Of a stretch of 32,000 bases of DNA, positions 1 to 32,000 are shown piece by piece. Location: positions 30,001-62,000 of the forward strand of contig CAYHAA010000007.1 of NCBI GenBank assembly GCA_964354495.1. The letters run 5' to 3'. This stretch comes from an uncultured archaeon. Lineage in GTDB: Archaea; Asgardarchaeota; Thorarchaeia; Thorarchaeales; Thorarchaeaceae. The translations under genes and the position numbers were made by a program. The notes below the pieces were generated by a model. The model was not told the DNA's origin and did not search any database. It worked only from the letters and a program-made list of their open reading frames with translations. How positions within the stretch are numbered: the stretch's first letter is position 1; each line of letters begins with the position of its first letter.

Positions 1-1232
1 TCATAGAGCTGTGGTTTAGAACCCTCTATCGGACCGTATCGTAACTTTGGGAATACCTTAGAAGATGGGAGCAAAGTTCGAATGTAACGCAATGATGTTT
101 CTTCAACGTATTCATCTCTAGATTTGAGATATTTTTGGAATTGGTTTGGTGATTGCTGTTTGAGAAGATGCTCCGATATGAGTCGTAAATTTCTCAATGC
201 TAAGGATGGATTGAAAACGTAGTATTGTTGATTGTGCTTAATAATCGGACGGAGTGAGATTATTGTATCATTTGTGGGCCATCCTCTCCATTCTGTTTTT
301 GCAGGGCTAAGAAAATCAACATTGTTTCCGAGTTCGCAGCTTAGACATTGCAGAATCTTGTCATCAGTTGTTTTCTGCGGTTCCACTTCAAAAGCATATA
401 ATAATTCCAAGGGGCGTAAATCAGAATGTATGCTTCTTGGTTCGCATTGAACATCTTCCCTTGATTTTAGTAAACCTGTATTGAATTTTCCATGTAATTC
501 TGCTATTGTGTCAAATATATCGCGTTCTTGTTGCATAGTTAAGAGATACTTGCTTTTTACTCTTTGAAAGAACTCATATAGGTCTTGAGCTGAAAAACCA
601 ATTGTGTTTTCTAGGTATTGGCTTTGTTTCCTGAATAGTTCTAGAAATGTTTGATCTAGATGCTGGATATAGGCATCGCCTCTTCTGAACAAATAGGAAA
701 GAATTAGTTTGAATCTCAATTCAGCCTCAACTGGATTCTCTTGATTGGTTACAAATTCAGAGCCGAAATAGTTGGAAACATTCAATTCGAGTTCATTCCA
801 AAGACTGAGAGCTTTTTCTATCTCTGCTCTTTTTGGCTCTTTCCAAGTAGATGAGTAAGGCTTCGAAGTAGCTATACTCATTAAATATTCTATGAGCGAC
901 TCGTCTGTTGAATCAGATGATATTCCCGAGGCTCTAATTTGAACTAATTTTTGAATTTCTGCAATAATCGATAATGGGTTGTATTCTACGACAAGACTTT
1001 CGAATTTGCTTATTATGATATCTACCGCTCTCTTGAAATCCGGTTTTCTATTGCGTAGATTTTCAATGAATAGCTTATGTTGTCTGGAATCCCATCTAGA
1101 TGTAATTGAAATATACTTACCTTCCCTATGGATCGTAAAGGGGCCATGCTCGAAGGTTTCAGAATCATCTATCTTAGATGCTTCTTCTCTAGTGGATTTC
1201 TTTCCTCTATGTATGTACTTCTTCTTCTTCAA
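1..1232 (-). CDS. Large AT-rich hypothetical protein (>410 aa, runs off left edge), possibly with a downstream PD-(D/E)XK/NERD-like nuclease domain
   Basis: Hand translation from TTG at 1232 (GGGAG just upstream; in-frame TAG at 1238-1236) is open to base 1: MKKKKYIHRGKK...WRGWPTNDTIISLRPIIKHNQQYYVF...YLKSRDEYVEE...LLPSSKVFPKLRYG...PQLY(E/D). Not in the ORF track because there is no stop in the window. Sampled 60-mers are 32-40% GC. The nuclease assignment is recalled family resemblance only. Confidence 0.8.
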   Translation of the reverse strand, partial: MKKKKYIHRGKKSTREEASKIDDSETFEHGPFTIHREGKYISITSRWDSRQHKLFIENLRNRKPDFKRAVDIIISKFESLVVEYNPLSIIAEIQKLVQIRASGISSDSTDESLIEYLMSIATSKPYSSTWKEPKRAEIEKALSLWNELELNVSNYFGSEFVTNQENPVEAELRFKLILSYLFRRGDAYIQHLDQTFLELFRKQSQYLENTIGFSAQDLYEFFQRVKSKYLLTMQQERDIFDTIAELHGKFNTGLLKSREDVQCEPRSIHSDLRPLELLYAFEVEPQKTTDDKILQCLSCELGNNVDFLSPAKTEWRGWPTNDTIISLRPIIKHNQQYYVFNPSLALRNLRLISEHLLKQQSPNQFQKYLKSRDEYVEETSLRYIRTLLPSSKVFPKLRYGPIEGSKPQLY

Positions 1233-1252
1233 AACCTATTCTCCCATTTCGT

Positions 1253-1570
1253 GCAGAAGAATCAAACACATAGTTCTACTAAGTCATCGTCACATCGCAA
1301 TAAGAATCCCTTCCTACCCTACACCTCAGGTCGACACGTCAACAGTGTATTCTTGGAATTGCTCAACCAGTGTTGGGCCGTTTCAGCCTGTCCGAACGAG
1401 TCCTCAACAGATTCAAGTCCGTATCATTGTCACATCCCGTTCGGGGGTGTCGTTTCTGTTCCCAGAGCGAGGCTCTCGCCTCCCTGCTTTCACAGGACTG
1501 TTGTCGGTATGAGTCAGGAGTTTCCTCAGCTCTCATCCCGGGGGATAAGTACCGTCAGTTGCACTTCTGC
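1253..1570 (-). ncRNA. rnpB: RNase P RNA, archaeal type A-like; 3' end non-canonical
   Basis: Minus strand shows CR-I GAGGAAACUCC (1527-1517), a P3 hairpin CUUAUCC/GGAUGAG, GNRA hairpins CCUGU-GAAA-GCAGG and GAGGC-GAGA-GCCUC, CR-II AACAGAAAC, P12 CCGAACG/CGUUCGG, CR-III UGAAAC, P5 CUCA/UGAG, P6 CGAC/GUCG, P15 UUCC/GGAA with a GGUA loop, and a candidate P1 GCAGAAG(1570-1564)/CUUCUGC(1259-1253). Ends are approximate. Confidence 0.85.
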
Positions 1571-1602
1571 TCCAGAGCTACATCTCTCTTTATGATTCAA
1601 CT

Positions 1603-1610
1603 CATAAAAA
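1603..1610 (-). promoter_or_regulatory. Candidate TATA box for rnpB
   Basis: TTTTTATG on the minus strand about 25-33 nt upstream of the predicted RNA 5' end. Confidence 0.35.
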
Positions 1611-1631
1611 GATGGCTAAATCACATAATAC

Positions 1632-2642
1632 TCACTCGTCCGCAGAGTGTTTCTTCCACATCTGAGGATATCTCCCTCTGACCATCAAGACACGCTCGCT
1701 GGTAGCCACTATCCCGCTCTTGGCCTTCGCGATCCTCTCACTGTTATCATTGCTCGTTGCCAGCGCAACGGCTTCCCCCTTCAAGGTCTTGATGAGTAAA
1801 AGGTCTCCATTCTTGATGCCTGTGTTCAAACTGAGAACTCCTGTTGCAGCAAGGTCCGCACCGTGGCATATTGCATCAACGGCGGAGTCTCGTATCTGTA
1901 TGAATGGCAAATGGCCTAAGGCGAACTCCGTAGGCAGCAGATATCTGCGAAGGAGTTTCTCGTCACCATTCTCCTTCCAGAAGATGTAGGCGTCTTTCAG
2001 GTCGTACAGAGAACATAGATGCTCGTCCTCCATGAATTTTCCTACCCTTGTTCTACGGAGTTCTCTCATGTGCCCTCCAACACCGAGTGCTTCGCCAATG
2101 TCAAAGCAGAGCTTTCTGACGTAGGTCCCTGCTTGGCATCCAACACGAAAGAGAACGATTCTTCCGCTAATCTCAAGAATCTCATTGTAGTATATCTCGC
2201 GTACTCGTAATACTCGCTTCACAGATGACCTGAGCGGAGGCTTTTGGTAGATCTTCCCTACAAACTCATTGATCACTCGCCGTATCTCTTCCTCTGGAGT
2301 TGGGTGATGGAGTTCAAGAACACAGACGTACTCCTTCCCAGAAGGGATGAGAGCCTGCATTGCCTTTGTGGCATTGCCGACGCCTGTGGGAAGAATACCG
2401 GTCACACCAGGGTCCAATGTTCCTCCGTGACCGACACGGCCCACTTCGAGAATCTTCTTGACCCATGTTGCTACTTCATGGCTGGTTGGTCCCGCTGGCT
2501 TGTCAAGGACTATGATACCATTCTCAAGCAGGTATTTGATTGGAAGATTATCAAGCGAGGAGAATCCATATTCCGGATTTGTAGTGTCTGATGCCCGTTG
2601 AATCACTTCACGAGGTTGGTCTGACGGCAGCAAGCCCACCAT
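1632..2642 (-). CDS. cbf5: H/ACA RNA-guided pseudouridine synthase Cbf5 (TruB family, PUA domain)
   Basis: Motifs LDKPAGPTSHEV, GHGGTLDPGVTG, GTYVRKLC, ELRRTRVG; C-terminal PUA domain; canonical position after rpl14e. Confidence 0.97.
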   Translation of the reverse strand: MVGLLPSDQPREVIQRASDTTNPEYGFSSLDNLPIKYLLENGIIVLDKPAGPTSHEVATWVKKILEVGRVGHGGTLDPGVTGILPTGVGNATKAMQALIPSGKEYVCVLELHHPTPEEEIRRVINEFVGKIYQKPPLRSSVKRVLRVREIYYNEILEISGRIVLFRVGCQAGTYVRKLCFDIGEALGVGGHMRELRRTRVGKFMEDEHLCSLYDLKDAYIFWKENGDEKLLRRYLLPTEFALGHLPFIQIRDSAVDAICHGADLAATGVLSLNTGIKNGDLLLIKTLKGEAVALATSNDNSERIAKAKSGIVATSERVLMVRGRYPQMWKKHSADE

Positions 2643-2673
2643 TCACAGGCACTCCTATTACGAGTTGAATCGT

Positions 2674-2955
2674 CTAGATTCCAATCCGAATCTTCTCTCG
2701 AAACTTCTCAGTAAGTCCTGCATCAGCAATCGCTTCTGCAACAGTTTCGTCATCGGCACCTTTTGAGATTGCAAGAACGGTCTCTAATGGTTCAAGGTGT
2801 CTAACATTGCAGTTTCGTCGTCTGACACCGCTGATGTCCTTGGGACCGGTGACAACAACGTAGTTGTCATCCTTAAGTTCAACGATGACGCAGTGGCTCC
2901 CGGTCTCACGACCTACCACTTTCACACAGATTCTACCAATATCGTACAGCTTCAT
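2674..2955 (-). CDS. rpl14e: 50S ribosomal protein eL14
   Basis: IGRICVKVVGRETG...VVVTGPKDISGVRRRNCNVRHLEP. ATG at 2955 is preferred over GTG 2964 because of GAGGTG spacing. Confidence 0.95.
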   Translation of the reverse strand: MKLYDIGRICVKVVGRETGSHCVIVELKDDNYVVVTGPKDISGVRRRNCNVRHLEPLETVLAISKGADDETVAEAIADAGLTEKFREKIRIGI

Positions 2956-3084
2956 ATCAGCCACACCTCGCCGTGTCCATAGTCTGCAACCAAGTCACCT
3001 CGGCGTATCATCCATCTGGACTGGGAGAATGACAACACGAAATTTCGTTAACAATAAGAGCCTTCCGCTAGGCCCACAGAATGC

Positions 3085-3630
3085 TCATTGCGCTGCTAGC
3101 TTAAAGTACGTTTCAACGGCAGCAATCACTATTTTGCTGACACCATCTAGGGGATATTTTCCTGTGTTCAGAATGAGGTCATAGACAGACAGATCCGTAA
3201 CATCTACCTTGTAATATTCGAGGTATCTTGCCTTCTCGCTACCCTCTCGCTGGATGGTTTCGCGCCGGGCAAACTCAAAATCCGTTCCATCACGAGCAGC
3301 AATTCTCTTGATTCTCACTTCAAGAGGTGCTGTCAAGAGAATCTTCAGGTCAGCATGCTCTCCCGCCATCCATGCTGCGAGCTGTCCATCAATGACAGCG
3401 TTGCCTTTCTCCGCCTCCATCTTCTGAGCGCCATCGATGAGCTTATCGATCTCTCCATCTCCCTCCGCCACCCTGCAGAATTCCTCTAGAGTGAGCCCTC
3501 TCTCCTTGGCTAACTGACGGAATGTTGCTCCTGCGGAAATCCGTCTCAACTTGAATTTCTTTGCAACGGCATCAGCTACTGAGCTCTTTCCTGTACCATG
3601 AAGTCCACCGATAGTAATGACTCGCTTCAT
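3085..3630 (-). CDS. cmk: Cytidylate kinase, archaeal type
   Basis: N-terminal P-loop ITIGGLHGTGKS, SAGATFRQLAKERG, DGQLAAW; syntenic between rpl34e and rpl14e. Confidence 0.93.
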   Translation of the reverse strand: MKRVITIGGLHGTGKSSVADAVAKKFKLRRISAGATFRQLAKERGLTLEEFCRVAEGDGEIDKLIDGAQKMEAEKGNAVIDGQLAAWMAGEHADLKILLTAPLEVRIKRIAARDGTDFEFARRETIQREGSEKARYLEYYKVDVTDLSVYDLILNTGKYPLDGVSKIVIAAVETYFKLAAQ

Positions 3631-3634
3631 CGCT

Positions 3635-3898
3635 CTACACTCGGGCCTTTGTGATTATCTCACGGCGCGCAGCTGGTGATGATAGGACTCCACCATATGG
3701 TCGGTTTGGGCGCTTGGATGACCGACTAGATCTTCTACTCAATCCATACAATGATGCCTTAGGAAGCTGCAGCTGAGAACCAGTCAGATGACAGACACCT
3801 CCAGCCTTGTAGAACTTCTGTCTATGTACAACATTCTTGCCGCCAGGCGTCTTTACCAAACGATTTGCTCTTCCTCTACTGAGCTGACTGTGCCTCAT
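3635..3898 (-). CDS. rpl34e: 50S ribosomal protein eL34 (Zn ligands largely lost)
   Basis: KTPGGKNVVH and KRPNRPYGGVLS motifs; canonical DUF106-rpl34e-cmk synteny. Confidence 0.88.
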   Translation of the reverse strand: MRHSQLSRGRANRLVKTPGGKNVVHRQKFYKAGGVCHLTGSQLQLPKASLYGLSRRSSRSSKRPNRPYGGVLSSPAARREIITKARV

Positions 3899-3976
3899 AT
3901 GTCAACACCATTCCACTATCTTCCCTTGAGAGCCGTGGCAGTTCTCTTTTAAGCAAAGCGGTGGGTCGTTGATTCT

Positions 3977-4549
3977 TCATTGCATCGGTGGCGTCATGAC
4001 CTGAGTGCCCATCACTCGTTGAAGGATGCTTGAGAGACCAAGCCCTACTACGAAGTAGAACATATAGAACGTGAGGCCAAAACCTGCCGCTGTCTCTCGG
4101 CCTCCCATTCCCACAATGAATGGTAGAACCTTCTGAAGATTGAAGGGTATGACAGCAACAATGACTTCACTTCCACCAACGATATAGAAGTTTCTAAGGA
4201 GAGTGAATATCACCATGAACGGAATCAGGAATATCAGTGATGGTTTGCATCGAGTGGTCATCTGCTCACGCTGAATTCGGGTGATGTAAGCCTTTCTTCT
4301 CCGTACCTTCTTGAGAAGCTTCTCATTCTGTGTCTTCTTCGCTTCCTTCTCCATCTCTTGAAACTGCTTGATCTCCAACTGCTGGCGCTGAAGCCTTCGC
4401 ATGTCAGAGAATCGTTTCATGGCAAGGTTACTCATTGATGACACAGCGACTGATACAAGCATGATGAATAATCCAGAAAAGGGCGGTGACTGGAACAACT
4501 GGAATGTTGTTGCGAACCATATGGCAAAGTCCGTGAAGAGATCCTGCAA
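3977..4549 (-). CDS. DUF106 / EMC3-TMCO1-Get1 (Oxa1 superfamily) membrane protein
   Basis: TM helix, then a cytoplasmic coiled coil (MRRLQRQQLEIKQFQEMEKEAKK), then two more TMs; canonical position after adk. TTG start. Confidence 0.88.
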   Translation of the reverse strand: MQDLFTDFAIWFATTFQLFQSPPFSGLFIMLVSVAVSSMSNLAMKRFSDMRRLQRQQLEIKQFQEMEKEAKKTQNEKLLKKVRRRKAYITRIQREQMTTRCKPSLIFLIPFMVIFTLLRNFYIVGGSEVIVAVIPFNLQKVLPFIVGMGGRETAAGFGLTFYMFYFVVGLGLSSILQRVMGTQVMTPPMQ

Positions 4550-4556
4550 CGAGCCT

Positions 4557-5147
4557 CTACTCCATTAGTGTCTGAGCCAGTTCGATAGCAGCTTCTTCAA
4601 CTTTGCCCTCGTGGTTTATGATTCTCCGTACCGTGGCCCCGGTAAGAGTTCCTACAGAGACTGCTGCTGCCCTACACATCTCCTGATGTATCTGAATGTC
4701 ACTGACGGCCTGAGCATCACGGGCACGGGTTGGATCGCTGTTTCTGCGGCTGGCTATCTTCTCGGAGTCTGCCTCTACCAGCACGACAGTCTTCGGTTGA
4801 ATCTCTCGTACTACCCACTCAGGAAGCCCAATCAGGTATCCATTATTGGTCTGGATGAGGGTATGGGTGTCCACAATTACCTTGGCCTTTCGGGCCTTCT
4901 TAGCTATTGATTGTCCCGCCAGCCTCTGGTTCTCTCGTTGCTGTGCAGTGGGCATCTTTCTCATCTCATCTCGGTCCTTGACTTGACCCGCTTTCGAGGC
5001 GACTTCGAACATCTCAGTCCCGAAGTTCAAGACAAGCACATCTTCTCCGTGCTTCTGTTTGACGATATCTACGGCTGTGTTGATCACAGTCGTCTTTCCA
5101 ACACCTGGAATGCCGGTCACAATGACTATGTTCCTTGACTCTTTCAT
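4557..5147 (-). CDS. adkA: Adenylate kinase, archaeal type
   Basis: IVIVTGIPGVGKTT, NFGTEMFE, RDEMRK, VDTH, YLIGLP motifs. Confidence 0.96.
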   Translation of the reverse strand: MKESRNIVIVTGIPGVGKTTVINTAVDIVKQKHGEDVLVLNFGTEMFEVASKAGQVKDRDEMRKMPTAQQRENQRLAGQSIAKKARKAKVIVDTHTLIQTNNGYLIGLPEWVVREIQPKTVVLVEADSEKIASRRNSDPTRARDAQAVSDIQIHQEMCRAAAVSVGTLTGATVRRIINHEGKVEEAAIELAQTLME

Positions 5148-5199
5148 TGGGCAGAATCACCTTTGCTCCTAAGTCTGACCGCTTGGGCGAATGAGGTGG

Positions 5200-5207
5200 T
5201 TATATTT
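5200..5207 (-). promoter_or_regulatory. Candidate TATA box upstream of adk
   Basis: AAATATAA on the minus strand in the 93-nt gap; a GGTGA SD-like motif lies just before the adk ATG. Confidence 0.35.
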
Positions 5208-5240
5208 CCTTCTATGAACCTTGAACTGCGTTGGTATGCA

Positions 5241-6212
5241 CTATCCAAAGAAACGTTTGAGCATTCTGCATATGACAAGCGCAATCCAGAGGCTGTGATA
5301 TTTGTACCCAGCTCCTTTGAGGAGATACAGAGACCAAGTCCCATCTCTCTTCTGTTGATTCACAAACCAATCAATTGCCTCTCTGATATTCTGATTATTC
5401 GCGGACAATCCCAGTCTCGATAATGTGTCCAGTGTAGATAGGATATCCGTAAACCAGAATGGGTAGGTGATTCTGGTCCAGTAATCAGATGCTTTTCGGT
5501 CAGTGTAATCATCAGCCTTGAATATGCGGGAGGCAAGTTTCTCAGCAGCCAGAAGTATCTCTGGGCGACGATTGTATTTTGGGTGAGCAGCAAAAGATCG
5601 CAGGACGACGCCAGTGATCATATGAGAGAACGCTTTCTCTCTTCTTGGCTGTACAGGCTTTGTCAGTTTTATTACCTCTCCCCATCTAAGACACTCAGTA
5701 CGTAGAGGCACCACCCAACCACCATCATCTTGGCGAATGGAGAGCAACCATTGGAGACCCCGTTCGATAGGCTCATCGTCTATGTATCCTGCCTTGATCA
5801 GAATCTCAAGATATGCTGCAGTGTAGTTCGGACTGTACTGATCACGGTAGATACCTCTGAAATCACCCTCCTCGGTCTGACAACTGAAGAGGAAATCTGC
5901 TGCTCTCTGCACTGAGGGATGGTCTATATTCAGGAGATACTTTTCAACAAGTATACCGAGCTGCCTGAAGGTCTCAAGCTGCCTGTATCCTGAGATCTCG
6001 ATCGGGTCGGTCTTCTTCTTAGGATACTTCCAATGGCCATCCTCCTGTTGTCTTCTCAGTATCTTTGTCACGGGCTGCAAGTTCCAGAGCGAAGTGACTG
6101 GGCCGGGATTCACCCCTCTGAGGTCTCTCGATACTTGGTACTGCAGAGCGTCATCCTCAACACCCTCAAATTGTGGCAATGGGTCATACTTGAGATGATT
6201 GCGCCAGGTCAT
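5241..6212 (-). CDS. Prenyltransferase/squalene-oxidase repeat (QW-motif, alpha/alpha barrel) protein
   Basis: Repeated QxxDGxW-like motifs: RQQEDGHW, CQTEEGDF, IRQDDGGW, QQKRDGTW. Only 323 aa, with no DXDD cyclase motif seen. Confidence 0.75.
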   Translation of the reverse strand: MTWRNHLKYDPLPQFEGVEDDALQYQVSRDLRGVNPGPVTSLWNLQPVTKILRRQQEDGHWKYPKKKTDPIEISGYRQLETFRQLGILVEKYLLNIDHPSVQRAADFLFSCQTEEGDFRGIYRDQYSPNYTAAYLEILIKAGYIDDEPIERGLQWLLSIRQDDGGWVVPLRTECLRWGEVIKLTKPVQPRREKAFSHMITGVVLRSFAAHPKYNRRPEILLAAEKLASRIFKADDYTDRKASDYWTRITYPFWFTDILSTLDTLSRLGLSANNQNIREAIDWFVNQQKRDGTWSLYLLKGAGYKYHSLWIALVICRMLKRFFG

Positions 6213-6250
6213 ATGTTCCTAGTTCCTCTCCTTCCTCGCCTAATGCTATG

Positions 6251-7291
6251 CTATGGATGCTTGTCTGATGTGAATGCATAGGCAATGTTGGCTCCAGCCT
6301 GCACTGCCTGAAGACTGCCAGGCGTACCCAAGATATCGCCACAGGGGTAAGCCCAGATGTACCCATCGACAGGGCATGCAACCTCTTCAAGGACATCACC
6401 ATACAGGTCATAGATCTCCGCAAAGATGGTGCCCTTCTTCATGAACTCACCGGGGGTCTTCTTGAATCGGATGAGACCACCTCTGTTTGCCCGCACGATG
6501 CCATGACCTGTACACAAACCCGGAATGATGGGAACGCTCCTCTGTGGCTCAATGGGGCCATCAATCATATCGAACTCCTTCATGATGTTGAGAATGCCTC
6601 TGACGCCAACTGATGTAGAGGGTTCTGATATCCATCGACCATCAATGAGCTCGATGAGGATATCCGGAACTCCATTCTTTACGGCCAAGTTTGTGAGGGT
6701 ATCTGGTGCATTCTTCTTGATAGTGATGTTCTCCACTACATTGGTCACACCGAACACCCGTGCCATCCGCTCTAGCCTCTCTCTGGTTGACGGATTGCCG
6801 ATATTAATCTCAGTGAAGAAGAGCGAGTCAGGTCTCACATTACAGTGTATGTTCAAGACCATGTCTGCCTTACTCCATGCCTCCTTCCAGAGGGCATGCG
6901 CCAGCCGTTCTGTGGACGTCCCGTGAGGCTGGTCTGCTGTCAGAGGGCTGGCACTTCCACCGCCACCTAGGTCCAAGTTGTCAATCCATGAGAGATACTG
7001 GTGATGCATGAAGGCGAGTGGGTTCTCCACCGGGATGCCAATGATCGCTCCTCGAAGCTCCTTGGGATTGACCTTTTCTCTCATTATCTTGAGAATGACC
7101 TCAATCCCCTGTATCTCTATACCGTGTTGTGTCGACACCATAAGCAGTGTGGGGCCATCCTTCGCTCCATTCATCACTATGACTGGAATATCAATAGGAG
7201 TGGTTGTATTCAGCTCAATCCCCTTGATGACACCCTTCTGCAGTTCTCCTCTCTTTGCGGTTGCATTCCCGACAGTGACTCTCTCTGGCAT
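6251..7291 (-). CDS. Succinylglutamate desuccinylase/aspartoacylase family (M14-like) metalloenzyme
   Basis: GPTLLMVSTQHGIEIQG (HxxE), NP, LNIHC, GVRGILNIMKEFDMIDG and a C-terminal lipoyl-like hybrid domain. ATG 7291 follows GAGAGG. Confidence 0.85.
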   Translation of the reverse strand: MPERVTVGNATAKRGELQKGVIKGIELNTTTPIDIPVIVMNGAKDGPTLLMVSTQHGIEIQGIEVILKIMREKVNPKELRGAIIGIPVENPLAFMHHQYLSWIDNLDLGGGGSASPLTADQPHGTSTERLAHALWKEAWSKADMVLNIHCNVRPDSLFFTEINIGNPSTRERLERMARVFGVTNVVENITIKKNAPDTLTNLAVKNGVPDILIELIDGRWISEPSTSVGVRGILNIMKEFDMIDGPIEPQRSVPIIPGLCTGHGIVRANRGGLIRFKKTPGEFMKKGTIFAEIYDLYGDVLEEVACPVDGYIWAYPCGDILGTPGSLQAVQAGANIAYAFTSDKHP

Positions 7292-7370
7292 TGTTGAAAC
7301 CTCTCTGTGAACAGATATGGAAGCTCCCATAAATACACCGTGGTATGAAGGGCATCAATAGAGCGAATAG

Positions 7371-7388
7371 AGGGGCTCGAAGGCCCCT
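7371..7388 (-). terminator. GC hairpin just after the secY stop (possible terminator or processing site)
   Basis: AGGGGC-6 nt-GCCCCT inverted repeat 7 nt past the secY stop, followed by pyrimidine-rich sequence on the minus strand. Confidence 0.4.
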
Positions 7389-7395
7389 TGCCATT

Positions 7396-8916
7396 CTACA
7401 ATATTCCAAGAAGTCCAGCGACGCCTTCGCCGCCCATGCCTGCAAGCTGCTCTTTCGCTATCTTCTCCCAGTACTGCTTGATGATCGATACCATCAGCAA
7501 GATACCAGTACCACTGGCCAGAGCACCCATGACATCTGCTGTCGCGGCGAGTATTCCTATCAGGAAGCCTCCAAGACCAGCGACAACTGGGATGTAGCGT
7601 TCAAGTAGCCGCTCCATGACCTTCTCACTGGTCCTGAAACCAGGGACCATGTAGCCCGAATTGAGTAACTGTCGAGAGACATCACGTGGCGCAATACCTG
7701 AGATGTCCACCCACACCTTGGAGAAGCCCCAACAGAGGAGGATCATGAGGGCGAAATAGATGACAACATGAGGCAGCCAGTCCGCCTCCGTGCTCAGGCT
7801 GAACAAGCCTTGCGGCGGTGTGATGTACCTTGCAAGACCCGAGTCTGCCATCATTCTCCCCGTTTCTGTATCCTTATGGAAGACGCCTATCCAGCTTAGG
7901 AATGGATTACTATTGTCGCTATTGAAGGCGCTCCAGATCATCTGCCCGAAGAACAGCACGTTCGCATAGAGTGCCTGTGCGAGAATGACTGGAATGTTCG
8001 ATGTGTAGAGGAGCTTGATTGGATACCGTGCCTTCATGCCCCGATACTTTGCGTATTGGAGGGGTATCTCAACACGGACAGACTCCAGCCAGATGACTGC
8101 GCCGAAGATACTGAACGTGATGATCATCGCGAAGATGCTTGGGGTATATCCGTTACGTATGAAGAGCCATCCCGCATCCACAGCAGGTCCTGCGGCTGTA
8201 CCGACTCCAAACGCTCTCAGGAGGTTCGAAAGTATTGCTGCGATGATACCGTTTGGAAGTCCGGTACCCGTTGGATTTTCTGGGTCAACTCCGGCATAGC
8301 CTGTCGGACCTACGCCCTCTACCTGTGTGAAATCAAGCATGTTCCAGAGAACCTGTCCTGCGACGTTGGTCATGATGAAGAGTGACACACCTGACCCAAG
8401 GCCCCATCCCTTCTGCACAAGCTCATCCATGAGAATCACGATGATTCCTGAGATGAAGAGTTGGAGAAACACCAGAAGCGCTGGTATTGGCTCTAGAGCG
8501 CCATATGCATTGCCTACGATGTAGGCTATAGACTGAAAGGCAGTCATGAACAATGCAATTACCTTCTGACCACCAGTGAAGAGCGCTCGGTCCTCCGTGT
8601 TTCCAAAGTCCACATTGATAATCTTGGAACCGGACAATAGTTGCATTACCAGACCTGCAGTGACAATTGGTCCTATTCCCAGCTCCATCAATGTGCCTCT
8701 AGTAGATGCGAGAATGACTCGCATTGCCCAAAGATAATCTGTCCCTACTGTCCTGTCAACGCCGTACAATGGCATGTGTGACATGATAAGGAAGATAATA
8801 AGCACAATAGCAGTCCAAACAATCTTTTCTCGGAAAGAGACCTTTCTGTCAGGCACCTTCACTTCAGGCAATATCCTGACGAATGGGGAAAGAGCTTTGA
8901 GAAATGTGCTAGGCAT
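7396..8916 (-). CDS. secY: Protein translocase subunit SecY/Sec61alpha
   Basis: LPEVKVPDRKVSFREKIVWT, GTLMELGIGPIVTAGLVMQLL, GLGSGVSLFI, YPIKLLYTSNIPVIL, GTGILLMV. Confidence 0.98.
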   Translation of the reverse strand: MPSTFLKALSPFVRILPEVKVPDRKVSFREKIVWTAIVLIIFLIMSHMPLYGVDRTVGTDYLWAMRVILASTRGTLMELGIGPIVTAGLVMQLLSGSKIINVDFGNTEDRALFTGGQKVIALFMTAFQSIAYIVGNAYGALEPIPALLVFLQLFISGIIVILMDELVQKGWGLGSGVSLFIMTNVAGQVLWNMLDFTQVEGVGPTGYAGVDPENPTGTGLPNGIIAAILSNLLRAFGVGTAAGPAVDAGWLFIRNGYTPSIFAMIITFSIFGAVIWLESVRVEIPLQYAKYRGMKARYPIKLLYTSNIPVILAQALYANVLFFGQMIWSAFNSDNSNPFLSWIGVFHKDTETGRMMADSGLARYITPPQGLFSLSTEADWLPHVVIYFALMILLCWGFSKVWVDISGIAPRDVSRQLLNSGYMVPGFRTSEKVMERLLERYIPVVAGLGGFLIGILAATADVMGALASGTGILLMVSIIKQYWEKIAKEQLAGMGGEGVAGLLGIL

Positions 8917-8953
8917 TCACACCTTGACTCCTGCAGGTACTTTTCGGCTCCAG

Positions 8954-8961
8954 CTGGCCTA
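8954..8961 (-). promoter_or_regulatory. Candidate TATA box upstream of secY
   Basis: TTTAAAGG 38 nt upstream of the secY ATG, within a 187-nt intergenic gap. Confidence 0.45.
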
Positions 8962-9103
8962 TACCTTTAAACATATTGCTTGTTTTGAATCCGTACTACT
9001 TCTGAAGTAACCCGACATCTTGTACAACAGCACCACCAATGCATATCCACTGTCTGCTAGGTAGTTGCGGGATGTACGATGTTCTTGGATGTAAGGATGG
9101 TAA

Positions 9104-9571
9104 TCAAGCGGTTTTCTTACTCTCTTCCTCTGGAAGGTCGAGGGTTCCACCGGCAGCTGTAAGCTTGCTTCTGGCTCCAGGTGTGATTGACTTCACTCCT
9201 GTGAGGTCTAACTTTCGGTTGACCTTTCCGGAGCCGAGAATCCGGTCAATGCCAAGCTTGGACACATCAATATTGTATCTCTTTCCTGCCATTGTAGCGA
9301 CATTTCTGGCAACCAATCTATCAGCAGCATCATCAATCTCGCCAATATTCATGACTGATAGGTTCTCAAGCAGCTTCTGCGGTCTCTTGAATCCCCACTT
9401 ACCGAAGTAGTGTGGATTGTCCTGCAGTCTCTTCTGATAATGATGCTTATGTGAGCCGGCCATACCTATGCCGCCTCTCTGTCCAGCAGCCCTATGTCCT
9501 TTGGTATGTCCATAGCCTTGTGATCTAAGGCCTCTCATCTTGTTGACTCTCTTTTCTGTTCTCTTTTGCAT
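9104..9571 (-). CDS. rpl15: 50S ribosomal protein uL15
   Basis: KMRGLRSQGYG...HRAAGQRGGIGMAG.HKHH, FGKWGF, ILGSGKV, KLTAAGG. Confidence 0.95.
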   Translation of the reverse strand: MQKRTEKRVNKMRGLRSQGYGHTKGHRAAGQRGGIGMAGSHKHHYQKRLQDNPHYFGKWGFKRPQKLLENLSVMNIGEIDDAADRLVARNVATMAGKRYNIDVSKLGIDRILGSGKVNRKLDLTGVKSITPGARSKLTAAGGTLDLPEEESKKTA

Positions 9572-9587
9572 GGCTGCAATCTCCTTT

Positions 9588-10127
9588 CTATATCTTCTTC
9601 AATCGTACTTCTAGCACGCCATTTCGTATTGCTGATTTCGCCTCGTCTTTCTTCACCTTTGAAGGTAGTTTAATGACCTTATGATAAGGCCTCTCTGGAT
9701 TCTCTGCGTGGATTGTCAGTTCGGTTCCCTTGATCCGGACCTTGATCTCGTCTCTCTCCACTCCAGGCACCTCTGCGACAACGATAATCTCGCCATCTTC
9801 CTCTACAACATCTACTAGGGGTTCAAGAGTATGAGTTTCTCCTTCTTCGCCTGGTGTGCTACCAAATCGCTGTATCATGGGCTTTCCGTCTGGGCCACGA
9901 TTCATGGAGAAACCAAACAGGAACGGACTTGTTCCCTCTTGGTTCTTGAGCATCTCCTCGAAGTTTTCGGGTTTCATGAATGCACCTTGGTTCATCTCTG
10001 ACATCATGCCTTCCATCATCTCTTCGATTTGCCGAAGCATCTCTTCTGGAATGAAATCGCCAAACCAGCGGCGTATCCTTCTTTTTGCTTCATCATCATC
10101 ATTATCATGATCGTTGTCCCAAGACAT
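9588..10127 (-). CDS. hsp20: Archaeal small heat-shock protein Hsp20
   Basis: PFLFGFSMNRGPDGKPMIQRFG, EPLVDVVEEDGEIIVVAEVPGVERDEIKV, AIRNGVLEVRLKK (alpha-crystallin domain). Confidence 0.93.
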   Translation of the reverse strand: MSWDNDHDNDDDEAKRRIRRWFGDFIPEEMLRQIEEMMEGMMSEMNQGAFMKPENFEEMLKNQEGTSPFLFGFSMNRGPDGKPMIQRFGSTPGEEGETHTLEPLVDVVEEDGEIIVVAEVPGVERDEIKVRIKGTELTIHAENPERPYHKVIKLPSKVKKDEAKSAIRNGVLEVRLKKI

Positions 10128-10137
10128 ATGTTATCCC

Positions 10138-10620
10138 TCAGATCATACGTAGTGCGAGTTCGCTTATACCTTCGCCACGGTCACCAGTGATGCCACCCAT
10201 GCCAATTGGCAGGTACTTTGTTCCTCTGAATCCCTTTGTCGGCGGTGTGAGTCGAAAAACAGGCTTCAGACCCTCGACATCAGTGACCGAGGCAGTCCCT
10301 GATGCGATGGCCTTTGCAAAGGCCTTCACACTGCTGTGGCTCGAGTTCTTCTTCACATAAGCGTCAGTCAGATGTGCATTGCCTGGAAGTCGTCCTCTCT
10401 TTGCGAGGAGCTTCTCAATCACCTCCTCAGATGGCACTCCCCAAGTAATGAAGTCCTTGGCCTTTATGATCATACCTTGCATGCTTGGTGTAGTCTTGAT
10501 GATTCTTGCCTGGTGTACACGTCCAAGAAGCAGCTTGTCAAGAGTGTCTTCTATTTGAGGTCGAACTCTTGGTATACCTCTGACCCGAATTGCTAGGATG
10601 ACTTTCTCGTCTTTGCTCAT
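10138..10620 (-). CDS. rpl30: 50S ribosomal protein uL30 (long archaeal form)
   Basis: LAIRVRG, KAKDFITWG, KPVFRLTPPTKGF, GDRGEGISELALRMI. Confidence 0.96.
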   Translation of the reverse strand: MSKDEKVILAIRVRGIPRVRPQIEDTLDKLLLGRVHQARIIKTTPSMQGMIIKAKDFITWGVPSEEVIEKLLAKRGRLPGNAHLTDAYVKKNSSHSSVKAFAKAIASGTASVTDVEGLKPVFRLTPPTKGFRGTKYLPIGMGGITGDRGEGISELALRMI

Positions 10621-11294
10621 TGCTCAGTCGCCCCCGATGAAACCCACTCCTGTGGTGGTAGCATCTTGTAAGTCTGCAGGAGTGCATCAACGAATGCCTT
10701 AGCGAAATTGGATGATGTCCGCGAGCGTCCCTTGGATATGGACCACACATCGTTAAGGCCAGCAATTCGCAGCACAATCTTGCCAACATCAGCAGTCACA
10801 AGTCCTGTTCCTTTTGGCGCTGGCCTAAGTGTGACGCTCACAGACCCTGATGTTCCATGCACTTCGAACGGAATACTATGAGGATCATGACATCTGCATT
10901 CCCAAGACCCACATCCTCTTCGAAACTTTGTGATATTGAGTTTAGCTCGTGACTCAGCTGCACGGACGGCAGGGACAAATTCGGGAGCTTTTCCCACTCC
11001 GATTCCAAGCACACCCTCGCCATTTCCGACAATGACGGTAATTCTGAAGCTCTTCTGCTGTCCACTGTCAGACTGGCGTTGTACCATACTGACATCGACA
11101 ACTTCCTGCCTTAGTTCTGGGAAGAGCGCATCTACAATCTCGGGTTCCCTTATTCTGTAGTTATTCTCCAGGATCTCCTCTATACCGTTTATGTGGCCAT
11201 CTTTGACAAGCCTTCCAAGCTTCGTCTTTGGAATCCACTCATCCAGTGGGTTAATTTCTGCTCGGGGTGCCCTTCTTCTTTGTTGTTTACTCAT
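10617..11294 (-). CDS. rps5: 30S ribosomal protein uS5
   Basis: WIPKTKLGRLV, REPEIVD, GCGSWEC.C..PHSIPF, LRPAPKGTGLV. Start is ATG 11294 (GTG 11297 possible). Confidence 0.97.
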   Translation of the reverse strand: MSKQQRRRAPRAEINPLDEWIPKTKLGRLVKDGHINGIEEILENNYRIREPEIVDALFPELRQEVVDVSMVQRQSDSGQQKSFRITVIVGNGEGVLGIGVGKAPEFVPAVRAAESRAKLNITKFRRGCGSWECRCHDPHSIPFEVHGTSGSVSVTLRPAPKGTGLVTADVGKIVLRIAGLNDVWSISKGRSRTSSNFAKAFVDALLQTYKMLPPQEWVSSGATEQ

Positions 11295-11307
11295 CACCAA
11301 TCATCCC

Positions 11308-12078
11308 CTATGTTGTTGCTTCCTTCTTCGCCTTCTTGCCCTTGCCTCTGGCAAGCAACTTCTTGGCCTTGGGTTTCCTTGGTACTGCCCGCTGAGGTCT
11401 GACGGAAGGTACTTCCTTCTTTGCTTTCTTCGCTGGTTTTTCAGCAGCCGCCTTTGCCTTTGCGGGAGTCTTCTTTGTCTTCTTCTTCTTCAGTTCAGCT
11501 GCTGGAATCGCCTGAAGCGCCTTCTTTACAGTCTCTACCTGCTTTGGTATTGCTGTGATGGCTGTCTTCTTCTTGCCCACACTAATGTACATCAGTGTGC
11601 CATCTACTCCACTGAAGTGTTCATACCCGGCAACAATATGCTCTCCTGAGATTCTTGAATCATTTGGGAGAATATCTGGGCTGTGCGGTATGTCAAGGCC
11701 AGCATCAAGAGCTCCCTTGAGTGCGGCGTAGATTCTTGAGCCCTTTGTAGGAGGGTTGAGTCCGATATCTAGCACTGCTTCATTGACTCCTCGGCTCTTC
11801 GCTCTCAAGCCTGCCAGAAGTCCTGTCAAATAGGCTGCAGGTATATTGGCTGCTCCTGCTGTCCAACCATGGTCCGAGAGTTCCTTTGCAGACGCTGATG
11901 CTACAGTCATATCTCCTCCAACATTGGCATTGATGATTTGGACTATCATGTCTGCGTTGGTCTTTCTTACAACGAGTCTTGCTCGTCGTGATTGTAGTAG
12001 ACTGCGGCGGCGGTAATAATTTGTTTTGCCTTCTCGTCGACGACGGAACTTCACTCGATACATGGGTCCCTGTGGCAT
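11308..12078 (-). CDS. rpl18: 50S ribosomal protein uL18 with a long basic C-terminal tail
   Basis: YRVKFRRRREGKTNY, RLVVRKTN, AAYLTGLLAG, AVLDIGL, GALDAGLDIPH. Confidence 0.96.
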   Translation of the reverse strand: MPQGPMYRVKFRRRREGKTNYYRRRSLLQSRRARLVVRKTNADMIVQIINANVGGDMTVASASAKELSDHGWTAGAANIPAAYLTGLLAGLRAKSRGVNEAVLDIGLNPPTKGSRIYAALKGALDAGLDIPHSPDILPNDSRISGEHIVAGYEHFSGVDGTLMYISVGKKKTAITAIPKQVETVKKALQAIPAAELKKKKTKKTPAKAKAAAEKPAKKAKKEVPSVRPQRAVPRKPKAKKLLARGKGKKAKKEATT

Positions 12079-12530
12079 TACTTGGACACCTCCAGTTTAC
12101 GCTCTGAAATATACGTTCTAATGTGTGCCGTATTCCGGAATGCATTACCCTTAGCCAATAGGTATAGGTCTCTGTAGGTCCTGCTGGTAATCTTCTTATT
12201 ATCACGAAGCTTGCGTAGTTCTTTTCGCATTGGGCGTATTCTGATCATCCAACGGTCCTTGCCGGTCAGCTTTGCATTGGCCTTGCCTTTCTTCGTGCCA
12301 GGCCCCTTTCTATGGCCCTTTCGCTTCTGTTCGATGACATAACGAGCTCGACCCCGGCTCACACCGGTCGCTGCCCTCCTCTGAATTGCCCTCTCGTCTA
12401 TTAGACGCTTGATGTCTTCTCGAGTGATCGCTAGACTGACTTCATCTTCAAATGTTGGGTCAATCCATACTCTCGAAGTTCCGACTTTCAGAACTTCAGC
12501 AGCTAGTCTCTTTTGAGTGGAGAGTTTCAT
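12078..12530 (-). CDS. rpl19e: 50S ribosomal protein eL19
   Basis: LSTQKRLAAEVLKVGTSRVWIDP, AITREDIKRLI, YRDLYLLAKG. Confidence 0.97.
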   Translation of the reverse strand: MKLSTQKRLAAEVLKVGTSRVWIDPTFEDEVSLAITREDIKRLIDERAIQRRAATGVSRGRARYVIEQKRKGHRKGPGTKKGKANAKLTGKDRWMIRIRPMRKELRKLRDNKKITSRTYRDLYLLAKGNAFRNTAHIRTYISERKLEVSK

Positions 12531-13435
12531 GATTTTTCCTCCTCCAAGTCTAGGTCAGTGAAGAGGTCTTCTTCACCAACCTCTTCAGTGGTGCCTGGAT
12601 TAAGTACCCGAAGTAGCTTCGCATCTGCCGCCGAGAGTATCTCCTGACGCTTTCTTCCTCCTACTGTTCCAGCAATGCGTATTGCATGGATGTCAGGATT
12701 AAGACTCTCTAGGTCCGATGGTCTGAAGACTGGAATCTCGATGAACAGAGATGGATGTAGATTCCGAGTGACCCTGGGCGTTCTGTATCCTGATCTCACC
12801 ATGGCAATTCGTCCATGCTTCTTCTGTCTGGTATAACTGTCGATTCCACGTACTTTGCGCCATCTCCTAGCAACACGAGCCCAGCGGTGTGCATTCTCGT
12901 GATGAAACGGAGGCATACGCATCTTCTTGTTCCGTGCGATTCTCACAAGCCGTTGGTCTACATTCTTGAACCTGAGCGGAACTTCGTGCTTCTCTTTCTT
13001 TTCTTTCTTTACAGCTCTGACCTTTGGCTTGACCTTTGTAGTCTTTGGCTTCTTCGAAGGTTTTGGTTTCTCTGTGGTGACCTCTCCCTTCTTCTCTGAG
13101 ACCTTCTTTGCTGCAGTCTTCTTCGGTGCCTCTTTCTTCGCCTCGACTTTCTCTTTAGACTCCTTCTTCACAGCAGCCTTTTTCTTAGGCACCTCTTCCT
13201 TGGCCTCAGCCTTCTTGGGTTTCACTTCCTTCGTTGGAGCACTCTGAAGGACTTCTTGAGCTGCGGCAATCAGTGTCTGTGCACGGCTCACGCTAAGCCC
13301 ATCTACCTTCTCACCAAGCTTGTCTGCGTTAGCCCGTGATAGACTGAGTACTGTCTTTATTCCAGCCTCTCTGAGCTTCTCCTCAATCTTTGGGCCTAAT
13401 CCGGGCAGGTCTTTTAATTCTGGCTTCTTTGACAT
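12527..13435 (-). CDS. rpl32e: 50S ribosomal protein eL32 with an N-terminal helix-hairpin-helix domain and Lys-rich linker
   Basis: C-terminal eL32 core RWRKVRGIDS..RQKK, GYRTP, LHPS, IAGTVGGRKR; N-terminal LKDLPGLGPKIEEKL HhH motif. Confidence 0.93.
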   Translation of the reverse strand: MSKKPELKDLPGLGPKIEEKLREAGIKTVLSLSRANADKLGEKVDGLSVSRAQTLIAAAQEVLQSAPTKEVKPKKAEAKEEVPKKKAAVKKESKEKVEAKKEAPKKTAAKKVSEKKGEVTTEKPKPSKKPKTTKVKPKVRAVKKEKKEKHEVPLRFKNVDQRLVRIARNKKMRMPPFHHENAHRWARVARRWRKVRGIDSYTRQKKHGRIAMVRSGYRTPRVTRNLHPSLFIEIPVFRPSDLESLNPDIHAIRIAGTVGGRKRQEILSAADAKLLRVLNPGTTEEVGEEDLFTDLDLEEEKS

Positions 13436-13446
13436 TCTGTTGCCTC

Positions 13447-14016
13447 CTATACTATGGACTTCACTACCTCACCCTTTGTCTTCCTAATCACATAGACTCC
13501 ATCCATGAAGACACGTCGGTCCTTGTCGCGGATTCTGCAGGCTTGCTGGATATTTGCGGCACTCTGTGCCACCTGTTCGATGTCTATGCCACTAACGAAG
13601 ATATCATCCTCTGTGGTTCGTATCTTAGCGTCTCCAACAACTCGAGCCTTTCTAATTCCTCGTTCACCGAGGAAGTTCTTGATGAGGACGTCCTTGTCTC
13701 GAATTTCAACGTTGATAGGAAAGTGACTGTAGACTATCTTCATCTGATACTCATAGCCCAGGCGTACTCCGAGCATCATGTTCCGAACGTGCGCTATTAC
13801 CATTCCGACCAGAGCTCTACTTCGTTTTCTGCTGATGCCTGTACCCACATACACCTCACTTCCTTGGATTTTGATCGTTGTCTGTGGTTCAGGAAAAGAA
13901 CGTTTGAGTGTGCCTTTGGGACCCTTTACAGTGACTGTTTTGTCTTCCAAGGAAACCTGACAGTCACTGGGAATCTCAATCGTCTGATGATATACCAACT
14001 CTAACTCTTTTGACAT
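13447..14016 (-). CDS. rpl6: 50S ribosomal protein uL6
   Basis: VTVKGPKGTLKR, YSHFPINV, NFLGER, DRRVFMDGVY. Confidence 0.97.
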   Translation of the reverse strand: MSKELELVYHQTIEIPSDCQVSLEDKTVTVKGPKGTLKRSFPEPQTTIKIQGSEVYVGTGISRKRSRALVGMVIAHVRNMMLGVRLGYEYQMKIVYSHFPINVEIRDKDVLIKNFLGERGIRKARVVGDAKIRTTEDDIFVSGIDIEQVAQSAANIQQACRIRDKDRRVFMDGVYVIRKTKGEVVKSIV

Positions 14017-14029
14017 TTGCCAGATCTCC

Positions 14030-14422
14030 TTAGTACACGTATGCTAGTAGTCTCCCGCCAATTCCGCGGTCCTTTGCGTCCTGATGAGTCATCACGCCTG
14101 CTGGTGTTGTGACAATCAGGATACCATAATTGTATGCAGGAAGGAATTGCTTCTCGTATTTCTCAAAACCATCCCGCGCGACTGGATATCTCGGTTTTAT
14201 CACGCCACACTTGTTTGTACGACCCATGAGTTGGATGCGCAGTCTGCCTGCCATTCCATCATCGATTCGTTCAAACTCTCCGATGTAACCCTTGGACTGC
14301 ATTACTTGCAGCACTTTTTCGATCAGTTGTGATGCTGGAGCAACGACCACTTCGGACTTGCCTACCGATTCACTATTGTGTATGTTTGACATTGCATCAG
14401 CCAATGGGTCTAGTAGTGTCAT
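14030..14422 (-). CDS. rps8: 30S ribosomal protein uS8
   Basis: [49 protein letters not shown]. Confidence 0.98.
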
Positions 14423-14439
14423 TCTCTCTTAGACCTCCT

Positions 14440-14610
14440 TCAGTTATATTTACGGAACCCGAGGTTCTCTGCCTTCTCTCTAAAACAGCGCCGGCACATG
14501 TACAGACCATAGGAACGGATGATTGCCTGATGTGTTCCGCAACGGACGCATATTCTGCTGCCCTTGCCCATCTTCTTTCTCTGTCGTGTCCGCTCTTTCT
14601 TTGTACTCAT
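14440..14610 (-). CDS. rps14: 30S ribosomal protein uS14 (Zn-binding; missed by the ORF track)
   Basis: Hand translation: [56 protein letters not shown] (56 aa; CxxC...CRRCFRE). Confidence 0.97.
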
Positions 14611-14621
14611 TATTGATCACC

Positions 14622-15197
14622 TCAGAACAGGTATGTCCGTTCTCGCTCTTTCTCAAGAATCTCGATACCGAATTTACTCTTTACAAACACCATGCTCTCC
14701 TCTGGAGTCATACGATGTCTATAGGGTACCTTTGCCTTCTGTCTGCGTCTTCGCTTTATTCTGTAACCAGGTCGCTCAACACAGACTGTGATATTCATTC
14801 CCTGAACCCCTAGAGTGGGGTCGTACTTCACATCGGGGATGTCGATATGTTCACCTATCCCGAATGCGAAGTTGCCGTCCTCGTCCCAGTTCTTCAATAG
14901 AAGAACGTTATCTTTGGCTTTCATAGCCCTTCGTAGGAACTCTTCAGCACGGCCGTGTCTAAGAGTGACTCTGACAGCTATCGGGTCCTTCTTGCGAATA
15001 CCAAAGTCACGTATTGTCTGACGTGCCTTAGACTGAGCTGGTGTCTGACCTGTGAGCCGCTCAAGTATCGTGTTGGCTCTATTGAGTTCCTCGCCTCCGC
15101 TAGTGCAGATGTCTACCACAACCTTCGAAACGAAGGGTTCCCGCATTGGGTACGCCCTCCAGTTCTCAGTATAGACTTTCTCGTTCTCGATGCTCAT
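14622..15197 (-). CDS. rpl5: 50S ribosomal protein uL5
   Basis: PMREPFVSKVVV, LTGQTP, TIRDFGIRK, GNFAFGIGEHID, YDPTLGVQGM. Confidence 0.97.
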   Translation of the reverse strand: MSIENEKVYTENWRAYPMREPFVSKVVVDICTSGGEELNRANTILERLTGQTPAQSKARQTIRDFGIRKKDPIAVRVTLRHGRAEEFLRRAMKAKDNVLLLKNWDEDGNFAFGIGEHIDIPDVKYDPTLGVQGMNITVCVERPGYRIKRRRRQKAKVPYRHRMTPEESMVFVKSKFGIEILEKERERTYLF

Positions 15198-15949
15198 TCA
15201 GAACTTCCTCCCTCAATCTGAAGATTCACTTCTGACTTGTTCTTACCGACCACAAACACATATTCTAGGGCTGTCTGGAATCTGTTGCCTGCTGGATCCT
15301 CCAAGGTCACAGTGCTTGCGTGAGTGCCATGCCTCTTTTCGACTGCAAAGACTTTACCCTGAATCCCAATGTTCTTCCCTCGTGAGACTACTGCTTGAAC
15401 TCCCTTCTCAAGAGGTATTGATGTCAAGAGTTTCTGGTCAGGTACTGATATTTTGAGAGTATCAAGATTGCTGTACTTTGAGGACTTCTCATTCCCAGCA
15501 AGTAGTAATGTGCGGCCGTCGTGAAGACCCAACTGTACCTTTCCGCCTCTATTCATCAGCTTCCTCTCGATCCTGCAGAGCTTGAACTTGGCCTCTGACT
15601 CATCGATGTTGACCAGACGCAGTCCCCCGCCTATCTTAGGAAGCACCCTGAAGCGCTGCCCAGAGGATGTGATCTCAATGATGTCCATCAATCCCACTGG
15701 TAACCGAGCATCCTTTCTGATTTGCCCATCCACCTTTATCTGACCTGTCGTTAGGATTGCTCTTATCTCACGCATGTTCTCTGCATAGCCGAGTATCTCC
15801 CTCAGGATCAATGCGAGCGTCAGGCAATGATCACGTGCATGTGGTCCTGGAATCACGCGTGTTGTGAACTTGACCTCCTTCCTTGGCATTGGCCAGTACT
15901 TTGGCGCTGGCAGGCGTTTCAAGTGTTTTTTCTGACCTCTTCTTGTCAT
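15194..15949 (-). CDS. rps4e: 30S ribosomal protein eS4
   Basis: KHLKRLPAPKYW, PGPH, IKVDGQIRKD...PVGLMD, KLCRI, QLGLHDGRTL. Confidence 0.98.
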   Translation of the reverse strand: MTRRGQKKHLKRLPAPKYWPMPRKEVKFTTRVIPGPHARDHCLTLALILREILGYAENMREIRAILTTGQIKVDGQIRKDARLPVGLMDIIEITSSGQRFRVLPKIGGGLRLVNIDESEAKFKLCRIERKLMNRGGKVQLGLHDGRTLLLAGNEKSSKYSNLDTLKISVPDQKLLTSIPLEKGVQAVVSRGKNIGIQGKVFAVEKRHGTHASTVTLEDPAGNRFQTALEYVFVVGKNKSEVNLQIEGGSSE

Positions 15950-16339
15950 TCACTCTTCACTCTCCGGGGTCTTCATCATTTTGCTTTCGATGAGCTTCTT
16001 TCTCTCGTCATCCAACTCCAGCTTCACAAGCATGAGATTCGAAGGGTGGACTGGTGCGTTCGCCTCTTTGCCGTCCGACTTCGTGACGGTAGCGCTGTCC
16101 AAATGGATACGGACATTCTTATGGTCCACTCTGATGACTTTGCCTTCTGTGTCCCGGAATTGTCCTCTCATTATCTTCGCAAGGTCTCCCTTCTTTACGG
16201 GAAGGGATCTGAGACCATACTCCTCCTGCAAGAACTCGTCAAGTCTGCACCTGAGCAGATCTCTGCGCGCATGCATGGGGCTCTGTTCTACTTGCCTTCG
16301 CTGTTTCCGGGGCGATCTTGAACTGGTTTTCTTCACCAT
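15950..16339 (-). CDS. rpl24: 50S ribosomal protein uL24
   Basis: SPRKQRR, YGLRSLPVKKGD..KIMRG, PVHPSNLMLVKL. True start is ATG 16339; the track's extension overlaps rpl14. Confidence 0.96.
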   Translation of the reverse strand: MVKKTSSRSPRKQRRQVEQSPMHARRDLLRCRLDEFLQEEYGLRSLPVKKGDLAKIMRGQFRDTEGKVIRVDHKNVRIHLDSATVTKSDGKEANAPVHPSNLMLVKLELDDERKKLIESKMMKTPESEE

Positions 16340-16350
16340 TTGACTCAACC

Positions 16351-16773
16351 TCACACTATCTTTGACGCTATCGCAGCGACACGAGGCCACTTCAGAGTGA
16401 CCTCTCTGGCCATGGGCCCTCTCAACTCTGAGCCTTGAGGTTCTCCACCGGGTTTTACCAGAACAGCCGCATTATCCTCAAACTGCATCCAGGTGCCATC
16501 TGACCTCCTGAATGGCTTTCTTTGCCTGATCACTACAGCCTGCAGCACCTGCTTTCTCAGTTCCTGCTTTCCCTTGAGGACCGAAACGTTCACTATGTCT
16601 CCGATTCCTGCCTTGCCAACCTTTCTCAGTTTGCCCTTGTAGCCGAAGACGGTGATCAGCTGAAGTTCCTTAGCTCCCGAGTTATCCGCGCATACTAGTG
16701 AGGCACCAAGCGGAAGTCCTCTAGCTATCCTCGGCATGAATTTCCTGATTCCTCTTGCCAGCTTTCTTGACAC
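16351..16773 (-). CDS. rpl14: 50S ribosomal protein uL14
   Basis: CADNSGAKEL, AGIGD, AVVIRQRKPFRRSDG, FEDNAAV, GPMAREV. Confidence 0.98.
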   Translation of the reverse strand: MSRKLARGIRKFMPRIARGLPLGASLVCADNSGAKELQLITVFGYKGKLRKVGKAGIGDIVNVSVLKGKQELRKQVLQAVVIRQRKPFRRSDGTWMQFEDNAAVLVKPGGEPQGSELRGPMAREVTLKWPRVAAIASKIV

Positions 16774-16776
16774 GGA

Positions 16777-17142
16777 TTATTCCTCCTGTGCTTCCCCAAT
16801 GTGCGTCACAGCCACGACAACACTGGATACATTCTTGCTAACAGGTCGACACTCGATGACCTTCACAGTATCGCCCACTTTGAGACTGATACATGGTGGA
16901 TGATGGGCGAGCTTCTTTGACCGTCGGCGTTCGTATCTGGAGTACTTCTTCACCAGGCTTAGATAGTCGTGCTGGAATGCGATTGTATTGTGCATCTTTG
17001 TACTGGTGACTATGCCCTCAGTAATACGACCTCTGACCGAGAGGTCACCATGAAATGGGCAATGAATGTCATCGCATGTTGCTTCTGGTGGCTCCACGTT
17101 TGGAATGCCAATATTTCGGACCTTTGTCTTGGTGTGTACCAT
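16777..17142 (-). CDS. rps17: 30S ribosomal protein uS17
   Basis: RNIGIPNVEPP...CDDIHCPFHGDLSVRG, KKYSRYERR, CRPVSKN. ATG 17142 is used instead of the track's 188-aa ORF start. Confidence 0.96.
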   Translation of the reverse strand: MVHTKTKVRNIGIPNVEPPEATCDDIHCPFHGDLSVRGRITEGIVTSTKMHNTIAFQHDYLSLVKKYSRYERRRSKKLAHHPPCISLKVGDTVKVIECRPVSKNVSSVVVAVTHIGEAQEE

Positions 17143-17144
17143 CC

Positions 17145-17429
17145 TTACCAGCTCCTGCTGAGGCGTTTCTTCATTCTGTCTTCTGGTCTTCCACGAAGGA
17201 CATCTCCATTGATTCGAACCACTGTAGTATCCGGGAGTATCACATCGAAGACACAATTGCTCTTGGGCGCATGTACTTCCCTGTCCACTGTGCGGAAGTG
17301 AATCATTTCCTTTGACTCTCCTAGGATAACGCCCTTTCTGCACACAAAGCTCGGATCTGTCGATTCGACAATGTGCATTGATAGACCAGTCAGTTCATGT
17401 CTTGTGACATTCTCTGGAGTGATTCTCAT
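17145..17429 (-). CDS. rnp1: RNase P protein component 1 (Rpp29/Pop4)
   Basis: ITPENVTRHELTGL, GVILGESK, PKSNCVF, GDVLRGRPEDRMKK; canonical position between rpl29 and rps17. Confidence 0.93.
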   Translation of the reverse strand: MRITPENVTRHELTGLSMHIVESTDPSFVCRKGVILGESKEMIHFRTVDREVHAPKSNCVFDVILPDTTVVRINGDVLRGRPEDRMKKRLSRSW

Positions 17430-17638
17430 TCAGATGCCTCCGGCTCCTCTTGATGCTGAATTGTTAGAATCCGTGCTATTGCCCTCCTCACATTGCGGAT
17501 TCTGTACGGATTCTTAGTACCTCCACCTGTTGCGGAATCAATTCTGATTCTGGACATCTCATCATAGAGATCATCCAAGTTCTTTTGACGTTCTGCAGGT
17601 GTCAGCTTTCGGATATCTTTCGGGGTGAGTCTTGCCAT
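17426..17638 (-). CDS. rpl29: 50S ribosomal protein uL29
   Basis: DIRKLTPAERQKNLDDL, NPYRIRNVRRAIARILTI. Confidence 0.95.
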   Translation of the reverse strand: MARLTPKDIRKLTPAERQKNLDDLYDEMSRIRIDSATGGGTKNPYRIRNVRRAIARILTIQHQEEPEASE

Positions 17639-18519
17639 TACTCAGCATCCTCCTTGTCTAATTCATCCAGCTCTGAGAGATCATCGACGACACTCTCGTC
17701 GGCTTGTTCACTGGCATCTCTCTCAGGCTCTTTATCTGGCGCCTTATGTTCCTCCGGAGCTGTTTCGTCTTCCAGAAGCTCAAGACCATCAAGCTCTTCC
17801 AGCTCTCTGAGTTCATCGATATTCGTGATTCCCTCAAGAGCCTCCCCCATGGCCTCTTCTTCTTCGGTAGTCTTTGCTTCACCGGCCTTCTTGACCAGTT
17901 CAATCTCTTCAGGTTTCTTTGGTTTTGGAGGCTTGATAGTAATGACTCCCGGCATGTTTGCATCCGGTCTCATAATCAGGACCTTTATGCCAATGACTCC
18001 AGGCTTGAGAACAGCTTTGTCATCCGCCTCATCGACAAAGACACTTGCTGGTTGTCCCGTCTTGGCAACGATTCCCTGTTTGAATTTCTGATAACGGGCT
18101 CTTCTGCTGGAGAGCTTGCCCTTCACAATAATCTCACATCCAATGGCGCCAGCTCGCATGACTCTCCTAAGGATCCAGTATGCCATTCTCCGGAATCTGA
18201 CACCACGCTCTAGCTGTCTAGCTAGCCTTGATGCCATGACTGCCGCATCAAGCCATGGATTCTCTATCTCATTGACTTCGATTTGGACATTCTCCATCCC
18301 GAACTCATTTTCAAGAATGTAAGTCAGCTCCCTGATCTTTGCTCCACGTCTTCCAATGACAACACCAGGTCGTGAAGCGTTGATGACGACCTCCGTCTTC
18401 ATGGGCATCTTTCTGATCTCGACACCACCGTATCCTGCAGCATTGAGTTCCTTGTTCAGGAATTCGTCAATTGCCACTTTGCGTGAGTTCTGCTCAATGA
18501 AGTACTTGACCGCCGACAT
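17638..18519 (-). CDS. rps3: 30S ribosomal protein uS3 with a long acidic C-terminal tail
   Basis: AGYGG, RPGVVIGRRG..I, LERG..FRR, GCEI...GK, PGVIGIKVLIM. Confidence 0.97.
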   Translation of the reverse strand: MSAVKYFIEQNSRKVAIDEFLNKELNAAGYGGVEIRKMPMKTEVVINASRPGVVIGRRGAKIRELTYILENEFGMENVQIEVNEIENPWLDAAVMASRLARQLERGVRFRRMAYWILRRVMRAGAIGCEIIVKGKLSSRRARYQKFKQGIVAKTGQPASVFVDEADDKAVLKPGVIGIKVLIMRPDANMPGVITIKPPKPKKPEEIELVKKAGEAKTTEEEEAMGEALEGITNIDELRELEELDGLELLEDETAPEEHKAPDKEPERDASEQADESVVDDLSELDELDKEDAE

Positions 18520-18984
18520 CTATGCCACCTCTTCCAAAACGATTTCAATATGTGAGGACTCCTCACAGAAGGGCGTGCTTTTTCCGAACGCTCTCTCGAT
18601 GTACTTCTTGTAGATTCGCCCTCTATGCGTGACTGCATGAACGACCTTGAGCCGATCAATGTCGAGTCCCTTATTGTCTGCATTTGCCTCAGCATTCTTT
18701 AGAATCTTGATGATGTGGGCAGATGCCTTGACGGGATGCCCGCCTGCCATCCACTTCTTCATTCCGGGATGGTGCGCACGGCTCTTGTAATGGCGCTTGT
18801 AGGGGATCCACTTCTCTTCCTTTATTACGGCCTCCAGAAGCTCTATGGCCTTGTCAAGCATCATTCCTCGGATTTGTTCACAGACTTCTCTGCATTGTTT
18901 TGGAGAAACCCGCATGTTCCTTCCACTAGCAATAGCTGTTCTATCCGGGTCAATGCCTATGATTGAATATCCATACGATGGCAT
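18520..18984 (-). CDS. rpl22: 50S ribosomal protein uL22
   Basis: AIASGRNMRVSPKQCREVC..IRGM, NAEANADNKGLD, RAFG.STP, HIEIVL. Confidence 0.97.
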   Translation of the reverse strand: MPSYGYSIIGIDPDRTAIASGRNMRVSPKQCREVCEQIRGMMLDKAIELLEAVIKEEKWIPYKRHYKSRAHHPGMKKWMAGGHPVKASAHIIKILKNAEANADNKGLDIDRLKVVHAVTHRGRIYKKYIERAFGKSTPFCEESSHIEIVLEEVA

Positions 18985-19192
18985 CGTGCGTCACTTCCGC
19001 TGTGTGACTATGGAAAGCTCACATCACTCTGCAAGCTTCTAAGTCATATTCGCGCTCTGCAACCACTCCAGACCCTACAGGCACACGTCTGCAGACAGTT
19101 CTCGCGAGCAGAACCAAGTAGTCTGCACTGCATCCATCGGCTCTGAAACAGTCACGTTCAATGAGCAACTGCTCGGTTCCGGATGACTTCAG

Positions 19193-19207
19193 CATTTAAA
19201 CCTTCTC
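19193..19207 (-). promoter_or_regulatory. Candidate BRE-TATA promoter for the rpl22-led operon
   Basis: GAGAAGG followed by TTTAAATG on the minus strand, about 208 nt upstream of the rpl22 ATG. Confidence 0.55.
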
Positions 19208-19226
19208 ACATGTCCGAGAACCACAT

Positions 19227-19664
19227 CTATGGATTATCTCCAAACTCATCTGTGACTCGTTTCAAGAGTGGACTGTTCACTGTCCTTTGAACTAGTTTCA
19301 CTCCGGCGTCCGTAAGTGTGCCTTTGATGTAATGCACTCCTGCAGATTGAATATACACGAATCCCTTTTTTCTGAGATTCTGGAGGCTTTTCAGGACTAT
19401 TTGCGTTAGTTCTTCCTCCGTCACGTCAAGAGTTCCTCCCGGGACTTGTAGGGTTTCACTCATCTTCAGGATGTTTCTCATCGAACTGAGCTGACGACGA
19501 TTACTGTCATAGGGATTGGTGTACATCCAAAGTAGTACAATCAAGTCGACAATATCGAGGCTGATACCTGGATTCCTCTCCAGTATCCTCATGGCCACGA
19601 GCTCGACAATTGGCATTTGTATCACATTCTCTACTGTTCCAACCCTCTTGAATGAATCGAACAA
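19227..19664 (-). CDS. Hypothetical protein, probable winged helix
   Basis: 145-aa ORF with host-like codon usage; C-terminal VLKSLQNLRKKGFVYI...LTDAG resembles a wHTH recognition helix and wing. Starts 1 nt after the upstream stop; exact start uncertain. Confidence 0.65.
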   Translation of the reverse strand: MFDSFKRVGTVENVIQMPIVELVAMRILERNPGISLDIVDLIVLLWMYTNPYDSNRRQLSSMRNILKMSETLQVPGGTLDVTEEELTQIVLKSLQNLRKKGFVYIQSAGVHYIKGTLTDAGVKLVQRTVNSPLLKRVTDEFGDNP

Positions 19665-19665
19665 A

Positions 19666-20379
19666 TCATACCAGACTCACATACCCGACAGTTGGCTGGA
19701 AGATATCCCCACTCCTCATGAGTCGTTCAAGTGAACTGTCAACTGATGCTTCTGAGATCCCCTCCTTCTCAAAATGACGCACAATCTCATCAACCCTCAC
19801 TCTCTCTCCTCGCATCTTCAGGAATGAGATGATTTCCACTGATACATCACGTTCGGCAACGCTCTTGGGCGATGAGTCTTCAGTGGTTTCCACGAGCCGT
19901 ACCTCCCATGGGTGTGGAAATATCAGCGCTCCGCTGTTTGATAGGTCCTGAATCATCTTCTCGACCCATGTCCAGCTCAGCCCCCGAGCATCACTTAACT
20001 CCTCGAGTCTGTCGAGAGTACAAGGCTTCTCCCTAGCTTCCTCTTCGAGTAGCGCTATCAGACGCGCTCGTTTTCCCGGGAGCACCAGTTGTTCATCATC
20101 AGTTGTCATCTTATCAATATCGACTGGAGTCTTGGGCAATAAGGAGCGGTATCTCTCCTTCGACCTTTCGACGGCTTGTTGGAATTCGTCTCCTCCCCTT
20201 GCAGCATTGAACTCCTTGACTGCATCCATTGCCTGTTGGGCGCCATCAAAGAGAGCACAGTTGGCCTTTGTGATGTCGATGATGCTGCCACAATAGCTGC
20301 AGCGCCTGCGTTTCTGCCCCACCGGGGAACTAGTGAAGTTTCTACACTTGGCACACATGAAGACTACGAATTGTTTCAA
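19666..20379 (-). CDS. Zn-ribbon (DUF1922-like) protein with C-terminal winged-helix domains
   Basis: N-terminal VFMCAKC...RRRCSYCG; C-terminal SVDSSLERLMRSGDIFQPTVGYV resembles an RPA32/MCM C-terminal winged helix. Confidence 0.7.
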   Translation of the reverse strand: MKQFVVFMCAKCRNFTSSPVGQKRRRCSYCGSIIDITKANCALFDGAQQAMDAVKEFNAARGGDEFQQAVERSKERYRSLLPKTPVDIDKMTTDDEQLVLPGKRARLIALLEEEAREKPCTLDRLEELSDARGLSWTWVEKMIQDLSNSGALIFPHPWEVRLVETTEDSSPKSVAERDVSVEIISFLKMRGERVRVDEIVRHFEKEGISEASVDSSLERLMRSGDIFQPTVGYVSLV

Positions 20380-20498
20380 TGGTGAAGCACCTGCACCAGT
20401 ACAGTGTTTATAGTTCTGGCTATTTAATGGTCCCTCTCTCTGGTCGAATGAAAATTGTTATATCCAATGCGCCGGCGTTTGCGCTTGGGAATCCGACA

Positions 20499-20723
20499 AT
20501 GCCGAGGAAGGCGAAGCAAATCCATATTGACGCCAAACTGTGTAAGGGATGCCATATCTGCATCTCTGTCTGTCCCCATGGTGTTCTGAAGAATTCAGAT
20601 GTTGTCGATAATCGTGGTTTCTTTCTCCCTATTGTGGTGGATATTGAGGCCTGCAAGGTCTGTCGGCTCTGTGAGATGGAGTGTCCGGATTTTGCAGTTT
20701 CTGTTGAGGAAGTCGAGGAATGA
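20499..20723 (+). CDS. 2x[4Fe-4S] ferredoxin (KorD/delta-subunit-like)
   Basis: CKGCHICISVCP and CKVCRLCEMECPDFAV motifs; ATG 20499 gives 74 aa. Confidence 0.92.
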   Translation: MPRKAKQIHIDAKLCKGCHICISVCPHGVLKNSDVVDNRGFFLPIVVDIEACKVCRLCEMECPDFAVSVEEVEE

Positions 20724-21124
20724 TTCTTGTGCATTAAGAGATCAATCTGAGATCCGCAGCCCATGCAGATTTCAGGCCACGCAATCTGAGTTGTGTCCTC
20801 GCCCTTACTACTATTGTCTATTTCAGCAGACACTTTCTACGCCTCCGACTGCCAACGAATCCTGTGCGCATCCGTAGTAGAACCGCCATTCACGATTTGC
20901 TGTTCCTGAAGCCTACTAGTCGCGAGGCGGCGCCGATGACACAAAGAACGCCCGCCCAATAGGACTCGGAACAGCGAAGTCTGTCGAAGTTAAGGAAGTC
21001 TTCATATTCACAATGCGACGAATGTTTCCTGCCCATATGCTCTTGGTAAAAAGGCAACACTCGGAATAATACATGCAATGATATATCATCAGATGATGAC
21101 TTGTATAGTCAGTTGTCTATGTAG

Positions 21125-21703
21125 GTGCACAAAGTGGAGAACCCTGACATTCAATTTCTTCTGAATATTAGAACGAAGTTGAACGAAGAGATTGATAGAC
21201 TGCGAGATATGATTGCACGCCTCGAGGAGCACATAGAGAATCTTGATGCTCAAATTGCCAAAGCAAGTTTCACAACAGCTGATGCTGCGCTCGCGAAGTC
21301 GCCAAGTGTCGAAGGCCCAGCTCCGGCCAAGCCGTCAGCAGAAACTACCGAGCCTCAGAGTATAGTCCTGATGGACAAGGCTGGCAAACTAGAGCTTGGA
21401 ATCATTGAGATCTCTGAACAGACTATGCGGTTCCTACCTGCTGAGCATGCAGTCTATGACATCACTCGTGGAGCCTTTGCTCGATTCTTCGTGGAGAGAA
21501 TTCTCGGTAAGTTCCAGCAGGAAGACCGTCATCGAGTTGAGAACGGTGAGATTGAATGGGAAGATGCTTTTGATTTTGAAGTACATTCAGAAGACAACAT
21601 CCTAGGTGAGATGGTCATCAGGAATTGCGGTGATGAGAATCGAATGAAGGAGATACAGTCTACTCTCCGATGGGCTCTTGAGAAGACGTACAGCGCTAGA
21701 TGA
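21125..21703 (+). CDS. Conserved archaeal hypothetical protein with an N-terminal coiled coil
   Basis: Heptad LNEEIDRLRDMIARLEEHIENLDAQI, a Pro/Ala linker, and C-terminal FF..RIL...DRHRVENGEI...IRN.GDENR..EI.STLRWALEK resembling an uncharacterised TACK-type family (recalled, not searched). Confidence 0.75.
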   Translation: MHKVENPDIQFLLNIRTKLNEEIDRLRDMIARLEEHIENLDAQIAKASFTTADAALAKSPSVEGPAPAKPSAETTEPQSIVLMDKAGKLELGIIEISEQTMRFLPAEHAVYDITRGAFARFFVERILGKFQQEDRHRVENGEIEWEDAFDFEVHSEDNILGEMVIRNCGDENRMKEIQSTLRWALEKTYSAR

Positions 21704-21819
21704 ACCAGTGATGGCGCCCTTATGAACTCACCCTCACTTCCCTTGCAAAAGAATATAACTTCCATCTAGTTCCACAGAAACCAGCCGTATCTTGCAGAGC
21801 GTATTCGGGAGCAATACAG

Positions 21820-22434
21820 ATGGAGACTCATCGTGACTCAGAAGAATTGCCTATCAGCCCTCAGATCATTGTAGAGGCTGTGCTTCATGCTCATGAGTTT
21901 TTCAAAGAGAACCGGATTGATGCAAGATATGAAAAGATGGCACTTGACCTTGTCCGGCGATATGTCTCTCAACAGGGCAGGCCACGGGAAGAAGATCCCC
22001 TCTTTGCTGCGGCGCTCTATATTGTGACACGGCATCCCTGGAGTCACCCAAATCCTCTGACGAAAACAGAGTTCGCTAACAAGCTCAATATGAAGGAGTC
22101 CAGCCTAGAATGGTACACAGAGAGTATCTGCGACAAGCTTGGCTTCTCAACAATTCATGATAGCACACAGCTTCCCTTCTTCATGGACCCTCAGGGAACG
22201 ATAGCCAGCGTTGTTGACTCTGTTGTTCGTGGTAATGTAGGTGAAGAGCTTGTAATCGGCATTGTTAGCCGCAATGTACTTTCGCCAGAGTCTCTAGCTG
22301 AGAAGATAGTCGATCAGCTATGCAGTGTTGTGAAAATCATTCCTAGCATTTTCGAGCCAGAGCTGTACGCCCTTGTCCGCAAGAAGATCGAAATCGAGAG
22401 CAAGAGGGTAAGTGAGCAGATCCAGAGAAGATAG
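21820..22434 (+). CDS. Hypothetical protein with a single TFIIB/cyclin-box-like repeat
   Basis: Residues ~38-103 (ALDLVRR...LFAAALYIVTR...P.TKTEFANKLNMKESSLEWY) align by eye to the repeats of the TFB at 27674-28699. Confidence 0.65.
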   Translation: METHRDSEELPISPQIIVEAVLHAHEFFKENRIDARYEKMALDLVRRYVSQQGRPREEDPLFAAALYIVTRHPWSHPNPLTKTEFANKLNMKESSLEWYTESICDKLGFSTIHDSTQLPFFMDPQGTIASVVDSVVRGNVGEELVIGIVSRNVLSPESLAEKIVDQLCSVVKIIPSIFEPELYALVRKKIEIESKRVSEQIQRR

Positions 22435-22439
22435 TTCCT

Positions 22440-22745
22440 CTACGAATCCTCAAGCTGAAGGTTTACTTCCTCAACAAACGTCTTTCCTGCTAGCACTTGG
22501 TCAATTGAGTGGATGACTGCCCCCGCGTTTTCTAGAACATCGCTGATGCTGTCGAAGTTCAGGTCATCTCCCTCTAGAGTGATAGTGATGCTCTCAGTGC
22601 TCTGATCCACTTCTTTGAGCGAGATGTTAACTCCACCTACGCGTGCATCGCGTACGAGCATCAAGGAAAGTTCAGTCAGCGGTGGGCTGTGAGGTTTCAA
22701 AACATCTAATACAATTCTTCGAATGCCTTGAGGCACTAATCGCAT
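22440..22745 (-). CDS. DUF211 family protein
   Basis: IRRIVLDVLKPH.P, GVNISL.EVD..TE...IT.EG, GAVIHSIDQV.AG are hallmark motifs. Confidence 0.9.
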   Translation of the reverse strand: MRLVPQGIRRIVLDVLKPHSPPLTELSLMLVRDARVGGVNISLKEVDQSTESITITLEGDDLNFDSISDVLENAGAVIHSIDQVLAGKTFVEEVNLQLEDS

Positions 22746-22987
22746 TCTCCCATTTTGGCTCTGAGGCCATGCTATACTTCGCTTCATGCTCTTCTTGTTT
22801 CCCTTGTTAAATCTTACGACAGAATACTATGCCATTGAAAATCCTGCATGAATGTTGATTATGATTAATTCATGATTAGTGGCGCGCCTCGGTTTCACAA
22901 CAGATGACGCTCCCCAAGGCTTATATCGTGTCAGCGAAAGCTTCAGTGATGTTCCTATTGTCATAGGCAACGCCGGGAAAAGAAAGG

Positions 22988-23314
22988 TTGGATGTGGCAT
23001 TGAGACAGGCGAAGCTCACTGATTCTACCAAGACCACTGAGACATCAAAGAAGTCGGCTAGTGTCCGCTCTATTAAGTATGAATCTGGTCGAACAATCGA
23101 CATTGACATTGCTGATTTCAAGGGCCATCCGCTATGGCCCATTCTGATTGAGACTGCAAGGAATAACCCACTGTTTGCAGGTAATGCAGGGTACGCACAC
23201 AATCACATCATTCCCGAAGACCCAAAGATTACAGCAAGGGAACTTGCCAGCAAGTTGTCCATTACGGTGGGAGAGGCCCTCGTCATTCTAGAAGGGTACG
23301 AATCGAAATCCTGA
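22988..23314 (+). CDS. Small hypothetical protein with a C-terminal HTH-like segment
   Basis: 108-aa ORF ending PKITARELASKLSITVGEALVIL; start uncertain. Confidence 0.6.
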   Translation: MDVALRQAKLTDSTKTTETSKKSASVRSIKYESGRTIDIDIADFKGHPLWPILIETARNNPLFAGNAGYAHNHIIPEDPKITARELASKLSITVGEALVILEGYESKS

Positions 23315-23378
23315 GTCTTTTTGTCACACATCGTAATTCTTATGCTAAGTCCACTAGGTACCAAGTGGTCATGATGCG

Positions 23379-24458
23379 ATGAGTAAACAACTGGAATTCC
23401 GCAGTGCCCGATACGCTCAAGCTCTGAAGAGAGAGATTGAGACTCTGAGCCATAATCGGCGGCTACGAATTGTTCATGTGTGCGGCACGCATGAGGACAC
23501 GATAAGCCAATATGGAATTCGTTCCCTGTTGCCCGAGAGCATGCATCTAGTTGCGGGTCCTGGGTGTCCAGTCTGCGTGTGCGCAGCCGAAGATGTAGAC
23601 ATGGCAATCGCACTCGCACGGCAAGGCCATATAGTGACCACCTTTGGAGACATGGTTCGTGTTCCCTCGACTGATTCCTCTCTGGCAAAAGAGCACACGA
23701 AGGGTGCCGACGTTCGAGTGGTGTATGGTACCAATGATGCCGTTGAGATTGCAAGGAAGAATCCTGACAGAGAAGTCGTGTTTGTCGGAGTTGGTTTTGA
23801 GACCACCGCCCCCACCATCGCACTAGAGCTCCTCCGTCCGCCTCCTCCTAACTTTTCGATTCTCACATCACTGAAGGTCATCCCTCCCGCAATGGATCTT
23901 CTTGTCAACATTGAAGGATTTGCAGTGGATGGCTTCATCACTCCTGGACATGTTTCAGCAATCATTGGCTCGAATGCATTCCAGTCTTTTGCGGAAAGCC
24001 ATCATGTACCGTGTGTTGCTGCTGGTTTCGAACCCCTGGATGTCCTTGAGGCTATTCGGATGATTGCGTTACAGATATCTGAAGGTAGAGCAGTCTCAGA
24101 GAATGAGTACACACGTGTAGTGCGTCCTGAGGGGAACACTACAGCGCAGAAGGTATTGAACCAGACATTCAGGATTGGTGATGCTCCATGGAGAGGTCTT
24201 GGGATCATCAGGAAATCTGGCTATTTCATCAGAAGAAAGTATCAGGAGCATGACGCTAGACTCAGGTTCGACTTTCCAGACATTGAGTCTGTTGATATTG
24301 TCCCAGGTTGCAGATGCCATGAAGTGATTCTCGGTATGGTTGACCCCGTGGACTGCAAGCTATTTGGAAACCGCTGTATTCCTGAGGATCCCTACGGACC
24401 ATGCATGGTTGGTCATGAGGGCACATGCAGAATCCGTCATGAGAACTTTGAGACCTAG
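23379..24458 (+). CDS. hypD: [NiFe]-hydrogenase maturation protein HypD
   Basis: VHVCGTHE, GPGCPVC, VGFETTAP, PGHVS, WRGLG, CRCHEVI.G...P.DC.LFG..C.P..P.GPCMV. Confidence 0.96.
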   Translation: MSKQLEFRSARYAQALKREIETLSHNRRLRIVHVCGTHEDTISQYGIRSLLPESMHLVAGPGCPVCVCAAEDVDMAIALARQGHIVTTFGDMVRVPSTDSSLAKEHTKGADVRVVYGTNDAVEIARKNPDREVVFVGVGFETTAPTIALELLRPPPPNFSILTSLKVIPPAMDLLVNIEGFAVDGFITPGHVSAIIGSNAFQSFAESHHVPCVAAGFEPLDVLEAIRMIALQISEGRAVSENEYTRVVRPEGNTTAQKVLNQTFRIGDAPWRGLGIIRKSGYFIRRKYQEHDARLRFDFPDIESVDIVPGCRCHEVILGMVDPVDCKLFGNRCIPEDPYGPCMVGHEGTCRIRHENFET

Positions 24459-24511
24459 GAATGTCGCTGGAACAGAAGCTCATCTGTCAATACTCTCAGA
24501 GGACTTGGAGG

Positions 24512-25147
24512 CTATTTGTGCCCGTGCTCTCCCTCTGCAGTCTTCAACTCACCCAGTGTATTGAGGTTCTTGAAGGTTTCAAGATTGGCATCAAACTGCT
24601 TCAGGGCCTCTGTTGATACATACAAGACATGTTGAAGTCGATCAAGCAGGCTGCGCATTTCGAATGACTTCTGTTCAACGACCTTCAGTCCGTGATAATA
24701 GGCATGCTCTGTCATGTAGACTGAGTGAAGTGGTTCGATATGTCCAGATGGCCATGAGGGCACCACAGCTCCATGCCTAGGACTCATCTCTACGAGTATC
24801 TTCAACAGATTTGGCCTTGCAAGAGGTTTGTCAATTGGCAGTAGCAGCGTGTAGTCCGTTTCTGCGTGTTCAAATGCAGTGACAGCTTCATTCAAGGCTG
24901 ACTTCGTGCTGTCCTCTGGGTCCACGACAACACGTCCCATTTTGATGTACGGTCTGATCTTCTCAAGCTGTTCATCATCTGACACTACAACAAGGACCGT
25001 GGGAGAAATCTTTCGAGCAATATCAAGCATATGTGACACAAGAGGTCGCCCTTGATACTCTCTCAAAGCTCTATCTGAACCGAATCGTCTTGAGTCGCCT
25101 CCAGCCAAGACGGCCACCGTCACATCTTTCATACTTTCACTGACCAC
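24512..25147 (-). CDS. mobA: Molybdenum cofactor guanylyltransferase (MobA-like NTP transferase)
   Basis: VLAGGDSRRFGSD, EPLHSVY, FKNLNT. Confidence 0.8.
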   Translation of the reverse strand: MVSESMKDVTVAVLAGGDSRRFGSDRALREYQGRPLVSHMLDIARKISPTVLVVVSDDEQLEKIRPYIKMGRVVVDPEDSTKSALNEAVTAFEHAETDYTLLLPIDKPLARPNLLKILVEMSPRHGAVVPSWPSGHIEPLHSVYMTEHAYYHGLKVVEQKSFEMRSLLDRLQHVLYVSTEALKQFDANLETFKNLNTLGELKTAEGEHGHK

Positions 25148-25310
25148 TAGTTCACCGGCACAGTACTCTCTCGGGCAACCGCGTCGAGTTGCACGTTGAA
25201 GTGCTTGATGAGAATGCAGCCTACTTGGATGGACATTAATCTAGCGGAAAATTCCACCAAAAGCGTAAAAAGCCCGCTGGGACCGGATGGCCATATCCCA
25301 CGGAGGTTTC

Positions 25311-26087
25311 ATGATGGCCGGTAAAGTCTGGAGTTACATCACGGAGAAGCTAGAAACTGAGGGGGCACTTCATTTTTCACTGCTTGATCCTGACCCACTT
25401 TCTACAACTATCGAAGATGTAGTAGAGATTGCAAAACTCGCTGAGAAGGCAGGCAGCGATGCAGCAATGATTGGTGGAAGTACAGTCTTTGGTGTGATTG
25501 ATGAGGCTGTGCGTGAGATCAACGAGGCTATTGATATTCCGACCATCCTCTTCCCCGGCAATATCACAGGGGTCTCCGAACATGCGGACGCGATGTTCTT
25601 CATGACCCTTCTCAACAGCACCAATCCCTACTGGATTATTGGAGCACAGGCCCTAGCTGCACCGAAAATCAAACTCGCCGGAATTGAGACCATCGCGATG
25701 GCGTATCTCATGGTAGCTCCTGGGAAGACTGCGGCATGGGTTGGCGACGCTAAACCCTTCCTTCGCGACAAGCCCAAGATTGCAGCGATGTATGCCATTG
25801 CTGCGGAACTTCTCGGCATGAAGCTTGTCTATCTTGAAGCTGGTAGTGGAGCAGAAGGCGGAGGTGTCCCTCCTGAGATGATAGCCATGGTTTCCAAATT
25901 CATCGAGATTCCTGTGATTACCGGAGGGGGCTTCAATGATGCAGAGTCTGTGGTAGGTGCCATAGAGGCTGGAGCGTCAATAGTTGTGCAGGGAACGTAT
26001 CTCGAGAAATATGTTCAAAAAGACAAGGGCGAGGGACTGAGGAAGATGGTCAAAGCCTTGAAGGAAGCAGGCGCCAAGAGAGTTTAA
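25311..26087 (+). CDS. Geranylgeranylglyceryl phosphate synthase (group II-like)
   Basis: HFSLLDPD, GSDAAMIGGS, PTILFPG, LLNSTNPYWIIG, YLEAGSGA, ITGGG. GGAGGT precedes ATG 25311/25314. Confidence 0.94.
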   Translation: MMAGKVWSYITEKLETEGALHFSLLDPDPLSTTIEDVVEIAKLAEKAGSDAAMIGGSTVFGVIDEAVREINEAIDIPTILFPGNITGVSEHADAMFFMTLLNSTNPYWIIGAQALAAPKIKLAGIETIAMAYLMVAPGKTAAWVGDAKPFLRDKPKIAAMYAIAAELLGMKLVYLEAGSGAEGGGVPPEMIAMVSKFIEIPVITGGGFNDAESVVGAIEAGASIVVQGTYLEKYVQKDKGEGLRKMVKALKEAGAKRV

Positions 26088-26138
26088 ATACTTGACAACC
26101 CCTTTTCACTCAGTTTCCTCTGGGAGGTTAGCTATGCC

Positions 26139-26534
26139 TTGTCCTCAAAGACCGAGTTACTGAAAGAACTTCTTCTAGACTTGAGTAGGGCCTCCCAAGG
26201 CAATGTGGAAGCAAGTGCTATCATCTCAAAGTCCCAAGGACTTCCCATATACTCCCTGTACCCTGAGGGCCCTGACGAGAAACGGATTCCTGAAGAGGAT
26301 GTCATCGCAGGACGCACCATTCAGATACAAGAGGCCACCAGAAAGGTGTTCAAGCAACTGAAGCGTGGTCCTCTCATTAGGATGCTCATCGAGGGAGAGA
26401 GTGGATATGTCATCATCTGTGATGCTGGAGATGATGCAATCCTCGCGGTTCTGACCAATAAGCGTGCCAACATTGGATACATGTTCTTCTCAATGTCCAG
26501 AACGGCACGACGTATTGAACAAGTATTATCATAG
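26139..26534 (+). CDS. Roadblock/LC7 domain protein
   Basis: VEASAIISKSQGLPI, LKRGPLIRMLIEGESGYVII..AG..AILAVLT...NIG. The TTG start is weak: the SD-like GGAGG is better spaced to an out-of-frame ATG at 26134. Confidence 0.88.
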   Translation: MSSKTELLKELLLDLSRASQGNVEASAIISKSQGLPIYSLYPEGPDEKRIPEEDVIAGRTIQIQEATRKVFKQLKRGPLIRMLIEGESGYVIICDAGDDAILAVLTNKRANIGYMFFSMSRTARRIEQVLS

Positions 26535-26588
26535 GTTCTGCTCCATCGTCACTTTTATCTGTCCCACCAATGACGAGCAGTCAGGTCG

Positions 26589-27530
26589 GTGTTTATTGTG
26601 TCAGCTGAAAAGCCGAAAGAGAAAGAAGACAACAACGAGACCAAGGATGTATGGGAGAAGTGGCGACGTGCAGGAGCAGTGGCACGTGAAGCTCTTGCCC
26701 TTGCTCGACCAATGATTGAGCCCGGAATCAAGGTTCTTGATATCATCAATACCGTTGAAAACCACATCCGCGCGAACTCTTCGGGAACATCATTTCCATG
26801 TAATGTGTCCCTGAACAATATTGCGGCACATTACACGTCGCCTCTCAATGATGAAACCACTATCCAAAAAGGCGATCTTGTCACCATAGACTGTGGTTCC
26901 CATGTTGACGGTTGTATTGCGGATACTGCGTTCACTGTGGCTCTGAATCCTGATCATCAGGATCTTGTCAAGGCCGCTGAAGATGCCACCAATGTAGCTG
27001 TCAAGATGATGCGACCCGGTGCGAAGCTCAATACAATTGGTGCGCTCATTGAAGATACCATCACCAAGGCAGGGTTCAGGCCCATCAAACAGCTTACAGG
27101 ACACCAACTGAAGGAATATGAGCTTCATGCCGAAAAACAGGTGCCCTGTGTTGGCGGCAAATCCGAGGTCTTGGTTGAAGCGGGAGAGTCCTACGCTGTC
27201 GAGACCTTTGCAAGTACGGGATCCGGGAACATTACTGACCTACCGAATCCCACAATCTATCAGGTTCTTCCTATACGTGTCCCGTTACGGTTTGCCGGTT
27301 CGAAGCAGTTCCTAGGAATAGTCAGAAAGGAATACAGAGAGTTCCCGTTCGCTGAACGCTGGCTCGCAGAGCGCATGAAGCATGCGACACTCAAGATGGC
27401 AATCAGAGAGCTTCGCCAGAATGGTGTCCTATATGCACATCATGTTCTTGCTGAAGAGAAGGGTCAGTTTGTGTCCCAGCATGAACACACTGTCATTATC
27501 ACCGATAAAGGACATGAACAGACCACCTAG
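26589..27530 (+). CDS. map: Methionine aminopeptidase type 2
   Basis: SFPCNVSLNNIAAHYT, IDCGSHVDGCIADTA, LTGH, AVETFA, SQHEHTV. GTG at 26598 is an alternative start. Confidence 0.96.
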   Translation: MFIVSAEKPKEKEDNNETKDVWEKWRRAGAVAREALALARPMIEPGIKVLDIINTVENHIRANSSGTSFPCNVSLNNIAAHYTSPLNDETTIQKGDLVTIDCGSHVDGCIADTAFTVALNPDHQDLVKAAEDATNVAVKMMRPGAKLNTIGALIEDTITKAGFRPIKQLTGHQLKEYELHAEKQVPCVGGKSEVLVEAGESYAVETFASTGSGNITDLPNPTIYQVLPIRVPLRFAGSKQFLGIVRKEYREFPFAERWLAERMKHATLKMAIRELRQNGVLYAHHVLAEEKGQFVSQHEHTVIITDKGHEQTT

Positions 27531-27673
27531 CCTTCTCTGAGAGGCATATTTCGCTACATAGTCCCTTGTCGAATCGAATTTCGGTGGACACAGAAGGATT
27601 AAAAGTATTTTTTCCGTAACTCTGTTACTGTGGGTCCTGGGAGACTGTCATCGGTACATCGATATGACAGTGA

Positions 27674-28699
27674 ATGCTGACGGTCTTTAACCGGTTCCTA
27701 CACATCGGAGGAGAGCCATTGAGCCGCACAGGAAGCACCGAGGACAAGAAAGAAGGAGCATCGGAAGTACCTGTTGAAATCTTGAGGTGCCCTGAATGCA
27801 AATCGGCAATTGTTGTAGAAGACTCTACTCGCGGTGAACGAGTCTGCGGCGGATGTGGACTTGTGCTCTCAGACCACCGAATTGATACAGGTGCCGAGTG
27901 GAGAGCTTTCAGCTCAGAGGAGAGCGATTCACGGAGTCGAGTAGGTGCTCCGCTCCGTTACACCGTGCACGACAAAGGGCTCAGTACGATTATTGACTGG
28001 CGAGACCGTGATACTGCAGGAAAGAAACTCAGTCCAACCAGGAGGTCCGAAATCTACCGGCTTCGCAAGTGGCAGATACGCAGTCGTGTTCATAGTTCTC
28101 TCGATCGGAATCTTGCTCAGGCAATGTCCGAGCTTGAGAGACTCTCGTCACAACTTGGCATACCAGAGCCAATTCGCGAGCTTGCTGCGCTCCTCTATAG
28201 AAAGTCAATCATCAAGAAACTAGTTCGAGGTCGCTCAATAGAGGCGATGGTCGCAGCCACTCTCTATGCCGCCTGCAGGATACGCTTGAAGCCACGACCC
28301 CTTGATGAAGTGGCTGACGGATCACGAATCGACCGCAAGAAACTTGGCCAGTGCTATCGATTGCTTCTTCGAAGTCTTGACATCAAGATTCCCCTCTCTA
28401 ATCCCATTGATTACATATCACGGTTCGCATGCCAACTTGAGCTGTCAAGCCCTGTGCAACTTCGGACTGTCGAGATACTACAACAGAGCCGGGATATAGG
28501 CCTCACCATCGGTCGAGACCCACTTGGGCTAGCGGCTGCTGCCATCTACGTGGCCTCAATCATGCTTGATGAGCGGCGGACTCAACGAGAGATTGCTGAG
28601 GTCGCCAGAGTAACTGAAGTGACCGTAAGAAACAGGTACAAGGAGATAGTCAAGAAGCTGGGTATTGACTCCTTAGGTCTGGAACCCATGGGCTTCTGA
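27674..28699 (+). CDS. tfb: Transcription initiation factor IIB
   Basis: Zn ribbon CPEC...CGGCG, IDTGAEWRAF, SRVGAP, DKGLST, two cyclin repeats, EVTVRNRYKEI. TTG 27719 after GGAGG is an alternative start. Confidence 0.98.
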   Translation: MLTVFNRFLHIGGEPLSRTGSTEDKKEGASEVPVEILRCPECKSAIVVEDSTRGERVCGGCGLVLSDHRIDTGAEWRAFSSEESDSRSRVGAPLRYTVHDKGLSTIIDWRDRDTAGKKLSPTRRSEIYRLRKWQIRSRVHSSLDRNLAQAMSELERLSSQLGIPEPIRELAALLYRKSIIKKLVRGRSIEAMVAATLYAACRIRLKPRPLDEVADGSRIDRKKLGQCYRLLLRSLDIKIPLSNPIDYISRFACQLELSSPVQLRTVEILQQSRDIGLTIGRDPLGLAAAAIYVASIMLDERRTQREIAEVARVTEVTVRNRYKEIVKKLGIDSLGLEPMGF

Positions 28700-28752
28700 C
28701 CTTGTTGCTCGCAGATTACTCAATTCTGGAATGGGAGTTTCGGAGGGCCTAA

Positions 28753-29097
28753 TTACCGCCTTCCAGTAGATACGAAGGACCAATCAACCTGGACCATCTC
28801 ATCCGGAAATCCAAGCTTTGCCAGAACCTCTCCAATGACTCCCCGATGGTCTCCTTGAAGTTCGATATGGCCGTGTTTTGCTGCTCCTCCGCAGGCAAGC
28901 TTGGCCTTAAGTTTTGTAGCCAGGTCACCGAGGTCAATACTCTTGTCAAAACCCGCGACAATAGTGGTCAACCGGCCCCATTTTCTTCGCTCTATGCTCA
29001 CAGCAATCCGAGCCTCTTCCTGTGCGATGGTTTCACAGACGCACAGATCCATAGGTAACCCACAATTTGGGCATATTCCGCCATCGTCATTACTCAC
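28753..29097 (-). CDS. sui1: Translation initiation factor aIF1/SUI1
   Basis: CPNCGLP.DLCVCE.IAQE, LKAKLACGG, IELQGDHR. Confidence 0.96.
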   Translation of the reverse strand: MSNDDGGICPNCGLPMDLCVCETIAQEEARIAVSIERRKWGRLTTIVAGFDKSIDLGDLATKLKAKLACGGAAKHGHIELQGDHRGVIGEVLAKLGFPDEMVQVDWSFVSTGRR

Positions 29098-29311
29098 TAA
29101 GTTGTATACTCCTTAGATTCAGTTTAGCAATATGCTTGGGGAGGTTTTTCACTCTCGGCATATAAACACTCTTCTTACACACCACCAAACGCATCAAAAG
29201 GACTTCTGTTTGCAGTCAACGTCTACCTGCAGTACAGGATGAATGCCAGGTACGTTTCGTCATACTTGTTGGGCAAGAGTAAAGTACGATTCTGCATCTC
29301 AACTTAGACAC

Positions 29312-30916
29312 ATGACAGGTCGAATCTTAATCATTGATGCATTGAGTGCAGGTACTGGCCAACGCCGCAGCTCACGTGATTCCATTGGATGCGGACCAAG
29401 GTCCGTTGCAGGCATTTTCGAGAAACACGGGTTGAATTGCAGAATTCGTAGGGCAGAAGAGGTCTTATCCAAGAAGGGCATCCTTCAGCAGTTCGACCAC
29501 TTGGCCATCAGTGCTATGACCATGGATTCTCCTGCTGTGAGGATGTTGATGAAGCAATGGCAACATAGATCTCGTTCTTCTGGAAGGACGATTATTGGAG
29601 GCCCTATCGCTTCCAACCCTGAGGTCCTGAAGGATCTGAGCGCTGATGTACTGGTGATGGGAGAAGGAGAGGCTACGCTCGAGGAGTTGGTGACTCGGCA
29701 CTTCTTTGAAGACCCTATCGATCTGTCATCAGTGAAGGGGACTGCTTTTCGGGGAGCTCACGGGATTCATGTGACGCCTGCTCGTGAGTTCATCACAACA
29801 GATGCACTCTCACGGGACTACATGCCCTCGATAACCAGGATTATCGACTATCCTACCTATCAGGCAAGTAAGATCTATGTCGAGGTGACTCGGGGATGTT
29901 CGAATTTCAGAAGAACGGCCCTCCCCCTCAGAAATGGAAGGCAGTGTTCTGATTGTGGAAACTGTGACTCAGAGAGATTCGATGTTAGAATGAATTGCCC
30001 GGAGGATATTCCTCCCGGCTGTGGTTTCTGCAGTGTTCCGAGTACATGGGGGCCTCCAAGAAGCCGTTCTCCTGCCGTCATTATGCAGGAGGTGAAGGGA
30101 CTGCTGGAGCTTGGAGTACACCGAATTGTACTTGAGTCTCCTGGATTCCTTGACTATATGCGTGGCTGTGAACCACTCACAGATCCTTGTTATCCCCCTG
30201 CCAATCTTGATGCCATCCGAGACCTCCTTGGTCAACTCAATTCTCTTCCTCAACTTGTGGATGGAACAGCACACATAGCCATCGAGAACATGAAGGCCTG
30301 TCTCTTCACTGAAGCGGTTGCGCTGACGTTGAATGAATCGAAGATATCAAGCTCTCCGAATATTGGCATTGAAACCGGATCCGATGAACACATGAAGGCA
30401 ATTGGCAAGTGTGGAAGCTCTGGTGCCGTGCTCAATGCAGTACGTATCGCAGTGGACCATGACCTGAAACCCTTCGTGTATTTCATTTACGGATTACCGG
30501 GAGAGGATGCAGAGAGCACAAAGGAATCAATCAGGATGATGCGGGCTCTCAGTGATGCTGGAGCTGAGAGAATCATTCTCTATGGTTTCAGACCTCTGCC
30601 TGGGTCTGCTTTCGAGGGTTTTCCGGAGTCTTCAACTAGGGACGAGTTTGGTGCACAGCTTCGTCGCGAGGCAGAGAGAATCAACCGAGAGAAGAAGATT
30701 GACTATCTTGGACGAGTCGTACAGGGGATAGCTGCTGAGCCGTCTTGGGCACAAGTTGGTTATACTATGGTATACCCCCTGCAGGAAGATCCACTCATGA
30801 CAGTTCCTGGGGGTTTTTCGGCAGGCACAATGCTCAAGGTCAGAATCCAGAGGGTTCTGAGCAGCGGACTGGTAGAGGGCGAGATTGTTCCAGAGTCTGA
30901 ATTTGAATCACAATAG
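29312..30916 (+). CDS. B12-binding-domain radical SAM enzyme with a TRAM-like C-terminus
   Basis: N-terminal IIDAL..G.G.R..SRD.IG.GPR; cobalamin-domain-like IIGGP and DVLVMGEGE; EVTRGC...GCGFC; IGIETGS, YFIYGLPGE; beta-rich C-terminal GTMLKVRIQRVLSSGLVEGEIV. ATG 29312. Confidence 0.88.
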   Translation: MTGRILIIDALSAGTGQRRSSRDSIGCGPRSVAGIFEKHGLNCRIRRAEEVLSKKGILQQFDHLAISAMTMDSPAVRMLMKQWQHRSRSSGRTIIGGPIASNPEVLKDLSADVLVMGEGEATLEELVTRHFFEDPIDLSSVKGTAFRGAHGIHVTPAREFITTDALSRDYMPSITRIIDYPTYQASKIYVEVTRGCSNFRRTALPLRNGRQCSDCGNCDSERFDVRMNCPEDIPPGCGFCSVPSTWGPPRSRSPAVIMQEVKGLLELGVHRIVLESPGFLDYMRGCEPLTDPCYPPANLDAIRDLLGQLNSLPQLVDGTAHIAIENMKACLFTEAVALTLNESKISSSPNIGIETGSDEHMKAIGKCGSSGAVLNAVRIAVDHDLKPFVYFIYGLPGEDAESTKESIRMMRALSDAGAERIILYGFRPLPGSAFEGFPESSTRDEFGAQLRREAERINREKKIDYLGRVVQGIAAEPSWAQVGYTMVYPLQEDPLMTVPGGFSAGTMLKVRIQRVLSSGLVEGEIVPESEFESQ

Positions 30917-30971
30917 CTCTAGGCAAAGCTTCATATTGCTAAGGCCCTGGGAGTCAGAACGGTGGCACACC

Positions 30972-31115
30972 GTGGTATACACCTGTCATAACTGTCATCG
31001 AGAAGTAACCCCTGATGGTCTTAGGACACTGCCAGGCGTCAAATGTCCCTACTGCGGTGGCAGAATTCTCTACAAAGTCCGTCCGCCAGTAGTAAAACGC
31101 GTGAAGGGCGCCTGA
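30972..31115 (+). CDS. rpoP: DNA-directed RNA polymerase subunit P (Rpo12)
   Basis: VYTCHNC...VKCPYCGGRILYKVRPPVVKRVK; GTG start after GGTGG. Confidence 0.93.
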   Translation: MVYTCHNCHREVTPDGLRTLPGVKCPYCGGRILYKVRPPVVKRVKGA

Positions 31116-31234
31116 AGATTTCACTCTCTTTGTTCATCACATCATGCCAAGAATCAACATTGTTGTTATCACAGCTGATGCAAGCAGCAGTATCAGAAGG
31201 ATGATAGAGTACACCTTCTTTCGGGTTTCACGCT

Positions 31235-32000
31235 TCAAGTTCGGCCCTCCGTGTTTCCAATCAGAATCATGCCCAGCCTTGTAAGTTCTTCGATTCCCCT
31301 TATTTCTCCATCAAACAATGGAACCTCGGTGATATCGATGTCGGAGAACAGGTCTCTAATGTCTATGAGATTCGTCTGTTGCATCTCATATCGTTTTGTG
31401 CAGAACTTGCAGGATGGATTAGGAGGAACAAGCTGATTCACGACCATATTGGTGGCAGGTATGTGCCATTTGTCTAGGCTAGCGAGCAGACGTTGCGTCT
31501 CGAAGACTGCCATTGCTTCTGGAATCATGACGACAACAAACTGCGTTGTGTCCGGGTCGGAGAGTTCGATACGGGCTGTACGGATCTTATCCTTGGTCTG
31601 TTGAATCATCTCCCAGGAGCTGTCTTCTTCTTGCTTTCCGCCGCCAAACATACTTTTGAGCCCACCCATCATCGCGCTCAGCCGCTGACGAAGGGTCATC
31701 ATTTTGCCCAACCAACTATCCAGGAGGTCTGGCAACTCAAGGAGCTTCAGAGTATGACCTGTGGGTGCAGTATCGAAGATGACCCGATCATAGGAGGAGT
31801 CCTCGATGAACTCGAGTATCTTTCCGAATGCCATTGCCTCATCCGATCCGGGTGGTGTCATGCCTGTCATGTCGCCCATGAGATTCGCAGCCATCTGCGC
31901 CTCAGGACCTGCAGCTCCGGCCCCGATAATGTCTTGGAACTGCTGCATTCCCTTCTCAGTGCTTATTTCCATCGCCCAAAGATTATCGAACCCCTCGATA
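31235..32000 (-). CDS. Get3/TRC40-ArsA family ATPase (5' end beyond the right edge)
   Basis: Frame is open to the edge (IEGFDNLWAMEIS...); PPGSDEAMAF, VIFDTAPTGHTLKLL (switch II), FVVVMIPE...VFETQRL, VVNQL, CKFC. Confidence 0.93.
   Translation of the reverse strand, partial: IEGFDNLWAMEISTEKGMQQFQDIIGAGAAGPEAQMAANLMGDMTGMTPPGSDEAMAFGKILEFIEDSSYDRVIFDTAPTGHTLKLLELPDLLDSWLGKMMTLRQRLSAMMGGLKSMFGGGKQEEDSSWEMIQQTKDKIRTARIELSDPDTTQFVVVMIPEAMAVFETQRLLASLDKWHIPATNMVVNQLVPPNPSCKFCTKRYEMQQTNLIDIRDLFSDIDITEVPLFDGEIRGIEELTRLGMILIGNTEGRT

Follow-up and report, generated by a model that had tools for sequence, protein, structure and literature searches.

A resident RNase P RNA gene probably truncated by foreign DNA, and a complete second copy beside it, in an uncultured archaeon

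We describe an RNase P RNA gene (rnpB) that is most probably a truncated resident gene, cut by foreign DNA, while a complete second copy in the inserted DNA most likely supplies the RNA. The window is the whole 32,000-nucleotide stretch of DNA that was analysed, C7 is its own contig, and G000 is the genome analysed here. Copy A denotes the rnpB at window 1249-1574 (minus strand), copy B the complete rnpB, and tip C an orphan rnpB 3' tip; coordinates without a contig label are those of the window. The features within the window are these:

1..1232, minus strand: N-terminal ~410 codons of a 743-aa open reading frame (ORF), the whole of which spans C7 29001-31232
1249..1291, minus strand: non-homologous tail, forced by the covariance model onto CR-V, the P4 3' strand and the P1 3' strand
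1292..1309, minus strand: scrambled junction, a 6-nt insertion at 1309-1304 followed by 12 nt; end of rnpB homology
1310..1373, minus strand: copy A nt 202-265 (P5/P7 3' strands, P15-P16 hairpin), native allele type by comparison with locus L021 of the closest relative
1374..1574, minus strand: copy A nt 1-201 (P1 5' strand, P2, P3, P4 5' strand/CR-I, S-domain), 100% identical to copy B
1575-1581, minus strand: 5' half of a 7-bp P1 extension, GTAGCTC, complementary to the GAGCTAC that follows tip C
1575..1611, minus strand: native rnpB promoter and leader, with the TATA-like CTTTTTATG at 1603-1611
1632..2642, minus strand: cbf5, an archaeal dyskerin-like pseudouridine synthase (Pfam TruB_N, TruB_C_2, PUA, DKCLD)
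17166..17411, minus strand: gene for the RNase P protein subunit Rpp29/Pop4 (PF01868, 68.5 bits)

Copy A matches the model of archaeal type A RNase P RNA (RF00373) with 110 bits in cmscan, against a gathering score of 84. An earlier note on this DNA had read the RNA as following that model until about position 1310, and the alignment agrees: it is clean until about model position 243 (window ~1310) and then dissolves into gaps and mismatches, with UAGAAC--UAUGUGUUUGA standing opposite the model's gugaACAGAAGGgGGcUUA. True RNase P RNA is limited to nt 1-265, with patchy likeness to nt 278, and the 110 bits come from the first ~265 nt. The covariance-model search that the note had proposed as a check gives an above-threshold match, yet one in which P4 is not intact. 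What remains is P1-P3, CR-I including the P4 5' strand, the specificity domain in full, and P15-P16. The P4 5' strand is AAC(U)CCUGA, and the CR-I element to which it belongs (GAGGAAAnUCC) is present as GAGGAAACUCC, aligned with high posterior probability in copies A and B. Full members of the type A family, copy B among them as an ordinary case, have CR-V (ACAGAA), the P4 3' strand and their own P1 3' strand, whereas copy A passes the gathering score and is without all three. In the Thermoproteaceae, the reduced type T RNAs retain the catalytic core, which copy A does not. Copy A is a gene fragment, not a variant architecture.

The surroundings and the intact part of copy A are those of the resident gene. 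Of the 42 nt upstream, all but about 4 are the same in the closest relative (L021), and the P1-extension half GTAGCTC is likewise that of the closest relatives. Most of ten genus loci have the motif CCATCTTTTTAT at the same distance upstream of rnpB, and cbf5 lies upstream of rnpB also in the genus loci read. Copy A nt 202-262 matches L021 at 61/62 positions (98%), against 46/62 for copy B, and the differences between copies A and B in the P15-P16 hairpin segment are compensatory within the hairpin. The break is sharp: past nt 265, identity to any rnpB falls to ~40%. Within the junction, 1303-1292 lines up with rnpB nt 267-278 at 10 of 12 positions in an alignment with 10 genus rnpB genes. Copy A's 3' tail is not conserved in relatives, and no similar DNA was found in the 27 other genus genomes.

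Could the new 3' sequence stand in for the old one? The expected P4 partner, TCAGGGTT, which the earlier note had failed to find downstream, occurs in the window only at 21140 and 29615, far from copy A and at chance level (2 found vs 1.1 expected). The substitutes that it named do lie where it put them: TTGCG at 1300-1296, AGTAGAAC/TATGTGTT at 1280-1265, and CTTCTGC at 1259-1253. We compared them with shuffles of the 85 nt following nt 265 of copy A. The best P4 partner (6/8 including G-U) was equalled in 87% of shuffles, the best overall P1 pairing (9/11) was reached by 30%, and the P2 partner was matched in ~100%; since shuffles reach these candidates so easily, copy A's partners are not above chance, and the P1 and P2 partners that had been thought to survive are statistically indistinguishable from it. 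The 12 nt at 1303-1292 would be the one exception. The suggestion of a novel functional variant is not supported, no P4 3' strand being present above chance. A degenerate surrogate 3' end may still serve copy A, in that 1259-1253 is a 7-bp perfect complement of the P1 5' strand with a rough chance probability of 2-3% (an estimate), although the P4, P1 and P2 complementarity of the 85 nt is at shuffle level. A surrogate 3' end supplied by the insert was considered and rejected: comparison with rnpB 3' ends from nine relatives farther off showed no likeness, and nothing related to the tail turned up in the genus genomes.

The missing parts exist elsewhere on the contig. The earlier note had allowed that the true 3' piece might lie beyond the left edge, and had proposed a search for a second rnpB; two elements there answer to this:

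C7 28603-28942, minus strand: copy B, complete rnpB (RF00373, 157.5 bits)
C7 24061-24106: tip C, orphan rnpB 3' tip and flank, genus-type nt ~295-340 followed by GAGCTAC

Copy B lies within the inserted DNA, 2.3 kb downstream of copy A and 1,058 nt past the window's left edge. It scores far above copy A on the same model, 22 full-length relatives scoring 136-199 bits. Its CR-V and P4 are intact, GAACAGAA being followed by UCGGGGUU (ACAGAA and the P4 3' strand) with 8/8 pairs to the shared P4 5' strand, and it has its own TATA-like box. An AGGCCT upstream is complementary to an AGGCC downstream, extending P1, as do GGCCT and AGGCC in the B-type copy of genome G035. In the P6 pseudoknot, inspected by eye, CCGAC of the shared block pairs 5/5 with GUCGG of copy B and 4/5 with GUCGA of copy A; the comparison covers three allele types. 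Judged from its sequence, copy B stands as a self-contained gene and belongs to a different allele lineage; its P1 extension co-varies internally, and its P6 seems to do so too. The genome retains an RNA-based RNase P, with the Rpp29/Pop4 gene in the window and an Rpp30 gene on contig C6. A single rnpB match is the rule, found in 23/26 of the genomes having a match.

Copies A and B are identical at 201/201 positions over nt 1-201, the identity beginning exactly at nt 1 (blastn), and differ by about 25% outside this block. Within the block the likeness changes in mosaic fashion: nt 1-57 and 111-201 are native-clade-like, and nt 58-~95 (CATACCGACAACAG) resemble the B-type copy of G035. We infer that gene conversion homogenised the block in the two copies; its direction is ambiguous because the block is mosaic. 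Gene conversion between redundant copies, one of them decaying, offers a likeness in this 100% block within otherwise ~25% different copies, with two differences: here the decaying copy is the resident and the intact one the incomer, and the gene encodes an essential ribozyme, present once in most relatives. The earlier note's idea of a decaying second copy was right in that there are two copies and wrong as to which is breaking down, the broken copy in the window being the resident by its native promoter and synteny.

The same repeats, perfect, direct and 2,632 bp apart, with compositionally foreign DNA between them, would also be expected if the intervening 2.63 kb were a circle that recombined into a single resident rnpB and can leave again, rnpB being intact both ways. 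Such a cassette would hold copy A nt 202-278, the 743-aa gene, copy B's promoter and nt 1-201, and would enter by homologous recombination via its own rnpB 5' segment; excision would leave cbf5, the promoter, nt 1-201 and copy B's 3' part in a row, a complete gene. Common assembly k-mers being shorter than the 201-nt perfect repeat, the tandem order could also be a mixture of integrated and excised forms. The cassette model itself we regard as distinctly improbable. It puts copy B's promoter and leader on the cassette and its 3' end on the chromosome, yet the two co-vary (AGGCCT/AGGCC), and they also occur together in G035, on a contig without this cassette. It makes copy A nt 202-265 cassette DNA, which sits ill with the segment's 98% identity to the chromosomal gene of the closest relative. 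The restored gene, moreover, would pair GTAGCTC with AGGCCA at 3/5 positions only.

Truncation of the resident gene is the reading to which tip C and the gene order add further weight. Tip C lies 7.2 kb downstream of copy A and is genus-type for about 46 nt; copy B's tip resembles it over 31 nt at 90%. Copy A has the native upstream 42 nt with GTAGCTC, and tip C is a genus-type 3' end with GAGCTAC; A and C were therefore once one gene. In ten relatives cbf5, rnpB and the next gene adjoin, an empty site, and at ten of ten genus loci the same downstream gene begins within tens of nt of the rnpB 3' end. In this genome that gene is at C7 21266-21855 (tblastx), with the native flank at C7 ~21858, so that ~9.4 kb are extra here. 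We considered a fourth, decayed rnpB tip at the conserved downstream gene; BLAST found no significant rnpB similarity before C7 ~21858. Disruption by inserted DNA, one of the possibilities raised in the earlier note, is thereby upheld, with rnpB homology ending, low-GC DNA following, and ~9.4 kb present beyond what relatives have. An intron or a simple split gene, which it had also raised, is rejected, as the 7.2 kb between copy A and the native tip carry a full rnpB with a promoter and protein genes.

A subtler form of splitting would have the copy A transcript (nt 1-278) and a tip C transcript (nt ~295-340 plus the 7-nt extension) pair in trans as an active ribozyme. The 5' end of copy A with its extension is complementary to the 3' end of tip C with its extension over ~19 bp, tip C retains ACAGAA and the P4 3' strand (UUGGGGUU), and in genome G015 the only rnpB found is interrupted by a TnpB element, which makes some tolerance of interruption conceivable. 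We nonetheless give this scarcely any credence: intact copy B makes a split enzyme unnecessary, a promoter for tip C was not found, nt 279-294 are missing, and with them half of an extra hairpin and the last part of the P2 3' strand (nt 277-282), and P6 of copy A appears weakened.

The ~9.4-kb insert comprises the 743-aa gene, which is low in GC, a TnpB/giant-protein pair in truncated form, and another cassette. The 743-aa ORF starts 17 nt past the end of the copy A model match, and GC in its region, right after the break, is 0.35-0.39 against 0.48-0.51 in the flanks; by this composition it is low-GC foreign cargo. It has no Pfam or PHROG family match and a weak PADLOC match to CARF_PDDEXK. 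At E <= 0.001 it has 29 further related proteins, the named ones mostly from Thorarchaeota, and the homologues share an invariant E-L-D ... D ... E-x-K block at residues 411-428. They are not encoded beside rnpB; two lie near tRNA genes. It is not a paralogue of the 1222-aa ORF, the two having no similarity. For the latter, Pfam and PHROGs gave nothing, a PDB sequence search with its 1,659-aa relative gave nothing, and a protein atlas gave AAA/STAND-like leads, all sub-threshold. No recombinase or integrase family was found among the scanned ORFs of C7 22000-31300; a serine recombinase of IS607 type was seen only at L038, a locus in a relative.

The TnpB gene is truncated at this locus to a 124-aa C-terminal fragment (Cas12f1-like_TNB, E 3e-14); its full-length paralogues have 712-721 aa, with the TNB domain and a weak OrfB_IS605 match. 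Six aligned copies of the TnpB right end share ...ACTTACAATGAnCGG and then diverge, and the motif has 18 matches genome-wide, each with a different flank. TnpB reads a ~16-nt guide from the DNA flanking the right end and has a cleavage range of 15-21 bp (Karvelis et al. 2021, PMC8612924). In the right end within the island, the guide position is taken by rnpB nt 259-276. As in the IS200/IS605-IS607 TnpB elements (PMC8612924), we find a TnpB C-terminal fragment, a shared right end and unique sequence exactly after it. The flank here differs in being 18-20 nt of rnpB (nt 257/259-276), inverted, cut off and joined to unrelated DNA, and TnpB in being a remnant whose full-length relatives, of ~700 aa, have a partner protein of 1,700-1,900 aa. 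No shared left end of this unit emerged when the regions past the partner gene were aligned. Copy A's junction was considered as the element's left end and rejected, the junction sequence not being repeated in the genome or the genus.

In both G000 and G035 the guide-length rnpB piece ends after ...TTCGAT (nt 276) and different DNA follows, and all surviving rnpB copies in these two genomes are mismatched to the local guide. In G015 the same right end continues in situ into rnpB nt 259-340. The junction stretch of copy A overlaps nt 259-276, and the rnpB end positions nt 276 and 278 are both within the 15-21-bp cleavage range (PMC8612924). These features are compatible with rnpB serving as a site for homing or self-targeting by an RNA-guided TnpB, whose cutting would have broken the resident copy and favoured a mismatched allele, an interrupted rnpB perhaps being tolerated as a two-piece RNA; we consider this unlikely.

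Related arrangements occur elsewhere in the genus, where 5/28 genomes have extra rnpB 3' tip repeats. G035 has two full rnpB copies, one of native and one of B type, along with three tip repeats and a fossil of the TnpB right end and guide; G034, G037 and G015 also have extra copies of the tip. In this genus rnpB thus appears to be an insertion hot spot, behind which tip-bounded cassettes accumulate. As Williams reportedly described in 2002, elements integrate at the 3' ends of tRNA and tmRNA genes, leaving direct repeats of the gene's 3' part. Here, likewise, direct-orientation copies of the last ~28-58 nt of rnpB bound cassettes, as they do in G015, G034, G035 and G037, and relatives show the empty site. 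The differences are that the target is the RNase P RNA gene, that the island has no integrase, that the break in the window is internal (nt 265-278) and not at the tip, and that the island brings a whole replacement rnpB. A literature search found no report of rnpB as an integration site or TnpB target. Two strains or species with different rnpB alleles merged into one MAG contig would be another source of such a pattern; the assembly has 51 contigs and 3.8% estimated contamination, and the shared 201-nt block could mislead an assembler. We judge this very improbable. Copies A and B share a single 138.6-kb contig, where 2.3 kb of unique DNA separates them and synteny is conserved to either side of the pair; neither the truncated junction nor the orphan tip nor the inverted 20-nt rnpB piece could arise by merging; and G035 and G015, with related arrangements, are independent assemblies.

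Observed are the anatomy of the locus, copy B, the broken synteny and the parallel cases in relatives; from these we infer which copy is active, the conversion and the following course of events. Foreign DNA now follows nt 265-278 of the resident rnpB, and copy A has thereby lost ACAGAA/CR-V, both its P4 and its own P1 3' strands and with them, most probably, the means to build a catalytic core, leaving copy B as the most likely source of RNase P RNA. Because the native promoter is kept, copy A is probably still transcribed; its product would be truncated and inactive, and may continue into the 743-aa gene, 17 nt on, as that gene's leader. Cassettes bounded by copies of the rnpB 3' tip would gather behind rnpB, and a TnpB/omega-RNA element would also insert at rnpB nt 258/259.

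RNase P RNA is encoded by an essential gene, single-copy in most relatives and normally regarded as untouchable, yet here the resident gene was most likely destroyed and functionally replaced by an incoming allele. For annotation, it follows that a dead fragment can give an above-threshold Rfam match, while the functional copy may lie next to it. For mobile elements, rnpB joins the RNA genes used as archaeal insertion sites (here probably in Thorarchaeota), and its locus acts like a tRNA-type landing pad for cassettes. The rnpB piece at the TnpB right end would, in addition, provide a concrete case of a TnpB-type element with a guide matching an essential ribozyme gene.

In the genus loci inspected, cbf5 and rnpB stand side by side with one downstream gene. 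In the genome under study (G000), the homologue of this downstream gene occupies 21266-21855 of contig C7 (CAYHAA010000007.1); therefore, about 9.4 kb of extra DNA is present between it and the in-window rnpB, copy A. No integrase was found in these inserted ~9.4 kb, whose contents are listed here in the rnpB direction, from A to the downstream gene.

Features of C7 from copy A to the downstream gene (contig coordinates)
31249-31574 (window 1249-1574), minus strand: copy A, broken rnpB, RF00373 match of 110 bits
Beginning 17 nt past A: 743-aa ORF, GC 0.35-0.39 against ~0.49 in the flanks
28603-28942, minus strand, as A: copy B, complete rnpB, RF00373 match of 157.5 bits, separated from the left window edge by 1,058 nt
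28545-28564, in the orientation opposite to that of A, B, and C: piece D, 20 nt of rnpB
After D: 124-aa C-terminal TnpB fragment, Cas12f1-like TNB domain (E 3e-14)
After the TnpB fragment: 1222-aa ORF, without any family assignment
24061-24106: piece C, a third rnpB piece and orphan 3' tip, genus-type nt ~295-340, then GAGCTAC and a native-like flank
After C: 2.2-kb cassette, a 161-aa ORF without any family assignment and a BNR-repeat ORF

The 3' part of A is broken, as the earlier note had observed. The match to RF00373, the Rfam covariance model of archaeal RNase P RNA (gathering score 84), covers the whole model length. A aligns well from P1 through the P15 3' strand (window ~1310), in agreement with the canonical 5' part described from the sequence, and the alignment degenerates beyond, where the ACAGAA and P4 3' strand of the model are faced by UAGAAC--UAUGUGUU. 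The P4 5' strand reads AAC(U)CCUGA, and its expected partner TCAGGGTT, which had been reported missing, occurs only twice in the window, distant from A and at chance frequency. The candidate partners proposed for P4, P1, and P2 do lie at the positions assigned to them, but they do not stand out from shuffled DNA: shuffling the 85 nt behind nt 265 of the gene equals the complementarity of A in 87% (P4), 30% (P1), and ~100% (P2) of trials. These "surviving" helices are no evidence for function. Alignment with 10 same-genus genes shows A to be native-type as far as nt 265 (window 1310). There, 6 inserted nt precede a 12-nt stretch agreeing with nt 267-278 at 10/12; past this stretch no rnpB likeness is recognisable. 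Over nt 202-262, A and the closest relative (L021) agree at 61/62.

A second rnpB, a possibility raised by the earlier note, was found by searching the whole assembly: C7 holds two RF00373 matches, both on the minus strand and separated by 2.3 kb. B carries GAACAGAA and then UCGGGGUU, the latter pairing with 8/8 positions of the P4 5' strand. Since its score falls in the range of full-length rnpB in 22 related genomes (136-199 bits), B is an ordinary rnpB. In the best-supported reading, A would be a remnant of the resident gene, now dead, and RNase P RNA would come from B; genes for Rpp29 and Rpp30 are present in the genome. The promoter of A is intact, so a truncated A transcript is predicted as likely, possibly with read-through into the 743-aa gene.

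The 2 copies are 100% identical over nt 1-201. Identity begins exactly at nt 1, the upstream regions being unrelated, and past nt 201 it drops to ~75%; over nt 202-262, the alignment with the 10 same-genus genes shows compensatory changes of B in the P15-P16 hairpin. The common block is a mosaic, native-like at nt 1-57 and 111-201 and B-like at nt 58-~95; we read this as gene conversion between A and B. In the P6 pseudoknot, CCGAC of the CATACCGACAACAG segment pairs with the P16-loop GUCGG, and A joins CCGAC to the native loop GUCGA, giving 4/5 P6 pairs.

Promoters and P1 extensions bear on which copy is resident. Relatives carry CCATCTTTTTAT ~30 nt upstream of rnpB, and in the flanks of all genus rnpB loci (L009-L021) P1 runs 5-7 bp past the RF00373 model. 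This extension covaries clearly: GGCTC/GAGCC in some, TAGCTC/GAGCTA in others, and also GGCCT/AGGCC. The same loci have an extra P19-like hairpin between the P2 and P4 3' strands. Since A has the native promoter and the extension half GTAGCTC, and C has GAGCTAC and a native-like flank, we infer that A and C are the two ends of the original rnpB, 7.2 kb apart today; native nt 279-294 are missing. A BLAST search beside the downstream gene (C7 ~21858) gave no significant similarity to a fourth, decayed rnpB tip. B has a distinct TATA-like box, its own complementary P1 extension (AGGCCT/AGGCC), and, behind it, ~39 nt similar to the beginning of the usual downstream gene; it therefore resembles a complete rnpB unit from the chromosome of a related lineage. 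A B-type unit is also found in the relative G035 (contig C224), with extension GGCCT/AGGCC, the CATACCGACAACAG segment, and P16-loop GUCGG. A cassette model, in which a 2.63-kb circle enters via the 201-bp repeat, is possible as a present-day recombination outcome. As an origin it does not fit: it would part the promoter of B from its 3' end, two features that co-vary and are also found together in G035, and the L021-like segment of A would be foreign.

TnpB debris adjoins these pieces. Six aligned TnpB 3' ends in G000 have a common sequence as far as ...ACTTACAATGAnCGG and diverge right after. The right-end motif (...CAACTtACAATGAACGG) occurs 18 times in G000, every flank being different (e.g., C8 83612, C27 14804, C23 17936, C35 10553, C42 93). 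Several copies are alike (~90%) over the last ~210 nt only, and some of the 18 right-end or omega-RNA-like motifs may represent guide-RNA modules that stand alone, with no tnpB. In TnpB elements, the DNA flanking this end supplies the guide of the right-end RNA (PMC8612924). On C7 this flank is rnpB nt 259-276, of genus type and identical to two genus loci (L017 and L020), and then unrelated sequence. Another right-end flank in G000 (C3 ~76960-77035) enters an apparent tRNA 3' half (T-arm and CCA end, opposite strand), with no tRNA call by ARAGORN there; the layout parallels the rnpB tip beside the C7 and G035 right ends.

Relatives provide parallels. In G015, contig C40 (1-761) has the same right end fused to rnpB nt 259-340 and native flank, and contig C50 (24273-24507) has cbf5 and rnpB to nt ~262, where the contig stops. 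This is an in-situ TnpB right-end insertion at nt 258/259 of the sole rnpB found in that assembly (90% complete), in which no uninterrupted rnpB was detected; an intact allele may coexist, or the gene may work in two pieces. The G016 rnpB contig likewise stops at nt ~267. G035 shares the G000 fossil: the remains of a right end are followed by a 19-nt guide (GAGA-allele type), 26 nt of native-like flank, and an rnpB tip in inverted orientation. Two full-length rnpB (160.7 and 141.2 bits), one of native-type and one of B-type allele, and 3 further 3' tip copies are present in G035 as well (contig C26, L064 2985-6400, and contig C224, L070); additional tip copies occur in G015 (3 on C91), G034, and G037. 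Thus rnpB is a recurrent insertion site in the genus, with cassettes entering at its 3' tip and a TnpB-type element at nt 258/259. An assembly artefact at A is unlikely, given the single long contig and these parallels in other assemblies. The tip repeats resemble repeats left at tRNA genes. In G035, cbf5 and the native-type rnpB are separated by ~1.2 kb of extra DNA. In G001, a weak partial RF00373 match (C5 8936-9065, 25 bits, model positions 38-191), apart from the full rnpB, may be another fragment.

The 743-aa ORF has no Pfam or PHROG family match; its invariant E-L-D...D...E-x-K block is suggestive of a PD-(D/E)xK nuclease. Named homologues are mostly from Thorarchaeota. On two other Thorarchaeota contigs (L026 9104-9180; L033 4229-4302), homologues have a tRNA gene about 0.8 kb away (tRNA-Lys on L026). 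Islands with RNA genes as their targets may carry the gene. The 1222-aa ORF belongs to a multi-copy family, of which it is an N-terminally shortened form; the genus search gave 14 matches in G000 and up to 26 in G015. Full-length members reach 1,700-1,900 aa, each gene forming a divergent pair with a TnpB-like gene of 700-720 aa.

TnpB-like ORFs (560-721 aa, C-terminal TNB domain) and divergent large-protein ORFs in G000
C1: TnpB-like 5801-7966; large protein 1-5612
C3: TnpB-like 77072-79210; large protein 79400-84802
C6: TnpB-like 13605-15287; large protein 15537-20639
C44: TnpB-like 1-1877, incomplete, continuing past the contig end; large protein 2056-5445

The 1,700-1,900-aa protein has no Pfam, PHROG, or PDB match, with weak AAA/STAND-like atlas leads only; the pair may constitute a conserved module of two genes and not a simple insertion sequence. 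At C7 both members are without their N-terminal parts, which fits an internal deletion. In G015 (contig C20, L038 5193-5810), an IS607-type serine recombinase (MerR HTH and Resolvase) lies directly behind a 1,659-aa family member.

Positional coincidences raise the idea, in our view improbable, that rnpB was broken by guided TnpB cutting and that this cutting favoured replacement by a mismatched copy. The guide-length piece stops at nt 276 in both G000 and G035, joined to different DNA in each, and the rnpB homology of A ends at nt 278; the reported TnpB cut is 15-21 bp from the target-adjacent motif (PMC8612924). Both G000 copies and both full-length G035 copies are mismatched to the local guide.

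The individual parts, namely a gene fragment, tip repeats, TnpB debris, and gene conversion, are of known kinds. In the literature searched, rnpB turned up neither as an integration site nor as a target of TnpB. What is unusual is that the target is an essential ribozyme gene, which would have been replaced by an incoming allele.

Follow-up and report, generated by a model that had tools for sequence, protein, structure and literature searches.

TnpB–omegaRNA elements of the IS200/IS605–IS607 group undergo guide-dependent retention or homing, and the guide of an IS605/IS607 element corresponds to the flank of an earlier insertion. Synthetic 'Cleave and Rescue' drives and toxin–antidote elements direct a guided nuclease against an essential gene and carry a linked, cleavage-resistant copy. 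Genomic islands of the Islander type reside in tRNA and tmRNA genes (PMC4383910), and Upx is a single-protein, dual PD-(D/E)XK anti-phage nuclease of ~1270 aa, organized into NTD, MD and CTD (PDB 9wuf; PMC13099982). The locus described here is found in the MAG (estimated contamination, 3.8%) of an uncultured Thorarchaeaceae archaeon (assembly GCA_964354495.1; hereafter G000). As with tDNA islands, some relatives carry an insert at this site whereas others lack it, insertion takes place in a structural-RNA gene at its 3' end, the displaced 3' fragment forms a distal direct repeat, and repeated use gives rise to arrays. Unlike tDNA islands, the target is rnpB, no tyrosine integrase was found in G000, and many of the cassettes at rnpB in the genus are tiny (0.6–2 kb). 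Furthermore, the most recent event in G000 disrupted the interior of the gene, and the copy in use appears to be a xenologue with its own promoter instead of a regenerated native gene.

The window analysed is a stretch of 32,000 nucleotides (contig CAYHAA010000007.1, positions 30,001 to 62,000), and features to its left are given in coordinates of the contig (C7) or of the extended stretch (L001). In the closest relative, G012, which shares ~88–92% nucleotide identity with G000, a tsr3-like gene, rnpB and cbf5 lie side by side, and the same empty arrangement occurs in at least six further relatives (G013, G001, G003, G004, G002 and G010), rnpB standing directly between its two neighbours in all seven genomes. 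By comparison with these empty sites, G000 contains ~9.4 kb of extra DNA (C7:21855-31309), both flanks of which are collinear with G012 on a single 138-kb contig. The pseudouridine synthase gene cbf5 (window 1632–2642, minus strand; Pfam TruB_N, TruB_C_2, PUA and DKCLD), the native upstream neighbour of rnpB, is syntenic with G012 at 92.5% nucleotide identity. The empty sites demonstrate the mobile-element insertion at rnpB that the original prediction had suspected. The predicted AT-rich ORF right behind rnpB is likewise confirmed, with a sharp boundary: GC content is 0.34–0.39 over window positions 1–1200 and 0.48–0.52 rightwards. This low-GC tract (C7:~28950-31250) matches one ORF exactly, termed ORF743, and the 36% GC of its cassette compares with 45–48% in the remaining island and 48% in the genome. 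We consider the 9.4-kb stretch to be, probably, a composite patchwork of foreign DNA that broke the host rnpB.

The rnpB copy within the window (copy R) is matched by the archaeal RNase P RNA model (Rfam RF00373) at positions 1249–1574 of the minus strand with 110 bits, above the gathering score of 84 but lower than the 146–170 bits reached by most relatives in the genus. Comparison with G012, together with the Rfam alignment, reveals that copy R (window 1310–1584, minus strand) consists of the promoter-proximal lead of the native gene and its nucleotides 1–275, with 91% identity to G012 rnpB over these nucleotides and 100% over nucleotides 218–275. Its 5' flank, including the TATA box, is also native and similar to that of G012. 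Similarity to the native type extends only to window ~1310 (rnpB nucleotide 275), close to where rnpB similarity had been said to end; the end is not a clean one, as an AT-rich, degenerate tail of ~60 nt, weakly aligned by the covariance model, continues to 1249. In the same alignment, copy R lacks the conserved 3' strand of CR-V/P4, in the place of which UAGAAC..UAUGUGUUUGA stands, and it lacks the P1 3' strand despite its score above the gathering threshold. The native nucleotides ~276–296 are absent, and 7.2 kb separate the broken copy from the native 3' end. The view of rnpB as an attachment site holds in essence, with a correction: an island is inserted and 3'-end repeats are present, but the window rnpB is a broken native copy rather than an intact attB, and the junction with ORF743 falls inside the gene (nucleotide ~275) and not at an att-type core at its 3' end.

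Between the break and the start of ORF743 lies an AT-rich spacer of 77 nt (window 1233–1309, minus strand) that occurs once in the genome and in which the covariance model places a perfect P2 3' strand (CUUCUGC). The spacer weakly resembles the rnpB 3' tail (z 2.5) and the left end of the TnpB element (z 2.1); neither a decayed rnpB tail nor an IS left end is a convincing origin. With its native promoter, 275 native nucleotides and degenerate tail, copy R has the sequence features of a pseudogene and may no longer function, and it now probably provides the nuclease gene with a promoter and leader, by read-through. As a practical warning, an above-threshold Rfam match such as that of copy R can be a pseudogene.

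ORF743 encodes a PD-(D/E)XK nuclease of the NERD superfamily. Its first 410 codons lie in the window (positions 1–1232, minus strand; ORF call and composition), in keeping with the predicted ORF of more than 410 aa about 20 nt after the candidate P1 3' strand, and the whole gene (C7:29001-31232 = L001:15001-17232, minus strand) has 743 codons and 36% GC. It starts with TTG at window 1232, 16 nt past the end of the Rfam match, and is co-oriented with rnpB. The protein sequence just past the window edge is ...LYELDGLVIYDDVLIIIEAKAG...; among 73 homologues E411, D413 and K428 never vary and E426 hardly does, which bears out the PD-(D/E)XK/NERD-type lead-in recognized in the last residues visible in the window. 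In the predicted model (pLDDT 91.8), the catalytic residues of the D...(D/E)xK motif lie on the strands E410-418 and E421-428, and structural comparison shows a restriction-endonuclease-like fold. The top structural match is Upx (PDB 9wuf; VIA), with Z 11.5 over 391 residues (ORF743 69–617 against Upx 32–533), followed by N.BspD6I (Z 11.2; the range for Upx, N.BspD6I and R.BspD6I is Z 9.5–11.5), and the lower matches Can2, SduA, HamA and McrC reach Z 6–7. The aligned part of Upx corresponds roughly to its N-terminal domain; unlike Upx, ORF743 has 743 aa, one single canonical D...ExK core, and neither the middle domain nor the C-terminal canonical nuclease domain.

At the sequence level, ORF743 has no Pfam match at E 0.01 and does not reach the gathering score of NERD (PF08378), and a profile search detected no similarity of the nuclease to solved structures. 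By comparison, 10 of 59 family members match NERD at E ≤ 1e-3, and the nearest Atlas clusters of ORF743 are partly annotated as NERD. Similarity to GapS1 (NF047931) is local, around the nuclease core (residues 320–462 only; 21.8 bits, E 7.5e-5), and far under the curated cut-off of 320 bits, while 24 of the 59 family members match the GapS1 model (best E 6e-12). The helical N-terminal region of ~360 residues and the C-terminal domain of ORF743 lie outside the GapS1/NERD similarity. Weak matches to sigma-factor helix profiles (E ~1e-3) are regarded as spurious.

Homologues of ORF743 are present in 3 of the 28 genomes of the genus, all at other loci. A locus search with nine ORF743 sequences yielded four genome loci, and a metagenome scan for relatives yielded one short contig, which carries no rnpB. 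ORF743 is therefore not intrinsically linked to rnpB. One homologue, from Woesearchaeota, lies between a type IIG restriction–modification enzyme and a PLD–SNF2 helicase, and another adjoins RNA polymerase genes. The 36% GC and the patchy occurrence of homologues at other loci make ORF743 a likely case of horizontally acquired foreign cargo, and distant similarity together with one informative neighbourhood suggests that a single-protein nuclease acting in defence is its most likely role.

Directly beyond ORF743, a complete rnpB with its own promoter (copy L) is found, so that two matches (110 and 157.5 bits) flank ORF743 in G000, as compared with one match per relative. Copy L covers model positions 1–288 with 157.5 bits and retains the ACAGAA...GGGGUUA elements. 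Its nucleotides 218–304 are 90–95% identical to the rnpB of G007, and it possesses its own compensated and perfect P1 (GGCCUUGG...CCAAGGCC), which recurs in the cbf5-linked rnpB of another lineage (G031:C224). Type I (e.g. G006/G012) and type II (copy L/G007) rnpB alleles are natural variants in the genus, and the assignment demonstrates a native origin of copy R and a foreign-type origin of copy L. An ancient native tandem duplication of rnpB is ruled out by the empty sites and these differing allele origins. On the strength of its intact sequence, copy L appears to supply the RNase P RNA as a xenologue that replaces the native gene.

The two copies share a perfect direct repeat of 207 nt (window 1368–1574, minus strand, in copy R; L001:14736-14942 = C7:28736-28942 in copy L; 100% identity and a spacing of 2632 nt by repeat search). 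The repeat is a mosaic, native-type at eight diagnostic sites and G007-type at three, and we think it likely that it was made by gene conversion between the co-resident copies. The same repeat could instead be the scar of a recombination event in which a circle of ~2.6 kb, carrying ORF743 and a partial rnpB (nucleotides ~1–275), recombined into the resident rnpB, either by Campbell-type homologous recombination or site-specifically. Perfect repeats with a spacing of 2632 nt do bracket the cassette, the GC content of which (36%) differs from the 45–48% elsewhere in the island, and the relatives of ORF743 at unrelated loci indicate that the gene moves independently. However, a single crossover predicts two hybrids, the outer parts of which derive from one parent and the inner parts from the other, whereas the 5'-most P1 strand and the 3' end of copy L co-vary as one foreign gene, and the 5' flank of copy R, its nucleotides 218–275 and the distant 3'-end remnant of rnpB (remnant 2) are all native. 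The circle would need to combine native-type nucleotides 218–275 with a foreign-type P1 strand, and the repeat itself is a mosaic of both allele types. Integration of a circle, with the repeat as its scar, is thus unlikely, and gene conversion is retained as the origin of the repeat.

Further left, the extended contig holds more rnpB sequence. In addition to the complete copy L, two remnants of the 3' end are present and the far junction retains a vestige, so the proposed search leftwards for a distal att copy or rnpB 3' exon came out as predicted. Remnant 2 is 91% identical to the 3' end of G012 rnpB, and its P1 strand is complementary to that of copy R across 7.2 kb. The remnants are 29 to ~62 nt long; remnants 2 and 3 represent direct repeats of the target's 3' fragment at the distal end, and such 3'-end repeats divide additional cargo cassettes further left. 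The cargo includes a BNR protein, a 161-aa ORF and a 1222-aa ORF (ORF1222); a search with ORF1222 returned no family and no useful Atlas lead (top feature score 0.84, AAA_22 fragments). Remnant 2 is preceded by an apparent terminator hairpin of ORF1222, and no TATA-like box was found upstream of it; the promoter scan applied there was of the sigma-70 type, which is uninformative for archaea.

The island also contains a TnpB relic, of which only a C-terminal stump of 124 aa with the TNB domain remains; G000 has a full-length TnpB of this family elsewhere (C24:~12290-13864). Copies of this TnpB share the right end ...CAACTTACAATGA(A/C)CGGT and diverge thereafter, and in G000 the guide position, exactly at the right-end boundary set by the other copies, holds 17–20 nt of rnpB. 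This 17–20-mer is isolated, with unrelated DNA following, and is inverted relative to the adjoining rnpB. The same junction is found in G015, where the TnpB element lies inside the only rnpB detected, and in G031. Against type I alleles, the relic guide of G000 shows no mismatch or a single distal one, against copy L two mismatches and an indel, and the G031 guide mismatches the rnpB of its own genome. The left-end flanks read GTAGG and ATAGA up to the junction (two left ends only, with one contig break), TAGGGT stands 5' of the rnpB 17-mer, and a loose search with the right-end pattern returned mostly purine-rich chance flanks. Features shared with IS200/IS605–IS607 TnpB–omegaRNA elements are the TNB domain and a conserved right end with sequence from the target immediately 3' of it, and occupation of the same site in a conserved gene in three species is reminiscent of guide-dependent retention or homing. 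Unlike intact TnpB elements, G000 has a C-terminal stump and an isolated, inverted 17–20-mer, and the target is an essential ribozyme gene.

Comparison across the genus demonstrates that insertion at rnpB is recurrent. Arrays occur in four other genomes (G027, G030, G031 and G035), with inserts bounded by rnpB 3'-end repeats of ~30–37 nt, and G035 (filled) and G010 (empty) form a clean pair with direct repeats of 32 nt. In G027, G030 and G035 an intact rnpB is regenerated at the proximal junction under the native promoter, which is not the case in G000. The integrase sought to the left was not found: no recombinase domain was detected in any island ORF of G000, no integrase between the rnpB remnants of G031, and no PF00589 match in G000 or on the rnpB-array and rnpB contigs of the 28 genomes. 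In a limited literature search, no description of integration into rnpB or of its targeting by TnpB was found.

Taken as a whole, the locus is probably best explained by layered insertion followed by takeover by a xenologous rnpB, and we infer the following order of events. The older cassettes (the BNR protein and the 161-aa ORF) would have come in first, at the rnpB 3' end, and each would have left the final ~30–60 nt of the gene duplicated as a direct repeat, as in tRNA and tmRNA islands. Later, a segment of ~7.2 kb would have broken the native rnpB between nucleotides ~275 and ~297, bringing in, in the direction of rnpB, the nuclease gene, a G007-like rnpB with its promoter, the TnpB stump with its rnpB-derived guide and the 1222-aa ORF; a single insertion of these 7.2 kb is the most economical history. 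Thereafter, the native rnpB would have remained as promoter and leader of ORF743, RNase P RNA would come from copy L, and gene conversion between copies R and L would have yielded the perfect repeat. This history accounts neither for the inversion of the TnpB relic nor for where the 77-nt spacer came from.

The TnpB relic raises a further possibility, in which a TnpB–omegaRNA guide matching type I rnpB cut the native gene near nucleotide 286 and repair brought in the TnpB module along with a type II rnpB that resists the guide. The locus would then be a naturally occurring selfish element of the homing or 'cleave and rescue' kind around a ribozyme gene, and guided breaks with short-homology repair would generate att-like repeats of varying length without an integrase and thereby spread or anchor the islands of the genus. 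Several observations agree with such a mechanism: the rnpB piece sits exactly at the right-end boundary, the junction is shared with G015 and G031, the guides fit type I rnpB (G000) and mismatch copy L or the resident gene (G031), the native breakpoints at nucleotides 275, 286 and ~297 cluster where a TnpB cut 15–21 nt from the TAM falls, no integrase was found, and the remnants vary from 29 to ~62 nt. Against it, the TnpB is only a 124-aa stump, a TAM is not definable from two left-end flanks, and the relic may simply be what is left of a conventional insertion into rnpB like that in G015. In addition, both allele types occur naturally in the genus, a TnpB relic is present in only two of ~8 cassettes, and the inverted orientation of the relic in G000 is not predicted. 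The likeness to synthetic 'Cleave and Rescue' elements holds only under this RNA-guided mechanism, and the TnpB of G000 is a relic. We therefore regard guided cleavage, both as the origin of the G000 locus and as the general source of the islands, as quite unlikely, and layered insertion with xenologous takeover is preferred.

The tandem of two rnpB copies across an exact 207-nt repeat rests on a MAG assembly, and an artefact could in principle have created a false tandem by linking the rnpB alleles of two co-occurring strains across the shared 207 nt; in reality there would then be one chromosome with one rnpB, accompanied by a second strain or a small circular DNA. The estimated contamination of 3.8%, a G031 bin that mixes rnpB loci of two lineages, and a repeat longer than usual k-mer sizes would fit such an error. 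It is nevertheless very improbable: a single 138-kb contig carries both flanks in the same order as G012, and the reads must contain the junctions of copy R, spacer and ORF743 and of ORF743, promoter and copy L, which are unique sequences. Furthermore, in the alternative assembly the native 5' strand of P1 would face a foreign 3' strand to which it is not complementary, whereas P1 of the assembled copy L is perfect; the native 3' end is found at a distance of 7.2 kb, as a real insertion predicts; and the mosaic conversion implies that both copies resided together. Finally, nothing supports the ORF-bearing, intron-like insertion once proposed, nor a trans-split gene: splicing out of the insert, or pairing of copy R with remnant 2 in trans, is scarcely credible even though their P1 strands are complementary and the sole rnpB detected in G015 is interrupted by a TnpB element, as the complete copy L with its own promoter makes a splicing rescue unnecessary, native nucleotides ~276–296 are missing, remnant 2 has a terminator-like hairpin and no TATA-like box before it, and the intron would span 7.2 kb and several genes on both strands.

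With ORF743, a large, unnamed family of NERD-type nucleases (>2,000 clusters) that is likely related to defence gains a member with a high-confidence model. Use of the rnpB 3' end is recurrent within one genus of Asgard archaea, and G000 appears to provide a concrete case of mobile DNA driving xenologous displacement of a core informational RNA. The genus also offers a test bed for how cassettes without an integrase enter a conserved RNA gene, and for whether TnpB guide RNAs against an essential gene can drive such events.

As predicted originally, base composition drops at rnpB: the archaeal RNase P RNA of the window (1249-1574, minus strand, 110 bits with the Rfam model) borders on sequence with a GC content of 0.34-0.39, down from ~0.49, to the left of ~1250. 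The co-oriented ORF behind rnpB starts at 1232 and exits the window; once extended into the contig it encodes 743 amino acids (ORF743; L001:15001-17232, minus strand), and its limits coincide with those of the low-GC tract to within ~50 nt on each side. The predicted nuclease lead-in is followed directly past the window edge by the motif ELDGLVIYDDVLIIIEAKAG. Here, the window is G000:C7:30001-62000, L001 denotes C7:14001-32000 (window coordinate = L001 - 16000; C7 coordinate = L001 + 14000), rnpB numbering follows the G012 gene including a 10-nt lead, and the island anatomy is read from the assembly of the source genome G000, a MAG.

Comparison with empty-site genomes, as the original prediction had proposed, found rnpB immediately flanked by the tsr3-like gene and cbf5 in G012 and six further relatives (G013, G001, G003, G004, G002 and G010). 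The flanks of G012 and G000 are 88-92% identical, and C7:21855-31309 (~9.4 kb) is extra in G000. The search further left for rnpB copies recovered a complete copy (copy L) and two 3'-end repeats: remnant 2, native-type nt ~297-358 (L001:~10061-10125, minus strand), and remnant 3, nt 327-358 and 81% identical to G012 (L001:9301-9332, minus strand). A 161-aa ORF without family lies between the remnants (L001:9498-9983, plus strand), and a 256-aa BNR-repeat protein gene (L001:8425-9195, minus strand) separates remnant 3 from the native flank at the tsr3-like gene (L001:7273-7854, plus strand). Between copy L and remnant 2, ORF1222 (L001:10394-14062, minus strand) encodes a 1222-aa protein without recognisable domain, yet is multi-copy in the genus (G000:C44:3934-5333, G031:C401, G015:C20, G014:C6 and G014:C123; 65-68% nucleotide identity). 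A TnpB copy usually lies 3-4 kb from the ORF1222 copies, and this proximity suggests a larger mobile unit.

Similar arrays recur in the genus around a common core, rnpB nt ~322-357. The order is rnpB, BNR cassette, 29-nt remnant and tsr3 in G027, and rnpB, 0.5 kb, remnant, BNR cassette, remnant and tsr3 in G030; in G031, two remnants and a TnpB end come after rnpB. G035 (tsr3, remnant, ~0.6 kb, rnpB) and the near-identical, empty G010 form a clean pair, the 608-nt insert being bounded by 32-nt direct repeats (30/32 identical) of the rnpB 3' terminus. The arrays thereby fit the published definition of tRNA- and tmRNA-gene islands (PMC4383910). Unlike such islands, none of the arrays in the genus encodes an integrase, so that this expectation failed, and a PF00589 search of G000 gave no match. 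The 5' side of rnpB is also an insertion point, since ~1.1 kb lies between cbf5 and the rnpB promoter in G031:C26 (L049:1850-2940) without rnpB duplication, carrying genes for a GNAT acetyltransferase and a 136-aa ORF. Elsewhere in the window, 826 nt absent from G012 (5373-6198) lie within the adk/EMC3-like/cmk/cbf5 gene string, where a 323-aa ORF (5241-6212, minus strand) shows prenyltransferase/squalene-cyclase-like alpha-alpha toroid repeats (Pfam E 1.6e-9).

Two rnpB matches were found when the whole G000 genome was searched with the Rfam model; they flank ORF743, both in minus orientation. The score is 110 bits for the window copy (copy R) and 157.5 bits for copy L (match L001:14603-14942), most relatives in the genus scoring 146-170. 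Copy R has the native, G012-like 5' flank and TATA box; past nt 275 it continues into AT-rich sequence weakly aligned by the covariance model, lacking the universally conserved CR-V/P4 3' strand and keeping a perfect P2 3' strand (CUUCUGC). Copy L (L001:14593-14952, minus strand) is complete and G007-like, with a differing 5' flank and a TATA-like box of its own, TTTTATAG, in its promoter (L001:14953-15000, minus strand). The P1 helix carries compensatory changes, GGCCUUGG/CCAAGGCC in copy L versus AGCUCUGG/CCAGAGCU in the native gene. By segment-wise identity, G012 is the closest allele to copy R nt 218-275 (100%) and to remnant 2 (91%), whose P1 3' strand is complementary to the 5' strand of copy R. 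The closest allele to copy L is G007 (95% over nt 218-275, 90% over nt 276-304), with which it has the P1 3' strand in common. Because a cbf5-linked rnpB on a 646-nt contig binned with G031 has exactly the P1 of copy L, this allele type is native to another lineage within the genus. The segment identities and the G031-bin gene show that the native rnpB is split into nt 1-275 and nt ~297-358 by 7.2 kb and that copy L is a xenologue. In G031:C224 (L059:169-574), a further rnpB 3'-end repeat lies only 18 nt behind a second-lineage cbf5-linked rnpB and may mark the site from which a cassette was excised or deleted.

The native breakpoints (nt 275, 286 and ~297) cluster at the cut position expected of a TnpB whose relic lies beside copy L, raising the question of a guided origin by TnpB cleavage of native rnpB. 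The relic is a C-terminal stump including the right end (L001:14149-14543, plus strand), with a 124-aa ORF corresponding to a Cas12f1-like TNB domain (L001:14149-14523). Homology to other copies in G000 and the genus stops exactly at ...ACAATGA(A/C)CGGT, and the guide position directly 3' holds an inverted 20-nt rnpB piece (L001:14544-14563, plus strand; sense nt 267/270-286; 19/20 to G012, 20/20 to G015 and G030), followed by unrelated DNA and then copy L in opposite orientation. This guide matches the type I rnpB alleles of G006, G030 and G015 exactly and that of G012 with one distal mismatch; against copy L it has two mismatches and an indel. The exact junction occurs only in G000, G015 and G031 among 87 genomes of the order; in G031 it lies beside a remnant, and the guide there, of type II, has mismatches to the rnpB of G031 itself. 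In G015, the sole rnpB match is cut off at nt 272 by the end of its contig, and a TnpB right end on a different contig runs on into rnpB nt 267-357, which places the element inside rnpB. A co-oriented TnpB element thus interrupts this only detectable rnpB of G015 (G015:C50:24245-24507 and G015:C40:247-761; L056, L048) at nt ~267-272, the 5' and 3' parts of the gene being on separate contigs. This leaves a second rnpB missing from the assembly, a mixed population, or an RNA that either tolerates the insert or removes it. A guided origin is a minority reading, because the island TnpB is a stump, its TAM is not definable and an ordinary past insertion accounts for the relic. Just upstream of the tsr3-like gene, ~171 nt (G000:C7:21119-21290; L001:7119-7290) are absent from G012; the terminal 62-66 nt of the TnpB right end are found again on G000 contigs C4, C6, C8 and C42.

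Copies R and L have in common a perfect 207-nt repeat (second copy L001:14736-14942, minus strand), with eight native-type and three clustered G007-type diagnostic sites, and sites just outside it differ cleanly between the copies. Such a mosaic is the pattern that gene conversion leaves when two copies co-reside, which argues against a false tandem created by misassembly.

ORF743 has no sequence match in Pfam, PHROG or PDB, and its family comprises 2373 cluster representatives (E <= 1e-3). Homologues occur in 3 of 28 genus genomes at other loci (43-45% identity). An AlphaFold model based on 73 sequences has high confidence (pLDDT 91.8, pTM 0.91); Foldseek returned weak matches, none stronger. 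VIA-align superposed residues 69-617 on residues 32-533 of Upx (Z 11.5, 391 residues), a published single-protein anti-phage nuclease with an N-terminal domain of residues 1-515 (PMC13099982), followed by N.BspD6I (Z 11.2), R.BspD6I (Z 9.5), and Can2, SduA, HamA and McrC (Z 6-7). The antiphage GapS1 model is matched by 24 of 59 family members (best E 6e-12) and NERD by 10; 25 carry a C-terminal SEC-C motif, absent from ORF743, and the nearest Atlas clusters are partly annotated NERD. One Thorarchaeota homologue adjoins RNA polymerase genes. Only 6 nt separate a Woesearchaeota homologue from a preceding type IIG R-M enzyme (Eco57I/MmeI-like), and genes for HTH, DUF488, an unknown ORF and a PLD-SNF2 helicase follow co-directionally (L067, JAGVZG010000015.1, 841-10338), a gene string that looks like a defence island. 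A defence role of ORF743 is likely, though unproven.

We consider it quite probable that this is a layered, rnpB-anchored island whose last insert brought its own rnpB. The island would have grown in layers, and in the last step a ~7.2-kb segment carrying an rnpB would have entered the body of the native gene, gene conversion holding 207 nt identical. The native promoter and 5' part would be left as a leader that probably drives the nuclease gene, as the 77-nt spacer before ORF743 has no evident TATA box of its own, and the RNase P RNA of this archaeon would now be made by the xenologue.
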